Assembly (NCBI GenBank): GCA_963805085.1 | Contig: CAWDTA010000002.1 | Span: 1,696,001 to 1,760,000, forward strand | DNA from: an uncultured Veillonellaceae bacterium | Lineage (GTDB): Bacteria; Bacillota; Negativicutes; JARBTT01 | Reading direction: 5' to 3' | DNA: 64,000 nt | Part shown: one piece after another, positions 1-64,000 of the stretch | How positions within the stretch are numbered: position 1 is the first letter of the stretch | Layout: each line of letters starts with the position of its first letter | Program-made: the position numbers and the translations under genes | Notes under the pieces: model-generated | Told to the model about the DNA's origin: nothing | What the model saw: the letters and a program-made list of their open reading frames with translations, nothing else | The model's database searches: none

Positions 1-2
1 CA

Positions 3-47
3 GTACTAGCGACATTGGATTCGTTGATGGGGGAAGTGGACTGCTAA
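3..47 (+). CDS. nuoD: NADH-quinone oxidoreductase subunit D, C-terminal fragment (runs off window)
   Basis: Frame reads VLATLDSLMGEVDC*, resembling the NuoD C-terminal D..xGEVDR motif; directly upstream of nuoH. Confidence 0.7.
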   Translation, partial: VLATLDSLMGEVDC

Positions 48-72
48 ACTTTACAAAGAGGAGTCATAAATT

Positions 73-1113
73 ATGCAAGAGATAATGAGCTTATTTCAAA
101 TTGCAAAAATGCTAAGAGAACTATTAGGGCGTTTTTTACCTGACCAGCAGTTCGTAGATCTCTGCATGAGCCTAATCAATATTGGGGCTATTTTTACGAT
201 TATTTCCTTGTCGGCAGTTGTGTTGGTTTACGCTGAGCGAAAGGTAAGTGCCTTCATGCAGAGACGGTCAGGGCCTAATCGCGTTGGTCCTAGGGGAACT
301 TTACAATCTGTCGCTGATATGATTAAACTCATGGCGAAAGAGGATATTATGCCAACTGGTGCTGACAAATGGATGTGGATGTTAGCTCCGATGCTGTTAT
401 TTATCCCTGCGGCTGCAGGTTTTGTCGTGTTTCCTTTTGACAATAAGGCTATTTTTGCGGATCTAAATATTGGTATTTTTTATTTTATCGCGATATCCGC
501 ACAGTCAGTTTTACCTTTTTTGATGGCGGGCTGGGCCTCGAATAATAAATATTCCTTGGTAGGTGGTATGCGTACGGTTGCGCAAATGCTTAGTTATGAG
601 GTTCCGATGGTGCTTTCAATTTTAGGAATTGTGATGTTGGTAGGTTCAATGCGGATGAGTACAATCGTAGCAGCGCAAGAACAGGTTTGGTTTATCTTTT
701 TACAACCAATTGCCTTTGTGGTTTATGTGATTACGGCAACAGCAGAAATTAATCGGGCACCGTTTGACTTAGTCGAAGGCGAGTCAGAATTGGTTGCTGG
801 GCCGTTTACCGAATATACTGGCATGCGTTGGGCGTTGTTCTTTTTAGCTGAATATGCGAATTTGTTGGCTGTTTCAGCGATTGCAACAACGTTATTTTTG
901 GGTGGCTGGAACGGGCCTTGGTTTCCTGGCTGGGTATGGTTCTTTCTTAAAGTTGGCGGAATGATTTTTCTATTTATGTGGTTCCGCTGGACTTTTCCTC
1001 GGCTGCGCATTGATCAGCTTATGGCTTTTGGCTGGAAAATGTTACTACCTTTGGCGTTGGTTAATATCATTGTTACTGGGATTGGCATGTATATTTACGA
1101 GTTTTTCAGTTAG
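73..1113 (+). CDS. nuoH: NADH-quinone oxidoreductase subunit H
   Basis: ERKV..MQRRSGPNRVGP, AEINRAPFDLVEGESELVAG, RWTFPRLRIDQL motifs. Confidence 0.97.
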   Translation: MQEIMSLFQIAKMLRELLGRFLPDQQFVDLCMSLINIGAIFTIISLSAVVLVYAERKVSAFMQRRSGPNRVGPRGTLQSVADMIKLMAKEDIMPTGADKWMWMLAPMLLFIPAAAGFVVFPFDNKAIFADLNIGIFYFIAISAQSVLPFLMAGWASNNKYSLVGGMRTVAQMLSYEVPMVLSILGIVMLVGSMRMSTIVAAQEQVWFIFLQPIAFVVYVITATAEINRAPFDLVEGESELVAGPFTEYTGMRWALFFLAEYANLLAVSAIATTLFLGGWNGPWFPGWVWFFLKVGGMIFLFMWFRWTFPRLRIDQLMAFGWKMLLPLALVNIIVTGIGMYIYEFFS

Positions 1114-1125
1114 GAGGGACAAGTT

Positions 1126-1563
1126 ATGCTTGGAAAAGGATTATTAGAGGGTATGCGCGTAACCTTAAAGAGCTTTTTTAACAAAAAGGAAACGTTACAG
1201 TATCCAGAAATAAAGCTAGCCATGCCCGAGCGGTTTCGTGGCGGTGAACTGGAGTTAGACACTAAAAAATGTATCGCGTGCGGACTGTGCTCAATGGCCT
1301 GTCCGAATCATGTAATTGAAATGACTACAGGCATGAACGAAGCGAAAAAACGGTACTTAAAATCCTATGTATATCATTCAGGATTGTGCCTGTATTGTAA
1401 TTTTTGTGTTGAAGCATGTCCGACAAATGCGATTTGCTGGGATAAGAATTATGAAAATTCTCGGTATTTCAGAGATGAGTTGGATGTTGATTGTTTAGCG
1501 CTTGCAGAGAAAAAGTCGGATGCTGGGCAAACGGATACCCTTAAGGGGAGGGAAGATGAATGA
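1126..1563 (+). CDS. nuoI: NADH-quinone oxidoreductase subunit I
   Basis: QYPE..RFRG plus two CxxCxxCxxxCP ferredoxin motifs. Confidence 0.95.
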   Translation: MLGKGLLEGMRVTLKSFFNKKETLQYPEIKLAMPERFRGGELELDTKKCIACGLCSMACPNHVIEMTTGMNEAKKRYLKSYVYHSGLCLYCNFCVEACPTNAICWDKNYENSRYFRDELDVDCLALAEKKSDAGQTDTLKGREDE

Positions 1564-2069
1564 ATGAGCTGATCTACACTGTTGCCTTTTTTATCTTTGC
1601 TGCGATTACGGTAGCCGCCGCCGTTGGCGTTGTGACAAAAAGCAATCTTGTGCATAGCGCATTACTGTTGGCTTTGTGTTTTATCGGCGTAAGCGGCTTG
1701 TATGTGCTTTTGCAGGCGGACTTTTTGGCAGCGGTTCAGATTTTAATCTATAATGGGGCAATTGCTATTGTTTTTGTTCTCGGGACTATGCTTACAAGGC
1801 GTAGTACTCGACATGGAACTAATGATACGGAAGTAAATATTCCGTCTCGGTTAGTTGCAATGGTAAGCGGATTGTTCGTCATTATTACCTTGGGCGTTAT
1901 CGCGACTACACCATGGCAGTATTCCAGCGTCGAGGCTGTCCAAGATACTCCATCACTTCTTGCGCAGTTTATACTAACCGATTATATGGTGGTAATGGAA
2001 GTATCGGCAGTGCTCTTACTGGCTGCAATGATTGGTGCAATTGTTTTGGCAAAGGGAGTGGAAGAATGA
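1560..2069 (+). CDS. nuoJ: NADH-quinone oxidoreductase subunit J
   Basis: [18 protein letters not shown] motif, operon position. Confidence 0.95.
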
Positions 2070-2374
2070 TTGGATTGGTTCATTTTTTAATAGTTGCGGC
2101 TATGGTATTTGCGATTGGCTTGTATGGGGTACTGACCAAGCGCACGATTATTGGTATTCTGATGAGTATTGAGCTGATGCTCAATGCTGTGAATATAAAT
2201 TTAATTGCCTTTTCAAGGTTTATCACACCGGAGGCTTTAACTGGACAAATATTTGCTATCTTTACAATTACGGTAGCGGCTGCCGAGGTGGCGGTCGGAC
2301 TAGCGATGGTCTTTCGAGTATATTATGATCGTAATACAGTGCATGCTGCGAGACTTGATGAGATGCGCTGGTAA
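2066..2374 (+). CDS. nuoK: NADH-quinone oxidoreductase subunit K (start at ATG 2066, not 1913)
   Basis: [12 protein letters not shown] and [10 protein letters not shown] motifs; ATGA overlap with nuoJ stop. Confidence 0.95.
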
Positions 2375-2394
2375 GATTGCATTAGGGAGAGTAG

Positions 2395-4308
2395 GTGAGA
2401 ATTTTGTTTAGCCAATATGCACTATATCATGCTTGGCTGATTCCGTTGTTACCGGCAGTGGCATTTATCCTAGTGGGATTTTTTCTACGCCGTCTTCCGA
2501 CAGTAGCGGGAGCAGTATCTATTTGCATGAGCTTGCTCAGTTTTACTTTGAGTTTAGGGGTGGGGTATGGCGTTATCGCTGAGAGTATCACAGTGGATAC
2601 TCCATTGATTCAGAAAATTCCTTGGGTTGCGATAGCAGGGCTTCATATTGATATGGGGGTATATATTGATCCGATAGCAGCAATGATGCTATTCATCGTT
2701 ACATTGGTAGCTTTGATGGTGCAGATCTATTCTATTGGATATATGCGTGGGGATACTGGCTTTGGACGCTTTTTTGCATATTTATCATTGTTTGCGGCGG
2801 CTATGCTGGGGTTAGTTATTGCGGTTAACTTTGTACAGTTGTTTGTTTTTTGGGAGTTAGTTGGTTTGTGTTCCTATCTTTTAATCGGCTACTATTTCCA
2901 TAAAATTTCTGCGCGGGAAGCCGCTAAGAAAGCCTTTATTACTACACGCATTGGTGATTTCGGACTATTGGTCGGAATACTGTTTTTGCAGATTATATTT
3001 GGTACGCTAGATTTTCAGCAACTAGCAGCAAATGTGCCTGCCTATGCTATGCAGCATGGTACAGCTCTGCTAACTATGGTAGCACTCTTCATATTTCTTG
3101 GTCCTATCGGTAAATCTGGACAGTTTCCACTGCATGTGTGGCTGCCTGATGCGATGGAGGGGCCGACACCAGTATCAGCACTGATTCATGCTGCTACCAT
3201 GGTAGTAGCTGGGGTGTACTTGGTAGCTAGAGCTTTCTTCTTATTCAGTGTTTTGCCAGATGCAATGGTAGTAATAGCCTGGGTTGGCGCGTTTACAGCT
3301 TGCTTTGCGGCAAGTATCGCCTTTACCCAGCGAGATATGAAACGCATTTTAGCGTATTCCACTGTCAGTCAGTTAGGATATATGATGTTGGCACTTGGCG
3401 TAGGCAGTGTTACGGCGTCAATGTTTCATCTGATGACACATGCTTTTTTCAAAGCTTTGATGTTTTTGGCAGCTGGCGCTGTTTTGCACGCTTTGCCAGA
3501 TAAGAATGATATTTTTGCAATGGGCGGCTTGCGTCATAAAATGCCAGTTACGTTTGCTGCGATGACGATTGGGGTACTCGCTATATCGGGTATTTGGCCA
3601 TTTGCTGGATTCTTTTCCAAGGATGAAATTCTGCTGGCGGTTTCTCAGGTGAGTATGCCATTATACATCATCGCTGTAGTGACTTCGTTTATGACGGCGT
3701 TTTATATGGCAAGACTCTTGATTGTCGTCTTTTGTGGATCAGAAAAACCAGATAATCATCCGCATGAAGCACCAACGTCTATGCAAATACCATTGGTAGT
3801 GCTTGGCATTCTTGCTGTTATTGGTGGGTATATACCCTATGCTAACCATTTTGGCGAGTGGGTTCGTTTTGGGCCGACATCGCATGAGGGCTTAAATTTC
3901 AGTGTCGCGGCAACATCAACAATTTTGTCGGTACTGGCAATTTGTTTGGCTTGGTTTATATACAGTTCAGGCAAGGTTCCAGCGGATAAACTATCTAGGC
4001 GTTTCAGCGTTTTATATAAGCTAAGTTTCCATAAATATTATATCGATGAGTTATACTTGTGGTTTAATCACACCTTTGTTGATGGAATAGGAAAGCTTCT
4101 GTATTGGCTGGAGCTTAACTTTATTGAAGGCATTATAAAAGAGGTAGCAAATTTACCGATTCAACTTGGCAATGCAGTGCGCAAAAGTCAGAGTGGTAAC
4201 TTGCAACGGTATGGTTTGGTAATGTTTGGCGCAATGCTCATCGTTGTAGCATGGTTAGTGCTACTCAATCCGTTATTTAAAGGTATCTTAGCGGGAGGTG
4301 CTTACTAA
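2395..4308 (+). CDS. nuoL: NADH-quinone oxidoreductase subunit L
   Basis: GKSGQFPLHVWLPDAMEGPTPVSALIHAATMV; HAFFKALMFL. Confidence 0.97.
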   Translation: MRILFSQYALYHAWLIPLLPAVAFILVGFFLRRLPTVAGAVSICMSLLSFTLSLGVGYGVIAESITVDTPLIQKIPWVAIAGLHIDMGVYIDPIAAMMLFIVTLVALMVQIYSIGYMRGDTGFGRFFAYLSLFAAAMLGLVIAVNFVQLFVFWELVGLCSYLLIGYYFHKISAREAAKKAFITTRIGDFGLLVGILFLQIIFGTLDFQQLAANVPAYAMQHGTALLTMVALFIFLGPIGKSGQFPLHVWLPDAMEGPTPVSALIHAATMVVAGVYLVARAFFLFSVLPDAMVVIAWVGAFTACFAASIAFTQRDMKRILAYSTVSQLGYMMLALGVGSVTASMFHLMTHAFFKALMFLAAGAVLHALPDKNDIFAMGGLRHKMPVTFAAMTIGVLAISGIWPFAGFFSKDEILLAVSQVSMPLYIIAVVTSFMTAFYMARLLIVVFCGSEKPDNHPHEAPTSMQIPLVVLGILAVIGGYIPYANHFGEWVRFGPTSHEGLNFSVAATSTILSVLAICLAWFIYSSGKVPADKLSRRFSVLYKLSFHKYYIDELYLWFNHTFVDGIGKLLYWLELNFIEGIIKEVANLPIQLGNAVRKSQSGNLQRYGLVMFGAMLIVVAWLVLLNPLFKGILAGGAY

Positions 4309-4309
4309 A

Positions 4310-5842
4310 ATGGTCCATTTTCCATTACTAACGACAATTTTATTAACGCCTATCTGGGGGATACTGGTACTAGCTATTATGCCGCGTGAAGCTGACAGAA
4401 CGATAAAGATGATAGCAGCGGTAACGATGGCAATAGCGCTCGGCTTAACCTTGTATGCTTACTGGGTTTACGATGTTAGCTTGGGCGGGATGCAATATAT
4501 AGAGAATGTTCCTTGGATTGCTGAGTTAGGCGTATCTTACGCATTAGGTGTGGATGGGATTTCCTTACCGCTATTGCTCTTGACTACGTTAATTGGCTTT
4601 TCGACTGTCTTTGTTTCTTGGAATGTTGATAAACGTTCTAAAGAATTCTTTATTCAATTGCTGCTCTTGGTAGCTGGAGCAATCGGAACGTTTGTGTCGC
4701 AGGATTTGTTCATATTCTTATTGTTTTACGAGTTGGGGATCATTCCGACTTATATTATGGTGGCTGTTTGGGGATCGGCAGAACGCGTGAGTAAAGAATA
4801 TGCAGCGATGAAGATGACGATTTACTTATTGTTAGGCTCAGCCTTCATGCTTGCTGGTGTTATCGCGTTATATGTGAATGCTTTTCCAGCAGGGATGCGA
4901 ACCTTTGGCATGCAAGCTTTAGCGCAGGCACATACGATGGGGAATTTATCAGAAACTGTGCAAGTGGTCGTGTTTTTCTTATTACTGCTTGGCTTTGGTT
5001 CTACCTTATCCATGTGGCCGTTTTATAGCTGGGCACCGGATGGTTATGCGGCAGCGCCAACGGGGGTATCGATGCTTCATGCTGGCGTGTTAAAGAAAAT
5101 TGGTGGCTATGGCTTGATTCGAATAGGGCTGCTCATTTTACCGCTCGGGGTTAAATTTTGGGCGCCGTTTATTGCCTTTGTTGCGGTGGTTAATGTTTTA
5201 TATGCCGCATTTGTTGCCTTAGCGCAAAAAGATTTAAAATATATCGTCGGGTATTCTTCAATATCTCATATGGGGTATATACTGATTGGTTTTGCGGCAC
5301 TAAATGTGATCAGTATTGATGGCGCGATTGCCAATATGTTCGCACATGGGATCATGAGTGCCTTGTTCTTTGCGATGATTGGTCTAGTTTATGACAAAAC
5401 AAATACGCGGCAGGTTCCCGAGCTTGGCGGGTTAGCGCACCAAATGCCGCGTGTAGCTACCGGGTTTATGTTAGCTGGAATGAGTTCACTCGGACTTCCG
5501 GGATTAGCCGGATTCGTTCCCGAGTTTACGACCTTTGTGGGGGCGTTTAAAGTATATCCGTTATATACTCTGCTAGCGATTTCCGGTATTATTTTCACTG
5601 CTCTTTATATATTACGCGCGTTGGCAAATATCCTATTCGGTCCAAGGCGTGATGAATTTGATGCTTGTCGCGATGCCTCTGGCGTTGAATTGGTATCGCT
5701 TGTATTATTGGGCGCTGTTTTAATCGTAGTCGGCATTTTTCCACAAGTATTAATGGGTATGGTTAACAGTGGCATGGAGCCGGTAATGGCGATCTTGGTT
5801 AATCTACACACTACGACGGCCTTACTGGGAGGTGCTTTTTGA
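4310..5842 (+). CDS. nuoM: NADH-quinone oxidoreductase subunit M
   Basis: GVDGISLPL, WAPDGYAAAPT, AYSS-like GYSSISHMG, GLPGLAGFVPEF; probable ATG at 4310. Confidence 0.95.
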   Translation: MVHFPLLTTILLTPIWGILVLAIMPREADRTIKMIAAVTMAIALGLTLYAYWVYDVSLGGMQYIENVPWIAELGVSYALGVDGISLPLLLLTTLIGFSTVFVSWNVDKRSKEFFIQLLLLVAGAIGTFVSQDLFIFLLFYELGIIPTYIMVAVWGSAERVSKEYAAMKMTIYLLLGSAFMLAGVIALYVNAFPAGMRTFGMQALAQAHTMGNLSETVQVVVFFLLLLGFGSTLSMWPFYSWAPDGYAAAPTGVSMLHAGVLKKIGGYGLIRIGLLILPLGVKFWAPFIAFVAVVNVLYAAFVALAQKDLKYIVGYSSISHMGYILIGFAALNVISIDGAIANMFAHGIMSALFFAMIGLVYDKTNTRQVPELGGLAHQMPRVATGFMLAGMSSLGLPGLAGFVPEFTTFVGAFKVYPLYTLLAISGIIFTALYILRALANILFGPRRDEFDACRDASGVELVSLVLLGAVLIVVGIFPQVLMGMVNSGMEPVMAILVNLHTTTALLGGAF

Positions 5843-7257
5843 TGAATATTGCACTGCTCACGAGTGAGATAGCAGTTGTAATTCTCGCTTTGCTTATCAT
5901 CGTCTTTGACTTATTGATGCCACGTCAAGAAACGCGTCGTAGTCTAGGGTATTTTGCAGTTTGCGGTTTATTGGGGATTCTAGTTTATACCGCTAACCAT
6001 TATGGAGTTTCAGCTACGGTATATCACGGTTTTTTTATTGTCGATAACTTTGCTTTATTTTTCAAACAGTTATTCATGGTGGCGACTATATTAACACTGC
6101 TCTTCTCTTTTGATTATGTAGAAAGAATGACCCGCAGTGTTGGGGAGTTTTATGCATTATTATTGCTGGGCTTAGTGGGGATGATGGTCATGGCATCCGC
6201 AAATGATTTATTAACAGTGTTTATTGGGCTGGAACTGATGACCATAGTCTTTTATATTCTCGTTGGCTTTGATTTAGAAAGTGTTAAGTCAAGTGAAGCA
6301 GGGATAAAGTATGCAATTCTCGGTTCGGCATCGAGTGCTGTGTTGCTGTATGGGATGAGCTGGGTATATGGTTTTACCGGCAATATTATACTGAGCCAGA
6401 TCGCTGCACATCTTACTGCCAGTCCAGCTATACTGCTGGGAATGGGGCTGATGATTGCCGGTTTCTGTTTTAAATTGTCCATTGTTCCCTTTCATATGTG
6501 GGCTCCTGATGTTTATGAAGGTGCGCCTATCCCGATTACGGCTATGCTGGCGATGGCATCAAAAGCGGCAGGTTTTGTGGTAGTACTTAGGGTGTTCTTG
6601 GTAGCATTTGCAGGCTTGTCAGCGTATTGGCTGCCGATTATTAGTCTTTTGGCTGGTACCAGTATGATTGTCGGTATTGTAGCTGCGATATGGCAGACCA
6701 ATATGAAGCGCATGTTGGCCTATTCCTCGATAGCGCAAGCTGGCTATATTTTATCAGGGCTATTGGCTGCGGATGTAGCGGGAGTCAAGGGGATGTTGGT
6801 GTATGCTGTGCTGTATATGGTGGCCAATGTTGGTGCTTTTGCTGTAACCATTGCCGTTCATAACCAGTGTGGATCAGATGATATTGACGATCTTTCTGGA
6901 TTAGCCCAAAGGTCACCGCTCTTAGCAGTGGTTATGACGGTATCGTTGTTATCAATGGCAGGACTTCCGCCGATGGCAGGCTTTGTTGGTAAGATGTATA
7001 TATTTATGGCGATTACAGACAAAGGTTATTTTTGGCTTGCGATACTAGGACTTGTCATGTCAATGGTTTCGGTATATTATTACATGCTTGTGGTCAGAGC
7101 TATGTATAGTAAGGACGCAAAGGATCAGCAGGCATTTACTGCGAGTGGGTCACTGCGGATTGTGGCGCTGATTAGTTTGATTGCAACCTTGTTTATCGGT
7201 ATATACCCAGCGCCACTGGCTGCACTAGCAAAAGCTGCTGCTCAGTCGTTGTGGTAA
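5839..7257 (+). CDS. nuoN: NADH-quinone oxidoreductase subunit N
   Basis: FKLSIVPFHMWAPDVYEGAP; KRMLAYSSIAQAGY. Confidence 0.96.
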   Translation: MMNIALLTSEIAVVILALLIIVFDLLMPRQETRRSLGYFAVCGLLGILVYTANHYGVSATVYHGFFIVDNFALFFKQLFMVATILTLLFSFDYVERMTRSVGEFYALLLLGLVGMMVMASANDLLTVFIGLELMTIVFYILVGFDLESVKSSEAGIKYAILGSASSAVLLYGMSWVYGFTGNIILSQIAAHLTASPAILLGMGLMIAGFCFKLSIVPFHMWAPDVYEGAPIPITAMLAMASKAAGFVVVLRVFLVAFAGLSAYWLPIISLLAGTSMIVGIVAAIWQTNMKRMLAYSSIAQAGYILSGLLAADVAGVKGMLVYAVLYMVANVGAFAVTIAVHNQCGSDDIDDLSGLAQRSPLLAVVMTVSLLSMAGLPPMAGFVGKMYIFMAITDKGYFWLAILGLVMSMVSVYYYMLVVRAMYSKDAKDQQAFTASGSLRIVALISLIATLFIGIYPAPLAALAKAAAQSLW

Positions 7258-7308
7258 AATAAAAGGACGTTTCGTGAAGAACTGTATCATTTCTAACGGC
7301 TAAAATTG

Positions 7309-7356
7309 AAGAGTCATAAATATCTCGAAACTACGAGGTTATTTATGGCTCTTTAT
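7309..7356 (+). terminator. Probable intrinsic terminator after nuo operon
   Basis: AAGAGTCATAAAT...ATTTATGGCTCTT inverted repeat followed by T-rich tract. Confidence 0.55.
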
Positions 7357-7653
7357 TACGATTTATTTAGTTTATGTTTGTATCTCTTAATTTTCTCATA
7401 CAGATATTTAATCTGTGAGATTTTTTAGATCTTCACTGAAAGCTGTAAGTAATGGCATCCTCTCTGGTTGCCCAAGAGGTTACAAGGCGGATCGAAGAGT
7501 TATAATCGTCAAATTTTGACCAGATGTTGAAGGAATACTTTTTCGCAAGCTTGTCAATGATCTGTTTTGGTAAAATAGGGAAGTGTGGATTTGTCATGAT
7601 GAGATAACTATGATAGTATATTTAAATTAACAATAATGAATGGAGAACGATAC

Positions 7654-7995
7654 ATGAGTGATATGCCAAATTGCCCTAAATGTAATTCTGAGTATACTTA
7701 CGAGGATAGAAACCTTTTTGTTTGCCCAGAGTGTGCACATGAGTGGAGTGCGAATGAAGCAGGTGGACAAGTTGACGAAAATGTTGTAAAAGATGCGAAT
7801 GGCAATGTTTTACAAGCTGGTGATGCTGTTATCATCGTTAAAGATCTTAAAGTTAAAGGTGCGTCTTCATCATTAAAAGCCGGTACGAAAGTGAAGAAAA
7901 TCCGCTTAGTATCAGAAGGTGATCACAATATCGATTGTCAAATCGAAGGTTTTGGTGCGATGCAGTTAAAATCTGAATTTGTGAAAAAGGCGTAA
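7654..7995 (+). CDS. PhnA/YjdM family zinc-ribbon protein
   Basis: [20 protein letters not shown]; [10 protein letters not shown]; KLKSEFVKK-type end. Confidence 0.92.
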
Positions 7996-8227
7996 TAACA
8001 AAATAATTAAACAAAGTCGGGACAGCGTTGTTGCTTCTAGGCAATTAATCTCTGTCCTTTTTTATAAATAATTCTCTGAAAAATGAGCGTGATATTATCA
8101 ATATATCATCAGGATTATTTATTGAGTAATGATTTGTGATGCACGATAAAATTGCTTTATTAGCAGTGGATATACGGGTGGATGGTAGGAAGCAACAAAT
8201 AGATAGTATGATTGGAGGAGTTATATA

Positions 8228-8593
8228 ATGGAAAAATTAAAAGCATTATTTCATGTTGATGAACGAATGAAATGGCGGCTAACTTTAGCAAATACGAAAA
8301 ACTTTATCCAAGATGTTGGTGTGGAACATGTTATTGTAGAGATTGTGGCAAATGCTGCCGCAGTTCAACTCTTTGATTCAAATGAAGAAGATATCGACAA
8401 AGACAGCCACGAACTACTTCAACAAATGAAAGAACTGTCAAATCAGAATGTGATGATAATTGCCTGTAGGAATGCTTTAAAAGCAAATTCTATTCATGAG
8501 GAATTATTGCCGGATTTTATAACAGTCGTTCCTGCGGGAATAACAAGAATTATTAGCAGACAAACGGAAGGTTATTCCTATGTGAAACCATGA
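8228..8593 (+). CDS. DsrE-family protein
   Basis: N..N..VEIVAN, ACRNAL, VVPAG...QTEGYSYVKP. Confidence 0.85.
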   Translation: MEKLKALFHVDERMKWRLTLANTKNFIQDVGVEHVIVEIVANAAAVQLFDSNEEDIDKDSHELLQQMKELSNQNVMIIACRNALKANSIHEELLPDFITVVPAGITRIISRQTEGYSYVKP

Positions 8594-8779
8594 TGTTACA
8601 GTCGTAAGAAGTTTCATTTTTGACTTGGGGGGAGAACTGTATTCAAAGACTTTTGCTGGAATTTTTGTATGATTAATAAAACTTGCTAATATGGGATTTT
8701 TACAATAAAATATATCACAATAAGAAAATAAAAAAGGCGATATATTTATAGGGAAAAATGTAAGTAATTTAATAGGAGG

Positions 8780-9952
8780 ATGTACATAGTGAAGGTAGTA
8801 TCTAAAAAATATTGCTTATTATTTGTTTTTATTTTGATGACTGGTTTACTTTCTGGTTGTGGCGATAGTGCAAGCAACGAAGTTAAAATCGGTATGGTAT
8901 ACGAATTAACTGGAAATACCGCGTCGTATGGTACTTCGGCTGCTGATGGGGCCAAATTAGCATTTAAAGAAATCAATGCGAATGGCGGTGTTTTGGGGAA
9001 ACAAATTAAAATAGTTATCGCTGATAACAAAGGTGAACCTTCCGAGTCAGCCAATGCGATGACGAAAGTTATTACGCAGGATAAAGTAGTCGCCGTCACT
9101 GGATTTACGGTTAGTTCCTGCGGAATTGCTGGTTCAGCAGTTGCTGAAGATACCAAGACTCCTCTTGTAGCTGCTGCTACCGTAAATCCGAGAGTAACGG
9201 TTGATGAAAAAACTGGTAAAGTAAAAGAGTATACATTCCGTGCCTGTTTTATCGACTCTTTCCAAGGTACAGTAAGTGCTAATTTTGCATTAAATAGCTT
9301 AAAAACATCAAAGAGTGCAATTCTGATTGATAACTCCAGCGACTATAGTAAAGGCTTAGGGCAAGTATTTAAAGACGTATTTACCAAAGGTGGAGGCCAA
9401 GTCCTTGCTGAAGAGGCATACCTCCAAAAAGATCAGGACTTTAAATCTATTTTGACTAAAATTAAGGCGCAGAATCCAGATATAATATATCTTCCCGGAT
9501 ATTATGAAGATGTAGGTAAGATTGTAAAACAGGCTCGTGAGCTAGGCATTATGATACCTATTCTTGGTGGTGATGCTTGGGATTCACCTAAACTGGTCGA
9601 AATTGGTAGTCCGGATGTGTTAAATAATACGTATTTCACTAATTTTTATTCCGTGCAAGATACCAGTCCGGCATCACAAACCTTTGTTGAATCATACCAG
9701 AAAGAATATGGCCAATTGCCAGATTCTATGGCAGCTATGGGATATGACGCTGCTTATTTACTGGTTGATGCGATTAAGCGGGCCAATAGTGTAGATCCGA
9801 CTAAAATACGTGAGGCATTATCGGCAACTAAAGATTTTAAAAGTGTAAGCGGAACTATGGATTTGAGTCCTACGCATGATGCCATTCGTGGTGTCGTCAT
9901 TATCGAAATGAAAGATGGCAAGCAAGTTTACAAAGAAACTGTAAAACCATAG
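8780..9952 (+). CDS. Branched-chain amino acid ABC transporter substrate-binding lipoprotein (LivJ/LivK-like)
   Basis: Lipobox LLSGC; ELTG..A.YG, INANGGVLGKQI, GYDAA motifs. Confidence 0.9.
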   Translation: MYIVKVVSKKYCLLFVFILMTGLLSGCGDSASNEVKIGMVYELTGNTASYGTSAADGAKLAFKEINANGGVLGKQIKIVIADNKGEPSESANAMTKVITQDKVVAVTGFTVSSCGIAGSAVAEDTKTPLVAAATVNPRVTVDEKTGKVKEYTFRACFIDSFQGTVSANFALNSLKTSKSAILIDNSSDYSKGLGQVFKDVFTKGGGQVLAEEAYLQKDQDFKSILTKIKAQNPDIIYLPGYYEDVGKIVKQARELGIMIPILGGDAWDSPKLVEIGSPDVLNNTYFTNFYSVQDTSPASQTFVESYQKEYGQLPDSMAAMGYDAAYLLVDAIKRANSVDPTKIREALSATKDFKSVSGTMDLSPTHDAIRGVVIIEMKDGKQVYKETVKP

Positions 9953-9966
9953 AGTATAGGTAGTAT

Positions 9967-10011
9967 AAAAAAATCCTGCAAAGGTCTTCTGAGACTTTTG
10001 CAGGATTTTTT
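9967..10011. terminator. Bidirectional intrinsic terminator
   Basis: AAAAAATCCTGCAAA...TTTGCAGGATTTTTT between convergent genes. Confidence 0.85.
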
Positions 10012-10072
10012 GTATTCTATACGTTGATCTAAAGTAACGGTGAAAAAATACAATCTAGCATTTAAAACAATT

Positions 10073-11095
10073 CTAATTTTTCTGTGCTTTGATTTGATCT
10101 AGGATACCTGTTTCTTGTATTGATTTAGCTAATTTATCGCCATCTGAGCGCCATTTTTCTTTGGAGTCGTCGGAGTTTAAATACTCCACTTGTAAACCTA
10201 AATTTTCGATATTAGCTTTAAATTCGGGATCGGCAATCATTGCTTTAAATCCTTCTTCTAGCTTAGTTTTAACCTCTAGTGGTAGCTCTTTAGGAGCTGC
10301 CACACCAAACCAGTTCGTTAATACAATATCAAAGCCTTGCTCCTTAAAGGTTGGTATTTGCGCTAGATCGGGGTCAGTTAGTCGCTGTTCGCCTGTTGTT
10401 GCCAGTGCTCTTAGTGTACCAGCTTTAATTTGTTCTTTGACTGTTGATGGGTTAGTAAGAACAATTTGAATATGGTTACCTAACAAAGCAGCGACCTCTT
10501 CGCTAGCACCACGGAAAGGAACTTGTTCAAGAGTAATATCAGCAGATTTCGCGAAGGTTTCGCCAAGAATATGTGGTGGTGAGCCTATCCCCGTATTACC
10601 GGACTTTAGTTGTCCGGGATGCTGTTTGGCATAGTTAATCAAAGCATCGACATTTTGCCAAGGCTGCTGAGCTGGAACTACCATTATCCATGGGTTAGTT
10701 GCAACTTGGGCAAGGGGCTCTAAGGCAGTTGGATAATGATATTTCGTTGTGCCATATAGGGGTTGGATGACTACATCCAGTGCACTAATGCCAAGTGTAT
10801 AACCATCGGGATTTGCGTTCACCAGTTCATTCCAGCCGATGGTGCCTGCTCCACCGGGTTTATTGACAACAACTAAAGGCTGTCCTAGATATTTAGGTGC
10901 CATTTTTTCCAACGTCCGAGCTACAAGATCTAATCCGCCACCAGCACTAAAAGGTACGATGACGGTAATTGGTTTCGTAGGGTAATTATTTTTTGCGGGT
11001 AGTGTTGTTTTGCTTTGCATATCAGTGCAACCTCCTAATAGTATTGAAATAAGTAACAAGCATATAGTAAATAATATTAACGATTTTTCTTTCAC
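10073..11095 (-). CDS. tctC: Tripartite tricarboxylate transporter substrate-binding protein
   Basis: YPTKPITVIVPFSAGGG.D..AR, VVNKPGGAGTIG, PDGYTL (Bug/TctC family). Confidence 0.92.
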   Translation of the reverse strand: MKEKSLILFTICLLLISILLGGCTDMQSKTTLPAKNNYPTKPITVIVPFSAGGGLDLVARTLEKMAPKYLGQPLVVVNKPGGAGTIGWNELVNANPDGYTLGISALDVVIQPLYGTTKYHYPTALEPLAQVATNPWIMVVPAQQPWQNVDALINYAKQHPGQLKSGNTGIGSPPHILGETFAKSADITLEQVPFRGASEEVAALLGNHIQIVLTNPSTVKEQIKAGTLRALATTGEQRLTDPDLAQIPTFKEQGFDIVLTNWFGVAAPKELPLEVKTKLEEGFKAMIADPEFKANIENLGLQVEYLNSDDSKEKWRSDGDKLAKSIQETGILDQIKAQKN

Positions 11096-11117
11096 TACAA
11101 CATCTCCTTGTGTATTA

Positions 11118-12641
11118 TTAAGGCAATTGCGATAAAGAAATTGTTTCCTTTTGACGGTGCTTTAGGCTTATAAACCAGTGAATTACATGATAGAGAATGA
11201 AAGCAGTCCCTACTGCTAAAATGGTTCCAGCAATCGGTCGAGTTATCAGTTCCCCAATATTGCCATTGCAAATAATTAAGCTTTGGATTAAGCCTTGTTC
11301 TAATTCAGGACCGATGACGATACCGATAATAAGTGGGGCTGGTTCAAATCCTGTGCGACGTAGAAAAAAGCCCATAATACCAAAGAACACGATCCACATT
11401 AAATCCAAGACACTGTTGTTGATGGTATAGGCACCCGTTAGCGTCAGGATAGTTACGAGTGGCATCAGAATATAGATTGGTGTTTTGAGTAGTTGGACGA
11501 AAATGCCGACTAGGGGCAAATTAATAATGAGTAGCAGTATATTTCCGACATACATACTAGCGATCAAGCCCCAAAACAAATCAGGCTGTTGGGTGATCAG
11601 TGCAGGCCCGGGAATAATGCCGTGAATCATAAAGCCGCTCAGTAAGATAGCTGTACCACCACAAAATGGTATCCCTAAGGTTAATAGTGGAATCATCGTA
11701 GCGGAATTTGCAGAATTATTGGCTGATTCTGGACCAGCGACTCCTTCGATTGCGCCATGACCAAACTCGGCGGGATTTTTACTACAATATTTCTCTAGTG
11801 CATAGGAAGCAAAGCTTGATGTTGTTCCTGACGGACCCGGCAGCAAACCGATCAAGAAACCTAAAATACCACTGCGGAAGATAGGAACTACTGATCGCCT
11901 AGTTTCTTCACGGGTGGGATATAAATCGCGAAAACGTATTGTTTGTACCTTTGATTGCGTACTTGACTCTGTCATTACCGTGAGGATTTCTCCGATGCCG
12001 AATATTCCCATTGCTAAAAGGGATAAATCAAACCCTCTATCCAGCTCGTCGATGCCAAAGGTAAAGCGACTGATACCAGACATACTGTCAAGGCCAACGG
12101 TTCCTAAGATAATACCAATGGTAACCATTAGTATGGATTTTAAGGTGGAAGTACCAGTTAATTTTGTCAATACAATTAAGCCGATGAGGGCAACGGCAAA
12201 ATATTCTGGCGGTCCAAAGGCCAGCGCGGACTGTGCTAGAGGCGGTGCGAATATAGTTAGACCAATCACGCCGAGGGTGCCAGCAATGAAGGATCCAATG
12301 GCTGATACTGTGAGTGCTGCTCCGCCTCGTCCACGTTGTGCCATCGCGTAGCCGTCTAAACAGGTTACGACGGATGCGGCTTCCCCAGGGACATTCATTA
12401 GGATGGAAGTAGTTGACCCACCGTATTTTGATCCATAATATATCCCAGCGAACATAATCAAAGCTGCAGTACTATCCATGCTATAACTAAAAGGTAACAA
12501 TAATGCAATGGCACTAATCGTATCAATACCTGGCAGTACACCAACTAATGTGCCTAGTAGAACCCCGATGGTACAGGATAGCAAATTGACTGGCATGACG
12601 CTAATAGAAAATCCATGTAGTAACATAGTCAAAGTATCCAA
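11118..12641 (-). CDS. tctA: Tripartite tricarboxylate transporter large permease
   Basis: GVLPGI, YGGSTTSILMNVPG, GVAGPESANN, IPLLTLGIP. Confidence 0.95.
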   Translation of the reverse strand: MDTLTMLLHGFSISVMPVNLLSCTIGVLLGTLVGVLPGIDTISAIALLLPFSYSMDSTAALIMFAGIYYGSKYGGSTTSILMNVPGEAASVVTCLDGYAMAQRGRGGAALTVSAIGSFIAGTLGVIGLTIFAPPLAQSALAFGPPEYFAVALIGLIVLTKLTGTSTLKSILMVTIGIILGTVGLDSMSGISRFTFGIDELDRGFDLSLLAMGIFGIGEILTVMTESSTQSKVQTIRFRDLYPTREETRRSVVPIFRSGILGFLIGLLPGPSGTTSSFASYALEKYCSKNPAEFGHGAIEGVAGPESANNSANSATMIPLLTLGIPFCGGTAILLSGFMIHGIIPGPALITQQPDLFWGLIASMYVGNILLLIINLPLVGIFVQLLKTPIYILMPLVTILTLTGAYTINNSVLDLMWIVFFGIMGFFLRRTGFEPAPLIIGIVIGPELEQGLIQSLIICNGNIGELITRPIAGTILAVGTAFILYHVIHWFISLKHRQKETISLSQLP

Positions 12642-12728
12642 ATTTTCATCTCCTGCCTTTTCGATAATTATACGAATAAAACTCTATTTTAATTTAAAAT
12701 CAGTAAGACTGGGGGTAAACCCTCTGCG

Positions 12729-13148
12729 TTATGGTAATGTAACTGCTAAATAATACTTAAATATCAGATAAAATATTGCAGAACTAGTAGCTGACAGCAG
12801 CAAAGGTAAGCGCCAGCCTGTAGTATCGGCTATCTTGAATAAATATAATAGAAAGACAAATGTGGCGATAAGATAGCCGATAACATTAAAAAGCGTAATA
12901 TAAAAGAGTAAGCCAATAAGAATGAAACTAAACTTTGTCCAGTTTACTTTATTGTTTGTTACGGATTTTTTCGATCGTACTTGATTCACGATCAGTAGTA
13001 GCGAGACGACAACAGCAGTACTCCCCGCTAGGATAGGTAAAAAACCAGAGCGGGGCGATTGGAGGTTGCCAAAAGTAAGCTGCTGAGCAAAGCAAAGATA
13101 AATAATGCTTGCTACTAAAAAAAAGGATGTTACTATTTTTTCAGTCAT
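12729..13148 (-). CDS. tctB: Tripartite tricarboxylate transporter small subunit
   Basis: 4-TM protein, P.SGFLP motif, C-terminal L.V.LP; adjacent to tctA. Confidence 0.88.
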   Translation of the reverse strand: MTEKIVTSFFLVASIIYLCFAQQLTFGNLQSPRSGFLPILAGSTAVVVSLLLIVNQVRSKKSVTNNKVNWTKFSFILIGLLFYITLFNVIGYLIATFVFLLYLFKIADTTGWRLPLLLSATSSAIFYLIFKYYLAVTLP

Positions 13149-13185
13149 ATTCAGATACCTCTGCTTCCTAAGATTTTTGTGATGC

Positions 13186-14664
13186 TTAATCCGGTCCTGA
13201 AAAGTCGGGATTAAACCGGATGGTAAAGGTTGTTCCTTTTCCTAGTTCACTATCAACAGTCAATATTGCGTCATGGCGTAGGGCAATTCGATAACAGATA
13301 GCTAAACCAAGACCAGTACCACTTTCTTTGGTGGTAAAAAATGGGGTTCCAAGCTTATCTTTAATTTCTAAGGGAATACCTGTCCCTGAATCTTCTATAG
13401 ATAATAGTACTTTTTCATCAATCATTTTAGTGCTAATGGTAATGACACCCTTGTTAGGCATGGCATCTAGCCCATTCCTTACCATATTAAAAAGAAATTG
13501 ATGGATGCTGCTTCGGTCTAAAGAGAGCATAGGAATCGTATTTAAACTAAGTTTAATCTCACAATTATTACATAAGGCATCAGCCTGCAGTAAAGGATAG
13601 AGATCCTGGATAATAATATTGAGATTGTTTTCGCTAAAATCCATTGCTCTATTTTTGGCCAGCGACAAAAATTCAGTGATAATACTATTGGCACGATCTA
13701 GCTCACTAATCATCAGTGAAAAATTTTCTTTTTGATTAATAAATTCTTTTTTATCACCGATAAATTGCAATAGGCCTCTTACGGTTGTCATCGGATTTCG
13801 TATCTCATGAGCAATACCAGCTGCCATTTCGCCAATAATATTTAAGCGGTCTAGACGGGTCATTTTTTCAGTTTGCTCACTAATATAATTAAGAATCGGA
13901 GAGAATTCGGCGATTTCACTACGATAATCGTAAGAATGGCCAGAGTATATCGATTCAGCAAATGAATGAAGGTCGTCTTTTAACTTCACGAACAACTCAC
14001 GAAAAATGCTAATGCATACTAATAGCATTAGAAATGCGCCTAAAAAGGTATTTACTGTCCGTTTCCAGATGGTTGAAAAAACTTCATCTTGATTGACTGT
14101 AGCAAAAACATAGCCAACGACAACGCCGTTCTCCTCAATTGGCCTAGTACAGGTGATTGTATTTGCTCCATGCCATACAATTGACTTACTATTTCTGAAT
14201 AGATGCTCGGTAGCGTTTTTATAAATTGTATAATTTTGATTGGACTGAATGTCAATCAGTAAAGACTTATCAGGCTGTGGCCCAATGGCAACGATGCTTT
14301 CACATTGCTTTGAATAAAAACCAAATTTAATTGTATTCATTGGGATGATAATATCACTTATTATGGGTTGGAGCTCTTCGTTGAGAGCCAGTGCTTGGTC
14401 TCGTTTTAGGTTGGTAGGATCACCTTGATTGGTGGGGAGTTCAGAAAAAACATTGTATGGTTTTTTTTTGAGTAATATATCAGTAATAGATAGAATATAT
14501 TGGGTATTTTTCGCATTTTCCTCTTGTAATGAGAGCCAATGGTTATAGGCTGTCGACGTTATGATTAGTAAAAAAACAACGGTAATTATTTTTATATTCA
14601 ATGTTGTTGCTAGATTGTAACCTTTCATTCTTAAAAGCCTCTCTAGTGCATAATATTGCACCAA
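13186..14664 (-). CDS. Sensor histidine kinase (sporulation-kinase/NtrB-like core)
   Basis: GEMAAGIAHEIRNPMT H-box; N, D.GTG, PFFTTK, GTGLGL boxes; two TM segments. Confidence 0.92.
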   Translation of the reverse strand: MVQYYALERLLRMKGYNLATTLNIKIITVVFLLIITSTAYNHWLSLQEENAKNTQYILSITDILLKKKPYNVFSELPTNQGDPTNLKRDQALALNEELQPIISDIIIPMNTIKFGFYSKQCESIVAIGPQPDKSLLIDIQSNQNYTIYKNATEHLFRNSKSIVWHGANTITCTRPIEENGVVVGYVFATVNQDEVFSTIWKRTVNTFLGAFLMLLVCISIFRELFVKLKDDLHSFAESIYSGHSYDYRSEIAEFSPILNYISEQTEKMTRLDRLNIIGEMAAGIAHEIRNPMTTVRGLLQFIGDKKEFINQKENFSLMISELDRANSIITEFLSLAKNRAMDFSENNLNIIIQDLYPLLQADALCNNCEIKLSLNTIPMLSLDRSSIHQFLFNMVRNGLDAMPNKGVITISTKMIDEKVLLSIEDSGTGIPLEIKDKLGTPFFTTKESGTGLGLAICYRIALRHDAILTVDSELGKGTTFTIRFNPDFSGPD

Positions 14665-14795
14665 TGCATTAGTGTTGTAGATTGCTTTACAATTAACAAC
14701 ATATTAACCTAATAATGTAGATTTTTCTTATTTGTGTTTATTACTTCGCCAAGAAAAATCAAAATCCTTCCATTTTTATTAAAGAAGTTAATAGT

Positions 14796-14850
14796 TGAAT
14801 ACAAAAACACCTATCAAGCAAATGTATCATGATAGGTGTTTTTGTATTCA
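14796..14850 (-). terminator. Long hairpin terminator downstream of symporter
   Basis: TGAATACAAAAACACCTATCA...TGATAGGTGTTTTTGTATTCA inverted repeat. Confidence 0.75.
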
Positions 14851-14875
14851 TAGCAATCGCTTACTTTTTATTGCT

Positions 14876-16276
14876 TTATGCACATTCAGAGGCGGCAATT
14901 GACTTTGAATCGAGTAAATAGGTTAAGAGGAACGTTCCAACACAAGCAATCCATTCGAGATAAATCACGTGAGGGAAGATACGAATGGAAGGGCAAGTCT
15001 GCCAAAAGACTAAAACAACTATGCTAGCTGCAATCGTATAAAAAGCAGCATTCTTACGGCAAAGAGAAGGAGCAAACAGGGTGAAGAGAACAATAACACT
15101 AAAGGAAGCAGTTAAACTAAGACCAACCATCAGCGTATTGATGATGCCGCTAATCGTCATCGCAAAAATGAGAGTTAATAGTCCCAATAATAGTACAGCT
15201 GCCTTGGTGACGAAGAGAAACTGTTTATCGCTGACAGTAGGATTTATAAATTTTTTATAAATATCTTGGGAGAACAACGTTGCAGAGCTGAGGAGCAGGT
15301 TACAGGCGGTTGATACATCTGCTGCCCATAAAGCGGCAAGCGTGATACCCGCTAGAATTGGATTCAAAGACATAATCGTCATTGGCAAAGCCATCGCCGG
15401 GCTTGCATCAGGAAACATCGTCCTGGCAATTACACCTAGTAACGCACTGACAAAACCAATCGGTAGCATCATTAAGCCGCCAATGATAAAACCACGGCGG
15501 GCTGTTTGTACGTCTTTGGCCCCTAAAGAAATTTGAATGATGCTTTGTAAAGATAAGTTAACTGTTACTAGTACCAGCATCCAAGTAATGATGCCAGTAA
15601 TACCAACACCATCAAAGAAACTGAGGTAAGGGACACTCGCAGGTAGTTGAGCTTCGATGCTTGCCAGGCCGCCAGCATGGGTTACGCTGACGATTGTGGC
15701 TAAGATAATGCCGATATATTTTAGTGAGACATTTAAAATATTGGAAAGACTAGCGGACCACATACCGCCAATCATTGTAACGCTAATGAATACGACAGCA
15801 CTGGTAAGCATACCTGTAGTTAGTGTAAATATTTCGGGCATTAAAGCCGAAAGAATACTGCCACCAGCTAGATATTGTAGGGACATAATGACGAGCTGAA
15901 TAACAATCTGGCAGGCAATGCCAGCAATCATACCCTTTTTATCATAATATCTACCTAATAGTTCGGGGATAGTGGTAATATTAAGTTCGCGATATTTTTT
16001 TGCCACGAGCATTCCCATTGTAATCGCGCCGACCCCCCAAGCTGTTGTATACCAACCAGCGGAGAGGCCGACTTTATAAGCTTGTTCAGCGACACCAATT
16101 GTTGATGCCCCACCAACAGCAAGCCCGACAATCGACACCGTAATCAGCGGCGTTGTCAGCTTTCTGCCGGCTAAGATATAATTTGTAGCACTGCCCGCAG
16201 AGCGACGTTGTGCAAAATAACTGATTGCAAAGAGTAGGAAAATATAGATACATACGATGAGAAATGGAATATTCAT
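14876..16276 (-). CDS. Sodium:solute symporter family protein (probably amino acid, e.g. proline)
   Basis: YILAGRKL, TIPELLGRYY, GGMWS, multi-TM SSS pattern; upstream T-box leader. Confidence 0.88.
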   Translation of the reverse strand: MNIPFLIVCIYIFLLFAISYFAQRRSAGSATNYILAGRKLTTPLITVSIVGLAVGGASTIGVAEQAYKVGLSAGWYTTAWGVGAITMGMLVAKKYRELNITTIPELLGRYYDKKGMIAGIACQIVIQLVIMSLQYLAGGSILSALMPEIFTLTTGMLTSAVVFISVTMIGGMWSASLSNILNVSLKYIGIILATIVSVTHAGGLASIEAQLPASVPYLSFFDGVGITGIITWMLVLVTVNLSLQSIIQISLGAKDVQTARRGFIIGGLMMLPIGFVSALLGVIARTMFPDASPAMALPMTIMSLNPILAGITLAALWAADVSTACNLLLSSATLFSQDIYKKFINPTVSDKQFLFVTKAAVLLLGLLTLIFAMTISGIINTLMVGLSLTASFSVIVLFTLFAPSLCRKNAAFYTIAASIVVLVFWQTCPSIRIFPHVIYLEWIACVGTFLLTYLLDSKSIAASECA

Positions 16277-16340
16277 AAGTAAACCTCCTTAAAGTAAATA
16301 AATTGTATTCATCTATTTTATTTTATAATGGCAATAAAAT

Positions 16341-16630
16341 AAAAAACGCCCCTCGTAAAGAGGGACGATATGACCGTGGTACCACCCAAATTTAACCTCA
16401 GGACAAAAATAAAAAGCGATACCGATAAGGGACGAATCACCGCGGTACCACCCTAGTTTTAATCATAAGATTAGCTCTATGTCTATAACGTAGACGATAC
16501 GGCAAAACCTACTGTAATTTCAGTCCGCAGCTCGGGAAGGAACTTCATTGTGCGTTTTCAACTAGTTTGCACCAACCACTAGCTCTCTGTGTGAAAAAAA
16601 CAAAATTACTTTTTTCCGTCATCACCAATA
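16341..16630 (-). promoter_or_regulatory. T-box riboswitch leader with one Stem I and two antiterminator motifs
   Basis: Minus strand: GATGA..AGTA, AGAGAGCT, GGTGCAA, GAAGTTCCTT specifier region; GGGTGGTACCGCG (16441-16453) and GGGTGGTACCACG (16375-16387); terminator CGTCCCTC-GAGGGGCG-T6. Confidence 0.93.
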
Positions 16631-16650
16631 TATGATATAGTATTGTAACG

Positions 16651-16679
16651 ATTATAAATTGTTACAATACTATTGTCAA
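16651..16679 (-). promoter_or_regulatory. Sigma-A promoter of T-box/symporter transcript
   Basis: TTGACA-17 bp-TATAAT perfect consensus on minus strand. Confidence 0.85.
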
Positions 16680-16900
16680 TATGCAAGGTACTATTATTTA
16701 CGATTTTTAGCTTTATCACATGAAATAATCATAAAAATATCATAGTGATTAGCACGGCGTTACTAAAAGTCAAATCGGATATTGTATATATTTTATGATT
16801 TGGCTTAGCGTAAAAATGATAATGCTGAATGATTGCAGGAAAAGTCATTCGTAAAGGAGAAATATTTTAAGTTAGTTTTATCATAAGTGAGGGATTATAT

Positions 16901-18652
16901 ATGTCAATTTATAAAAAATTTATTCAATACTATAAACCATATCAGCGATTATTTTATTTTGATTTGTTTTGTGCACTGGTTGTTTCAATGATCGACCTAG
17001 TATTTCCACAGATTCTCTCTGTTCTTACGCATGGAGTTTTTACTCGTGATGCAAATCAAATCATGAATGTACTTGGTATCATTGGTGTAGGAATGCTTGT
17101 TATGTACAGCGTTCGTTATGCTTGTCAATACTATATCACTACCTGGGGACATATCATGGGGGCAAGAATGGAAAGTGATATGCGTCAGGATTTGTTTAAT
17201 CACTATCAAAGACTTTCTTTTTCTTATTATGATCGTAACAACACTGGCGAGATGATGTCCAAGCTGGTATCGGATTTGTTTGATATCTCAGAATTGGCGC
17301 ATCATGGGCCGGAAAATATTTTTATATCGACGATCAAGATTTTAGGTTCTTTTGCATTTTTGCTATTGCTTAATGTGAAAATGACCTTGATTCTTTTTGT
17401 TGTCACCTTGTTCATGATTATTTTTAGTATTTATAAAAATAGAAAAATGAAAGCTGTGTTCATGGATAATCGAAAAAAAATTGCCGGCGTTAACTCGCGG
17501 GTGCAGGATAGCCTCTCTGGTATTCGTGTTGTCAAATCTTTTGCCAATGAGGAGCTAGAACGAGAAAAGTTTAGTTATAGTAATCTAGAGTTTTTGGATT
17601 CAAAAGAAGGCAGCTATAAAATCATGGGAAGTTTTCATGCAGGAAACGCTTTTTTTCAGGGGTTACTATATACGGCGGTGCTCGTCAGTGGCGGCTTCTT
17701 TATTGCCAATGACAGTTTGAATGTCGCTGATCTGGCTGTATATGCACTGTATATCGGTATTTTTCTCAATCCGATTGATGTGTTAATCAATTTTACGGAG
17801 CAGTTTCAAAAAGGCTACTCTGGTTTCAAACGTTTTATGGAGGTAGTAGGTACAACTCCAGAAATTTTAGACAAACCGGATGCGACTATGCTGACCAATG
17901 TTGCTGGCAATATCGTTTATAAAAATGTTTCCTTTCGATATAATCAAAATACTGGCGTGTTAAATAAGGTCGATATCGCGATTACCGCAGGGGAAACCGT
18001 CGCATTAGTCGGCCCTTCTGGTGGAGGTAAGACAACGTTATGTTCACTATTGCCACGCTTTTATGATGTGACGGAGGGATCCATTATGATTGATGGAAAA
18101 GATGTGCGTGATGTTACGCTTAAATCGTTGCGTAGTGCGATTGGGATCGTTCAGCAGGATGTCTATATCTTTGCTGGTAGTATCCGTGACAATATTGCTT
18201 ACGGTAAGCCTAAGGCTACAGATGAAGAAATTATAGAAGCTGCTAGAAACGCCAACATCCATGAGTTTATTATGAGTCTGGATAATGATTACGACAGCTA
18301 TGTTGGTGAACGGGGGACACGACTTTCCGGTGGGCAGAAACAAAGAATTGCCATTGCCCGTGTCTTTTTGAAAAACCCACAGATTCTCATTTTAGATGAA
18401 GCCACCTCTGCGCTGGATAATGAAAGTGAACGCTATATTCAGACTTCCTTGGAACGACTATCAAAAGATCGTACGACCATTGTCGTTGCCCATAGACTCA
18501 GTACCATCCGCAATGCGGATGAAATCATTGTAATCAATCACAGTGGAATTCAAGAACGTGGTTCGCATGAAGAATTATTGGCGAAAGATGGACTTTACGC
18601 TAAATATTATAAAATGCAATTTCAAGGACTCGATGAACTAGAAGAAGGCTAA
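16901..18652 (+). CDS. ABC transporter fused permease/ATP-binding protein (exporter type)
   Basis: 6-TM N-half; GPSGGGKTT, LSGGQKQR, ILDEATSALD. Confidence 0.95.
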   Translation: MSIYKKFIQYYKPYQRLFYFDLFCALVVSMIDLVFPQILSVLTHGVFTRDANQIMNVLGIIGVGMLVMYSVRYACQYYITTWGHIMGARMESDMRQDLFNHYQRLSFSYYDRNNTGEMMSKLVSDLFDISELAHHGPENIFISTIKILGSFAFLLLLNVKMTLILFVVTLFMIIFSIYKNRKMKAVFMDNRKKIAGVNSRVQDSLSGIRVVKSFANEELEREKFSYSNLEFLDSKEGSYKIMGSFHAGNAFFQGLLYTAVLVSGGFFIANDSLNVADLAVYALYIGIFLNPIDVLINFTEQFQKGYSGFKRFMEVVGTTPEILDKPDATMLTNVAGNIVYKNVSFRYNQNTGVLNKVDIAITAGETVALVGPSGGGKTTLCSLLPRFYDVTEGSIMIDGKDVRDVTLKSLRSAIGIVQQDVYIFAGSIRDNIAYGKPKATDEEIIEAARNANIHEFIMSLDNDYDSYVGERGTRLSGGQKQRIAIARVFLKNPQILILDEATSALDNESERYIQTSLERLSKDRTTIVVAHRLSTIRNADEIIVINHSGIQERGSHEELLAKDGLYAKYYKMQFQGLDELEEG

Positions 18653-18802
18653 AGTAAATTTGTAATGTTAACTTTTTACTTGCTTCAAAAGTTTCGCCAT
18701 ATTTTTACCGAGAGTTTGAAAGGTCTCTAGTGCTATACACTTTTGGAATGATAAAGAAAAAGCAACGAACTATCTAGAAAATAGTTTAGTTGCTTTTTGT
18801 GT

Positions 18803-19726
18803 TTATAAATCTAAATCCCAACGTTCTTCTAAGATCATTTCACCCCAAGTGGAGTTTTTATGGGAACTTGTTAGTGAAAAACCATGACTCTTATAGATGT
18901 GCCGCACAGTTTTTAGCGAGTTGATTGTTTTAAGAAAAACATGTTTATAGCCTTTTTCACGACAAAAATCTAATGCCATTTTTACGAGTTTGTGACCTAA
19001 ACCTCTACCACGTAATTCAGGTTCAATTAAAAAATATCTTAATTGAACAGTTGAATTTTCTGATTTGACGATTACTATGCTGCCTACAGGTTTGTTCTTT
19101 ATTTCTGCGACTAGCATGCATTCACAAGTCGCATCATAATGCTGTGCAAAATGATGTACACCTGTATCTACATAATCGCTAAAAGCTGAAGTTAAACCAT
19201 ATTCTTCATCATATAAAATGCGATGACGGGAGATAACATAATCAATATCTTTGTCAATGAAGTTTCGTATTAGGATAGGATTCATACTATCTGCAAGGAT
19301 GCTTTTGACTGTTTCCATTGCTTCGGTAACTTTTACAAGCTGACTTTGCTCTAACGGATGAATAAGAGAAGTAATTTGCTCATCAGATTTTTTTTCTAGA
19401 ATTGTTAATGTTTCATGCCCTTTTGGTGTTAAAGTAATGAAATTTACTCTATTATCTCTCTGAGATTGAACCTTTGCAATAAGTGCGTCCTTTTCTAATT
19501 TTTTGATGATTCGACTCATATAACTACGGTCTATATCTAGTTGAATTGACAATGTATTCGCTGTGCACTGGTTTATTCTGCTTATTTCGAGAATGACACG
19601 AGCCTCCGTTAAGGAGTAACCACTTCCTAAGATATGTTGATTTAGTAATCCTAAAATATCGGTATAAAAACGATTGAAACTTCTAATTTTATTAATGGAA
19701 TCAAGATTTTTTTGCATACGAATCAC
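18803..19726 (-). CDS. MarR-GNAT bifunctional regulator/acetyltransferase
   Basis: IRSFNRFYT..SLTEARV wHTH; C-terminal LRYFLIEPELRGRGLG. Confidence 0.92.
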   Translation of the reverse strand: MIRMQKNLDSINKIRSFNRFYTDILGLLNQHILGSGYSLTEARVILEISRINQCTANTLSIQLDIDRSYMSRIIKKLEKDALIAKVQSQRDNRVNFITLTPKGHETLTILEKKSDEQITSLIHPLEQSQLVKVTEAMETVKSILADSMNPILIRNFIDKDIDYVISRHRILYDEEYGLTSAFSDYVDTGVHHFAQHYDATCECMLVAEIKNKPVGSIVIVKSENSTVQLRYFLIEPELRGRGLGHKLVKMALDFCREKGYKHVFLKTINSLKTVRHIYKSHGFSLTSSHKNSTWGEMILEERWDLDL

Positions 19727-19735
19727 CTTCTAAAA

Positions 19736-19766
19736 TTCAATTAATGGACTTAGTCCATTAATTGAA
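19736..19766. promoter_or_regulatory. Palindromic operator upstream of MarR-GNAT gene
   Basis: TTCAATTAATGGACT-T-AGTCCATTAATTGAA, perfect 15-bp arms. Confidence 0.7.
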
Positions 19767-19981
19767 GAATAAGAAAAATGATGAATTTTGTCAACATTTT
19801 TATTTTGATAACTTTATGAAAAAATCATTTAATAGCTGAAAAATCTTAGATGTATAGCGGTGGTGGAGCTAAATAAATTCCTAAATGAAAAAGCCTGCGA
19901 TCCTGCGATATTGTATACTATAAATATAGAAGTATCATTAATTTACAAGCTAAAACGTAGTCATTAAGGTAGGAGAAAAAA

Positions 19982-20785
19982 ATGAATGAAAAATGGACGA
20001 TAGGTGAAGTAGCAAAACTTTTTGACGTATCAACGGATACCTTGCGCTATTATGAAAAGATTGGTATCATTTCACCGCATAAGAGTGATGAGAACGGATA
20101 TAGGTATTATTCCTATGATGAGATAGTGGTGCTTATGGATATATTGTTTTTTCGTAATATGGAGCTATCAGTTAAAGACATTAGGAATATTATAACGAAA
20201 ATGAATGTTGGTGATATTAAAAATATCCTTTATCAAAACCAAAGAATAGTTGAAAATAGGATAGAAGAATTAAGTAAGTTAAAGAAAATGATTACCCAAG
20301 CTGCTTCTCAATATAAGCTATGTGAAGAACGATTGGGCAAGTTGTCCATTGTTTCTGTCCCTGCCTTTAAATATAAGCTTATTGGCATGCAGGCGAATGA
20401 CCTAGTTGCTACGATCCGTAAATATAAAGAAGAAGATTGGATAGATGACCGTATACGATATACTCTATTAGTCCCGCAGGAGGAACTTCTGGAAAATCCA
20501 AATTTTTGTTCGGCGCAAGTGGGGATTAGTGTTGATGAAGAAAATTTGTGTATGCTGGATCTCTCAGAACAGCAGGAGCTTTCATCTTTAGACGCTGCGG
20601 AGTATTTATACACAATCGTAGGCACAAATTATGCAGAACAAGAAAATGATGTACTAAGGAAAGCGTTAGATTACCTGAACACAGAAGGGCGACAAGTAAA
20701 AGGGGCTTTAGTTGGAAGATACCTTGCAAGTTCGCATAAAGATGGTCTTGATTATTATGAAATTTGGATTGCAATTCATCCTTGA
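19982..20785 (+). CDS. MerR-family transcriptional regulator
   Basis: TIGEVAKLFDVSTDTLRYYEKIG..NGYRYYS; GyrI-like C-terminus. Confidence 0.93.
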   Translation: MNEKWTIGEVAKLFDVSTDTLRYYEKIGIISPHKSDENGYRYYSYDEIVVLMDILFFRNMELSVKDIRNIITKMNVGDIKNILYQNQRIVENRIEELSKLKKMITQAASQYKLCEERLGKLSIVSVPAFKYKLIGMQANDLVATIRKYKEEDWIDDRIRYTLLVPQEELLENPNFCSAQVGISVDEENLCMLDLSEQQELSSLDAAEYLYTIVGTNYAEQENDVLRKALDYLNTEGRQVKGALVGRYLASSHKDGLDYYEIWIAIHP

Positions 20786-20812
20786 CATTGGAGTTACTCA
20801 AAGGTTTATCAT
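20782..20812 (+). promoter_or_regulatory. MerR-type 19-bp-spacer promoter for the MATE gene
   Basis: TTGACA (20782-87), 19 bp containing dyad TTGGAGT-T-ACTCAAA, TATCAT (20807-12). Confidence 0.8.
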
Positions 20813-20821
20813 CTTATCAGG

Positions 20822-22168
20822 GTGATAAAAATGAATGAAAATATATTAGGCAAAGAAAATATTACTACGTTATTTCTAAAATACAGCATCCCTGCGATTT
20901 CTGGAATGATATTTTTAGGGCTCAATACAATTGTGGATGGTTTTTTTGTTGGCAATTATATTGGTGTGAATGCGTTAGCGAGTGTAAATGTTGCGATGCC
21001 TTTTTTTAGTTTAATGATTGCAGTTGGTGTGATTATTGGAATCGGAACACAAAGTATCATAGGGCGAAAGCTAGGCGAAACCAATATAAAAGAGGCAAGC
21101 GACACATTTAAAACATCGCTTAGTTTAGTCACAGGCGTATCGTTGCTACTTTCCGTAATTGCTATTGGCTTTACCAACAAGATCGCTGTTTTTCTGGGGG
21201 CAAATGAGCAATTGATTCCAATGGTAACAACTTATATTAAATATGAAGCATTGTTCTTGCCTTTTTTCGGAATCATGTTTGTTTTAGATTATGTGTTAAA
21301 AGTAATGGGCAAACCTTTGTATTCAATGCAGCTTCTAGTGGTCTCTGTTATCAGTCATATGTTGTTTAACTATGTATGTATTGTACAACTTGGGCTAGGG
21401 ATTAAAGGCTCTGCTATTGCTGCAGGACTAGGCTATAGTGTTGCATTTGTTATGGCTATACTTCCATTTATCATGGGGAAAACGACATTGAAATTATTTC
21501 AAGGTAACTTTAGAAAAGCATTGGCTTGTAATATTCTCTATAATGGTGCATCGGAAGGCTTGGCGGAGATCGGCACTGGTGTTACAACCTTACTATTTAA
21601 CATTACGCTTATGCGTTATGTAGGCGAAGCTGGTGTAGCTGCTTTTACAGCTATAAGCTATTTATCTTTTATTGGACATAATATATTGATAGGTTTATCA
21701 GATGGTGCTGGTGCAATCATTAGCTATAATTATGGCAGCGGTAAAATGGAGCGTGTAAAAAAAGCATTAAGGCTTGCTGTTTTTTCGGCATTCATCATCG
21801 GTATAGGATTATTTTTCTGTATTTCTATGTTTGCTAGAGAAATCATTACGATATTTTTAGATGTAAATCATGAACAAGCTCTCAGTTTGGCTGTATATGG
21901 AGCGAGACTGTATGCTTTTGCGTTTATCATAAATGGCTTGAATATTGTTGTATCAGGTTATTTTACTGCTACTTGTAATCCTAAAAGCTCGGTATTGATC
22001 GCGTTGAGCAAAGGCATAGTGTGGATCGGGATAGGGCTGGTTATGTTACCGATGATATTTGGTATAAAAGGTATATGGCTAACAGTTCCTGTTGCAGAAC
22101 TGCTCACATTGATATTATCGGCAGCGTTGATGTATAAACATTTTAAGTACAAAATTCAACATACTTAG
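20822..22168 (+). CDS. MATE family efflux transporter
   Basis: IVDGFFVGNYIGVNALASVN; ISYNYGSG; GIWL.VPVAE. Confidence 0.93.
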   Translation: MIKMNENILGKENITTLFLKYSIPAISGMIFLGLNTIVDGFFVGNYIGVNALASVNVAMPFFSLMIAVGVIIGIGTQSIIGRKLGETNIKEASDTFKTSLSLVTGVSLLLSVIAIGFTNKIAVFLGANEQLIPMVTTYIKYEALFLPFFGIMFVLDYVLKVMGKPLYSMQLLVVSVISHMLFNYVCIVQLGLGIKGSAIAAGLGYSVAFVMAILPFIMGKTTLKLFQGNFRKALACNILYNGASEGLAEIGTGVTTLLFNITLMRYVGEAGVAAFTAISYLSFIGHNILIGLSDGAGAIISYNYGSGKMERVKKALRLAVFSAFIIGIGLFFCISMFAREIITIFLDVNHEQALSLAVYGARLYAFAFIINGLNIVVSGYFTATCNPKSSVLIALSKGIVWIGIGLVMLPMIFGIKGIWLTVPVAELLTLILSAALMYKHFKYKIQHT

Positions 22169-22313
22169 CATAGTTTAAGTATCATTTGCGTAATTTTACT
22201 AAATAGGATTGCAAGATAAGGAGCGGGAGTAATATTCTAAGCGCTCATCATTGACTTTCTCCATTATGTGAAATACAATTTACCTAACAAATGGTCGGCA
22301 AGGAGGATGATTT

Positions 22314-22919
22314 ATGAGTGGTAAAACTAGAGATAAAATAAAGAAAATTGCGCTTACTCTATTTGCTGACAGTGGTTATGATGCAACAAGTATGGAGAAA
22401 ATTGCGACTGGAGTGGGAATAAAAAAATCATCACTGTATGCATTTATTACTAGTAAAGAAGCGCTGTTTTGGGAAATTTATGAGGAACTTGAAGCCCAAT
22501 ACCATAATTACATGGAGCGGTTATTGACAGAGTCGGAAAGCATGTCGCCAACAGAGAGGCTTTATTATCTCTTTAAGCAATATCTAATTGGTACTCAGAA
22601 TGAGGAACCGGGAGCGAGAACTTTTTGGATTCGTGTAATGTTTTTTCCCCCGGTGATGCTAAAAGATAGAGTGTTAGCGAGGGCGTTAAAACATGAAATG
22701 CTGCTTGGTGAGAGATACACGACAATAATTAAGGATGCAATTGAGCAAGGGTTAATTCGGAAAGAACCGCCCAAAGAAATTTTGCTTTCATATTATAGTT
22801 TAAGGCAGGGACTCTATTCATTAATGAATGTATTCATGTATGATATGACCGAAGCGCAAAAACTTGATAAGATTGATAAAGTATGGCAGAATTATTGGCA
22901 AGGAATAAAAGAAAGATAA
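22314..22919 (+). CDS. TetR/AcrR family regulator
   Basis: ALTLFADSGYDATSMEKIATGVGIKKSSLY. Confidence 0.93.
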   Translation: MSGKTRDKIKKIALTLFADSGYDATSMEKIATGVGIKKSSLYAFITSKEALFWEIYEELEAQYHNYMERLLTESESMSPTERLYYLFKQYLIGTQNEEPGARTFWIRVMFFPPVMLKDRVLARALKHEMLLGERYTTIIKDAIEQGLIRKEPPKEILLSYYSLRQGLYSLMNVFMYDMTEAQKLDKIDKVWQNYWQGIKER

Positions 22920-22962
22920 AAATGGACTATGTTGAAATTAAAGTTTCAACATAGTCCATTTC
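22920..22962. terminator. Terminator hairpin after tetR
   Basis: AATGGACTATGTTGAAA...TTTCAACATAGTCCATT. Confidence 0.8.
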
Positions 22963-23009
22963 TGTATTACGTAGGTTCGGAAAGCCGGGGCTTTGATGAA
23001 TAGTTTGTA

Positions 23010-24410
23010 CTAATAAACCACATCCGGCAAAGCGGATAAGGTATTGGAGGGCTGACTACTAGTTCCTTTTGGAAAACTAAAGAAAATAGTGGCTCCTTCG
23101 TCAACTTTTCCTATCATCCAGGCTTTACCACCGTGTCTTTTTAAAATCTTTTGACATGTAACAAGCCCTACGCCCGTTCCTTCAAATTGATCAACAGAAT
23201 GAAGTCTCTCTAAAATTTCGAAAAGTTTAGAAGAATACTCCATATCAAAACCTGCCCCATTGTCTTTTACGGAAATAATATAATTATTCCCATCCTCGGT
23301 GAAAGTTACATCAATAATTGCCTGTTCTCTGTTTCGGGTATATTTTAGCGCATTATCAAGAATATTTGTTACAAGAATTTTCAGCATGATCGGGTCGCCC
23401 TGGACTGTGGGCAGTTCTGCCACAGTATACTCTACCTGTCTTTTCGGCCCAATCTGACGTAACCCAGAATAGACTGTCCAAAATAATTCCTCCAACGAAA
23501 CCGGCTCGGTTTTTATTTGTTTTTGAGACATTCTGGAAAGTTCCAACAAATGATCCGTAATGGTAACGACTTCTGCAGATTTGTTTTGAATATGGTTAAC
23601 TAGCTCCTGCCCATTACGATCAAGCTTATCATAATAATCACGGACGATAAATTTAGCAAGCTGATTGATAGACAGTAATGGGGATTTGAAATCATGTGCT
23701 ACGGAATGACAGAAATGGTTTAGTTCCTGGTTATTATCTAATGCTTGTTGAAGTACAAAGTTAGTTTGTTGAAGTGACTCTTGATAATTAAGCAAGTCGG
23801 CTCTTGTCTTTTCGAAATATACCATTAACATACCAGACGTAATAACTAGTCGTGTAATGCCACATAGTAAGGTAATCCATAGCGGAAGTGACGTATCGTT
23901 TGCGAAAAAAGGAATGATAGCGGTTAAAATACCCCAGATAAAGAATGCATATCCGGTAATATAGTTTCCTGCTCCTCTTATCTTCAATTTACAAATAAAT
24001 ATTCTGGCTATATAAAGTAACATAATAGCGCCGAGCCATGTGGGAGGAAGCAACTTCCAAAATACGGATGCATTCATTAAATCAAATATGACACTTAACA
24101 ACGAAACAATAGTGGCACCGTATAACCAATATCTGTTTAGAGGTTTGTTGATTACAAGATAAGCACTGTATATTAGTACTGTAGCACAAACAATAAAAAA
24201 CATTTGGTAAGTTATACAACTTAAAAATGAACTTTTCCAATCAAACATACCAGACTCAAAAAGGGAAATTCGTGTAAAATGAGCTAGCCAGCTTATTATC
24301 CAAGCTCCCATATATTTTTCACGATGTACAATATATAGATGTATATAGATAAATAACATTAGAGCCGTTCCAGCCATTGCAATTATAGTAGATAAAAAAA
24401 CATAATCCAT
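23010..24410 (-). CDS. Multi-TM sensor histidine kinase, copy 1
   Basis: About 7 hydrophobic segments; F.HSVAHDFKSP H-box; DNGAGFD, FERLH-like, GTGVGL; ATG 24410 with GGAGG RBS. Confidence 0.92.
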   Translation of the reverse strand: MDYVFLSTIIAMAGTALMLFIYIHLYIVHREKYMGAWIISWLAHFTRISLFESGMFDWKSSFLSCITYQMFFIVCATVLIYSAYLVINKPLNRYWLYGATIVSLLSVIFDLMNASVFWKLLPPTWLGAIMLLYIARIFICKLKIRGAGNYITGYAFFIWGILTAIIPFFANDTSLPLWITLLCGITRLVITSGMLMVYFEKTRADLLNYQESLQQTNFVLQQALDNNQELNHFCHSVAHDFKSPLLSINQLAKFIVRDYYDKLDRNGQELVNHIQNKSAEVVTITDHLLELSRMSQKQIKTEPVSLEELFWTVYSGLRQIGPKRQVEYTVAELPTVQGDPIMLKILVTNILDNALKYTRNREQAIIDVTFTEDGNNYIISVKDNGAGFDMEYSSKLFEILERLHSVDQFEGTGVGLVTCQKILKRHGGKAWMIGKVDEGATIFFSFPKGTSSQPSNTLSALPDVVY

Positions 24411-24488
24411 AGATTTTCCTCCATAATCATTAATATACAGCAATAAGTAATTTAATCTATAAATCGCCAAACCTCCTGTTGTTTTTAG

Positions 24489-24881
24489 TTATGACGGGAA
24501 CTTTCTATAAGTTGAGGACACCATCCCTTTTGTAGTAAGTCCAAAATTATAATTTCCATTTCTTTTGAAGAACTTTTGAAACCGCTCCATAAAATACGTT
24601 TCTACTATTTCAGAAGAAAAATCTGATATTTGTCCTATGTTAACTCTTACTGTACCAATAATCTTTGAACCAAATTTGGCATAGAATAGCGTGCCCCATT
24701 CGTCTAGTTCATCATACAAGAGCTTATTTTGATGGTCTACGGATACTAAGTTATAGCCTATTTCTTCGCCATAAACGTTATACCTTAGGCGATAGATTTC
24801 TTTTTTTTCTTCGGGTGTTGCTGCAATGCTAATTTTAATTACATTTGAGTCCGTAAGTGTCGTACAAGGTTCATTTTCCAT
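24489..24881 (-). pseudogene. Truncated FeeM/LuxI-like N-acyltransferase, copy 1
   Basis: 130 aa homologous to the N-terminus of 28227-29369; lacks the rest of the GNAT and the cNMP domain. Confidence 0.8.
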
Positions 24882-25156
24882 AAATTTTGCCTCCTATATT
24901 GTTTAGTAATCATTAGTGGATATTGCATTTACAAACAAAAAAGTATAATAAGCTATATTATAGCAAATTTTTACACATATGACATAAAAAATAGAAAATT
25001 ACACCATAAAATAGCTTTTTTAGTAAGTATCTATAAAAATAACGAATTTTATATGGTAAATTAATGCAGTAGTGGAATAAAACACTATAATTGCTTATTC
25101 GTATTCACAATTTCATTTGAATAATTTTTAAAGAACAAACTAGTATAGCCGTTGCC

Positions 25157-26273
25157 ATGATCAAAAAATATGTTGAATTGGAGGGATATGATTTGTATAA
25201 AGTGTTGCTTGTTGATGATGACAGGTCGATTTTATGCGGTCTAAGGCAATTCAAAGAATGGGAATCGTGTGGATTCACGATTGAAGATGAGGCATGTGCT
25301 AGCAAGGATGCATTAGAAAAAATAGCTTTAAAATGCTTTGATCTGGTAATTACCGATATCAGAATGCCTGGAATGGACGGACTAGAATTATTAAATAAGA
25401 TTAAAGCCAGAAGATACTTGTCTAATGATAATGAGCACCTATAATGATTTTGAATATGCGCAAGAAGGTATACGTCTTGGCGTATTTGACTATATTATGA
25501 AACCGATGGACAGCAAGATTCTGGAGAGTGCCTTAACTCGGGTAAAAAGGCATTTGGATGACAAAAACTTCTTACAAAAAAGGTGCAAAGAAGAAAAACA
25601 AATGCTATTCGAAGAAAACCTTAGATTTTTTTACCCAACGAGCCAAGAACAAAAACTTATTGATTTAATGATGATCGGTGACTATAAGACTATTGATGAA
25701 GCATCAAGTACTTGTTTAGAACTATTTAATTTGACGAATCAAGACCTAGTTAAGACAGATATACTGCTGGAAAAAATGCTCTTGAATTTAAGAGACAAAA
25801 TTAATCATAGTTTTCCCTGGCTGGCAACCCTTGAAGAAATAGTCTTTAATGATACTTTGACTGATGTGGAATCTATTGATGGTATTAAGACAAAGTTTTT
25901 GAGTTGTGTAAATACTATGCTGGAAATTATAAAAAGATATGAACTGCATCATCCAGACAGCGTAGTAGGGAAAACCTGTCGCTATGTAATAGAGCATGTC
26001 GAAGATAATATAAAACTGGAGGATATTGCTAGCGTTGTACATATAAGTCAGGATTATATGGGCAAGTTGTTTAAACAGAAAACGGGATATAATTTTATTG
26101 ATTATGCCACTAAAGTAAAAATGGGACATGCAAAACATCTGATTGTGACAGGTCAATATAAAAACTATGAACTAAGCGAAAAGCTTGGCTATAGTAGTAC
26201 GGATTACTTTTGTCGTCTATTTAAAGGTTACACTGGGGTTACACCAGTTGAATTTAGAAAAATGGGGAGTTAA
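25157..26273 (+). pseudogene. Frameshifted receiver-AraC response regulator, copy 1
   Basis: 5-nt deletion (ACTTA) after about 25412 relative to intact copy 29645-30766 splits it into ORFs 25157-25444 and 25425-26273. Confidence 0.9.
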
Positions 26274-26412
26274 TTATTTTTTGCAGTTTAAACTGTAATT
26301 TAGCGATTTCTTAGTATTTTTTTATTGCAATGCTAAAAAAAATGTCTGACTAAGTGTTGACAATCCGCTTTATCACATCATATTTAAAAATTATATTGGG
26401 GGTAATATAATC

Positions 26413-26604
26413 ATGTTTGAGCAATATAACGATTTAGTAAGTGTTGAAGATTTATGCGATATGCTAGCTATTGGTAAAAATTCAGCATATAAATTATTAT
26501 CATCCGGCGAAATAAAATGCTTTCGTCATAATCAAGTTTAGAAAATACCTCGGGCAGCAGTAACCGAATATATAATAGAAAAATCTAAATTAACGATTGT
26601 TTGA
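26413..26604 (+). pseudogene. Excisionase-like HTH_17 protein with internal stop
   Basis: MFEQYNDLVSVEDLCDMLAIGKNSAYKLLSSGEIKCFRHNQV*KIPRAAVTEYI; TAG at 26539-41 where W is expected. Confidence 0.75.
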
Positions 26605-26780
26605 AAGGCTGTTCCAAGTGTTCCACTTGTTCCACTAAAATCTATTTCACGAATATATTTTAAATAGAGCAATATCTAAGACTTATAAAAGCACTTTTAA
26701 CCACATCCATTTATTGGATGTGGTTAATTTGTGGTCAAAAAGGCCCCACGTCAAACCACGCGAAGCCGTGAATTTACTGA

Positions 26781-26832
26781 TGGCAGAGAGGGAGGGATTC
26801 GAACCCTCAGCACCTTGCGGTACAATTGATTT
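26781..26832 (-). tRNA. 3' half of a tRNA-Ser (att-site remnant, not a complete gene)
   Basis: Minus strand: AAATCAATTGTACCGCAAGGTGCTGAGGGTTCGAATCCCTCCCTCTCTGCCA, with long variable arm, T-loop and GCCA end; 5' half absent. Confidence 0.8.
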
Positions 26833-26835
26833 GTA

Positions 26836-28206
26836 CTAATAAACCACATCCGGTAAAGCGGATAAGGTGTTAGAGGTCTGACTACTATTTCCTTTTGGAA
26901 AACTAAAGAAAATAGTGGCTCCTTCATCAACTTTTCCTGTCATCCAGGCTTTACCACCGTGTCTTTTTAGAATCTTTTGACACGTAACAAGCCCTACGCC
27001 CGTTCCTTCAAATTGATCGACAGGATGAAGTCTCTCTAAAATTTCGAAAAGTTTAGAAGAATACTCCATATCAAAACCTGCCCCATTGTCTTTTACGGAA
27101 ATAATATAATTATTCCCATCCTCGGTGAAAGTTACATCAATAATTGCCTGTTCTCTGTTTCGGGTATATTTTAGCGCATTATCAAGAATATTTGTTACAA
27201 GAATTTTCAGCATGATCGGGTCGCCCTGGACTGTGGGCAGTTCTGCCACAGTATACTCTACCTGTCTTTTCGGCCCAATCTGCCGTAACTCGGAATAGAC
27301 TGTCCAAAATAACTCCTCCAACGAAACCGGCTCGGTTTTTATTTGTTTTTGAGACATTCTGGAGAGTTCCAACAAATGATCCGTAATGGTAACGACTTCT
27401 GCAGATTTGTTTTGAATATGGTTAACTAACTCTTGTCCATTACGATCAAGCTTATCATAATAATCACGCACGATAAATTTAGCAAGCTGATTGATAGACA
27501 GTAATGGGGATTTGAAATCATGTGCTACGGAATGACAGAAATGGTTTAGTTCCTGGTTAGTTTGTTGAAGCGATTCTTGATTACTAAGCAAATTGGCTCT
27601 TGTTTTTTCGAAATATACTAACACAATACCGGACGCAATAATAAATCGCAAGATTCCAGCAATTGAGACTATCCATCGTGAGAAGTCGGTATTGACACCC
27701 AAAAGGGGTGTTAATGCGGTGAAAATGCCCCACAGGATAAATGCATATCCTGTAATATAGTTTCCTGCTCCTTTTATCTGCAATTTGGTAATAAATATTC
27801 TACCTATATAGTACAGCATAAGAGTGGAAATACATGAAGAAGGAACTAACTTCCAAAAAGTAGAAGCATCCACTAAATCGAGTATAATATTTAATACAGA
27901 AGCAATAGCGACACCACGCAACCAAATTACATTTAATTGCTTTTTAATGACAAGATGAGCACTATATATAAGAGTCGTGGAACAGGCTATAAAAAGCGTT
28001 TGGTAAGTAAAAAAACTTAATATGGACTGTCTCCAATCTAACATTCCAGAATCAAAGAGTGCAAGCCGTATTAAATGAATAAGCCATCCTACGATCCAAG
28101 CACCCATATATGATTCGCGATATACGCCATATAAATATATGTAGATAAATAGCATAAGAATTGTCCCGGACATTGCGCATATTATAGATAAAAAAATAAT
28201 ATCCAT
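26836..28206 (-). CDS. Multi-TM sensor histidine kinase, copy 2
   Basis: Same kinase core as copy 1, divergent TM sensor; ATG at 28206. Confidence 0.92.
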   Translation of the reverse strand: MDIIFLSIICAMSGTILMLFIYIYLYGVYRESYMGAWIVGWLIHLIRLALFDSGMLDWRQSILSFFTYQTLFIACSTTLIYSAHLVIKKQLNVIWLRGVAIASVLNIILDLVDASTFWKLVPSSCISTLMLYYIGRIFITKLQIKGAGNYITGYAFILWGIFTALTPLLGVNTDFSRWIVSIAGILRFIIASGIVLVYFEKTRANLLSNQESLQQTNQELNHFCHSVAHDFKSPLLSINQLAKFIVRDYYDKLDRNGQELVNHIQNKSAEVVTITDHLLELSRMSQKQIKTEPVSLEELFWTVYSELRQIGPKRQVEYTVAELPTVQGDPIMLKILVTNILDNALKYTRNREQAIIDVTFTEDGNNYIISVKDNGAGFDMEYSSKLFEILERLHPVDQFEGTGVGLVTCQKILKRHGGKAWMTGKVDEGATIFFSFPKGNSSQTSNTLSALPDVVY

Positions 28207-28226
28207 TTGTATCCTTCCTTCTATAC

Positions 28227-29369
28227 CTATGTGCAAGAAGCACCGATAAAATTTATATTTTTCACAATCTTACTGGCGATATCGGGATATAAATGGTTAA
28301 ACTTCAAGAAAAAATGATAAGACAATACTAATATTTCTGTATCAGTTGCAGCTACGATACTTAATGTATGCCTAGTACGGTTAATTAAACCATTTCCATT
28401 GAGGTGTTGTCCTAAAGGTATTTTATCAATATCCAACGAGTCCGGAGAATGCAGTGTTCCTGAAAGTAAGACAATAATCTCTTGACTTACACTTTCGCGA
28501 GCCACAACGTAGTCGCCTTTAGAACATTGAACAATCACGCCACAACGATATAAGAATTTCTTCGCATCTGCTTCAGATAATCCTTGCAGTATTGGAATAC
28601 ATTTATTAGGAGCGTATCCTAGACGAGTACGTAGAATCTCCCAAAAAATTTCTTCAGTTACGAGTTGGCTGTTTGTAATAGTTGCGGCTCCAGGAAACCT
28701 AGAACGAAACCATTCAATGAATCGGTTGTTCTGTGTTTTTCCTTTATCAAGGGCTATCTTTAAAAAAGGAGAGTGTACCCTTCGCAAATGATCAATATCG
28801 TTTGGCATTACAACAAAATTAGCCAATGCCCCATAACTGGGATCTACGACATTTGTACCTATACGGCGATGTCCATAGTGTTCATGGAGAGGAAGCAAGT
28901 AAAAATTGGTACTTCCAAACCCAAAATCTACTTGATTATCGCAATACATCTCAAATACCTTGGTCATCAGTGTGGTGAATAATGGAAAGTTTCGATAGGA
29001 TGAAGCCACCATACCTTTTGAAGCAATCCCAAAGCTATAATTTTCATCTTTGTGGTAATATTCTTTAAATTTATCCATAGAATACATCTTTACTATTTCA
29101 GAAGGAAAGGATGATAGTTGTCCTATATTAACTCTTACAGTGCCAACAACCTCTGATCCTATTTTCGCGTAAAATAAAGTACCCCATTCATCTAATTCAT
29201 CATATAAAAGTTTGTTTTTATGATCTGCACCTACGAGATCATAGCCTATTTCTTCGGCATAGATAGTATACCGAAGACGATAGATTTCTTTTTTTTCTTC
29301 GGGCGTTGTTGCAATGCTAATTTTAATTACATCTGAGTCCGTAAGTGGCGTACAAGGTTCATTTTCCAT
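28227..29369 (-). CDS. FeeM/LuxI-like GNAT N-acyltransferase fused to a degenerate cNMP-binding domain
   Basis: IYRLRY.IY..E.GY, DELD, VVGTVRVN; C-terminal KGDYVV.E...LLSG.L...RHTLSIVAATDTEILVL. Confidence 0.75.
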   Translation of the reverse strand: MENEPCTPLTDSDVIKISIATTPEEKKEIYRLRYTIYAEEIGYDLVGADHKNKLLYDELDEWGTLFYAKIGSEVVGTVRVNIGQLSSFPSEIVKMYSMDKFKEYYHKDENYSFGIASKGMVASSYRNFPLFTTLMTKVFEMYCDNQVDFGFGSTNFYLLPLHEHYGHRRIGTNVVDPSYGALANFVVMPNDIDHLRRVHSPFLKIALDKGKTQNNRFIEWFRSRFPGAATITNSQLVTEEIFWEILRTRLGYAPNKCIPILQGLSEADAKKFLYRCGVIVQCSKGDYVVARESVSQEIIVLLSGTLHSPDSLDIDKIPLGQHLNGNGLINRTRHTLSIVAATDTEILVLSYHFFLKFNHLYPDIASKIVKNINFIGASCT

Positions 29370-29644
29370 AAATTTTGCCTCCTATATTGTTTAGTAATCA
29401 TTAGTGGATATTGCATTTACAAACAAAAAAGTATAATAAGATATATTATAGCAAATTTTTACACATATGACATAAAAAATAGAAAATTACACCATAAAAT
29501 AGCTTTTTTAGTAAGTATCTATAGAAATAACGAATTTTATATGGTAAATTAATGTAGTAATGGAATAAAAAACTATAATTGATTATTCGTATTCACAATT
29601 TCATTTAAATAATTTTTAAAGAACAAACTAGTATAGCCGTTGCC

Positions 29645-30766
29645 ATGATCAAAAAATATGTTGAATTGGAGGGATATGATTTGTATAAAGTGTTGCTTGT
29701 TGATGATGACAGGTCGATTTTATGTGGGCTAAGGCAATTTAAAGAATGGAAATCATGTGGATTCACTATTGAAGATGAGGCATGTGCTAGCAAGGAGGCA
29801 TTGGACAAACTGGTTGAAAAATGTTTTGATCTGGTAATTACCGATATCAGAATGCCTGGAATGGACGGACTAGAATTATTAAATAAGATTAAAGCCAGAA
29901 ACTTAGATACTTGTCTAATGATAATGAGCACCTATAATGATTTTGAATATGCGCAAGAAGGTATACGTCTTGGCGTATTTGACTATATTATGAAACCGAT
30001 GGACAGCAAGATTCTGGAGAGTGCCTTAACTCGGGTAAAAAGGCATTTGGATGACAAAAACTTCTTACAAAAAAGGTGCAAAGAAGAAAAACAAATGCTA
30101 TTCGAAGAAAACCTTAGATTTTTTTACCCAACGAGCCAAGAACAAAAACTTATTGATTTAATGATGATCGGTGACTATAAGACTATTGATGAAGCATCAA
30201 GTACTTGTTTAGAACTATTTAATTTGACGAATCAAGACCTAGTTAAGACAGATATACTGCTGGAAAAAATGCTCTTGAATTTAAGAGACAAAATTAATCA
30301 TAGTTTTCCCTGGCTGGCAACCCTTGAAGAAATAGTCTTTAATGATACTTTGACTGATGTGGAATCTATTGATGGTATTAAGACAAAGTTTTTGAGTTGT
30401 ATAAATACTATGCTGGAAATTATAAAAAGATATGAACTGCATCATCCAGACAGCGTAGTAGGGAAAACCTGTCGCTATGTAATAGAGCATGTCGAAGATA
30501 ATATAAAACTGGAGGATATTGCTAGCGTTGTACATATAAGCCAGGATTATATGGGCAAGTTGTTTAAACAGAAAACGGGATATAATTTTATTGATTATGC
30601 CACTAAAGTAAAAATGGAACATGCAAAACATCTGATTGTGACAGGTCAATATAAAAACTATGAATTAAGTGAAAAGCTTGGCTATAGTAGTACGGATTAC
30701 TTTTGTCGTCTATTTAAAGGTTACACTGGGGTTACACCAGTTGAATTTAGAAAAATGGGGAGTTAA
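29645..30766 (+). CDS. Response regulator, receiver + AraC HTH (YesN-like)
   Basis: VLLVDDD, ITDIRMPGMDG, DYIMKP; LFKQKTG, YFCRLFK..TGVTP.EFR. Confidence 0.94.
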   Translation: MIKKYVELEGYDLYKVLLVDDDRSILCGLRQFKEWKSCGFTIEDEACASKEALDKLVEKCFDLVITDIRMPGMDGLELLNKIKARNLDTCLMIMSTYNDFEYAQEGIRLGVFDYIMKPMDSKILESALTRVKRHLDDKNFLQKRCKEEKQMLFEENLRFFYPTSQEQKLIDLMMIGDYKTIDEASSTCLELFNLTNQDLVKTDILLEKMLLNLRDKINHSFPWLATLEEIVFNDTLTDVESIDGIKTKFLSCINTMLEIIKRYELHHPDSVVGKTCRYVIEHVEDNIKLEDIASVVHISQDYMGKLFKQKTGYNFIDYATKVKMEHAKHLIVTGQYKNYELSEKLGYSSTDYFCRLFKGYTGVTPVEFRKMGS

Positions 30767-30941
30767 TTATTTTTTATAGTTTAAACTGTAATTTAGTGAT
30801 TCCAGAGGGACAAAAAATAAAATGCTTTTTATATTGCACGATCGATGTTTCTGTTGACTTTTTCCACAATGCAGGGTAATATTTACCTAACAACCGGTCG
30901 TTAAATATATAAGTATTTTAACTAAATGGCAGGAGGCAACT

Positions 30942-31823
30942 ATGAATAAACGAATTGAAACCAAAGTATCCATTACTGCACTAGGAACTTGTCTTATGCG
31001 AGCTACCTCTTATTATGAAAATAATCCATACTATAAAAGTGAGGATTTTATTGCCTCTATGATTATACCAGCGTATCTTCGTACAATGACAAAATATACT
31101 ATTTCGCGAAGTATTCTAAAGAAAGCTTTATTTAAAGTTCCAGGAATATATGAGTATATCATTTCACGGACTAAATTTATTGACGAAATAGTCAACAGTC
31201 TTGCTGCGAATATTGATCAAGTATTGATCTTTGGCGCTGGATTCGATTCCCGAGCTATTCGGTTTAGAAATCAGTTAAAGAACGCGAAAGTATTTGAGCT
31301 TGACGCTCCAGTAACTCAGCAGGCAAAAATTAATAGATTTACGAAAAAAAATATTAATTTTCCACCGAATTTAAAGTTCATTTCCATTGACTTTAATAAA
31401 GAAGCATTAGTAGAAAAATTAGATGAAGCCGGGTTTGAAAAAAATCGCAGATGTCTTTTCCTTTTAGAAGGGTTAACCTATTATCTTAATCAAGAAGCTA
31501 TTGATAGTACATTAAATCTTATAAGTGAGTATTCTGCGAAAGACAGTCTAATTGTTTTTGATTATGCGTCCGCCTCAGCAGTTCGGCAAGAGAAAATTCA
31601 TGGTGACACTAATATAGAAAAGCATTACAAAAAACTTGTCAAATCGGGTGAAAAGCCTAGTTATATGATTGAGGGGTCAATAGAAAAATTTTTAGAAAAA
31701 TATAAATTTGGATTAATTAAGGAAGTGGATTCGGCTCATTTAGCAGAAAAATATTTTAATAAAGAAGATTTTGAGCGAATCACCCAGAAGTTTAGGATTG
31801 TCCAGGCGATAAAGAATGTCTAA
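30942..31823 (+). CDS. SAM-dependent methyltransferase (LCM/TIGR00027-like)
   Basis: RTKFID, QVLIFGAGFDSRA.R, VFELD, LLEGLTYYL. Confidence 0.9.
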   Translation: MNKRIETKVSITALGTCLMRATSYYENNPYYKSEDFIASMIIPAYLRTMTKYTISRSILKKALFKVPGIYEYIISRTKFIDEIVNSLAANIDQVLIFGAGFDSRAIRFRNQLKNAKVFELDAPVTQQAKINRFTKKNINFPPNLKFISIDFNKEALVEKLDEAGFEKNRRCLFLLEGLTYYLNQEAIDSTLNLISEYSAKDSLIVFDYASASAVRQEKIHGDTNIEKHYKKLVKSGEKPSYMIEGSIEKFLEKYKFGLIKEVDSAHLAEKYFNKEDFERITQKFRIVQAIKNV

Positions 31824-31880
31824 CTAGTAGCGGGGAGTGACTACTTAAATTTATCTGGTGAATTTTTCTGCATTTCATAC

Positions 31881-31909
31881 TTGACATATGTTAGACGTCT
31901 AACTATAAT
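31881..31909 (+). promoter_or_regulatory. Sigma-A promoter with palindromic operator GTTAGACGTCTAAC
   Basis: TTGACA-17-TATAAT with perfect palindrome at 31890-31903; motif recurs at 32372 and 32456. Confidence 0.85.
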
Positions 31910-31915
31910 GAAAGC

Positions 31916-32341
31916 ATGAAGAAAAATGTAGTTGCTCTTGTGAGCCGAATAACAGAAAAAGCGCACAAACTTATTGTAAGAGAGCTTGAAGCGCGTGGAG
32001 TTGATGGTATCGTTCCTTCGCATGGGGGAATTTTAGGTAATCTTTTCACAGGCGAAAGATATACCATGAAAGATTTAGCTGAAAAAATCCATAGGACAAA
32101 ACCGACAGTGACTGTATTAATTGATAAGCTTGTAGGTCTAGGGTATGTTACCAAGGAAAAAAGTAGAGAGGATAGTCGTGTTACCTTTATCAGATTGACG
32201 GAAAAAGGATTGGAGTTAAAACCTATTTTTATTGAAGTTTCTGAGAGAATGAATACGATTGTGTATAAAGATTTATCCGAGGAAGAAGCGAATTACTTGG
32301 AAGCAACATTGGAAAAAATAAAGCGTAATTTAGATGAATAG
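31916..32341 (+). CDS. MarR family regulator
   Basis: LAEKIHRTKPTVTVLIDKL..LGYV..EDSRV..LTEKG. Confidence 0.93.
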   Translation: MKKNVVALVSRITEKAHKLIVRELEARGVDGIVPSHGGILGNLFTGERYTMKDLAEKIHRTKPTVTVLIDKLVGLGYVTKEKSREDSRVTFIRLTEKGLELKPIFIEVSERMNTIVYKDLSEEEANYLEATLEKIKRNLDE

Positions 32342-32604
32342 AGTTTGAGTGCGTCTTCATCTAATCATATAGTTAGACGTCTAATGAAACGTAAGAAAGT
32401 CTGTGCCAAATGAAAAATAAGTATATCTGCAATGAAAAATTTTTTTATAAAGATAGTTAGATGTCGAATATTATTAAGTATAAGTATCTGCAAATAAGGA
32501 ATGGTATTCTTTGAAAATATATTAGTATAAAAGAAAGAAATAGAACTTTAGTAGAAATAGTGTGTTAATGCACTATTCATATAAAAAAAGTGGGGGTATT
32601 TTAA

Positions 32605-33006
32605 ATGCAAGAAGTAGTAAAGTTTTTACAAGAAAACGTCACCGGTTGTTTGGCAACGACTGAGGAGGGAAAACCAAAAGTCAGACCTTTTCAATTTATG
32701 TTAGAAGACGAAGGCAAATTCTTTTTCTGCACTAGCAATGAAAAAGATGTATGCAAGCAATTAAAGGCCAATCCATATGTGGAATTTACAAGTTCTTCGC
32801 CTAAGTTTGCTTGGATTCGGCTTAGTGGTAAAGTAGAATTCAGTAATGATGTAAAGATCAAAGAAAGGGTTCTTGAAATAAGTGGTTTAGTAAAATCCAT
32901 TTATAAAACAGCAGACAATCCGATTTTTGAACTATTTTATATTGAACATGGCACTGCGATACTTGCAGATTTTTCTGGTCAGCCCGCTAGAACAGTAAAC
33001 TTTTGA
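32605..33006 (+). CDS. Pyridoxamine 5'-phosphate oxidase family (FMN-binding split barrel) protein
   Basis: LAT.EGKPKVRPF, FCTS..K.V.KQL.ANP.VE, WIRLSG. Confidence 0.88.
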   Translation: MQEVVKFLQENVTGCLATTEEGKPKVRPFQFMLEDEGKFFFCTSNEKDVCKQLKANPYVEFTSSSPKFAWIRLSGKVEFSNDVKIKERVLEISGLVKSIYKTADNPIFELFYIEHGTAILADFSGQPARTVNF

Positions 33007-33038
33007 ACGGAGAACAAATAAAAAAACTTCAATAAAAA

Positions 33039-33330
33039 ACCTGATGATTTTTATCATCAGGTCAGCTTGTAGACAAAATAAAATATTTGTGCCGATGATT
33101 TAGAAAATATCTAAATCCGTTCCACTTATAAACTAGTACGAAGATAGGCTGCCGGTCGGTGAGAAGTGCTTAGATGCAAGGCTCAGTAAGGGGATGTGAA
33201 GGAGTCGTACCTGTGTACGTCGACGAACAGCACCTTACTGCAACGCTGCAGATGAGTGCTTATCGCCAACCCGCGGCCTATCTGTCCATAGTTTGTCTAA
33301 ATGCTGACCTGATGATTTTTATCATCAGGT
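33039..33330. mobile_element. Non-autonomous MITE-like element with terminal inverted repeats and duplicated palindromic target
   Basis: 24-bp direct repeat ACCTGATGATTTTTATCATCAGGT (33039-62, 33307-30); TIRs CAGCTTGTAGACAAA / TTTGTCTAAATGCTG; no transposase. Confidence 0.7.
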
Positions 33331-33583
33331 TTTTTCTCTATAAATACGGTCAATGATATTATCTGAATTTTCTATCGTAAACAATAATAAATCTTTATTT
33401 TTTTTATTGTAATAAGTTGGCTATAATGAAAATGTAAGTTATTTATAAAATGACCTACAAATGAAATCAATAAAATTTATGTTACGATAGTATATAACTA
33501 TCATAACAAGGTTGTAATTTTTTATTTTAGTGAAGCACTGCAATTGTTCGTGATTGCGATTAATGAGAAGAAGGTGAAAAGAG

Positions 33584-33874
33584 ATGGAGTTAATCACAAA
33601 AGGAAGAGCTGGGACATTGGAATCTGGCGATATTTGTGTTGTCGTTGAAAAAACGGATGCTGCAGGGATTGTGATTGATCTTGATAGTTCCGTTGCCAGT
33701 TTATTTGGCAGAGAGATTAAAGAAGTGATTACAAAAACAGTCAGTGACCATGGTTTTAAAGATGGCGTTAAAGTTACCGCAACAGATAAAGGTGCGTTAA
33801 ATTGCACGATCGCGGCAAGAGTGACAGCAGCATTATATCGCGCTGCTGAAAGCACAGAATTTAGTTGGAAGTAG
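33584..33874 (+). CDS. citD: Citrate lyase acyl carrier protein (gamma)
   Basis: AGTLESGD (Ser14), DKGAL.CTI.AR. Confidence 0.95.
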   Translation: MELITKGRAGTLESGDICVVVEKTDAAGIVIDLDSSVASLFGREIKEVITKTVSDHGFKDGVKVTATDKGALNCTIAARVTAALYRAAESTEFSWK

Positions 33875-33905
33875 AAGGCAAACAAAGAAAGGGCTGAGAG
33901 AAAAG

Positions 33906-34808
33906 ATGGCTATTAAACAGAGATTGCGTAGAACCATGATGTTTATCCCTGGAAACAATCCTGGTATGATGCGCGATGCACATATATACGGTTCGGACTC
34001 GATTATGTTCGACCTTGAAGACGCTGTATCGATGGCAGAAAAAGATGCGGCTCGCCTGCTTGTATTTAATGCAATAAAAACAATTGATTATGGAGATACA
34101 GAAGTTGTTGTTCGTATCAATCCACTTAACACACCTTACGGCAAAGCTGATATTGAAGCAATGGTTGTCGCTGGAGCACATGTACTTCGTATGCCAAAAA
34201 CCGAAACAGCAGAAGATATTACCGAATGCGAAGAATATATTGCTGAAATGGAAAAGAAACATGGCATTCCAGTAGGCAAAACACTCATGATGGCAGCAAT
34301 TGAAGGTGCGCTTGGCGTACTCAATGCCTATAAGATTGCTACTTCTTCTGATCGTTTGATTGGTATTGCAATCGGCGCAGAAGATTACTGTGCAAACATG
34401 AAAGCAAATAGAACAAAATCAGGGATTGAGCTTCAGTTAGCACGGGAAACAATTGTAGTTGCCGCACGGGCAGCTGGAATCGATGCACTTGATACAGTGT
34501 TCTCCGATGTGAACGATGAAGAACAACTGATCTATGAAGCTACCTTAGTAAAAGAAATGGGCTTTGATGGCAAATCCGTTATCAATCCTCGTCAGATTGG
34601 TCCAGTACATAAAGTATTTGCACCAACTGAAAAAGAAATTGAAAAGGCAAAACGTATCATTGCCGCAATTAAAGAAGCTGAAGCAAAAGGTTCTGGCGTT
34701 ATCAGCTTGAATGGTAAAATGGTCGACAGACCGGTTGTAATTCGTGCCGAACGTACGATTGAACTTGCAATCGCATCTGGCGTGCTATTACCAGAGGAGG
34801 TAGAGTAA
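33906..34808 (+). CDS. citE: Citrate lyase beta subunit
   Basis: RRTMMFIPGNN, FDLEDAV, GAEDY, GFDGKSVINPRQI. Confidence 0.96.
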   Translation: MAIKQRLRRTMMFIPGNNPGMMRDAHIYGSDSIMFDLEDAVSMAEKDAARLLVFNAIKTIDYGDTEVVVRINPLNTPYGKADIEAMVVAGAHVLRMPKTETAEDITECEEYIAEMEKKHGIPVGKTLMMAAIEGALGVLNAYKIATSSDRLIGIAIGAEDYCANMKANRTKSGIELQLARETIVVAARAAGIDALDTVFSDVNDEEQLIYEATLVKEMGFDGKSVINPRQIGPVHKVFAPTEKEIEKAKRIIAAIKEAEAKGSGVISLNGKMVDRPVVIRAERTIELAIASGVLLPEEVE

Positions 34809-36346
34809 TGAAAAATGCAATCAATCATGAAGTTTCAGCGCAGCTTCTTAAACATTTAGGTTTAGAATTTTACAGTGATAATGGCAAAGGAAAAGATTGC
34901 TCTACATTAAATGAACGTCTTGTAAAGAATGGCAAATTGGTAGATTCTTTAGAAGAAGCGATTAAAAAATCCGGTTTAAAAGATGGCATGACGATTTCTT
35001 TCCATCATCATTTTCGTAATGGTGATTATATTTTAAATATGGTTCTAGATAAATTAGCTAAGATGGGGTTCAAGAATTTAACCGTTGCATCCTCTAGTCT
35101 TTCAACAGCACATGCACCACTCATCGAACATATCAAAAGTGGTGTTGTGACAAAAATCGAAAGCTCTGGGATGCGTGATGATTTAGCAGATGCGATTTCA
35201 CATGGTTTGATGAAAGAACCTGTTATCTTCCGTAGTCATGGTGGACGTGCTTCGGCGATTGCCAATGGTAGTTTGCACATTGACGTGGCATTTCTTGGGG
35301 CACCATCCTCCGATGTTGTAGGGAATGCCAGCGGTGTTTATACTAACCCAGAAGGTAAATCCATCTGTGGTTCTCTCGGTTATGCAAAAGTGGATGCACG
35401 TTATGCAGCTACGACGATTATTCTTACGGATAATATTGTTGCATTTCCGAACGCTCCAGCATCGATTCCAGCAACTGACGTTGATTATGTGGTAAAAGTA
35501 GAGGCACTTGGTGATTCTAGTAAGATTTCTTCTGGTGCTACACGCTTTACCAAAAATCCTCGTGACTTACTGATTGCAGAAGCAGCTGCAAAAGTAATCC
35601 AAGAATCTGGTTACTTTACCGATGGCTTCTCCATTCAAACAGGTTCCGGCGGAGCGGCGCTTGCTGTGACTCGTTTTATCAGCGAAGAAATGGTAAAACG
35701 CAATATCAAAGCTCGGTTTGCGCTTGGTGGTATCACAGGACAAATCGTAAAATTATATGAAGAAGGCTTAATCGGAAAAATTCTTGATGTACAAGGATTT
35801 GATACGATTGCTGCCGAATCTCTAATCAATAATGCAGATCACATTGAAGTAGATGGCAACCAATATGCAAGCCCATTCAATGAAGGCTCCGCAATTCATC
35901 AACTTGATGTTGTTATCCTATCGGCATTAGAAGTTGACGTAAACTTCAATGTTAACGTATTGACTGGTTCTGACGGAGTAATCCGTGGTGCGATCGGTGG
36001 TCATCCAGATACAGCAAGCAAAGCAGCGCTTACCGTGCTTGTATCACCATTGATTCGTGGACGTATTCCTTGTATCTTAGATAAAGTAAATACACTTGTT
36101 ACACCTGGTTCTGTTTGTGACGTGCTCGTTACAGACCAAGGGGTTGCTGTAAATCCTAACCGCCCAGAAGTAAAAGAAAGACTCTTAAAAGCTGGCTTGA
36201 AAGTGACCACAATTGAAGCCTTGAAAGAAAGTGCTGAAAAAGTAGTTGGCATACCTGATCCATTGCAATTTATGGATAAAGTGGTTGCCGTGGTTACGCA
36301 TCCAGATGGTAGAGTATTAGACGTGATTCATGAGGTTAAAGCGTAA
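34808..36346 (+). CDS. citF: Citrate lyase alpha subunit / citrate-ACP transferase
   Basis: GMTISFHHHFRNGD, RSHGGR, QTGSGGA, GGHPDTA. Confidence 0.97.
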   Translation: MKNAINHEVSAQLLKHLGLEFYSDNGKGKDCSTLNERLVKNGKLVDSLEEAIKKSGLKDGMTISFHHHFRNGDYILNMVLDKLAKMGFKNLTVASSSLSTAHAPLIEHIKSGVVTKIESSGMRDDLADAISHGLMKEPVIFRSHGGRASAIANGSLHIDVAFLGAPSSDVVGNASGVYTNPEGKSICGSLGYAKVDARYAATTIILTDNIVAFPNAPASIPATDVDYVVKVEALGDSSKISSGATRFTKNPRDLLIAEAAAKVIQESGYFTDGFSIQTGSGGAALAVTRFISEEMVKRNIKARFALGGITGQIVKLYEEGLIGKILDVQGFDTIAAESLINNADHIEVDGNQYASPFNEGSAIHQLDVVILSALEVDVNFNVNVLTGSDGVIRGAIGGHPDTASKAALTVLVSPLIRGRIPCILDKVNTLVTPGSVCDVLVTDQGVAVNPNRPEVKERLLKAGLKVTTIEALKESAEKVVGIPDPLQFMDKVVAVVTHPDGRVLDVIHEVKA

Positions 36347-36347
36347 C

Positions 36348-36881
36348 ATGTCTCACGCACTATTCGAAGGAATTTCCATAACGTTAGAAGAAGTTTTAAC
36401 AAATAAAGAAGCCCGCGCTGCCTTGCAACGCGAGCTTCTTGCTCAATATAAGAATCCAATCATTTCTTTTACTATCAATATGCCAGGTAGTGTAAAATTA
36501 AACAATGCAAGTCGTCTGTTATACAAGGAAGGCATAGACCGGTTAAAAGATGCGCTGGAACGTGCGTATATTTTAGTTAATGATATTCGGTATGTAGAAA
36601 GTTTTACTGGACTAGAAGCGCTTTTTTCGGTTCGCAGTGATGCGCGGACGTTAAAAAAAATTGCTTGCGGTATTGAAGATCAAGATGCAGTCGGTAGATT
36701 GTTTGATATGGATGTACTCGATGTGGATGGCGTTCCGATCAGTCGCAGTGTACTTGATTTTCCGAAACGAAAGTGCTTAATTTGCCAGCAAGATGCGGTG
36801 ATTTGTGCGCGGTCGCAGCAGCATTCGCCAGAAGAATTATTGAAACAGATTGAAAAAGCTGTTGTAGAAATACAAAAGTAA
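36348..36881 (+). CDS. citX: Apo-citrate lyase phosphoribosyl-dephospho-CoA transferase
   Basis: INMPGSVK, GRLFDMDV, SR...RKCLIC..A..CARS..H. Confidence 0.92.
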   Translation: MSHALFEGISITLEEVLTNKEARAALQRELLAQYKNPIISFTINMPGSVKLNNASRLLYKEGIDRLKDALERAYILVNDIRYVESFTGLEALFSVRSDARTLKKIACGIEDQDAVGRLFDMDVLDVDGVPISRSVLDFPKRKCLICQQDAVICARSQQHSPEELLKQIEKAVVEIQK

Positions 36882-36913
36882 GATCATAAGAGAATGAGCA
36901 AAGGAGAATAGCG

Positions 36914-37954
36914 ATGGAATCTTTTACAGAAGAAACATTTGAATTGCAAGAGTTGCCACAATCATTAAAGAGCAGTCGTAAGCTTGTAGCAGATTTTTTG
37001 GCGAAATTCGATTTAGCCTATGATACCTTAGACTCTTATGTTGGATTATTCGCTGGGGATAAGCTCGTGGCCGGTGCTGGTTATCAAGGGGCAACGATCA
37101 AATGTGTCGCTGTAGATCCTAGCTATCAACAATGCGGTTTATCAAATAAAGTCATTTCGCATTTATGTAGTGAACTATGGACACAAGGGGTATCCAATAT
37201 CTTCGTATTTACCAAACCGAAGAATAGCAACCAATTTACTGGTGCAGGTTTTCATCTCATCGCCAGTTCACCAGCAGCCATTTTGCTAGAGAGTAGTAAG
37301 AACGGCATTACTGACTATGCCAAATCCTTAGAACGTTATCGCCAAACAGGGGTGCAAGGTGCGATTGTGATGAATGGCAATCCATTTACCCTAGGACATC
37401 GATATTTGGTAGAGTGGGCGGCGCGGCAGTGTGATCATCTGCATATCTTTGTGGTGGAAGAGGATAAGTCTAGTTTCCCATTTCATGTGCGAAAAAGGCT
37501 AATCGAAGAAGGGACCAAAGACCTCAAAAATGTGACGGTTCATAGTGGTGGAGAGTATATCATATCGTCAGCGACCTTTCCTTCCTACTTTATCAAGGAA
37601 TTATCCGAGATTGCCAAAACCTATGCCGAGCTTGACCTCAATATTTTTGCCAAGCATATTGCGCCAGCACTTTCGATTACAAAACGTTTCGTCGGTAGTG
37701 AGCCAACCGATCCATTGACCTGCGCTTATAATGAAATCATGCAGATAGAATTGCCACAGTTTGGTGTTGAACCGATAATTCTCGAACGCAAAGAAAAAGA
37801 AGGGCAACCAATATCGGCCTCAAGGGTACGCAAACTCCTTGGACAAAATGATATTACTGGTGCAAGTAAGCTTGTGCCAAGGGCTACTGCAACGTATTTT
37901 TTAACAACAGAAGGTCAGCAGATTATCGAAAAGTTACAACATGCGGTCGGTTGA
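36914..37954 (+). CDS. citC: [Citrate (pro-3S)-lyase] ligase
   Basis: IVMNGNPFTLGH.YL, ISSATFPSYF, RFVGSEP, ISASRVR. Confidence 0.96.
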   Translation: MESFTEETFELQELPQSLKSSRKLVADFLAKFDLAYDTLDSYVGLFAGDKLVAGAGYQGATIKCVAVDPSYQQCGLSNKVISHLCSELWTQGVSNIFVFTKPKNSNQFTGAGFHLIASSPAAILLESSKNGITDYAKSLERYRQTGVQGAIVMNGNPFTLGHRYLVEWAARQCDHLHIFVVEEDKSSFPFHVRKRLIEEGTKDLKNVTVHSGGEYIISSATFPSYFIKELSEIAKTYAELDLNIFAKHIAPALSITKRFVGSEPTDPLTCAYNEIMQIELPQFGVEPIILERKEKEGQPISASRVRKLLGQNDITGASKLVPRATATYFLTTEGQQIIEKLQHAVG

Positions 37955-38840
37955 GAGGAGCAGTTTGATGAGTTTATCACCACAGGAGATTGGCCGTTTT
38001 GGAGTGCAGTCCCTTTTATATGAAGTAGCCGTTACGCCCAAACCAGGCTTGGTTGATCGCCATAGTGCCGGTGCCCATAAGGATATGGATTGCTTTACTT
38101 TTTTAGCGAGTACGGCAGCTTTAGCACCTTATTTTACGCAGTTTGCCCAAAAAGGAGCAGAGTGTGCCAAGGAAGAACCAAAAGCTTTGTTTCGGGCGAT
38201 TCGCCCAATTGGTATTGCGGCGGAACGTTGTATGTTTGCCGCGACAACTGGTGTCAATACCCATAAAGGGGCGATTTTTTCTCTTGGGTTAGTTTGCAGC
38301 GCTGCGGGCTGTCTTGTGGCAAACGGGACAGAACTTACGCCAGAAAATGTTGCAGGATATGTGGGTAATATGATAGCGGGGATTTGTGCAGAGGAATATC
38401 ACGGGATCGAAGCAAAGCAAAATCTGACCAAGGGCGAACAAATCTATCTGCGTTATGGCTTAACAGGCGTGCGCGGTGAAGCGGAACAAGGTTTTCCGAG
38501 TGTACTAAGATATTCATATCCGGTACTGGAAGATTGCTTGCTATGCGGTAGATCGATCAATGAAAGCATGTTGCAGGCGTATCTGCAGTTAGCTGGAAAT
38601 GTAGATGATACCAACGTTTTAGGACGTCACGATATGGAAGTTTCTACGTATGTAAAAGCAGAAACGCAAAAAATTTTACACGTTGGCGGTGCGTTAGAGC
38701 CAGAAAATATAGCTTTGCTAGAAGCGATGGATGATGATTTTATCACGAAGAATATCAGCCCGGGCGGTTGTGCTGATTTATTGGCATTAACGATGCTTTT
38801 ATTTTCACTAGCAAATCCTACATGGAAATATAAAGTGTAG
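37941..38840 (+). CDS. citG: Triphosphoribosyl-dephospho-CoA synthase, copy 1
   Basis: EV..TPKPGLVD, GVNTHKGAIF, G.RGEA, SPGGCADLLA. Confidence 0.96.
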   Translation: MRSVERSSLMSLSPQEIGRFGVQSLLYEVAVTPKPGLVDRHSAGAHKDMDCFTFLASTAALAPYFTQFAQKGAECAKEEPKALFRAIRPIGIAAERCMFAATTGVNTHKGAIFSLGLVCSAAGCLVANGTELTPENVAGYVGNMIAGICAEEYHGIEAKQNLTKGEQIYLRYGLTGVRGEAEQGFPSVLRYSYPVLEDCLLCGRSINESMLQAYLQLAGNVDDTNVLGRHDMEVSTYVKAETQKILHVGGALEPENIALLEAMDDDFITKNISPGGCADLLALTMLLFSLANPTWKYKV

Positions 38841-39010
38841 AAAATGTACCTTGCTCTACTTGTCTGATCTTGTATCAACATAAACTGACCTAGATCAGAC
38901 TTGGTGGACACTTAGAACAGCTGATAAAATAATTGCAACAAGGGACAAAATGAATATTTTAGATGAAATAAAAAAGCTTCCGAAATATCGGAAGCTTTGA
39001 ATTATCTATA

Positions 39011-39052
39011 GAGCTGATAATAGGATTCGAATCTCGACCTGCTCATTACGAA
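39011..39052 (-). tRNA. Degenerate 3' tRNA fragment, probably Thr(CGT) (att-site remnant)
   Basis: Minus strand: TTCGTAATGAGCAGGTCGAGATTCGAATCCTATTATCAGCTC, with anticodon loop CGT and TTCGAATC T-loop; stems eroded. Confidence 0.6.
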
Positions 39053-39540
39053 CAGTACACATAATACTGGTCTAAATGAAGCCTACAGTCGAGTGTTCAA
39101 GAAGAACGGCGCGGCGGGGGCAGATGACATCCTCAAGCCTTTTGTTTATAAAACAGAATCTACTACTTTATCTATACTTTTAAGTATATGATTATCTGGT
39201 GTTTTATCATATATAATGGAATATAAACTTAGTTGTTTTGATTTAGGTCTAAGCATGCCAAAAACCCACTTTTTTGATGCATCTCATGCCTTTGTTATGG
39301 ACGAAATATGTGTTATTTTGCCATAATTTTACTTATTGAGTGTTTTTAACCTGTCCACTTGTCCTATTACATTTTAGGTAGTGTATAAGAATTTAATGTC
39401 AATGTTTATAAAAAGATTTACATATATGGTTTTTTATTGTAAGATAAGAGCAAATAAATAACAAATAAGGCGTCAAATAACAAAATGAAATTTAGAACAA
39501 TTTAGTAAGTTTTAGATCAGAATTACTAAGAGGTGGAGAC

Positions 39541-39690
39541 ATGATAGTTAAAAAAATTATAGAGGCTTTAGAACTTCAGAAAGAAAAACTCAACAATTTT
39601 CATTATGGACAGATTATCATGAGTATTCAAGATGGCGAAGTTAATCGGATAGATTATCATGAAAGCTATTTGATTAAACATAAAAAATAG
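39541..39690 (+). CDS. Small DUF2292/YezD-like protein (49 aa)
   Basis: GAGGTGG RBS; MIVKKIIEALELQKEKLNNFHYGQIIMSIQDGEVNRIDYHESYLIKHKK matches the YG.I.I.IQDG.V..I pattern. Confidence 0.65.
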   Translation: MIVKKIIEALELQKEKLNNFHYGQIIMSIQDGEVNRIDYHESYLIKHKK

Positions 39691-39717
39691 ATTAGTAGGC
39701 TGACTAGAATAACTGGA

Positions 39718-39755
39718 AGCCGATACTGTCATTTAATGATAGTGTCGGCTTTTTA
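39718..39755 (+). terminator. Intrinsic terminator upstream of the accessory cluster
   Basis: AGCCGATACTGTCAT-TTA-ATGATAGTGTCGGCT-TTTT. Confidence 0.8.
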
Positions 39756-40033
39756 TTTACTCAAGGATGATGACGCCAATTTTAAATTGGGACATGCGCT
39801 AGTCTATTATTAGGTTACAATTTTAGAGCAATGATTTCTTGGTAAAGTATCAAAACCAAATTTTTAAATGAATGCCTATAGTTTATAGCCTATTGTATTG
39901 ATATTTATTTAAGGATAACAACGCTCGATATTGGGATGATTGTGATGGCATATGGTACAAAATTCTAAAATAGAAGGTGGGATTTTTCAAACGAAATTGT
40001 CTAGAACAATTAAAAAAATGGGGAGATGAAAAA

Positions 40034-40321
40034 ATGCAAGAAAAATACGAAGTAATTGAAAAAGTAGGATCTGACATGTCTTATGATTTAGTCGTTGAGG
40101 TAATAAATAAAGTAGAAAAAAAAGTTAAGATAGAATGTTATCAACCGCAATTAAAAAATCAAGTAGATGAGTTTTATAATTCAATAAAAGACGAGGTATA
40201 TAAAATACTAAATGGATTTGAGTATTCTATAAATATAATAATATCAAATAAAGTTCCGGATAAATTTGTATGGTTAGGGAGGATAGAAGGAGCGGTACAA
40301 AAAGTAAAAGAAATGTCCTAA
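40034..40321 (+). CDS. Divergent CitD-like acyl carrier protein
   Basis: VGSDMSYDLVVEV aligns with CitD AGTLESGDICVVV (Ser kept); NKVPDKFVWLGRIEGAV aligns with DKGALNCTIAARVTAAL; 95 aa; upstream of citE-like gene. Confidence 0.65.
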   Translation: MQEKYEVIEKVGSDMSYDLVVEVINKVEKKVKIECYQPQLKNQVDEFYNSIKDEVYKILNGFEYSINIIISNKVPDKFVWLGRIEGAVQKVKEMS

Positions 40322-40353
40322 GGCAAAAATGCAAATGGAGGTATTGAATAATA

Positions 40354-41229
40354 ATGTTGGAAAAAAATTTATGGGGTGCTCATTTATTTATGCCAGCGAA
40401 TAATGCGGGATATATTTTTTATACACCATTAATTAATGCGAAAAACATCATTTTGGATTTAGAATATGCAACTAATATTGATAAAAAAATAGAAGCAAGA
40501 TACTTGTTAAAATATGCAATTTCATATTTGAAAAAATTACGACCAGATATGAACGTTTGTGTCAGGATTAATCTACCTTGGATAAAGAAATTTTGCTATG
40601 AAGACATAAAAGCAATAATTGATGCAGAACCTGATTCATTGAGAATACCATCAGTAAGGGATAGAAAGGATATAGAATTAATTGAAAACATAATTGATGA
40701 TTTGGAACAAAAAAATGGGAAAAATTATGATAAAATAAAATTTCAGCCAATGATAGAGAGCCCTAAAGGATTTTCTAATATTCGTGAAATTGCAGGTGCA
40801 TCAAAGCGAAATATAGCTTTATGCTTAGGGGGAGAAGATTGGGCATATAATGTAGGTTTAGAACGGCATAAACATTCGCGAGAACTAGAATATGTGAGAG
40901 TTGAAATGGTAACAGTTGCTGCAGAATATGGTTTGTTTTCGGTGGATACTGTTTACCCGTGGCTTGATGATAAAGTAGGATTTGAAAAAGATTCTAAAAT
41001 AGCAAGAGAGTATGGAATGTGTGCAAGGGCTATCCAAAACCCTAAACAGTTAAACGAAGCAAATGAAATATATAAGCCTTCAGAAGAACGCTATAAGTGG
41101 GCGGAAGATTTGCTATCTAGTGTAGTTAAAGAATATGTTGATGATTGTGAAGTTTTTATCTTCCATAACAAAATTATTGACTCGCAGGAACTTGTTCAAG
41201 CTAATAAAATTTTAGCTTTTCAAAAATGA
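40354..41229 (+). CDS. CitE-like (HpcH/HpaI aldolase/citrate lyase family) enzyme
   Basis: LFMPANN, LDLEYA, VRIN, MIESPKG, LGGEDW, DTVY, NPKQL. Confidence 0.88.
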   Translation: MLEKNLWGAHLFMPANNAGYIFYTPLINAKNIILDLEYATNIDKKIEARYLLKYAISYLKKLRPDMNVCVRINLPWIKKFCYEDIKAIIDAEPDSLRIPSVRDRKDIELIENIIDDLEQKNGKNYDKIKFQPMIESPKGFSNIREIAGASKRNIALCLGGEDWAYNVGLERHKHSRELEYVRVEMVTVAAEYGLFSVDTVYPWLDDKVGFEKDSKIAREYGMCARAIQNPKQLNEANEIYKPSEERYKWAEDLLSSVVKEYVDDCEVFIFHNKIIDSQELVQANKILAFQK

Positions 41230-41255
41230 TAAATTTGAAAAAGGAGGGTTGAAGA

Positions 41256-41651
41256 ATGAAAGAAATTATTATTCCGAGTGATATTTCTAAAGCGACTGCT
41301 AGGTATGTTCCAGGAATAAAAACTAGTGTTACTCAAAAAACAAATTTTTTATTTATAAGTGGACAAGTATCAATTAATAAAGATGGTAATATTGTAGGAA
41401 AAGGAGAGCCTGAAAAACAAACTATTACGGCATTTGAAAATATACGAAAGGTTTTAAAAAAAGCAGGTGGGGATATTGAGAATCTTGTCGCAATTACTAT
41501 TTATATTACTGATTTAGAAAATCTTAAAGTTATTTCAAACGTAAGAAACAACTACTTTGAAAAATCTGCAGTTACAAGTACTCTAGTTGAAGTTAAAGGT
41601 CTGGTAAATCAGGAGTTGTTAGTTGAGATTAGTGGTCTAGCGGTATTGTAG
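41256..41651 (+). CDS. RidA/YjgF family protein
   Basis: LFISGQV, QT..AFENI..VL..AG, VRNNYF, STLVEVKGL..LLVEI. Confidence 0.92.
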   Translation: MKEIIIPSDISKATARYVPGIKTSVTQKTNFLFISGQVSINKDGNIVGKGEPEKQTITAFENIRKVLKKAGGDIENLVAITIYITDLENLKVISNVRNNYFEKSAVTSTLVEVKGLVNQELLVEISGLAVL

Positions 41652-41709
41652 TATAAAAGTAACTAGATCAAAACAATAATAAGCGATTCAAGGGAGGAGA
41701 ATAAGTAGT

Positions 41710-42789
41710 ATGTTGAGTGAATTGAGGAAACTAGATGGTGAAATCCGTGTAGAAGATATTAAAGAGATTGCATATAAGTTTAATATCGTATCTTTGGGAA
41801 AAAGTGACATAGTAATTTCTAATGAGGACTGCAAAAATGTTTTGATAAGATCTGTTGATCACAATCAGTTAGAAAAAGATTGGGTTATATTACAAGATAT
41901 TTGCCAAAAATATCAGAATAGAAAAATGGATAGAAGTATTAATTCAATTAAAGTGTGTAGAAAAAACAAAGAAAAATATTATAGCTATGATGAAATATTA
42001 GAAAGTGGTTTATTGAAAATTATGCCAAATGGAAATATTGTATTGTTGGGTGATTTAGTTGAACTGCTCTCAAGTATAGACAATTATATCTTAAAGTTTG
42101 CCAAAAGCAATCACGCAACACAATTTTATTCAAGTCCTTTGTGGAAAGAAAACGAATTGAATGGTTTTGGATATATGAAAGATGATTTGATGTTGTACAA
42201 ATTGAATCATATTAATGATAGTAATAATGATCATTATTGGCAAATGGCAGTATGTGATAATATATGGAGATATTTAAAAGATAGTGACATAAAAGATTCT
42301 CAAATTTTCACATCAATAGGAGTATGTAGTAGAAGAGAAGGTAGTCAATACTTTATATTAGAAAGAATGAAGTTATTTCACATGAGAGAAGTTGTTTTTA
42401 TTGGGACATCTGAGAGTGTTCAAAACTTTAGAGACAAAATGATGGAGTTTTCTATAAAAATGATAAATGATTTTGAATTAGATTCATATATTGAAGATGC
42501 AAATGATCCATTTTTCTTAAATAATGAAGACTTAAACTGTGAAAATGAATATCATTATCCAGGTGATGTAAAAAAAGAATTGAGAGCTAATCTTTATGGG
42601 AAAAAATCCCTTGCGATAGCGAGTTTCAATATTCATGGAGATTATTTTACCCAAAATCTCAATATAAATTCAGAAAAGCATGATAGCCTCTGGACAACTT
42701 GTGCTGCATACGGAATAGAAAGGTGGGTATGGGCGGTTTTATCACAGCATGGTCCATATAAGAAAAATTGGCCTAAAATATTAATTTAA
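41710..42789 (+). CDS. Class II aaRS-like (atypical SerRS-type) amino acid:[carrier protein] ligase
   Basis: AVC, CSRREG (motif 2), RM..FHMREVVFIG, ANDPFF, K.EL, AIASFNIHGDYF, TTCAAYGIERW..A...QHG (motif 3); no obvious tRNA-binding coiled coil. Confidence 0.8.
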   Translation: MLSELRKLDGEIRVEDIKEIAYKFNIVSLGKSDIVISNEDCKNVLIRSVDHNQLEKDWVILQDICQKYQNRKMDRSINSIKVCRKNKEKYYSYDEILESGLLKIMPNGNIVLLGDLVELLSSIDNYILKFAKSNHATQFYSSPLWKENELNGFGYMKDDLMLYKLNHINDSNNDHYWQMAVCDNIWRYLKDSDIKDSQIFTSIGVCSRREGSQYFILERMKLFHMREVVFIGTSESVQNFRDKMMEFSIKMINDFELDSYIEDANDPFFLNNEDLNCENEYHYPGDVKKELRANLYGKKSLAIASFNIHGDYFTQNLNINSEKHDSLWTTCAAYGIERWVWAVLSQHGPYKKNWPKILI

Positions 42790-42801
42790 TAGGAGCCTTT
42801 A

Positions 42802-43341
42802 GTGAAAGATAAACTGATTCTGAAAGAAATTTTAGATTTGAAAAGTGAATTATATATAGTTAAAAATAAATTGATTAGTTTGATTAGTAAACATGGAACA
42901 TTAGTGAGCGTTGGGTTAAATATACCGGGCTGGCCTAAATATAATGATAAGATAGAACAATATTTTAATAGTTGTTTTCCTATAATTAGGAAAAAAATGA
43001 GACTAGATGTGGTTTTATATAAATATATAAATAAGGCAGGTGTATTTTATTTTTTGGAATCTATACAAACTCCTATAGCTTTAAAAAAAGTAGCAATTGA
43101 AATAGAAGAAATGGATTGTTACTTTAGATTATTAGATATTGACTGTTATAATAACGAGGGAATATCTATTAATAGAAGAGCTTTAGGATATGAAGAGAGA
43201 AAATGCTTATTATGTAATAATGATGCAAGTTATTGTATTGGAAATAACATACATGATAGTTTGTCTTTAAGAAAAAAAGCAATGAGTATAATAGTGGAGA
43301 GTAGAGAAAAATATCATAATTTTTTGGGTATATCTGAGTGA
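42802..43341 (+). CDS. Second CitX-like holo-ACP synthase
   Basis: LNIPGWPK, LKK.AI.IEE, RLLDID, R..LGYEERKCLLC...A..C....H. Confidence 0.85.
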   Translation: MKDKLILKEILDLKSELYIVKNKLISLISKHGTLVSVGLNIPGWPKYNDKIEQYFNSCFPIIRKKMRLDVVLYKYINKAGVFYFLESIQTPIALKKVAIEIEEMDCYFRLLDIDCYNNEGISINRRALGYEERKCLLCNNDASYCIGNNIHDSLSLRKKAMSIIVESREKYHNFLGISE

Positions 43342-43482
43342 CAGATATACCTTTGTTTTTACGGAAAAAGCCACTTGGCTCTAAAACAATAATAGGAAAA
43401 TCATACATGGATAATTTCAGGTGTTGATCTTAAAGGCTTAAGTATGTATGAATAACCGTCAAAAATATTTGGAGGGAATGTT

Positions 43483-44661
43483 ATGATACAAGGGAAAAGT
43501 AAAGTTGCTTTGAACGATAAGGTACTGGTTGTGATATTAGGTTTGGCAGGGTTGATTTCTGCAGCGGATAACTGGGTTGTCTCGCCAATTTTGCCAGCAA
43601 TCGCAAATGGATTTGGAGTTTCTATTTCCCAAGTTGGAGTTGTTTTAACAGCATACATGATACCTTATGGAATGATGCAACCCGTTTATGGATTCCTTAG
43701 TGACCGCTGGGGGAAAGCCAATATATTGAAATGGATTATTTATGGACTTTCTTTAGGAACTATTGGCTGTGCTCTTTCGAATTCTTTATGGATGTTGTGT
43801 TTCTGGCGAGCTATTACGGGCTTTTTTGCTGCAGGAATTATTGCTGTGTCTTTAGCATTAATTGGTGATAGTGTGCCAGTCTTGGAGCGTCAGATCCATG
43901 TTGGTAGGTTTATGGGGATTGTTTTTCTAGGGCAGGGTTTGAGTGTTGGGCTAGGGGGGATTTTTGCTGAATACATTAGTTGGCGAGTTGCATTTATTAT
44001 TTTCGCCGGAGCTGCACTCTGTATTGTCTTCTTTTTGAAGAAACTGCCCAAGGATTCTCCTAATCCTATAAATCGTATCAATCGTAATTTTTTTTCTGAA
44101 GTTAAGCAGGTAACTTTAACTCCAAAAGGGAGAGTCATTTTCCCATTAGCTCTGGCTGCGGGATTTTTATTGCTTGGTCTATATAGTTATTTGGGATCCT
44201 TCCTACATGAGGTTACAGGGTTGGATTATTTACAGGTTGGGATAGTAGTAATGTTTTACGGCTTTGCTTGTCTATTCGCAGGTTCTCAAGTTGGAAATTT
44301 TGGGAAAAAAATTGGACAAAAAAAGGTTATCATAAATGGTGAATTACTTGCTGTAGTTGCGGCTTTACTCTTAGCAGCTTTTCCATATTGGCAAACTGGG
44401 TGGTTAGCTACAGTCAGTCTAGGGGTCGGATATATTTTCATTCAATCTACCTTAGCAACAATTGCTTTTGATGTAGCAACTGAGAGTAAGGGGCTTCCTT
44501 CAGCGTTGGTTGGATTTGGACTTTTTGGTGGAGGTGGCTTAGGCACTGCATTTAGTAGTTTGCTGCTTTTACAATATGGGTATCAAACTCTTTGGATGGT
44601 TTTGGGTGCTGGAATAATACTTTTCATTTTTATTACAGCTAGTTTGCAATTTGAGTGTTGA
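43483..44661 (+). CDS. MFS transporter (drug:H+ antiporter-like)
   Basis: SPILPAIA..F, YGFLSDRWGK motif A, about 12 TM. Confidence 0.92.
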   Translation: MIQGKSKVALNDKVLVVILGLAGLISAADNWVVSPILPAIANGFGVSISQVGVVLTAYMIPYGMMQPVYGFLSDRWGKANILKWIIYGLSLGTIGCALSNSLWMLCFWRAITGFFAAGIIAVSLALIGDSVPVLERQIHVGRFMGIVFLGQGLSVGLGGIFAEYISWRVAFIIFAGAALCIVFFLKKLPKDSPNPINRINRNFFSEVKQVTLTPKGRVIFPLALAAGFLLLGLYSYLGSFLHEVTGLDYLQVGIVVMFYGFACLFAGSQVGNFGKKIGQKKVIINGELLAVVAALLLAAFPYWQTGWLATVSLGVGYIFIQSTLATIAFDVATESKGLPSALVGFGLFGGGGLGTAFSSLLLLQYGYQTLWMVLGAGIILFIFITASLQFEC

Positions 44662-44695
44662 AACAATGATGAGACGAAGGAACTAGGTTAAAGTG

Positions 44696-44745
44696 TTGAA
44701 AAAGTAGTAGTGAGCACACCTGATTCATTACAATTTACAGATAAG
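44696..44745 (+). pseudogene. Degenerate citF 3' fragment fused to citC tail
   Basis: GAAAAAGTAGT..GCACACCTGATTCATTACAATTTACAGATAAG resembles citF 36236-36280 GAAAAAGTAGTTGGCATACCTGATCCATTGCAATTTATGGATAAA. Confidence 0.65.
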
Positions 44746-44768
44746 GCAGATTATCGAAAAGTTACAAC

Positions 44769-45677
44769 ATGCGGTCGGTTGAGAGGAGTAGTTTGATGAG
44801 TTTATCACCACAGGAGATTGGCCGTTTTGGAGTGCAGTCCCTTTTAAATGAAGTAGCCGTTACGCCCAAACCAGGCTTGGTTGATCGCCATAGCGCCGGT
44901 GCCCATAAGGATATGGATTGCTTTACTTTTTTAGCGAGTACGGCAGCTTTAGCACCTTATTTTACGCAGTTTGCCCAAAAAGGAGCAGAGTGTGCCAAGG
45001 AAGAACCAAAAGCTTTGTTTCGGGCGATTCGCCCAATTGGTATTGCGGCGGAACGTTGTATGTTTGCCGCGACAACTGGTGTCAATACCCATAAAGGGGC
45101 GATTTTTTCTCTTGGGTTAGTTTGCAGCGCTGCGGGCTGTCTTGTGGCAAACGGGACAGAACTTACGCCAGAAAATGTTGCAGGATATGTGGGTAATATG
45201 ATAGCGGGGATTTGTGCAGAGGAATATCACGGGATCGAAGCAAAGCAAAATCTGACCAAGGGCGAACAAATCTATCTGCGTTATGGCTTAACAGGCGTGC
45301 GCGGTGAAGCGGAACAAGGTTTTCCGAGTGTACTAAGATATTCATATCCGGTACTGGAAGATTGCTTGCTATGCGGTAGATCGATCAATGAAAGCATGTT
45401 GCAGGCGTATCTGCAGTTAGCTGGAAATGTAGATGATACCAACGTTTTAGGACGTCACGATATGGAAGTTTCTACGTATGTAAAAGCAGAAACGCAAAAA
45501 ATTTTACACGTTGGCGGTGCGTTAGAGCCAGAAAATATAGCTTTGCTAGAAGCGATGGATGATGATTTTATCACGAAGAATATCAGCCCGGGTGGTTGCG
45601 CGGATTTATTGGCATTAACGATGCTTTTATTTTCACTAGCAAATCCTACATGGAAGTATAAGATAAATAAAAAATAA
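44769..45677 (+). CDS. citG: Triphosphoribosyl-dephospho-CoA synthase, copy 2
   Basis: Nearly identical to 37941-38840 (Y26N, different last residues). Confidence 0.95.
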   Translation: MRSVERSSLMSLSPQEIGRFGVQSLLNEVAVTPKPGLVDRHSAGAHKDMDCFTFLASTAALAPYFTQFAQKGAECAKEEPKALFRAIRPIGIAAERCMFAATTGVNTHKGAIFSLGLVCSAAGCLVANGTELTPENVAGYVGNMIAGICAEEYHGIEAKQNLTKGEQIYLRYGLTGVRGEAEQGFPSVLRYSYPVLEDCLLCGRSINESMLQAYLQLAGNVDDTNVLGRHDMEVSTYVKAETQKILHVGGALEPENIALLEAMDDDFITKNISPGGCADLLALTMLLFSLANPTWKYKINKK

Positions 45678-45887
45678 AAAATACCCTAAAAATACCCTAT
45701 AGAATAAGCACAAAAGGAGAGTGTTCATTCTATAGGGCATTTTTCATTCGATCATTTCCAATTGTTTAAGTAAAATAGCTTTATCAAAAATATAAATACA
45801 TATTTAGATAAATTGGAGAAAAACTATTTTATTCGAGCTTACATCAGGTAAACAAATTTTTATAGATAGAGTATTGGCTATGAATAA

Positions 45888-45916
45888 GTATAAAAAGGAG
45901 TATTCAACAAATACTA
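45888..45916 (+). promoter_or_regulatory. Possible forespore sigma-G promoter
   Basis: GTATA-17-AATACTA upstream of a germinant receptor operon. Confidence 0.4.
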
Positions 45917-45962
45917 TGAAGGAAATATTAACCTATATAGTAAATGTAAGGAGGTAGGGGAG

Positions 45963-47588
45963 GTGAAGCGGAAGCAAACTATTGGTATTAAGATAAAAAA
46001 GTTGTTGCAAAAAATTATTAAATATATTATGCAGGCATCGGATGAGGCAGAAACTGAGTTTATAGAACCAAGTCAAAGCATGATGAAGCAGCGAATATCA
46101 CAAAACTTAGAAGATAATGAAGCTTTTTTCAAAAATATATTTGATAAGTCATCTGATATTATTTTTCGTAACTTTCAAGTAGGCAAAAATCAGGCTGGCT
46201 TACTTATTTTTATAGATGGTCTTATTAATAGCGAAGCAGTGAATTCAGATGTACTAAGACCCCTAATCCAATATGGCAATAATGCAAATCAAGAAGAAAT
46301 ATTAAAAGAAAGTAATATTAAGAATATTTTACAGAATCAAGTTATTACTACGGCGCAACTAAGTGGAGGCAAAACAAACGAAGAAGTAGTGAAAAGCGTT
46401 CTAACAGGGGATGTAGCAATTTTAATCGATGGGATGGGGCAGGCCATTTTTGCCAGTATGCGCCAATGGGATAAACGCAGTGTGGATGAACCACAGGTCG
46501 AACCTGTTATACGGGGACCGCGGGAAGGTTTTACAGAAAGCCTAAGGACGAATACCAGCATGGTTCGAAGAAGGTTAAAAACTCCTACTTTAAAAACTGA
46601 GCTTATGAAGGTTGGTAGACTATCGCAAACTGATGTTGTCATTATTTATCTTACAGGTATTTGCGATGAAAGCTTAGTTGACGAAATTCGCAAAAGAATC
46701 AGCCAGATTGATATTGATGCCATCTTGGATAGTGGTTATATTGAAGAATTAATTGAAGATAATCCATCATCTGTTTTTCCTCAACTTGCCCATACCGAAC
46801 GACCGGACAAGCTAGCTAGTAGTTTGCTTGAGGGTCAAGTTGGGATTATGGTTGATAATACACCGTTTGCCTTAATTGCGCCTCACCCTTTTTTCCGAAT
46901 GATGCAAGCGCCTGATGATTATTATGAACGTGCCTTAGGGATGAGTCTTATTCGGCTGCTTCGCTATGTATTCTTATTTATTGCACTACTGATGCCTGCT
47001 GTGTATATAGCGTTATCAACCTTTCATCAGAGTATGATTCCCACGGAGCTTTTACTTTCTATGGCAGCTTCTCGAGAAAATATTCCCTTCCCAGCTTTTA
47101 TTGAAGCGATGATAATGGAGATATTCTTTGAGGCTTTACGGGAAGCAGGCGTACGTCTGCCCCGACCGGTAGGGCAAACGGTAAGTATTGTCGGGGCACT
47201 AGTCATAGGACAAGCTGCCATCCAGGCTGGTATTGTGTCAGCTCCCATGGTTATTACGGTCTCTATTACAGGAATTGCCTCCTTCACTGTGCCGCAGTTT
47301 AATCAAGCTGTAGCTATTCGCGTACTTCGTTTTATGTTGATGATTTTAGCTGGCATGCTTGGTCTTTACGGGGTATTCATGGGTTTTCTAGTTATTTTAA
47401 TCCATATGGCAAGTTTACGGTCTTTTGGTGTTCCGTATCTATCGCCGATAGCTCCACTGGAATTGTCTAGTCTTAAAGATGTATTTATCCGGGTTCCTTG
47501 GTGGGCGATGGTGACTCGCCCGGGATTTACAGTTAATGAGGATATCAAGCGGATGAAAAGTTCGCTGCGTCCTCGGCCTCCCAAATAG
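45963..47588 (+). CDS. Spore germination receptor A subunit (GerKA-like)
   Basis: IRGPREGFTESL.TN, TERPD, PFPAFIEA, REAGVRLP. Confidence 0.95.
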   Translation: MKRKQTIGIKIKKLLQKIIKYIMQASDEAETEFIEPSQSMMKQRISQNLEDNEAFFKNIFDKSSDIIFRNFQVGKNQAGLLIFIDGLINSEAVNSDVLRPLIQYGNNANQEEILKESNIKNILQNQVITTAQLSGGKTNEEVVKSVLTGDVAILIDGMGQAIFASMRQWDKRSVDEPQVEPVIRGPREGFTESLRTNTSMVRRRLKTPTLKTELMKVGRLSQTDVVIIYLTGICDESLVDEIRKRISQIDIDAILDSGYIEELIEDNPSSVFPQLAHTERPDKLASSLLEGQVGIMVDNTPFALIAPHPFFRMMQAPDDYYERALGMSLIRLLRYVFLFIALLMPAVYIALSTFHQSMIPTELLLSMAASRENIPFPAFIEAMIMEIFFEALREAGVRLPRPVGQTVSIVGALVIGQAAIQAGIVSAPMVITVSITGIASFTVPQFNQAVAIRVLRFMLMILAGMLGLYGVFMGFLVILIHMASLRSFGVPYLSPIAPLELSSLKDVFIRVPWWAMVTRPGFTVNEDIKRMKSSLRPRPPK

Positions 47589-47627
47589 GTGAGCTTTATC
47601 AAATGTTCATTAGTAGAGGGCGATGTG

Positions 47628-48857
47628 ATGAAGAAAATAGGAATTCTATTGCTGGTAATCATGAATGCAGTACTGCTTTCTGGATGCTGGGATCGAGTTG
47701 AGATTAATGATGTTGCGATTGTCATAGCTGTAGGTGTAGATAAAACAGATAATGGCGATATTTGTCTTTCGCTACTCCTACCTGCCCCTAAAAAATTGTC
47801 CTCTAGCGGTGGAAGTGGAGGAGGTAGTGGTGGTGACAACAATGCACCAGCACTCGTGATCTCTGAATCTGGAAAAAGTATCATGGCTGCATATCGCAAG
47901 CTTCAGGCAAAGTTACCGCGTGAAATTCTTTTTTCACATGTTCGGTTCATTATTATTGGTGAAAGACTAGCGCAAGATGGAGTTGCTGGTATCTTGGATT
48001 TTTTCTCAAGGCCAAGACAATCCAATTTAAGGGCGCATATTTTATTTACGAAAGAAAACATTGACGAAGTGCTAGGGGGGGAGCCGGGAATAGAGCAATC
48101 AGTTGCGGAAATGATTCGTGAGGAAGGGGAAATGGGAATTGGTGCTGGAATTGATCTAAAGGATTTCATTAATATGATGACTGAGGAAGGCGTAAATCCT
48201 TGGGGGGGACAATTGGTGAAACTACCATTGGCAGTAGAAACTAAGAAAAATGAGAAAACTGAAGCATCAAAGCCCCAAAAATCGTATTCTTCTATTAGAG
48301 GAGCGGCGGTGTTTGATAAGGATAAATTAGTTGGCTGGATCAATTATGATGAGGTTAGAGGCGTGTTGTGGCTTCGGGATGAAGTGAAAAGGGGTATAGG
48401 TGCGGTTAACGTGAATGTTCCGGAAGAAAAAGGCGGAGGGAAAATGGGCATACGTATCCTTGAGGCTAAGACAAGGTTACAACCTAAGATCAACGAGGAT
48501 GTACTTACGATGCATGTGTACATTGAGGCTACAACGATAATTTATGATAATTCATCTAAGATGGACTTAAGTGATCCTAAGAGCATTTATGATGCAGAAA
48601 AAATGGCAGAGAAGCGTATTAAAGAAAGGGCTCAAAGTGCATTGGATAAGCTCCAAATACAAGTAAGAAGTGATATTTTGGGCTTTGGGACAGCAGTTTA
48701 TCGGGAGTATCCTAAGGAATGGAAAGAAAAATATAAGGATAATTGGCACGAGGAGTTTCCGGAACTTAACGTAGAGGTTGCGTGCAAGGTTTCAATACCA
48801 CGAGTCGGTTTTGTCACGAATTCGTTAACGCGGAAAGAGGACGAAATTATAAAATAA
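47628..48857 (+). CDS. Spore germination receptor C subunit (lipoprotein)
   Basis: LLSGCWDRVEIND; D.LGFG. Confidence 0.93.
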   Translation: MKKIGILLLVIMNAVLLSGCWDRVEINDVAIVIAVGVDKTDNGDICLSLLLPAPKKLSSSGGSGGGSGGDNNAPALVISESGKSIMAAYRKLQAKLPREILFSHVRFIIIGERLAQDGVAGILDFFSRPRQSNLRAHILFTKENIDEVLGGEPGIEQSVAEMIREEGEMGIGAGIDLKDFINMMTEEGVNPWGGQLVKLPLAVETKKNEKTEASKPQKSYSSIRGAAVFDKDKLVGWINYDEVRGVLWLRDEVKRGIGAVNVNVPEEKGGGKMGIRILEAKTRLQPKINEDVLTMHVYIEATTIIYDNSSKMDLSDPKSIYDAEKMAEKRIKERAQSALDKLQIQVRSDILGFGTAVYREYPKEWKEKYKDNWHEEFPELNVEVACKVSIPRVGFVTNSLTRKEDEIIK

Positions 48858-48867
48858 GAGGTCATTT

Positions 48868-49974
48868 ATGGAGAGAATATCAAATTATCAATTATTTGCG
48901 ATTACAACGCTATTTCAAGTCGGTACGACAATTATATTTGGTTTTTCATCGGCTGCTGGACGAGATGCTTGGATTTCCGTTATAATATCTACCTGCTTGG
49001 GGACAATGATAATTTTTCTGTATCTTGCACTTATGCGAATGCATCCGGGGTTAACATTAGTAGAATGGTATCCACGGCAATTTGGGCGCTGGTTAGGTAC
49101 TCCGATAGCTTGGATGTATCCTCTTCTATTCATCTATGATGCAGGACGTGTCTTGGGAGATTTACGGGATTTAATACCAACGACTATTTTACCAACTACG
49201 CCAAGTGGCGTTGTTTTAACAATTTTTATGGCCGTAGTAGCTTATGGTTTGTTTTGTGGAATAGAAACCATTGGTAGACTGGGAGAGGTATGGCTGCCAG
49301 TACTTACTTTATTCTTTATTCTGGAGCTGATATTTATTTTTAGCTCAGAGATTACTCATATAGAAACATTACAGCCTCTAGTAGGCCAGGGCTGGAAAAA
49401 AATTTGGAGTAGTGTATGGCCGCTTGGTATAACACAGAGCTTTGGAGAAACGCTTGGGCTAGCTATGATTTGGCCATTAGTAAAACAGCCAGAGAAGATT
49501 ATGAAAACTACGATAGCTGCTTCTTTGATGGTTGGCTTCTTTATTGCATTGCTTGATATGGTAGCGATAATGGTTTTAGGCGAAGCTACGTTTTCTCGTA
49601 GCATTTATCCGTTATATGTATTGATTCAACAAATTAATATTGCAAATTTCCTCCAAAATTTAGATGCATTGGGTGTTATGTACTTCTTAACTACTTCATT
49701 TTTTAAAATATCAATTCATTTATTTACCGCTATTTATGGAATTCAGAAGCTTACGCGGGTTAAAAATAGTCGTGTTTTCATTTTACCTATAGTAGTTATT
49801 GTGTTGTATTTGGGAATGAAGATGGCATCCAGTGTTTTAGATCATATTGAAGCAGGGCTTAAAGTTTTGCCTTATAATTTATGGATTCTTTTGTTTTTGG
49901 TATTACCAGGTATACTTTTTATAGTAGCGTGGATTAGACAGAAGCTGGGTAAAAAACAGAAGGAGATGAAGTAA
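48868..49974 (+). CDS. Spore germination receptor B subunit
   Basis: GRDAWIS, LPTTP, GIETIGR, 10-TM pattern. Confidence 0.92.
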   Translation: MERISNYQLFAITTLFQVGTTIIFGFSSAAGRDAWISVIISTCLGTMIIFLYLALMRMHPGLTLVEWYPRQFGRWLGTPIAWMYPLLFIYDAGRVLGDLRDLIPTTILPTTPSGVVLTIFMAVVAYGLFCGIETIGRLGEVWLPVLTLFFILELIFIFSSEITHIETLQPLVGQGWKKIWSSVWPLGITQSFGETLGLAMIWPLVKQPEKIMKTTIAASLMVGFFIALLDMVAIMVLGEATFSRSIYPLYVLIQQINIANFLQNLDALGVMYFLTTSFFKISIHLFTAIYGIQKLTRVKNSRVFILPIVVIVLYLGMKMASSVLDHIEAGLKVLPYNLWILLFLVLPGILFIVAWIRQKLGKKQKEMK

Positions 49975-49977
49975 CAG

Positions 49978-50103
49978 ATGGATAAATTTTTGTATCCGTG
50001 GCAGTCACATGTTATGAAAGAACATCCGTGGGCGATGCCGCTATTTATGTTAACCGTAGCATTGCTTCTTTCCATCGTTACTTGGATTAGACAAAAAAAG
50101 TAA
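49978..50103 (+). CDS. 41-aa membrane microprotein downstream of gerB
   Basis: AGGAG RBS; MDKFLYPWQSHVMKEHPWAMPLFMLTVALLLSIVTWIRQKK. Confidence 0.5.
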   Translation: MDKFLYPWQSHVMKEHPWAMPLFMLTVALLLSIVTWIRQKK

Positions 50104-50144
50104 TCAAAGAAATTCAAAATATAGAAAATATGGCCTGACTAAAT

Positions 50145-50200
50145 AAAATGTATCCTATAGGATAAACTCTAGAAAAAGGGTAGCCTATAGGATACATTTT
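50145..50200 (+). terminator. Hairpin after first ger operon
   Basis: AAAATGTATCCTATAGG...CCTATAGGATACATTTT. Confidence 0.7.
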
Positions 50201-50333
50201 TGTGTAATGAAAGCAGTGATTTTAAAGGTAGTCAAATAAAATCGTCCCTGATTTTTGGATAATATTTCGATTAAATACATGTTTATTCTATTTTTGGATA
50301 AGCTATCCAGGAGATTTCTGAGGGGGATTAAAT

Positions 50334-51938
50334 ATGGCTAAACTACTGCGATGGAGGCTTCGTAAGCTATCCGAGAAATTACAAAAACAGGTTGAGCAAC
50401 TAAAAGATATTGGGGCAGTAATCAGGGCTGCAATAAAAGATATACATAACTTTAAAGAGCCAACAGAAAAAACTTTCATTTTTACAAAAAATATTGAAAG
50501 TAAGGAGCGATTAGTGCGAAGTGCTTTATCACGTTGTGATGATATTAAGTATCGCTCATTTCAGGCGGGCAAAGCGAAAGCGTTATTAGTGTATTTAAGT
50601 GGACTTACAGATACAAATAAACTGGAAAAGACAGTAATTGAATGTCTAACTAGCAGGTTAGAAAGCAATGAATCAGTTAGGGACATAAACAAGATTATCA
50701 ATTTCTTGATTATTACCGCAAATGTTACAGTTGTTACGGAAACAAAGGAAGCAATAGCTAACATTCTGAAGGGGAACGCCCTTTTGTTAATTGATGGTAT
50801 TTCAGACACATTATCGATTGATATTGCCAAATATGAAAAAAGACAAATTAGCAAGTCAGAAAACGAAGATGTTGCAAGAGGACCCCATGATGCCTTTAAC
50901 GAAACACTTGTCGATAATATCGCTTTAGTAAGACGACGCTCAAAAGACCCAGACTTAAAAATTGAGATTTTTGAGATTGGTGAGAGAACACAAACTTCAG
51001 TCGCATTACTCTATGTTGATGACATTGTAAAGGCTAGCTTGGTGGACGAGATTAGAAATCAACTGCTCACGATTCACATTGACAAGGTTATCCTTTCTGC
51101 GAATATTGAAGAGTTCTTAAGTAACGAGGTTTGGAATCCGTTTCCCCAAGCGATAAGTACTGAAAGGCCTGACAAGGTAGTTGCTGGTTTATATGAAGGC
51201 AGGATAAGTATTATTGTTGATAATACTCCGGCGGCGCTAATCCTCCCAGTATCCCTTCAAGATTTTATGCAATCTGTTGATGATTATACGCAAAGACCTG
51301 CCGTAGCGAGTCTAACACGATTAACCCGTTATTTTGCGGCTTTTATTGCTGTTTTTTTGCCGGCGTTTTATGTGAGCATAGTTTCTTACCATCCTGGGAT
51401 GCTGCCATCTGGACTTGCTTTTTCTATTGCTGAGCTCAGGGGGAAGACTCCATTTCCAGCATTATTAGAGGCATTTCTGATGGAAGGTCTTTTAGAAATC
51501 TTCCAAGAAGCGATTGTTCGGTTGCCGCAAAAGCTGGCTGCAGCTGCAGGGGTTGTAGGAGCGTTGGTTATCGGTACGACAGTTGTAGAAGCAGCGTTAG
51601 TGAATGCACTATTGGTAGTTGTAATCGCGCTTACCGGTTTATCCTCATTTAGTATGCCTTCCTATACGTTCGGCATGGCTTTACGTTTCCTTCGCGTTGC
51701 AGCGCTGATCGCTGCCGCTGTTTTTGGTTTGTACGGTGTTGGGATCTCTTTTATCGTAATGGTTGTTTTTCTTTGTTCGTTGCATACATATGGCGAATCT
51801 TATCTGGGGGATCTTTTTGATATTACCCTGATCAAAGACTGGAAAGATGGGGTACTGCGATTTCCAGCTAAATTTTTAACGTCTCGTCCTAAAAGACTTG
51901 GAACTGAAGATAAAACTAGAATAGGTGGTGAGAAGTAG
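50334..51938 (+). CDS. Spore germination receptor A subunit
   Basis: RGPHDAFNE, TERPD, PFPALLEA, EAIVRLP. Confidence 0.94.
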   Translation: MAKLLRWRLRKLSEKLQKQVEQLKDIGAVIRAAIKDIHNFKEPTEKTFIFTKNIESKERLVRSALSRCDDIKYRSFQAGKAKALLVYLSGLTDTNKLEKTVIECLTSRLESNESVRDINKIINFLIITANVTVVTETKEAIANILKGNALLLIDGISDTLSIDIAKYEKRQISKSENEDVARGPHDAFNETLVDNIALVRRRSKDPDLKIEIFEIGERTQTSVALLYVDDIVKASLVDEIRNQLLTIHIDKVILSANIEEFLSNEVWNPFPQAISTERPDKVVAGLYEGRISIIVDNTPAALILPVSLQDFMQSVDDYTQRPAVASLTRLTRYFAAFIAVFLPAFYVSIVSYHPGMLPSGLAFSIAELRGKTPFPALLEAFLMEGLLEIFQEAIVRLPQKLAAAAGVVGALVIGTTVVEAALVNALLVVVIALTGLSSFSMPSYTFGMALRFLRVAALIAAAVFGLYGVGISFIVMVVFLCSLHTYGESYLGDLFDITLIKDWKDGVLRFPAKFLTSRPKRLGTEDKTRIGGEK

Positions 51939-53053
51939 TGGCGAATCTTGAGGCAAAGTCCAAAATGTCGTCTTGGCAATTTGGGATTGTCGTCACATCC
52001 GGTTTACTTACCGCGCGACTTTTATCAACAACAAGTTATATAGTAAGTGCTTCGGAACAATTTTTATGGTTGAGCTCGGCTTTGGCGGGATTGCTTTTTT
52101 ATTTAGCAGCCTATTTAATGATTCGTCTTGGACAGCAGTTTCCGGAAGAAACAATTGGTGAATATATTCCTCGATTGTTTGGCAAAACGTTCGGGGGTGG
52201 TGTTTTTCTTGTTTTTATCACAGTACTGCTCGTAAATATCATCAATTGCGTAGCAGCGCTTACTAAGCTGGTTTCGATATTCCTGTTTGATCAGACTCCG
52301 CAAGCGATTTTAATTCTTGTTCTATTGCTGGCTGTAGCTTACTGCGTTATGCAGGACTTTGGAACGATCTTGCGTGTAATTCAGATTTTGGGTTTTGCAC
52401 TGCCTTTGCTTTATATTTTTTATAGCCTTATTTGGCTCAATTTTGAACCCTTAAATGTACTGCCACTTTGGCCAGATAGTTTTATCGGGATATTGAAGGG
52501 GGTTATGTATCATATAGCTTATTATGCAGGATATGAGTCCTTGCTCGTGCTTTTGCCGCTGGCAAGGCGTGGAAAAGTTAGTTTCGCGCGCACTGTCGGC
52601 TGGGGATTCCTAATCGTCACGCTAATCTATGTCTTTGGCGGCTTAGTATTAGTCGGCAGTATCTCGGCGAAGACAATTGCAAGTGTTCCGCAACCAGTAA
52701 TTTATGCCATGAAGAGTATAGAGTTGCCAGGAACTTTTATTGAGCGGCTAGAAAACTACATGATTATGTTTTTTATGCCAGTAACGTATATTTCGATGGT
52801 GCTAAGTTATTTCGCTTTAGCAGAAGGCTGCCGGAAATATTTACACTACAATGATCACCGGACCTTTGTTCCGGTATTTTTACCGCTGATTTTTTTCATG
52901 AGTATCTTTGTTGATACACCAGAACGTTATGATGTATTTCGATATTTTGGTATGTATGTAATCTTATTTTTTTCTTTTGTTATCATTCCGATACTACTAT
53001 TTCTAGTCTGGTGGAAGAAAGGCAGGGGTAAAAATGCTAAGCAGTATAAATAA
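51938..53053 (+). CDS. Spore germination receptor B subunit
   Basis: TP motif, YAGYE, FIERLE, multi-TM. Confidence 0.9.
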   Translation: MANLEAKSKMSSWQFGIVVTSGLLTARLLSTTSYIVSASEQFLWLSSALAGLLFYLAAYLMIRLGQQFPEETIGEYIPRLFGKTFGGGVFLVFITVLLVNIINCVAALTKLVSIFLFDQTPQAILILVLLLAVAYCVMQDFGTILRVIQILGFALPLLYIFYSLIWLNFEPLNVLPLWPDSFIGILKGVMYHIAYYAGYESLLVLLPLARRGKVSFARTVGWGFLIVTLIYVFGGLVLVGSISAKTIASVPQPVIYAMKSIELPGTFIERLENYMIMFFMPVTYISMVLSYFALAEGCRKYLHYNDHRTFVPVFLPLIFFMSIFVDTPERYDVFRYFGMYVILFFSFVIIPILLFLVWWKKGRGKNAKQYK

Positions 53054-54266
53054 AGTAAATGCTATGCATGTAGTCTGGCGAATTGCCATAGTATTATTTG
53101 GCATTTTCACTTGTTTGATTACAACAGGTTGCTGGGATGCGAAAGAAATACAAGATCGTAATTTTGTTTTGGTCGCCGCGATTGATGATGCAGATATAGT
53201 TGAGAAATCAGAGTCTGAAAAACAAAAAGCCCAAACTGAGACCTTTGTTCAGAAGCATGGTACAAAAGAATATATGCTTAGTCTTCAAATCCTGAAGATT
53301 GCTAAAAGTGACGGTAAAGGAGGAACACAAGCCAAAAATACTTTTGTTATATCGGATACTGGAAAACCAATGTTTGAAATGGTACGCGATATGCTTGGAC
53401 AGAGCAGTAAGAGTATCTTTTTTGAACATCTTGAGGCGATTGTTATAAGCGAGGCTGCGGTAAAAAAGAGCGGTCTACGACCAATTCTTGATTTTTTTCG
53501 TCGTGATCCAGAAATGCGTTCGCGGACAAAAATATTTATTACGCCTGGGGAAGCCAAAGTAATCGCTAATTTTAATCCACCAACAGGGGAAGCGGGCGGG
53601 CTATATCTGACTGGTCTAGTTAGGAATCATAAGAAAAACATTCATGTAGGTGGGGCTAAAACTGATGTTGGTTTTATTACCCAAGCGATGGATAATAGCG
53701 CTGATTACGCAATACCTAGGCTAGAATATGCTGATAACGTGCCAAAGCTAGGTGGGACAGCATTATTTAAAAACGACATGTTAGTAGGATATGCTGATGA
53801 ATATATTACCCGCGGGCTTAAGTTTATATATGGCACAGAAAAGTCAGCAGTTATATCTATCGCTTGCCCTGACCATCCAGATCAACAAATTGTCTATGAG
53901 TTGTTTAATCACGATACAAAGCTTACGCCACATATTGAAGGAGGCACGATTTATTTTACATTAGATATCGCGATGCAGGGGAATGTTGGGGAAGTAAATT
54001 GTGCGGCTAAACATGATATACATGATTTGCAATTTTTGCATAGTATAGAAGAGTTAATTGCCAAAGAAGTGTCACAAAACGCTCAAGATTGTTGGACGTT
54101 TCAGCAGGGCTTAGGTATTGATATTCCCAATGCTAAGGGAAGATTTAAAGCATATCATCCCTTTGAATGGAAAAAAATTAAAGATCGTTGGGAGGAAATT
54201 TACCCAACAATCCCTCTGATTGTTTCCGCCAATGTGAATGTTCGAGGAACTGGTGAGCATGATTAG
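53034..54266 (+). CDS. Spore germination receptor C subunit
   Basis: TGCWDAKEIQDR; FFRRDPEMR. Confidence 0.92.
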   Translation: MLSSINKVNAMHVVWRIAIVLFGIFTCLITTGCWDAKEIQDRNFVLVAAIDDADIVEKSESEKQKAQTETFVQKHGTKEYMLSLQILKIAKSDGKGGTQAKNTFVISDTGKPMFEMVRDMLGQSSKSIFFEHLEAIVISEAAVKKSGLRPILDFFRRDPEMRSRTKIFITPGEAKVIANFNPPTGEAGGLYLTGLVRNHKKNIHVGGAKTDVGFITQAMDNSADYAIPRLEYADNVPKLGGTALFKNDMLVGYADEYITRGLKFIYGTEKSAVISIACPDHPDQQIVYELFNHDTKLTPHIEGGTIYFTLDIAMQGNVGEVNCAAKHDIHDLQFLHSIEELIAKEVSQNAQDCWTFQQGLGIDIPNAKGRFKAYHPFEWKKIKDRWEEIYPTIPLIVSANVNVRGTGEHD

Positions 54267-54503
54267 CTAAGAAAATAAGAGCTTAACTAGGAAAAATAGT
54301 ATGGCTGTGCTACCCCAGACTGTTGTAGTCCACCAAGCAAGATAAGCATCACCTGTATTTTGGGACTGTCTATTTGAGGTTTTGAAAAGCTGCCATGAAA
54401 TCTTGGCTGAAATTATGCAAGTTAGTATCATCCATAATGAACAATAATGTAAGATGATGTATATGACATGCTGATAGATTGAATAAAAATGCAAATTTGC
54501 CAT
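54267..54503 (-). CDS. Small 2-TM hypothetical membrane protein
   Basis: AGGAGGAG RBS; two hydrophobic segments. Confidence 0.5.
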   Translation of the reverse strand: MANLHFYSIYQHVIYIILHYCSLWMILTCIISAKISWQLFKTSNRQSQNTGDAYLAWWTTTVWGSTAILFFLVKLLFS

Positions 54504-54612
54504 AGCTCCTCCTAGGATCGTTTTAGTTATTATTACAAGTTGGTTAATTTTTTATGTTAGTAGTATCTAAAAGTGAGATTGACCCAATAGAGCAAGAAGT
54601 GATCAAGATGGT

Positions 54613-55329
54613 CTACTGATCTGATTTCATATCAGCATAAACCTTACCTTCAGGTGTTAATATGGCTACAGTTACATCCTTTATATCAGTTATGCCTTGA
54701 AGCTGTAATTGCTCTTGTAACCATACTTCTGAAATATGTAGTAATGATAAATTCTGCTGCAGTATTTCTCCATTGATAACCAATTCTTTACCGGTGTATT
54801 GAGATGCTGTAGCTATATTATTTTGTTTGGAAATGTTTAAGTCCTTGGCTGTCACCGCTCTATATTCAGCCTTTTTAAGTATACTCAATTGGCCATTAGT
54901 CTCTAAAATGCCGACTTCAACTTCATTGGGGTCGAAAATTTGTTTTTCTCTGAGCTGGGCTAAAAGATCGCTAGCACTATAAAATCCAGTAGCAAGGTTA
55001 CTTTCTAATATTTTACCAGCACGAATAACTACTCTTGGCTGATCATTCAACAATTTTTTCACAGGCGCGTTATGTAAAGTGATTATATTCATTGTAATAA
55101 CTAAAATAGTCCATGTAGTGAAGCATAAGAGTTCCGTAGTAAGAGAAATCGATTTATTTGCCATCGCTGAAGCTGCAAGCGAACCAATGGTGGTACCTGC
55201 TAAATAATCAAAAAATGTTAGTTGTGAAATTTGCTTTCTTCCTAATAGTCGAGCGATTACCAGTACGATAAAAAAAACAAAAGTTGTACGCAATATTGGT
55301 TCGAAGATAGATGGTTCCAAAGCTTGCAT
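54613..55329 (-). CDS. DUF421 (YetF) family membrane protein
   Basis: RLLGRKQISQLTFFD, QLREKQIFD..EV..ILETNGQLS. Confidence 0.92.
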   Translation of the reverse strand: MQALEPSIFEPILRTTFVFFIVLVIARLLGRKQISQLTFFDYLAGTTIGSLAASAMANKSISLTTELLCFTTWTILVITMNIITLHNAPVKKLLNDQPRVVIRAGKILESNLATGFYSASDLLAQLREKQIFDPNEVEVGILETNGQLSILKKAEYRAVTAKDLNISKQNNIATASQYTGKELVINGEILQQNLSLLHISEVWLQEQLQLQGITDIKDVTVAILTPEGKVYADMKSDQ

Positions 55330-55559
55330 TATTGTAAGTCTCCTTCCGAGGATTTAGCTTTATAATTTCCTTTTTCCTAAAATTTTACTAAGGAAATAAC
55401 TGGATGATAAAAAAGCTGCCTACTGTGAAAGTCTAACTTGGAATTTGTAATGACGAAATAGCTTCTGAAATTGTTTTTTTATGAGTAAGAAATGATACTA
55501 TATGGGGATAGCCTTTGCTTTTGTGTGAAGGGCCTAGGTTTGGTAGGAGGATTTTATTT

Positions 55560-55789
55560 ATGGGTTATGGTTTAAGTTTATTGGCGAGATTAGGGATTAC
55601 TTTAGAGGTATTTAAAATAGCATTTGCTGCGGGATTATCCTGGATGGTTGCTTCAACAATTACTGAAAATGCATATCCGATTTAGGACGTATCTTAGACG
55701 AGATTGAAGATAAGTTTCCAGACTTAAATGAAAAAGATGTTATATTTAGAAGCCAGTTGCTAAAGATTGGTACTACATCAGATGAATAA
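55560..55789 (+). pseudogene. Internally deleted aromatic-acid-exporter/FUSC-like gene
   Basis: AGGAGG RBS; MGYGLSLLARLGITLEVFKIAFAAGLSWMVA...YPI* then an out-of-frame hydrophilic tail LGRILDEIED... Confidence 0.5.
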
Positions 55790-56071
55790 TAATTTTTAAT
55801 AGGGGTATCATGCCTGCCAGTGATCCCATATCCATTAAAGCAACATTTTGTAAATGAAGTAGAAATAGTATCACTTGACTATATTAAGTGCACATGATAA
55901 TTAAGCATATAAAGTTGGTTCCAAAACGTTTAAGAGTTAAAAAGTTCCTTCTACTGCATCACATTTAGAAAACCTATATAATATTGCTCTGAAGTTTGGT
56001 TCCCGATTGAGAAAAAGAAATAGTCTATGTATGAGACAAAAGAAAGTACATACTTTGGTTATATTACATGT

Positions 56072-56116
56072 AAAAAGCGGGCTGACTAGTGAAATTACTA
56101 GTCAGCTCGTTTTTTA
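56072..56116. terminator. Intrinsic terminator hairpin
   Basis: AAAAAGCGGGCTGACTAGT...ACTAGTCAGCTCGTTTTTT. Confidence 0.75.
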
Positions 56117-56303
56117 TTTAGTATTATTGCCACCGGTAAAACTGTTGGAGCAGAATAGATGGACCACCTAATTTTTTGACATAGTAAATGCATATTTTCA
56201 TGTGTAGTATTTTCTACAAAATTAGGGGATTATATAACGATTACTTGTTATTGTTAGAATAATATACAAGTTGAATAGATCATGAAAAGAAAGTACTTAC
56301 TAG

Positions 56304-56355
56304 TACCTGTGTCTTGTCACATGTATTGACATATAAAAAGGTGATGAATTACAAT
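56304..56355 (+). promoter_or_regulatory. NiaR-like operator and sigma-A promoter of nadABC
   Basis: TACCTGTGTCTTGTCACATGTA resembles the NiaR box (GTGTCNNGACAC core), abutting TTGACA-18-TACAAT. Confidence 0.6.
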
Positions 56356-56438
56356 GAGTATGGAAATATTATGGCTAACAAACTGCATTTGGATTGAAAT
56401 GAACAAAAAATATAGCTAAAAGAGATGGAGGAAAGGTA

Positions 56439-57344
56439 ATGCTAAATTTAAAAACGGAGATACAGCGACTGAAAAAAGAAGCTAATGCGGTAATCTTAGC
56501 TCACAACTATCAGTTAGAGGAAGTGCAAGAAATTTCTGATTTCATAGGAGATTCTTTTTATTTAAGTAAGATTGCTGCTACGACAAAGCATGATGTTATT
56601 GTCTTTTGCGGAGTTCACTTTATGGCAGAAACAGCTAAACTTTTATCTCCAGAAAAAGCTGTTTTATTGCCGGAAAAAGATGCTGGCTGTCCCATGGCTG
56701 ATATGGTTACAGCGGATGGATTACGTAAACTGAAGCTGGAACACCCTGGGGTGCCAGTTGTGTGTTATGTGAATTCTTCGGCAGAGGTAAAGGCAGAGAG
56801 TGATATTTGTTGCACTTCATCCAATGCGGTAAACATTGTCGCTTCATTAGAGAGTGAGAAAGTAATTTTTGTTCCAGATGAACATTTGGGTGATTATATT
56901 GCCAAGAAGATACCCGATAAACAGTTAATACTTTGGAAAGGTCATTGCATTACGCATGCTAAAGTAAAACCTGAAGAGGTAAAAAAAATTCGTCAGTTGC
57001 ACCCTGACGCTGAGTTATTAATTCATCCAGAGTGTAGTCCTGAGGTTGTAAAGTTGGGAGATTTTGTTGGTAGTACATCTGACATTATTCAGCATGCTGA
57101 GCAATCAAATGCAAAGAGCTTTATTATTGGTACGGAAATGGGAGTAGTTTCTACCTTAAAAGCATCTTTACCAAATAAAAAATTTTATTTAATGCATCCT
57201 GGCTTGGTGTGTCCTAATATGAAAAAGACAAGAGTTCAAAGTGTGTATGAGGCTTTACGTGATCATAAATACGAAATTAATGTTGCAGAAGACATTGCTT
57301 TAAAGGCGCGAAATACATTGCAAAGGATGTTGAAGATAGGATGA
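56439..57344 (+). CDS. nadA: Quinolinate synthase
   Basis: ILAHNYQ, FCGVHFMAE, AGCPMA, YVNSSA, HPEC, CPNMK. Confidence 0.97.
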   Translation: MLNLKTEIQRLKKEANAVILAHNYQLEEVQEISDFIGDSFYLSKIAATTKHDVIVFCGVHFMAETAKLLSPEKAVLLPEKDAGCPMADMVTADGLRKLKLEHPGVPVVCYVNSSAEVKAESDICCTSSNAVNIVASLESEKVIFVPDEHLGDYIAKKIPDKQLILWKGHCITHAKVKPEEVKKIRQLHPDAELLIHPECSPEVVKLGDFVGSTSDIIQHAEQSNAKSFIIGTEMGVVSTLKASLPNKKFYLMHPGLVCPNMKKTRVQSVYEALRDHKYEINVAEDIALKARNTLQRMLKIG

Positions 57345-58933
57345 TGAAAAAACGTAGTTATATCGTTTCACCTAAAGCTCAGCTAAATAGGTTGGAGTCA
57401 AAAAATTATGACGTTGTTATTGTTGGTGCTGGCATTGCTGGAATGAGTGTTGCCTTATCTTTAAATCCTAAATTAAAAGTTGCCCTTATGAGTAAAGAAG
57501 AAATTGATGAAAGCAGTACCTATAAAGCACAAGGCGGTATGGCTATTCCCATTGGGGCTGATGATAGTCCTGAAAAACATATAGCGGATACATTACATGT
57601 TGGCAGAGGCCTATGTCGCCAGCCAGCAGTAGAGGTACTGATTAGAGAGGGGGCCAAAGCGTTAGAGTTTTTAGAATCGCTGGGGACAAACTTTAATCAT
57701 GATGAAAATGGAATATGCCTGTCACGCGAAGCGGGACATTCTGAGAATCGTATCGTTCATTACTACGATTATACCGGGCGCCATATAGCTGAATCTATGG
57801 CAGCAAAAGTAGCAGAAAGATCAAATATAGATTTATTTCACCATTGTTTCTTAGTAGATATTTTAACTAAAGACCAACAATGTAATGGCTGTATTGTTGA
57901 AAATTCTGGTGAGCTTATGGTACTTCATGCCAGTGAGGTTGTAATTGCAACAGGTGGGTATAGTGGTTTGTTTGCTCGGTCAACCAATACCATGACAGCA
58001 AATGGTGATGGTATTGCTGCGGCATATCGGGCTGGTGCTTTTATCGCAGATATGGAATTTGTTCAGTTTCATCCTACTGCCTTTACCACGAATACAGGAA
58101 AAGTGTTTTTGTTGACCGAGGCGTTGCGGGGAGAAGGTGCATATTTACTAAATGATGCTGGCAAAAGGTTTATGCTTGATTATCATCCAAGTGGTGAACT
58201 TGCTCCTCGTGATGAAGTGGCAAGAGGTATCGTTAATGAAATGAAATTAAAAAGTACAGACGTAGTTTATCTGGATGCTAGACATATGGGGGGAAAGTAT
58301 TTAGCTGATCGATTTAGACAAGTGTATTCTGAACTAGTTCAAAATGGTTATTATATGGAACGTGATCTGATACCGATTGCTCCTGCGGCGCATTATACGA
58401 TTGGCGGTATTTTAACCGATCTTTTAGGAAAGAGTACGCTGCTTCATTTATATGCGTGCGGCGAAGCTGCTTCAACAGGAGTGCATGGTGCCAATCGTCT
58501 TGCCAGCAATTCTTTATCAGAAGGAGTAGTCTTTGGTCGTAGAGTAGCTCATGCAATTAATACGGAATTTCATAAAACTGATCTTGTTGCAGTAAGTGAT
58601 ATGGAGGGAGAAAGAGTTTGGTATTCTACTGATATTAAAAAGTTGGGCCAGGATCTGGCTAGGGTAGCTGGTGTGATTCGTAAAGGTGAAGAGTTAAGTT
58701 CTTTACTTGAGACACTAAAATGTGAGGCTGAGGATGAAAAAAACTCTATGGAATCTGTTCAAGGTTATCAAGCTTGCAATGCCTGTCAGCTGGCAGAGTT
58801 ATTATTGGAGGCAGCATTACTTAGACGTGAAAGCAGAGGAACTCATTATCGCGAGGACTATTTGGCAAGAAATGATGTTGATTTTAATAAACATATTGTA
58901 CAGCAATGGGGAAGGAGAACTGCGTTACAATGA
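57341..58933 (+). CDS. nadB: L-aspartate oxidase
   Basis: GAGIAG, AQGG, QFHPT, ELAPRD.VAR, HGANRLASNSL, ESRGTHYR. Confidence 0.96.
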   Translation: MMKKRSYIVSPKAQLNRLESKNYDVVIVGAGIAGMSVALSLNPKLKVALMSKEEIDESSTYKAQGGMAIPIGADDSPEKHIADTLHVGRGLCRQPAVEVLIREGAKALEFLESLGTNFNHDENGICLSREAGHSENRIVHYYDYTGRHIAESMAAKVAERSNIDLFHHCFLVDILTKDQQCNGCIVENSGELMVLHASEVVIATGGYSGLFARSTNTMTANGDGIAAAYRAGAFIADMEFVQFHPTAFTTNTGKVFLLTEALRGEGAYLLNDAGKRFMLDYHPSGELAPRDEVARGIVNEMKLKSTDVVYLDARHMGGKYLADRFRQVYSELVQNGYYMERDLIPIAPAAHYTIGGILTDLLGKSTLLHLYACGEAASTGVHGANRLASNSLSEGVVFGRRVAHAINTEFHKTDLVAVSDMEGERVWYSTDIKKLGQDLARVAGVIRKGEELSSLLETLKCEAEDEKNSMESVQGYQACNACQLAELLLEAALLRRESRGTHYREDYLARNDVDFNKHIVQQWGRRTALQ

Positions 58934-59760
58934 ATAATTTGATCTTAGATGATTTATTACGCAGGTCTTTAGTAGAGGATATTGGAGTTGGGGATATTAC
59001 AAGTGAGGCTATTTTTGCTGATGACCATGTATCTCAAGGGTATCTTATTGCTAAAGAAAATTTTATCTTAGCAGGAATCAATGTATTTACTCGCACATTT
59101 GCTTTATTGGATGAGCGTGTAAAAATAAGAGTACAGTATAAAGATGGTACATTAATTCAACGAGGGGACAAATTTGCAACAATTGAAGGACCTACTAGAG
59201 CCTTGTTGTCAGGTGAACGGGTGGCACTAAATTTCTTACAACGGATGTCGGGAATCGCCACGCAAACGAGTCGATATGTAGAGGTTCTTAAAGAGTGTTC
59301 AGCTACAATCGTTGATACACGCAAAACTACCCCTGGGTTACGCATGCTAGAAAAATATGCTGTGAAAGTTGGGGGCGGGAATAATCATCGTTATGGTTTA
59401 GATGCAATGGTATTAATCAAAGATAACCACATTAAGGCTGCTGGTGGCATTCGCCTAGCAGTAGAGCGCGTACATAGCAATGCTTCTTACTTTAGAAAAA
59501 TTGAGGTGGAAGTAGAAAATTTATCCCAAGTGCAAGAAGCTTTAGAAGCCGGTGTTGACATTATTATGCTAGATAACATGAATTCAACTATGATTAAGCA
59601 GGCTGTCGAAATAATTCAAGGTAAAGCTTTAATCGAAGTTTCTGGCAATGTAGTTTTAGAGAGAATGGCAGAGCTAGCTAGTCTTGGGGTTGATATTATA
59701 TCAAGTGGTGCGTTAACGCATACGGTAAAAGCTGCGGATATTAGTATGCGATTAGAGTAA
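58930..59760 (+). CDS. nadC: Nicotinate-nucleotide diphosphorylase (carboxylating)
   Basis: DTRKTTPGLR, LIKDNH, EVEV, IMLDN. Confidence 0.97.
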   Translation: MNNLILDDLLRRSLVEDIGVGDITSEAIFADDHVSQGYLIAKENFILAGINVFTRTFALLDERVKIRVQYKDGTLIQRGDKFATIEGPTRALLSGERVALNFLQRMSGIATQTSRYVEVLKECSATIVDTRKTTPGLRMLEKYAVKVGGGNNHRYGLDAMVLIKDNHIKAAGGIRLAVERVHSNASYFRKIEVEVENLSQVQEALEAGVDIIMLDNMNSTMIKQAVEIIQGKALIEVSGNVVLERMAELASLGVDIISSGALTHTVKAADISMRLE

Positions 59761-60058
59761 TTTAACAGTTTGGCAACTAAGGCCTACATCCTAGAAATTA
59801 TTTGGATGTAGGCTTTTTCTGAATTATAATTTCGTTAATTCTTTAAATTCTTCTATTGTATTGATCTTGAAATAGCTGAATTATTCCTATTTGCCACCAA
59901 CGATGAGATAGCGCATAGGCTACGGAATAGTTACAATCAATTTACAACGATTTGCTCACAATACTATCATTTTAGGTAGTATCTACCGTAAAAGTGCATA
60001 CTTTCTTTTTATGTAAAATCATATACAATTAGAAGAAAAAGGAAAGAAGCGTTAATAA

Positions 60059-60865
60059 ATGAAATTAATTAATGTAGATGAAACAAAATGTATTCAATGC
60101 GGAATTTGTACAAAAGTTTGTGGACCAGGAATCTTAAAAATGGGGGGGAATGGTCCAGAAGCTATTCAACCGGAAGTTTGTATCGCCTGCGGTCATTGTG
60201 TTGCGGTGTGCCCGCATATGGCACTTGATAATAGCAAGACACCTTTGAAAAGTCAAACTGCTCTGGAGAGATTTCCAGTTCTAACTGCAGAAACAGCAGA
60301 GCAGTTTCTTAGGTCTCGCCGCTCCACCCGCTGCTTTAAACCGATTTCTGTGCCGCGAGAACAGTTACTGCAGTTAATTGAAATTGCTCGTTTTGCTCCC
60401 ACTGCCGGCAATCAGCAAGACGTATCATATAGGGTTGTCGAAAATATGGCAACTCTTAAAAAAGCTACTGAAGTAACGATAGAGTGGATGGAGGCACAAG
60501 GAAAAAATCCGTTGCGTTGGAGTTTCCCTCACCACGTTCGTGCATACCGAGAGACTGGCGTAGATAGGATCTTACGAGATGCTCCCCATCTAATTTTAGC
60601 AACTACGCCCAAAGATTTTTCGCGGGGCCGGGAAAATACGATTTTTTCTCTTGCCTACCTAGAACTATATGCTCCTGCTCTTGGGTTAGGTTCTTGCTGG
60701 GCTGGACTGCTGGAAATGTGTCTATTTGCAAAGCATGCTCCGCTATTGGAGCTATTCAGCATCCCTAAAGATAAGGAGGTCACCGGTGCAGTTATGGTTG
60801 GTTACCCTCAATATCGTTATCAAAGACTAGTAGAACGCAATCCGCTAGATGTTATTTGGCTGTAA
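60059..60865 (+). CDS. Nitroreductase family protein with N-terminal 4Fe-4S domain
   Basis: Two CxxCxxC motifs; RSRRS.R, APTAGNQQ, GLGSCWAG. Confidence 0.93.
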   Translation: MKLINVDETKCIQCGICTKVCGPGILKMGGNGPEAIQPEVCIACGHCVAVCPHMALDNSKTPLKSQTALERFPVLTAETAEQFLRSRRSTRCFKPISVPREQLLQLIEIARFAPTAGNQQDVSYRVVENMATLKKATEVTIEWMEAQGKNPLRWSFPHHVRAYRETGVDRILRDAPHLILATTPKDFSRGRENTIFSLAYLELYAPALGLGSCWAGLLEMCLFAKHAPLLELFSIPKDKEVTGAVMVGYPQYRYQRLVERNPLDVIWL

Positions 60866-60925
60866 TATAGAACATGTACTAACTTTAGCAAAATTACGAT
60901 AAGTATGAATAAAGGATGGAATTCA

Positions 60926-62020
60926 ATGAAATCTATGTTTGACCAAACAACTTTCTCTGGAATCAATCTAAAGAACAGAGTGATTCGTTCAGCCACTTAT
61001 GATAAGTTAGCCGATGAACATGGTCACATGACGAAAGAATTATTTGGGGTGTATGAGAAATTAGCACAAGGTGGCGTGGGTACAATTATCACTGGCGGTG
61101 CAGCGGTTACTGCACATTTGCTTCCACATCAGATGGGTATCTACGAGGATACATTTATTGACGAATATAAAAATTTGACGAAGATAGTTCATAACTGTCA
61201 TGCTAACATTATTCTTCAAATTGTCGATCTCGGCTCGCAAACTCGTGTTAATACGAATCAATTGGTAATTGGCGGACCAAGCTCAATAGAGGACTTGGCC
61301 TACAAAACTACACCGAAGGAAATGACGAAGAAAGAAATCTTACTGGTGCAAGATGCTTTCGCTGCCGCAGCGCTTAGAGCTAAAAAGGCGGGCTTTGATG
61401 GTGTGCAATTACTTGCAGCCCATGGTTATTTATTAAGCAAGTTCTTAACTCCATACTATAATCGGAGAACAGACGAATACGGTGGGACCATCGAAAATAG
61501 AGCGAGAATAATTTTAGAAACTTATAAAGCAATGCGGGAAAAAGTTGGCCCTGAATATCCAATTCTAATTAAAATCAATTGTGAAGACTTTATGGATCAG
61601 GGCATGACTTTGGAAGAATGTAAATATGTATGCAAAATGCTGGCTAGATTAGGGATAAATGCGATTGAAATTACTGGTGGCAGTCCATCGTCGCGCATTA
61701 ATGAGGGAGCTGCAAGAATAATAAAAACAGAACAAGAATCGTACTTTAAGTCGTATGCTGCAGAAATAGCGCAAGAAATCAATGTTCCGGTTATATTAGT
61801 GGGTGGTAATCGCGATTTTGACTTACTGACAAAAATTTTAGATCAGACTTCCATTGAGTACATTGCACTCTGTCGGCCTCTAATATGTGAAAGTAGTCTG
61901 GTTAACCGTTGGCAAAGCGGAAATGTGAAACGATCCAAATGTGTTTCGTGTAATAAATGCTTCGTTGGTGAAAGAACAAACTGTATTTTTAACCGTTGCA
62001 ATAATTCCGGGACGAAATAG
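60926..62020 (+). CDS. NADH:flavin oxidoreductase (Old Yellow Enzyme family)
   Basis: LKNRVIRSAT, AGFDGVQL.AAHGYLL..FL.P..N.RTDEYGG; C-terminal CVSCNKC. Confidence 0.93.
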   Translation: MKSMFDQTTFSGINLKNRVIRSATYDKLADEHGHMTKELFGVYEKLAQGGVGTIITGGAAVTAHLLPHQMGIYEDTFIDEYKNLTKIVHNCHANIILQIVDLGSQTRVNTNQLVIGGPSSIEDLAYKTTPKEMTKKEILLVQDAFAAAALRAKKAGFDGVQLLAAHGYLLSKFLTPYYNRRTDEYGGTIENRARIILETYKAMREKVGPEYPILIKINCEDFMDQGMTLEECKYVCKMLARLGINAIEITGGSPSSRINEGAARIIKTEQESYFKSYAAEIAQEINVPVILVGGNRDFDLLTKILDQTSIEYIALCRPLICESSLVNRWQSGNVKRSKCVSCNKCFVGERTNCIFNRCNNSGTK

Positions 62021-62131
62021 GTGTAGAGAATATCGGATGAGCAAGGACTAGAAACACTTTGTTACTCGACATTTTTAGAAATGTAGCATATAATATTTGT
62101 AAGAAATCTTACTTCTTACAGGAGGCGTGCT

Positions 62132-62470
62132 ATGAGCGAATATGATGTAACCATAAGTAGTAAAGGGCAATTTGTTTTACCTAAAGAAGTTCGGGATAAA
62201 TTTAAACTATCAACAGGCAGTAAAATTAAAATTATAGTAGAAGGTGAGCGGATTATCCTCAAACCTCGAACTGTAGCCGATGAATTACAAGACCTTATCC
62301 TTGCCGATATTGCTAAAGACGGTAAGCCTATTAATCAAGGAACTGTAAAAGAGTATCAAGTAAAGCTTAATAAAGCACTGGATAGCATTGTTGCTGAAGC
62401 GGAACAAGAGTATAGTAAAAAAGAATATGTGTCCCTTGACGATTTGAAACGGGATAATGAGAATGTATGA
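62132..62470 (+). CDS. AbrB/MazE/SpoVT-family DNA-binding protein (probable antitoxin)
   Basis: TISSKGQFVLPKEVR..F.L..G; acidic C-tail; upstream palindrome GTAAG-AAAT-CTTAC. Confidence 0.85.
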   Translation: MSEYDVTISSKGQFVLPKEVRDKFKLSTGSKIKIIVEGERIILKPRTVADELQDLILADIAKDGKPINQGTVKEYQVKLNKALDSIVAEAEQEYSKKEYVSLDDLKRDNENV

Positions 62471-62506
62471 ATTAGTTGTCCTGAATTCAGCATTGAGACA
62501 GTTAAT
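62463..62506 (+). pseudogene. 5' remnant of a RelE/ParE-like toxin gene
   Basis: ATG overlapping the antitoxin end; MYELVVLNSALRQL resembles a RelE N-terminus, then runs into the convergent terminator. Confidence 0.45.
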
Positions 62507-62551
62507 GAGGCAAATTTACGCATACAAAGAAAAAACCTACATCCAAAATTT

Positions 62552-62875
62552 TTACTTGGATGTAGGTTTTTTCTGATATTTTAATTTCATCAATTCTTTA
62601 AATTCTTCGATACGATCAAGGGCTTCTTGGGGTAGATCATAAGAAAGCTCATTTTTGGGGTGCATATCCATATTAGGTATATTTGTACGACCTAAAAGAT
62701 AGTCGATACTTACATCAAAAAAATCTGCTATTTTAATAAGTGTTGCTGAATCCGGTTGACGTTTACTTTGTTCATAAAATCCGTAAGCACTAGTTGTTAT
62801 TCCTAAAAGCTCAGCCATATCTTTTTGTAATAGCTTTTTGGAGTTTCTTAGTTGTTTTATTCTTTCAGAAAACAT
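62552..62875 (-). CDS. XRE-family (ImmR/CI-like) repressor
   Basis: MFSERIKQLR..Q.DMA..LG...YEQ..RQPD..L.KIADFFDVSIDYLLGRT; GGAGG RBS before ATG 62875. Confidence 0.92.
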   Translation of the reverse strand: MFSERIKQLRNSKKLLQKDMAELLGITTSAYGFYEQSKRQPDSATLIKIADFFDVSIDYLLGRTNIPNMDMHPKNELSYDLPQEALDRIEEFKELMKLKYQKKPTSK

Positions 62876-62903
62876 GAAATAAAAACCTCCTTTTATAAAA
62901 TTA

Positions 62904-63013
62904 TACAACAAATTGTTGATAAATATATAAATACAACAAAAAGATGTATTTATATTGACAAACAACGAATGGTTGTATAATATAATAAGTAAATAATACA
63001 ACTATTTGTTGTT
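62904..63013. promoter_or_regulatory. Divergent promoter region with four CAAC-N5-GTTG-like operators
   Basis: TACAACAAATTGTTGA, TACAACAAAAAGATGTA, AACAACGAATGGTTGTA, TACAACTATTTGTTGTT; TTGACA at 62955. Confidence 0.75.
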
Positions 63014-63125
63014 TGTATTAAAATAAAGAAAAATGCTAATTTAATTTATGCAGTTTTGTTCTTATGGAAATTACCTATTATTTTGTCTGTCTTTTATTAC
63101 TGAAATTTTTATGGAGGGGTAGAAT

Positions 63126-63419
63126 ATGAACGTTTTTGAATGTGTAACGGATGAATTAAGAAGTATACATAATGAAAATGATTTAAAGAGCTTAGAAAAA
63201 GTAGCGGAAAACTACTATTGGGCGAATTTGGAAAACAATACTATAGAGAAAAAACTAGAAGAATGTTTATCGAAAGAAGAAATAAAAATGGTATATAAAC
63301 TATGCGATAATTTTTTGACCAAAGAAGTTGTTGCAGGAGAGCTTTATTATAATCAAGGGTTTTCTGATGCAATGCAACTTATCATACATTCGTTAGTATG
63401 GAGTCCTGTTAGAAGATAA
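63126..63419 (+). CDS. Hypothetical protein
   Basis: GGAGG RBS, 97-aa helical ORF with YxxGFxDA tail. Confidence 0.7.
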   Translation: MNVFECVTDELRSIHNENDLKSLEKVAENYYWANLENNTIEKKLEECLSKEEIKMVYKLCDNFLTKEVVAGELYYNQGFSDAMQLIIHSLVWSPVRR

Positions 63420-63634
63420 GTAGAATAACTTTAAAAATTAGTGTGCTATCGAAAGGTAGATAAATTGCAACAAAAATCAGCAAGTCGGCAAAAGACGAAT
63501 CACAAGCTAGTATCAATTCAAAAACCGCAATGAAGGCTTTTTATGCAACTAATCAGCTTATGTTTATAGGATAAGCTAATTCGGAGAAATAATAGCTCCT
63601 TATAATATTTATAATGTCCAATTTTATTTTCATG

Positions 63635-64000
63635 TCAATTCTCTGCATTCATTCGTTTGATAATATTGGCAAGTTTGGTTAAGCCTGCTTTTAAATCGGC
63701 AATATCGGCGTAGGAGTAGGAGATTCTTAGATGGTTATTGGATAAGTTATCATAGATACTGCCAGGATTGATGAGGAGTTTTTCGGCTAGGGCGTTTTTG
63801 AAGAGTTGATGCATTGAGATTGGTTTGGTGAGGTGGAGCCAGATGTAAAAGCCGCCCTTTGGTAGTGTCCAAGTTGCGATATCGTTAAAGTTTGTATCTA
63901 AGATTTCACTGGCAGCAGAGCGGCGTAGTAGTAATTCTTGTCGGAGGTTTTTTAAATGCAGTTCATGTTGTCCACTAGCAAACCATTCTGCGGCTGCCCA
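63635..64000 (-). CDS. PLP-dependent aminotransferase / MocR-type regulator, C-terminal part (runs off window)
   Basis: Minus frame: ...ATWTLPKGGFYIWLHL...LLINPGSIY...LRISYSY...; stop at 63635-37. Confidence 0.85.
   Translation of the reverse strand, partial: WAAAEWFASGQHELHLKNLRQELLLRRSAASEILDTNFNDIATWTLPKGGFYIWLHLTKPISMHQLFKNALAEKLLINPGSIYDNLSNNHLRISYSYADIADLKAGLTKLANIIKRMNAEN

Follow-up and report, generated by a model that had tools for sequence, protein, structure and literature searches.

The citG-flanked insert

Within the 64,000-nucleotide window, the whole stretch of DNA analysed here, we identified a 5.9-kb insert flanked by two 99%-identical copies of citG. It encodes a 95-aa protein, a CitE-like lyase, a Rid-family protein, a SerRS-type ligase, a second CitX, and an MFS transporter. 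These genes and the right-hand citG (40034-45677) lie at the positions given in an earlier note on this DNA, all on the plus strand, and all seven frames are intact. A catabolic cit operon adjoins the island. The features are as follows, with the evidence for each.

37918..38835, plus strand: citG direct repeat, left copy (citG1 gene 37941-38840); PF01874, 2.7e-82
38973..38998, minus strand: terminator-like hairpin just inside the insert; pattern scan only
39133..39368, minus strand: IS remnant; repeat comparison within the genome
39541..39690, plus strand: 49-aa ORF, weakly DUF2292-like; E 8e-4, below cut-off
39715-39753: terminator-like hairpin belonging to the 49-aa ORF; pattern scan only
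40034..40321, plus strand: 95-aa carrier of a CitD-related family, Ser16 being the proposed attachment site; profile comparison
40354..41229, plus strand: CitE-like protein (HpcH/CitE family), predicted Mg-dependent C-C lyase/synthase; PF03328, 1e-30
41256..41651, plus strand: Rid-family protein; PF01042, 7e-25
41710..42789, plus strand: SerRS-type class II ligase, amino acid:[carrier protein] ligase-like; profile, sequence, and model matches
42802..43341, plus strand: CitX2, dedicated CitX paralog (predicted holo-carrier synthase); PF03802, 6e-30
43326..43352, plus strand: terminator-like hairpin 3' of CitX2; pattern scan only
43483..44661, plus strand: MFS transporter; MFS_1, 1e-48
44746..45665, plus strand: citG direct repeat, right copy (citG2 gene 44769-45677); CitG match, 1e-81

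Of a transposase gene, the IS remnant retains only about 45 codons at the 5' end (39149-39283, minus strand), and its repeat has four further copies in the same genome (78-80% identity). All six insert genes had been described as AT-rich; this holds for the first five (28-32% GC) but not for the MFS gene, which at about 40% matches the flanks. Genes for CitF and CitC are absent from the insert, and a six-frame scan of 38800-45700 against phosphopantetheine-carrier models returned no match at E<=1 in any frame while detecting three positive controls (1e-9 to 5e-21). Gene calls and scan together bear out the claim that the insert lacks CitF, CitC, and a conventional ACP or PCP.

In a genome of the same genus, citC, citG, and gerA are contiguous and the insert is absent. 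The left citG copy is native in its 5' part and departs from the relative's sequence from about position 38828 on, while the body of the right copy shows six differences from native, and its 3' end and the downstream DNA are native. This SNP pattern fits a single crossover, and we read the island as a horizontal acquisition that apparently entered in one crossover through a citG copy. The second citG is present as claimed, but it is a 99% duplicate of the host gene and not a diverged paralog. The gene set is rare and recently acquired, and a search of 40 other genomes did not turn up the ligase in any.

Completeness of the host genome is 83% and contamination 6%, and the repeat-flanked structure is taken from the assembly. 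These values, the 0.9-kb flanking repeat, the differing GC content, and the IS remnant inside the insert would suit an artefact of assembly or an island that is silent and decaying. We regard this as highly improbable given the intact frames, the differences between the citG copies at defined positions, in the pattern that a real crossover would leave, the membership of the IS remnant in one of this genome's own repeat families, and the occurrence of the module on complete plasmids of cultured strains.

The carrier, its maturation genes, and the CitE-like enzyme

The 95-aa protein has no match in Pfam or NCBIfam, and PF06857 misses it, in contrast to the carrier of citrate lyase (CitCDEFXG). 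It founds a small family that has 22 representatives in a set of 1.84 billion proteins, carries the motif GSDxSYDL(I/V)VE and in which G12, S16, D18, P75, and R83 are invariant across 19 aligned members. When the family was compared with 16 canonical CitD sequences in hhalign, the match had a probability of 94.9% (E 4.2e-8, 86 columns), spanned the full length, and placed Ser16 on the CitD Ser14 column. A second comparison, based on alignments from the tool itself, yielded 94.0% (E 1.4e-7), whereas controls gave 1.0% (reversed), at most 0.7% (20 column shuffles), and 0.5% (phosphopantetheine carriers). The earlier note's description of a CitD-like carrier with its attachment serine kept is borne out by this match, which supports the assignment of the proteins to a new family of CitD-related carriers. 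The likeness to CitD is visible mainly at the profile level. The family profile had no match among PDB sequences at E<=0.1, and the structure model, although confident (pLDDT 93.7), gave no Foldseek match at E<=0.001; the top match was an RNase P protein (E 0.017, TM 0.44), and the MdcC chain 5vit_C, which is present in the PDB, was not in the list. One natural fusion (P0019) joins a CitX domain (residues 10-161) to a carrier of this family (172-260).

As in citrate lyase, the window set pairs a small carrier, with its serine in a G-x3-S-x-D motif, with the maturation enzymes CitX and CitG. CitX2 is 26.5% identical to the resident CitX, and both the window genome and that of a Bacillota metagenome-assembled genome (MAG) with a related locus retain a separate CitX for ordinary citrate lyase. 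Malonate decarboxylase (MdcC carrier, MdcB, MdcG) is the second known user of 2'-(5''-phosphoribosyl)-3'-dephospho-CoA on a CitD-like carrier, and mdc-like genes are also present in the window's genome. The window set would share this prosthetic group with it, but has no decarboxylase or carboxyltransferase subunits and a predicted loading chemistry that differs.

The CitE-like protein keeps R71, E135, and E161-D162, which are invariant in eight aligned CitE-like sequences, genuine CitE included. It differs from the citrate lyase subunit in being only 26.6% identical to the resident CitE and in scoring 152 bits against TIGR01588, far below the 443-bit cut-off. Its nearest solved structure is CLYBL (5vxc, E 8e-22), and 4l9y matches at 3e-17. 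With CLYBL, malyl-CoA lyase, and citramalyl-CoA lyase it shares the Arg, Glu, and Asp active-site positions, but those enzymes act on free CoA thioesters, whereas the CitE-like gene is always linked to carrier and maturation genes.

The best-conserved component is the MFS transporter (67% identity to its counterpart in the MAG locus and 56% in that of Clostridium felsineum). RidA had been assigned the removal of enamine or imine by-products, a role now weakened: the window protein has Ser at the position of the essential RidA Arg, and the gene occurs in only two of the four loci that hold a carrier gene. The Rid-family gene is accessory and not core.

The SerRS-type ligase and its neighbors

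Mocibob et al. reportedly described the amino acid:[carrier protein] ligases Bll0957, Bll6282, and Atu2573 in 2010 and 2013. Like them, the window ligase is a truncated SerRS-type class II catalytic core that keeps the Cys-Glu-Cys positions and the motif 2/3 arginines and is encoded beside a small carrier protein. Its class II aaRS core reaches only 20 bits against PF00587, below the cut-off, and NCBIfam models for amino acid-[ACP] ligase and archaeal-type SerRS give about 109 bits each, far under their cut-offs; for the former (NF005479), the 109 bits compare with a cut-off of 357 and set the protein apart from known ligases of this kind. Sequence matches include a type-2 SerRS (3e-18) and the Gly:[carrier protein] ligase Bll0957 (3e-14), and an AF2 model (pLDDT 82.9) aligns with Bll0957 at TM 0.73-0.74, normalised to the target, with 21% identity. 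Sequence and model both support the assignment as a SerRS-like enzyme with amino acid:[carrier protein] ligase features. At its N-terminus the model adds a small alpha/beta domain of about 70-110 aa, for which Bll0957 has no counterpart.

Among 12 aligned ligase homologs, R208, E210, E227, R338, C182, and C331 are invariant. C182, E227, and C331 align with the Cys-Glu-Cys positions of type-2 SerRS, which we take to be zinc ligands binding the substrate amino group, and the ligase is probably zinc-dependent. This bears on the possibility that the ligase loads a non-amino carboxylic acid (acetate or a hydroxy acid, for instance) as a non-homologous CitC replacement for a cut-down CitE/CitD lyase. 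Such a role would suit its place in CitC's logical position beside CitD-, CitE-, CitX-, and CitG-type genes and its distance from characterised amino acid:[carrier protein] ligases. We give it little credence, since the Cys-Glu-Cys positions are invariant and, according to the review PMC9437257, all characterised relatives activate amino acids. The same review gives the biological role of Bll0957, Bll6282, and Atu2573 as not known.

The set of ligase, CitE-like, CitX, and CitG genes recurs on a C. felsineum megaplasmid, in the Bacillota MAG, in a Streptomyces genome, and on metagenome contigs. The MAG locus (L002) holds CitE-like, ligase, CitG, CitX, carrier, Rid, and MFS genes, and plasmid p337 of C. 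felsineum holds MFS, CitE-like, ligase, CitG, and CitX genes with a 91-aa carrier. In the Streptomyces locus (L003), ligase, CitE-like, CitX, and CitG genes accompany a CitD/MdcC ACP that Pfam recognises (2.3e-14). Partial sets occur on three metagenome contigs (L085-L087), with no carrier gene in L085 up to the contig end, and in an Anaerolineae genome (L001). Two checks proposed earlier, the comparison of the 95-aa protein with CitD and the search for co-occurring ligase, CitD, CitE, and CitX, were both positive. A missing CitD relationship and a missing conserved gene set had been named as computational grounds against the proposal; both the relationship and the set were found.

In the ligase tree, eight ligases with Cit-type neighbors lie on one side of a branch, and seven of them form a clade (SH-aLRT 100). 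The window ligase differs from the amino acid:[carrier protein] ligases in belonging to a separate, long-branched clade, in always adjoining a CitE-like gene, and in having a CitD-related partner in place of a 4'-phosphopantetheinyl four-helix carrier, one that would mature through CitG and CitX and not a PPTase. Ordinary phosphopantetheine carriers adjoin more distant ligase homologs.

Should the ligase and the CitD-like set be functionally unrelated, the former would charge tRNA or a phosphopantetheinyl carrier encoded elsewhere. The additional N-terminal domain could be read this way, as could locus L001, where the ligase and CitE-like genes lack an adjacent CitX or carrier; there, a CitG fragment lies at the contig end, and the genome, whose completeness is not known, gave no CitX or CitD match. 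We consider this reading very unlikely, as CitG or CitX adjoins the ligase in seven loci from at least three phyla and scans of 20 kb of the window (30000-50000) and of five related loci detected no tRNA genes. Moreover, 54 of 83 homolog loci have a small ORF for a phosphopantetheine-type carrier no more than 1.5 kb from the ligase, but the six Cit-type loci in that set have none, and at 359 aa the ligase is too short for a SerRS with a tRNA-binding domain (matched chains, 477-527 aa).

A proposed carrier-protein pathway

We hypothesize, as a reading made in silico that we hold to be somewhat probable, that the ligase loads an amino acid on a phosphoribosyl-dephospho-CoA carrier, that the CitE-like enzyme performs C-C chemistry on the thioester, and that the MFS transporter exports the product. 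Going by family membership, CitG would make 2'-(5''-triphosphoribosyl)-3'-dephospho-CoA and CitX2 would attach this prosthetic group to the invariant Ser16. Homology and conserved gene order suggest that the ligase would activate a small amino acid with ATP and then thioesterify the terminal thiol of the prosthetic group, so that an aaRS homolog would stand in the place held by CitC (and CitF) in citrate lyase. The CitE-like enzyme, in which the family's Mg and substrate-binding residues are retained, may act on the aminoacyl thioester by enolate-based C-C bond chemistry of the Claisen or aldol type, its substrate being a carrier-bound thioester as in citrate lyase. In the simplest case, it would condense the thioester with an oxo-acid or aldehyde, after which the product would be released, a step we assume it also performs, and exported by the conserved MFS transporter. 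No release enzyme (thioesterase or transferase) is obvious in the minimal loci.

The same parts might instead run in reverse for breakdown or detoxification, the ligase loading a beta-hydroxy or substituted amino acid, imported by the MFS transporter or formed in the cell, and the CitE-like enzyme cleaving it in a retro-aldol or retro-Claisen step analogous to the cleavage of citryl-S-ACP by CitE. Cleavage of a carrier-bound thioester is the physiological reaction of CitE in citrate lyase, the neighboring cit operon is catabolic, and the C. felsineum locus is adjoined by a PucR-type regulator, a type that often controls catabolic genes. However, neither a CitF-like transferase nor a thioesterase is present to clear the carrier of its remaining acyl group, so that every round would consume ATP and then stall. 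Efflux models of the drug/H+ antiporter type come closest to the MFS transporter, albeit with every score below cut-off, and tailoring or NRPS-like genes surround the Streptomyces and metagenome loci (encoding an A-T-R protein, a YrdC-SDR fusion, and a UbiD homolog). Breakdown therefore seems unlikely to us.

We found no description of this gene combination in the literature searched, and we infer that the insert carries a carrier-protein pathway that is self-contained and of a hitherto undescribed kind. More generally, the gene set points to an undescribed route for making or processing a small amino-acid-derived compound.

Conservation of the citG-flanked module

The resident citrate lyase operon and the genes of the insert lie in the window as follows.

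33584-33874: citD, resident canonical citrate lyase operon
33906-34808: citE, resident canonical citrate lyase operon
34808-36346: citF, resident canonical citrate lyase operon
36330-36881: citX, resident canonical citrate lyase operon
36914-37954: citC, resident canonical citrate lyase operon
37941-38840: citG (citG1), resident canonical citrate lyase operon
40034-40321, plus strand: 95-aa protein (the carrier)
40354-41229, plus strand: HpcH/CitE-family protein (CitE-like)
41256-41651, plus strand: Rid-family protein
41710-42789, plus strand: 359-aa class II aaRS-like protein (the ligase)
42802-43341, plus strand: second CitX (CitX2)
43483-44661, plus strand: MFS transporter
44769-45677, plus strand: second CitG (citG2)

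All seven insert genes that the earlier note had read from the DNA were found at these coordinates and on this strand. Its description of the six genes before citG2 as AT-rich applies to the first five, which have a GC content of 28-32% against about 40% in the flanks, and not to the MFS gene, which at about 40% resembles the flanks. Genes for CitF and CitC are absent from the insert, as had been claimed, and no frame across 38800-45700 matched the phosphopantetheine-carrier model. Consensus matches in a pattern scan suggest three transcription units, namely a DUF2292-like ORF, a five-gene operon that terminates in a hairpin at 43326-43352, and the MFS gene together with citG2. The DUF2292-like ORF (49 aa, 39541-39690) has a weak match to that family, under the cut-off at E 8e-4; a strong hairpin comes after it at 39715-39753.

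The linkage of ligase, CitE-like protein, CitX, CitG and CitD-type carrier is conserved. The combination of the first three with such a carrier, which the earlier note had proposed as a single system, recurs in a Bacillota MAG, on a plasmid of C. felsineum and in a Streptomyces species.

Related gene sets at other loci
Bacillota MAG (L002): CitE-like, ligase, CitG, CitX, carrier, Rid, MFS
C. felsineum DSM 794, plasmid p337: MFS, CitE-like, ligase, CitG, CitX, 91-aa carrier
Streptomyces sp. (L003): ligase, carrier, CitE-like, CitX, YrdC-SDR fusion, CitG, UbiD homologue
Metagenome contig L085: A-T-R NRPS-like protein, CitE-like, ligase, CitG, CitX, contig end
Metagenome contigs L086 and L087, and Anaerolineae locus L001: partial sets, CitG included

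The Streptomyces ligase is 25% identical, and the carrier beside it passes Pfam's ACP model (2.3e-14). Among 83 scanned loci with ligase homologues, Cit-type proteins were present at only six (L001, L002, L003, L085, L086 and L087), and a small phosphopantetheine-type carrier ORF lay within 1.5 kb of the ligase at 54. Two annotated loci of distant homologues have an ACP or a PPTase directly adjoining the ligase.

The surroundings of the module differ from locus to locus. In Streptomyces it is flanked by a LysRS-MprF fusion, a Sua5/YrdC-SDR fusion and a UbiD-family decarboxylase (L003 3569-6937, 10178-11827 and 12797-14287), which could serve in tailoring or have no relation to the module. Metagenome contig L085 carries before the module (12-7004) a PEP-utilising enzyme and a protein of 1638 aa that combines adenylation, PP-binding and reductase domains, a setting that looks like a secondary-metabolite cluster. 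The neighbourhood 5' of the MAG module (L002 3889-8593) includes a 509-aa ORF (3889-5418), a nitrogenase-like component-1 type gene (5415-6740), an ABC permease and an NMT1-type binding protein. A link to sulphur metabolism was considered for the DUF2292-like ORF of the window and for the nitrogenase-like and ABC genes of the MAG, and was set aside for want of anything that connects these genes with the module.

No tRNA genes were found in 30000-50000 of the window. Rfam scans at gathering scores returned nothing in the insert or in seven related loci, including no riboswitch or T-box that would point to the substrate of the ligase, and only sub-threshold, chance-level matches in 38800-40100. 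A T-box leader above the gathering score (137 bits) lies distant from the insert, at 16425-16631 on the minus strand. In a search of sequencing runs with 39500-43400, no RNA run was among the matches listed; three DNA runs each shared only 7-8% of sampled words, which is uninformative on expression or habitat.

The 95-aa carrier and its partner proteins

The 95-aa protein is a predicted CitD-type carrier. Pfam and NCBIfam gave no match, the CitD model PF06857 did not match it at E<=0.1 and missed its ORF in a genome-wide search, and an HMM built from 16 CitD sequences reached only E 1.4e-4 and 13.9 bits. A word-based search of 5.8 billion proteins likewise returned no homologue, nor did the ESM Atlas give a usable match. 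BLASTP identified as a homologue (7e-10) a 97-aa protein that adjoins CitX in the Bacillota MAG, and the profile of these two sequences recovered 22 representatives among 1.84 billion proteins. In this family, which shares the motif GSDxSYDL(I/V)VE, residues G12, S16, D18, P75 and R83 are the same in all 19 members that were aligned.

Profile-profile comparison with hhalign showed a full-length likeness between this family and 16 canonical CitD sequences, with a probability of 94.9% (E 4.2e-8, 86 columns) and of 94.0% in a second run on tool-made alignments; reversed, column-shuffled (20 runs) and phosphopantetheine-carrier controls all gave at most 1%. The alignment places Ser16 on the CitD serine of AGTLES (Ser14), the established site of prosthetic-group attachment, in line with the earlier statement that the attachment serine is kept. 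It also pairs the C-terminal ARxEAA helices. The carrier is encoded alongside CitX and CitG in the window, the MAG, C. felsineum and Streptomyces, and in the naturally occurring protein P0019 (262 aa) a CitX domain (10-161) is fused to the carrier (172-260). Longer fused forms were not recovered, in a weak search that missed this known fusion too. The structural comparison is counted, tentatively, against a CitD fold: an AF2 model of high confidence (pLDDT 93.7), with four strands and two helices, found nothing in Foldseek at E<=0.001, and MdcC (5vit_C), which is present in the PDB, was absent from the matches listed.

A third carrier type may be encoded elsewhere in the same genome. Locus L109, outside the window at about 902 kb on contig C2, holds a CitG/MdcB-like gene, an MdcC-like carrier and a likely malonate decarboxylase beta subunit, presumably MdcD to judge from its N-terminal sequence; with these genes the genome would encode three types of carrier for the one prosthetic group.

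The catalytic core of the ligase is of the class II aaRS type and belongs to the methanogen-type SerRS lineage. Its C-terminal half matches type-2 SerRS and Bll0957, the characterised glycine:[carrier protein] ligase, in sequence (phmmer against PDB sequences, 3e-18 to 3w3s and 3e-14 to 4h2w), and its AF2 model (pLDDT 82.9) matches the methanogen-type SerRS 3w3s (Foldseek, 2e-20) and the Bll0957 chains, with a TM score of 0.73-0.74 normalised to the target. It falls far below the cut-off of the NF005479 model (109.3 bits against 357, with the match confined to residues 195-356). As might be expected of a protein that lacks a tRNA-binding domain, it is shorter than the matched SerRS chains (359 aa against 477-527 aa), but it has at residues 1-69 of its AF2 model an extra small alpha/beta domain of beta-alpha-beta-beta-alpha order. 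The residues of motifs 2 and 3 are invariant in 12 homologues, as are C182, E227 and C331, which align with a Cys, Glu and Cys of type-2 SerRS and are presumably the zinc ligands of the lineage. The seven close ligases group together with an SH-aLRT of 100 in a quick maximum-likelihood tree, and the Streptomyces ligase joins this clade with support of 92, a long-branch join and thus less sure. Whereas the partner of Bll0957-type ligases is a 4'-phosphopantetheinyl carrier, the ligase of the window adjoins a CitD-related one. A complex prediction for ligase and carrier, with an alignment for each, scored 0.00; this is no answer and counts neither way.

CitX2 belongs to the CitX family (PF03802, 104.6 bits against a cut-off of 25) and lies under the TIGR03124 equivalog cut-off (86.9 against 105.25). 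Both the genome of the window and that of the MAG retain a separate CitX with an ordinary citrate lyase, which fits a CitX dedicated to the diverged carrier. The CitE-like protein similarly belongs to the wider HpcH/CitE family (107 bits, cut-off 25) and not to the CitE equivalog TIGR01588 (152 bits, cut-off 443); R71, E135 and E161-D162 are invariant across its clade and genuine CitE, and among solved structures it is closest to CLYBL and malyl-CoA lyase. Unlike the CitE of citrate lyase, which partners CitF and CitC, it has neither gene with it in the insert. The MFS transporter is the most conserved component, at 56-67% identity.

The Rid protein does belong to PF01042, as the name RidA in the earlier note implied, but the enamine/imine clean-up proposed for it is doubtful. 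A conserved arginine, Arg105 in E. coli TdcF, is indispensable for the hydrolysis of imines (PMC4433059), and alignment with three PDB homologues places a serine at this position in the window's protein. The Rid protein of the MAG retains the arginine, and no Rid gene was seen at the C. felsineum and Streptomyces loci. Given this absence and the substitution in the window, we regard Rid as accessory.

Recent acquisition of the island

The island is a recent acquisition. As assembled, citG2 is a 99% copy of citG1, within a direct repeat (37918-38835 and 44746-45665), and a same-genus genome has citC, citG and gerA contiguous at 92% identity without the insert. A search of 40 other related genomes did not recover the ligase, and among 401 sampled genomes of the phylum it is full-length only in the window's own, with two others matching its C-terminal half only. 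At six citG mismatches between 37961 and 38774, citG1 keeps the base of the relative and citG2 does not, and from 38828 on the pattern flips, with citG2 agreeing with the relative and citG1 not. Such polarised mismatches are the expected trace of one crossover within a citG copy, slightly diverged, that the incoming DNA carried, and suggest that the island entered by Campbell-type integration via that copy.

Within the insert, 39133-39368 (minus strand) has four further copies in the same genome at 78-80% identity, one of which makes up the 5' end of the gene for a 519-aa transposase (L114 78-1637), and is an IS remnant. An adjoining frame, 39024-39188, was considered as a remnant of a group II intron reverse transcriptase; this was dropped, as NCBIfam gave no match and the neighbouring repeat proved to be that IS remnant. 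No plasmid matched 38836-40033 in blastn.

Two successive operons 3' of citG2 (45963-49974 and 50334-53053) look, from their translations by eye, like gerA-type spore-germination receptors, which would put the host among spore formers.

A possible pathway and its meaning

We hypothesize that CitG and CitX2 would place the prosthetic group on Ser16 of the carrier, whereupon the ligase would thioesterify this group with an amino acid. The CitE-like enzyme would then perform enolate C-C chemistry on the carrier-bound aminoacyl thioester, and the product would be freed and exported. A biosynthetic direction is weakly favoured, since the minimal loci offer no CitF-like transferase by which a residual acyl group could be recycled, the transporter is similar to efflux families, and the actinobacterial loci lie among tailoring genes. 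It is possible, if on balance unlikely, that phosphoribosyl-dephospho-CoA carrier systems have in this module a third class, and that it gives aaRS-like amino acid:[carrier protein] ligases their first physiological role. On this reading an aldol or Claisen reaction, driven by ATP and independent of PLP, would occur on a carrier-bound aminoacyl thioester, with a product that is exported in the minimal clostridial loci and tailored further in the actinobacterial clusters. For example, glycyl-S-carrier and an oxo-acid or aldehyde could yield a beta-hydroxy-alpha-amino acid.

To our knowledge, the citrate-lyase-type prosthetic group has only two established uses, in citrate lyase and in malonate decarboxylase. 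Full-text literature searches, whose scope was papers outside subscription and without supplements, found none joining CitX, CitG or citrate lyase to an aaRS-like ligase. A Geobacter genome paper notes citG and citX without citrate lyase and suspects a second function (PMC2996986), and a 2022 review still calls the biological role of aaRS-like carrier-protein ligases unknown (PMC9437257). The module joins both questions, that of a further use for the prosthetic group and that of the role of the ligases, in one small conserved operon of two enzymes, one carrier, two maturation enzymes and one transporter. Its presence on a plasmid of the cultured C. felsineum DSM 794 makes both directly testable. 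The ligases also form a clade derived from aminoacyl-tRNA synthetases that is predicted to have switched the type of carrier it serves. Enolate chemistry on an aminoacyl thioester, should the CitE-like enzyme perform it, would amount to new enzymology.

Follow-up and report, generated by a model that had tools for sequence, protein, structure and literature searches.

A seryl-tRNA synthetase-like ligase in a citrate lyase-type gene cassette: a proposed amino acid ligase for a phosphoribosyl-dephospho-CoA carrier

Introduction

Amino acid:carrier-protein ligases derived from aminoacyl-tRNA synthetases (aaRSs) are the textbook example of a link between the ribosomal and non-ribosomal ways of activating amino acids, and individual members of the group have preferences for Gly or Ala. 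To our knowledge, these aaRS-derived enzymes have so far been known only with phosphopantetheine (Ppant) carriers. Two reviews describe them as loading the Ppant thiol with Gly or Ala and not charging tRNA (PMC5370406, PMC9437257). The carrier of ligases of the Bll0957/Atu2573 type (NF005479; PDB 3mey, 3mf1, 3pzc, 4h2s, 4h2w) is a four-helix Ppant ACP that comes with a PPTase, and the title of entry 3pzc records that Bll0957 was crystallised with CoA in its site.

Citrate lyase and malonate decarboxylase are the only systems we know of with a carrier of 2'-(5''-phosphoribosyl)-3'-dephospho-CoA. In citrate lyase, dephospho-CoA makes up the distal arm of the prosthetic group. Acylation of the thiol of this carrier in an ATP-dependent reaction is the role of CitC (PMC10798043). 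For the malonate decarboxylase carrier MdcC, one study places the attachment site at Ser25, at the tip of a β-hairpin loop (PMC5534430). Here, we describe a locus within a 64-kb stretch of DNA (the window, meaning all of the DNA that was analysed) in which an aaRS-like ligase is encoded next to genes of the second kind of system. Our best reading, which is a computational proposal, is that the enzyme depends on zinc, derives from class II aaRSs, and ligates an amino acid to a carrier protein, as a member of a rare clade that has switched its type of carrier.

Results

The ligase gene (window positions 41710..42789, plus strand) is an uninterrupted reading frame encoding 359 aa, with a strong ribosome-binding site (RBS), AGGGAGGAG, located about 10 nt 5' of the start. 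It is composed of an N-terminal α/β domain (residues 1 to ~90; 41710-41979) and a class II catalytic core (residues 91-359). A sequence-only reading of the window had described the product as a stand-alone homologue of atypical seryl-tRNA synthetase (SerRS) and of amino acid:carrier-protein ligases, and all of the segments that it listed are found on the plus strand in this frame: AVC (residues 180-182; 42247-42255), CSRREG of motif 2 (residues 206-211; 42325-42342), MRE (residues 225-227; 42382-42390), ANDPFF (residues 264-269; 42499-42516), SFNIH (residues 305-309; 42622-42636), TTC (residues 329-331; 42694-42702), and YGIERW of motif 3 (residues 334-339; 42709-42726).

The same reading had proposed a Cys/Glu/Cys metal triad. 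The first putative zinc ligand, Cys182 (codon 42253..42255), aligns with the Cys of 'aqCppfw' in M. barkeri SerRS (PDB 2cim) and of 'paqCepfy' in a type-2 SerRS (3w3s), the second, Glu227 (42388..42390), with the Glu of 'fhriEiv' / 'frmrEyv' in 2cim and 4h2w, and the third, Cys331 (42700..42702), with the Cys of 'sgCsgvG' (2cim) and 'tgCvafG' (4h2w); motif 3 (GIERW, with Arg338) follows directly. All three coincide with zinc-ligand positions of M. barkeri SerRS in the PDB sequence alignment with 2cim, and E227 and C331 also with those of Bll0957 in that with 4h2w, in line with the sequence-only reading. An alignment of relatives shows C182, R208, E210, E227, C331, E337, and R338 to be unchanged in 16 of 16 sequences, such that the arginines of motifs 2 and 3 that are expected of an ATP-binding site are kept throughout.

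Two NCBIfam families recognize the catalytic core with nearly equal significance, namely atypical SerRS (NF002120; residues 179-357, E 1.6e-31) and amino acid:[ACP] ligase (NF005479; residues 195-356, E 1.7e-31). The scores lie far below the curated cut-offs (109.3 bits against 357 for NF005479, 109.5 against 611 for NF002120, and 93.9 against 489.55 for the second SerRS profile, TIGR00415), and because neither of the named families reaches its cut-off, we regard the ligase as a divergent branch and not as a plain member of either. Sequence matches in the PDB include the type-2 SerRS 3w3s (3.3e-18), the Bll0957 ligase (4h2w/3mey, ~3e-14 to 8e-14), and M. barkeri SerRS (2cim, 5.4e-14). In the AlphaFold2 (AF2) model (pLDDT 86.6), residues 49-359 superimpose on residues 151-506 of 3w3s with Z 31.1; comparison with 2cj9_B gives Z 28.0 (rmsd 2.6 over 277 aa), and residues 91-359 match Bll0957 (4h2w_B) with Z 26.4 (rmsd 2.8 over 255 aa). 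Foldseek values for the model range from 1e-22 to 1e-17. Profiles, PDB matches, and fold thus all support the homology put forward from the sequence.

Methanogen-type (type-2) SerRS (NF002120, TIGR00415; PDB 2cim, 2cj9, 3w3s) is the top match to the ligase core in both fold and sequence; the zinc-ligand positions align, and the loop that leads from ANDPFF to the KxE strand is similar in length. These synthetases are ~520 aa long, whereas the ligase has 359 aa. Its alignment to SerRS is confined to model residues 49-359, and the greater part of the N-terminal tRNA-binding domain of SerRS consequently has no counterpart in it. A profile search of the genome located a canonical serS elsewhere (G000:C2:1248923-1250170; 591.7 bits against a cut-off of 301.65), which makes a role for the ligase outside translation likely and, together with the low SerRS scores, sets it apart from the housekeeping SerRS. 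With ligases of the Bll0957/Atu2573 type it has in common a truncated methanogen-type SerRS core, the Cys/Glu/Cys positions, the arginines of motifs 2 and 3, and a stand-alone gene that adjoins a presumed carrier. It differs from them in its additional N-terminal domain of ~90 aa, its placement in a separate clade, and its CitE-like lyase partner.

That N-terminal region had been noted from the sequence as an extension of roughly 100 residues; the extension is real, though closer to 90 residues, and AF2 predicts it to be a compact β-α-β-β-α-β domain. As the sequence-only reading suggested, it may dock the carrier. It has no match in Pfam, and an Atlas feature search with residues 1-92 gave a top score of 0.76, which is under the lead threshold. 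The possibility that it is a built-in carrier was ruled out, as it contains no invariant serine and its strand order is unlike that of the carrier model described below. Prediction of a complex between the ligase and this carrier returned a score of 0.00, which is evidence neither for nor against docking.

The ligase gene is situated in a low-GC island (~30-32%) that adjoins the host citrate lyase operon (GC content of 42% for the host cit operon, 32% for the island, and 31% for the spacer), with the host citC (36914-37954) located 3.8 kb upstream of the ligase. The genes of the cassette are all on the plus strand. It begins with an unannotated 95-aa candidate carrier protein (40034..40321; RBS GGGGAG before the ATG at 40034), followed by a CitE-like, HpcH-family C-C lyase of 291 aa (40354..41229; Pfam HpcH_HpaI, 9.8e-31) and a RidA-family (YjgF/L-PSP) protein of 131 aa (41256..41651; Pfam Ribonuc_L-PSP, 7.1e-25; TIGR00004, 1.2e-19, under cut-off). 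The CitE-like protein matches the citE profile TIGR01588 at E 1.5e-44 yet reaches only 152 bits against a cut-off of 443, and its PDB matches include CLYBL (5vxc, 8.3e-22) and malyl-CoA lyase (4l9y, 3e-17); it is 26% identical to host CitE, with E135 and D162 invariant. Downstream of the ligase lie a second, divergent CitX (42802..43341; 179 aa; Pfam CitX, 6.1e-30), the holo-carrier synthase that acts as an apo-carrier phosphoribosyl-dephospho-CoA transferase, and an MFS transporter (43483..44661; 392 aa; MFS_1, 1.2e-48). The island CitX is 27% identical to the host CitX (36330-36881), and these two are the only CitX matches in the whole genome. The transporter is nearest to drug and metabolite efflux types (best NCBIfam match Bcr/CflA, 3.1e-22, under cut-off) and is 67% identical to the MFS protein of a related cassette (locus L003).

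The last gene of the cassette is a second citG (44769..45677; Pfam CitG, 1.1e-81), the triphosphoribosyl-dephospho-CoA synthase gene. It falls in one copy of a 916-nt direct repeat (copy 2, 44746-45661), the other copy of which (37918..38833, plus strand) covers the host citG (ORF 37941-38840); the two differ by 7 mismatches in 916 nt and bracket the low-GC island. A divergent CitG is absent from the cassette, which carries only this duplicate of the host gene. Each of the six island ORFs is intact and preceded by an RBS. Pfam and NCBIfam searches of the island ORFs revealed no PP-binding, ACPS, or PPTase domain, and Pfam revealed no CitF-type transferase and no CitC. With Rfam, positions 33000-47000 yielded neither a T-box nor a riboswitch or leader 5' of the cassette, but only sub-threshold matches on a terminator hairpin, and there are no tRNA genes within the 64-kb window. 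The ligase gene was found in none of 40 genomes of relatives and is absent from the single same-genus genome searched. Two metagenome studies contain pieces of the island that are 95-99% alike; the matching contigs leave some stretches of the island and both citG flanks uncovered.

The eight members of the carrier family share the loop GSDxSYDL, with G12, S13, D14, S16, Y17, D18, L19, P75, and R83 invariant. The AF2 model (pLDDT 90) has a β-β-β-α-β-α topology, and its residues 6-92 superimpose on residues 15-97 of MdcC (5vit_C, VIA) with Z 6.6 and rmsd 3.6 over 81 of 97 residues, a score that is tied with those of proteins that have this common fold but are unrelated, an RNase P protein (Z 7.1) among them. 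At the constant offset of this tied alignment, S16 falls at approximately Ser25 of MdcC. Sequence comparisons give no significant support for kinship between the carrier and CitD/MdcC. A Pfam search to E 10 gave no match to PF06857, the sole hit being a chance match to SRP54_N, and in the genome as a whole PF06857 recognizes the host CitD and a single further locus, but not the 95-aa protein. Alignment to 30 CitD sequences with hhalign gave P 0.067 and a probability below 1%, albeit in the expected register; BLASTP against host CitD gave E 0.026 in the C-terminal half. Foldseek returned nothing below E 1e-3, and a PDB sequence search gave only chance matches. Genes for this family occur together with CitX and CitG in the window and at L002, L003, L042/43, and L062. 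The unusual carrier that the sequence-only reading had envisaged as a partner of the ligase is most likely this CitD/MdcC-like candidate, served by CitX and CitG, and not a phosphopantetheine ACP, and we propose that Ser16 (or Ser13) bears 2'-(5''-phosphoribosyl)-3'-dephospho-CoA. The presumed carrier would thus be a β-sheet protein with CitX and CitG, in contrast to the four-helix Ppant ACP and PPTase of the Bll0957/Atu2573 type.

Conservation of the cassette was assessed at the seven other distinct loci that encode a full-length relative (L002, L003, L004, L040, L041, L042, which is identical to L043, and L062), which come from several phyla and include a Clostridium felsineum plasmid. A related-locus search that started from the ligase as a single protein retrieved none; the loci were found with an alignment-based query. 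A CitE-like gene lies directly 5' of the ligase at all five loci with upstream flank, and CitG directly 3' at six of seven, the seventh (L004) having just a CitG fragment at a distance of 5.6 kb. CitX is present at five of the seven loci and the carrier family at four; the contigs of two of the remaining three end too early, and the 12 kb of L004 hold neither carrier nor CitX. RidA and a transporter often join the cassette, the gene order of which in the window is unlike that at the other loci. No PP-binding or ACPS domains and no CitF or CitC were seen among the neighbours at L002-L004 or in the annotation of L062; the content of L042 was surveyed by tblastn with the island proteins only. One relative (P0021) is a ligase-CitG fusion, and a search for fused ligase forms of 630-2000 aa found none, which is weak evidence. 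Ligases in a Cit-type context form one clade of 14-15 of the 159 tips in the tree (support 0.94-1.0), whereas more distant relatives adjoin ACPS/PP-binding/KS/AurF genes or ACP/PPTase genes.

Discussion

We propose, on computational grounds and with a probability of roughly 60%, that the ligase takes the place of CitC by aminoacylating the thiol of the phosphoribosyl-dephospho-CoA carrier, after which the CitE-like enzyme works on the tethered aminoacyl thioester; the identity of the amino acid is a guess. Judging from the families involved, CitG would supply 2'-(5''-triphosphoribosyl)-3'-dephospho-CoA, which the island CitX would install on the 95-aa carrier, at one of the serines in its GSDxSYDL loop. 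By homology, and with the motifs observed in the sequence, a small α-amino acid would be held at the Cys182/Glu227/Cys331 zinc site and converted with ATP to the aminoacyl-adenylate through Arg208 and Arg338. Gene context and the Bll0957-type relatives suggest that the aminoacyl group would then be transferred to the terminal thiol of the dephospho-CoA arm, the step at which CitC acts in citrate lyase. Because the cassette encodes no CitF-type transferase, each turnover would be driven by ATP in the manner of an assembly line and would not be cyclic as in citrate lyase.

The chemistry of this last step is speculative, the substrate of the CitE-like enzyme being a guess. This enzyme may make or break a C-C bond at the α-carbon of the thioester, for example by interconverting glycyl-S-carrier plus a 2-oxo acid or aldehyde with a β-hydroxy-α-aminoacyl-S-carrier that would subsequently be hydrolysed; RidA would quench enamine or imine by-products, and the MFS protein would move substrate or product. 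In its most extended and, on balance, unlikely form, the proposal amounts to a third enzyme system on a phosphoribosyl-dephospho-CoA carrier, in which an aaRS-derived ligase holds glycine, or a different small amino acid, in thioester linkage and a CitE-family enzyme carries out Claisen- or aldol-type chemistry at the α-carbon without pyridoxal phosphate, making or cleaving β-hydroxy-α-amino (di)acids, such as β-hydroxyaspartate, that are then exported or imported.

The proposed parts list overlaps with those of citrate lyase and malonate decarboxylase in CitG, CitX, a small carrier, and a CitE-family lyase. It is distinct from both in that the CitF/MdcA transferase, CitC, and a decarboxylase are missing, the carrier is not recognized by PF06857, and an aaRS-like ligase, often with RidA and a transporter, is added. 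The ligase would share with CitC the ATP-dependent acylation of a carrier thiol, although CitC has an unrelated cytidylyltransferase-like (Citrate_ly_lig) fold and not that of a class II aaRS, and uses acetate where the ligase would use an amino acid.

Every characterised relative covered by the two reviews uses Ppant carriers (PMC5370406, PMC9437257), and several distant relatives (L005, L045, L055, H4, and H6) adjoin genes for PP-binding, ACPS, or PPTase proteins, so that the enzyme might be a classical ligase that loads a Ppant ACP encoded elsewhere and finds itself among Cit-type neighbours by coincidence. We consider this quite improbable given that no PP-binding domain or PPTase appears in the island, among the L002-L004 neighbours, or in the L062 annotation, while the Cit-type context recurs over several phyla and in a ligase-CitG fusion, and the ligases concerned form a clade of their own. 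A distinctly unlikely alternative has the ligase transferring its amino acid only to a small molecule, such as free CoA, an amine, or the compound that the CitE-like enzyme makes, with the CitD-like carrier acylated by other means. It would fit the binding of free CoA by Bll0957, as stated in the 3pzc title, and the aaRS paralogues with small-molecule acceptors tabulated in a review (PMC9437257), but it provides no loader for a thiol carrier that has a dedicated CitX to prime it, since the cassette contains no other acyl-activating enzyme or transferase of the CitC, CitF, or MdcH type.

That the gene provides a second seryl-tRNA synthetase, still active on tRNA and serving, for instance, in antibiotic resistance or under stress, is scarcely credible in spite of the true methanogen-type SerRSs among its top sequence and fold matches, in view of its length and absent N-terminal domain, its score of barely more than 100 bits on a profile with a cut-off of 611, the canonical serS in the genome, and a window with no tRNA gene and no T-box or leader RNA upstream. 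The low GC content, rearranged gene order, lack of an own CitG, and absence of the gene from the one same-genus genome searched would suit an island that was acquired horizontally and has since decayed to a remnant without function. Such decay is highly improbable for six intact ORFs with RBSs that encode invariant catalytic residues, both in the ligase and in the CitE-like protein relative to host CitE, and that belong to an island of which two metagenome studies contain pieces 95-99% alike.

Loading of a citrate lyase-type carrier by the ligase remains our preferred reading, and the pairing appears to be new, so far without earlier description. A literature search, from which most subscription journals were absent, found no link between an aaRS-like ligase and a CitX/CitG/dephospho-CoA carrier; the co-occurrence of ligase and Cit-carrier terms was incidental in PMC12363473, PMC6971185, and PMC5370406, the last of which has the terms in separate sections. 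For Bll0957 or 'aa CP ligase', it found only an unrelated Bradyrhizobium paper. The proposal can be put to a direct test in C. felsineum DSM 794, a cultured type strain with the cassette on a plasmid (p337), where RefSeq labels both ligase and carrier as 'hypothetical'. If it is correct, these hypothetical proteins would gain a function, the range of acceptors for aaRS-type catalytic cores would be wider than is now known, and a rare prosthetic group would acquire a new, amino-acid-based chemistry.

Sequence and predicted fold of the ligase

The SerRS-like ligase is encoded on the forward strand (41710..42789, 359 aa) behind a strong ribosome-binding site. All segments named in the sequence-only reading are in place: AVC (residues 180–182), CSRREG (206–211), MRE (225–227), ANDPFF (264–269), SFNIH (305–309), TTC (329–331), and YGIERW (334–339). 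Seven residues are invariant in a 16-sequence alignment (C182, R208, E210, E227, C331, E337, and R338), and the proposed Cys/Glu/Cys triad corresponds to C182, E227, and C331. In HMMER alignments to PDB chains, these positions coincide with the residues that we take to be zinc ligands in known relatives, namely Cys306/Glu355/Cys461 of the M. barkeri SerRS and, for E227 and C331, Glu176/Cys279 of Bll0957, a characterised amino acid:[carrier protein] ligase; the numbering assumed for both proteins agrees with the deposited chains at an offset of 20.

Among NCBIfam profiles, the ligase matches atypical SerRS over residues 179–357 (NF002120, 1.6e-31; TIGR00415, 7.7e-27) and amino acid:[ACP] ligase over residues 195–356 (NF005479, 1.7e-31), all with scores far under the curated cut-offs (109.5 against 611, 93.9 against 489.55, and 109.3 against 357 bits, respectively). 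Pfam yields only a sub-threshold tRNA-synt_2b match. The top match among PDB sequences is the type-2 SerRS of M. kandleri (3w3s, 3.3e-18), and Bll0957 (4h2w, 2.9e-14; 3mey, 8.3e-14) and the M. barkeri SerRS (2cim, 5.4e-14) are also found. Because the ATP-binding arginines are present and profile searches do not group the protein with canonical tRNA synthetases, the two objections foreseen in the sequence-only reading both fall away. A canonical bacterial serS is located elsewhere in the genome (G000:C2:1248923-1250170; 591.7 bits, cut-off 301.65), and on sequence grounds the ligase is not the cell's SerRS. The window contains no tRNA genes, and no T-box or leader RNA was found ahead of the cassette.

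An AF2 model calculated from the 16-sequence alignment (pLDDT 86.6) retrieves methanogen-type SerRS and Bll0957 as the top Foldseek matches (1e-22 to 1e-17). In VIA comparisons, model residues 49–359 match 3w3s_A (Z 31.1), 277 aa match 2cj9_B (Z 28.0, rmsd 2.6), and residues 91–359 align with residues 18–310 of Bll0957 chain 4h2w_B (Z 26.4, rmsd 2.8, 255 aa). These structural matches place the catalytic core at residues 91–359. The extra domain, residues 1 to ~90, is predicted to adopt a beta-alpha-beta-beta-alpha-beta arrangement and is retained among close relatives, with no invariant polar residue in the 16-sequence alignment. Pfam and feature searches returned no family match for it. This domain is the unrecognised N-terminal region noted earlier, the length of which is ~90 rather than 100 residues.

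The cassette and the resident citrate lyase operon

A complete host citrate lyase operon with a GC content of 42% lies upstream, composed of citD (33584–33874), citE (33906–34808), citF (34808–36346), citX (36330–36881), citC (36914–37954), and citG (37941–38840). The island that follows has a GC content of 30–32%, and all of its genes are on the forward strand: a 95-aa ORF without a Pfam family, preceded by the ribosome-binding site GGGGAG (40034–40321; the candidate carrier), a CitE/HpcH-like lyase (40354–41229), RidA (41256–41651), the ligase, a second CitX (42802–43341; Pfam 6.1e-30, 27% identity to host CitX), an MFS transporter (43483–44661), and a second citG (44769–45677). Pfam detects no PP-binding domain or PPTase among the island ORFs. 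The 1.1 kb separating the cassette from the first citG are AT-rich and hold a 49-aa ORF (39541–39690), which DUF2292 matches below threshold (E 8e-4), and, just after this ORF, a strong terminator-like hairpin (39715–39753).

The second citG is situated within a 916-nt direct repeat (37918–38833 and 44746–45661; 7 mismatches clustered near the ends), the copies of which bracket the low-GC island and cover, nearly to the nucleotide, the host citG ORF and the 23 nt preceding it. A divergent citG, as carried by the related cassettes at loci L002, L003, L042, and L062, is missing from the island. The duplication fits either single-crossover integration at citG or gene conversion. Genome-wide, there are two CitX and three CitG matches. 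The third CitG (252 bits; G000:C2:901739-902901, outside the window) adjoins a second PF06857 carrier (74.8 bits), and the genome thus has a phosphoribosyl-dephospho-CoA system beyond the window's two.

In two metagenomes from separate studies, one of food and one of salt marsh, there are short contigs that match parts of the genes for the carrier, the CitE-like protein, the ligase, CitX, and the MFS transporter at 95–99%; close relatives of the island therefore exist outside the present assembly. One food-metagenome contig, otherwise 95–99% alike to the window, lacks 41 nt of the CitX–MFS intergenic region (window 43405–43447), just past a terminator-like hairpin (43326–43352).

Rarity and conserved gene context

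By sequence searches, the ligase is a rare protein. A word search of 5.8 billion sequences returned a single close relative, P0002 of Clostridium felsineum (42% identity), and an exhaustive search of 1.84 billion representatives gave 18 matches at E <=1e-30, with about a dozen full-length relatives; the gene was found in 0 of 40 related genomes. Seven further distinct loci that encode a full-length relative could be read. They derive from MAGs of Gammaproteobacteria (L002), Bacillota (L003), and Anaerolineae (L004), from metagenomes (L040, L041, and L042, counted together with L043, which has the same figures), and from plasmid p337 of C. felsineum DSM 794 (L062), a further two C. felsineum records being left uncounted.

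A CitE-like gene lies directly upstream in all five loci that have an upstream flank (L040 and L041 have only 160 and 76 nt ahead of the ligase gene), and CitG directly downstream in six of seven, L004 having only a 64-aa CitG-like fragment 5.6 kb off at the contig end. CitX is present in 5/7 (L040 stops inside CitG, and none was seen in L004), and the carrier family, by an 8-sequence profile, in 4/7 (L002, L003, L042, and L062); fragment L058 gives a weak match to this profile (E 2e-4). RidA occurs in two of the seven and MFS in three, with an amino-acid permease instead in L002. Neither CitF nor CitC was found by Pfam in L002–L004 or in the annotation of L062; L042 was compared by tblastn with the island proteins only. 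The MFS proteins of the window (43483–44661) and L003 (11450–12613) share 67% identity, as against 25–44% for the other cassette proteins, which points to a history of its own or to tighter constraint. In P0021 (558 aa), residues 3–239 match ligase residues 123–349 at 44% identity and residues 279–546 form a CitG domain; this protein could be a true ligase–CitG fusion or a gene-calling read-through.

Distant relatives sit in other surroundings. A Pfam scan of loci matching only the core covered 42 of 74 selected ORFs (L007, L008, and most minus-strand ORFs left out) and identified ACPS (L045), an ACPS–PP-binding protein (L055), PP-binding, AurF, and MMPL (L005), KAS III, AurF, and a reductase (L052), KS (L059), and AurF (L050), with no Pfam match among the scanned ORFs of L047. 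Relatives on an A. pseudofirmus plasmid and on S. clavuligerus pSCL4 neighbour BtrH-N, an ACP, and a PP-binding protein, and a PPTase and a condensation-domain protein, respectively. Searching with the island proteins by tblastn detected no Cit-type neighbours among L005–L009, L044, L045, L047–L057, and L059–L061. The exception is L046, where an intermediate relative with 31% identity over residues 96–356 lies in a Cit-type setting (locus 5735–8601). Its neighbours there are a small ORF weakly matching PF06857 (E 0.0017), a short gene of HpcH-like type, and a gene for a 258-aa protein in which a CitX domain (7–162) is joined to a PP-binding domain (193–245). Such a pairing of CitX with an ACP domain of the four-helix type is unusual in its own right.

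For phylogeny, all 250–440-aa proteins from both protein searches and 12 locus-derived sequences were used, with shorter and longer rows excluded (159 sequences; FastTree, LG+gamma, midpoint root). The window ligase groups with the Cit-context ligases in a single clade, drawn either at 14 tips (support 0.94) or at 15 (support 1.0), and L046 enters at the next clade (29 tips), with weak support of 0.70.

The candidate carrier

Searches yielded seven relatives of the 95-aa protein; the two from C. felsineum and C. saccharoperbutylacetonicum are annotated as 'hypothetical proteins', and the residues invariant across the family are G12, S13, D14, S16, Y17, D18, L19, P75, and R83. At the sequence level a relationship to CitD/MdcC is not established: PF06857 does not match the protein, and a comparison with 30 CitD sequences in hhalign returned P 0.067, with GSDaSYDL set against GTlESsDI. 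Its AF2 model (pLDDT 90) has a beta-beta-beta-alpha-beta-alpha topology with the invariant motif within the first hairpin loop. Foldseek returned nothing significant for this model. In an exhaustive VIA search MdcC (5vit_C) ranks fourth (Z 6.6, rmsd 3.6, 81/97 residues, model 6–92 on chain 15–97), tied with RNase P protein and other proteins of the same common fold. By the constant offset of this alignment, S16 would correspond approximately to Ser25, the prosthetic-group attachment site of MdcC, located at a beta-hairpin tip (PMC5534430). The assignment as a carrier derives mainly from the dedicated CitX, from the CitG, and from the location and length of the gene, and the predicted fold is consistent with it.

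Proposed chemistry of the cassette

In citrate lyase, assembly and attachment of the prosthetic group fall to CitG and CitX, the thiol of this group is acetylated by CitC, CitF exchanges acetyl for citryl, and CitE cleaves citryl-S-ACP (as described in PMC10798043). The cassette shares with this system CitG, CitX, a candidate carrier, and a CitE-family enzyme; in contrast, it is without CitC and CitF and adds the aminoacyl-tRNA synthetase-like ligase. Characterised relatives of the ligase are described as transferring Gly or Ala to the pantetheine thiol of a carrier protein and as not charging tRNA (PMC5370406; PMC9437257). The distal part of the citrate lyase prosthetic group is dephospho-CoA and thus ends in the same pantetheine thiol, and Bll0957 has been crystallised with CoA (title of PDB 3pzc). 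From the gene content, the activity of the relatives, the shared thiol, and this crystal, we infer by analogy, at a probability of roughly 0.6, that the ligase loads the CitD-like carrier to give an aminoacyl-S-carrier.

The nearest solved relatives of the CitE-like protein are CLYBL (8.3e-22) and malyl-CoA lyase (3e-17), and it conserves with host CitE residues E135 and D162, presumably the metal ligands of the family. Its sequence resembles those of acyl-thioester C–C lyases and synthases, a likeness from which Claisen- or aldol-type chemistry on the tethered amino acid may be proposed at low confidence. For example, glycyl-S-carrier and glyoxylate or another carbonyl would yield a beta-hydroxy-alpha-aminoacyl-S-carrier, or the reverse. 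Since the cassette has no transferase, the product would be released by hydrolysis; RidA might handle enamine/imine side-products, and the transporter might move substrate or product.

A full-text literature search, to which most subscription journals are external, returned only incidental co-occurrence of terms linking such a ligase to CitX, CitG, or a dephospho-CoA carrier, and RefSeq labels the C. felsineum ligase and carrier each as 'hypothetical protein'. The kind of enzyme, an amino acid:[carrier protein] ligase, is already known; the novelty lies in the proposed carrier type, in the extra N-terminal domain, and in the enzymes that accompany it.
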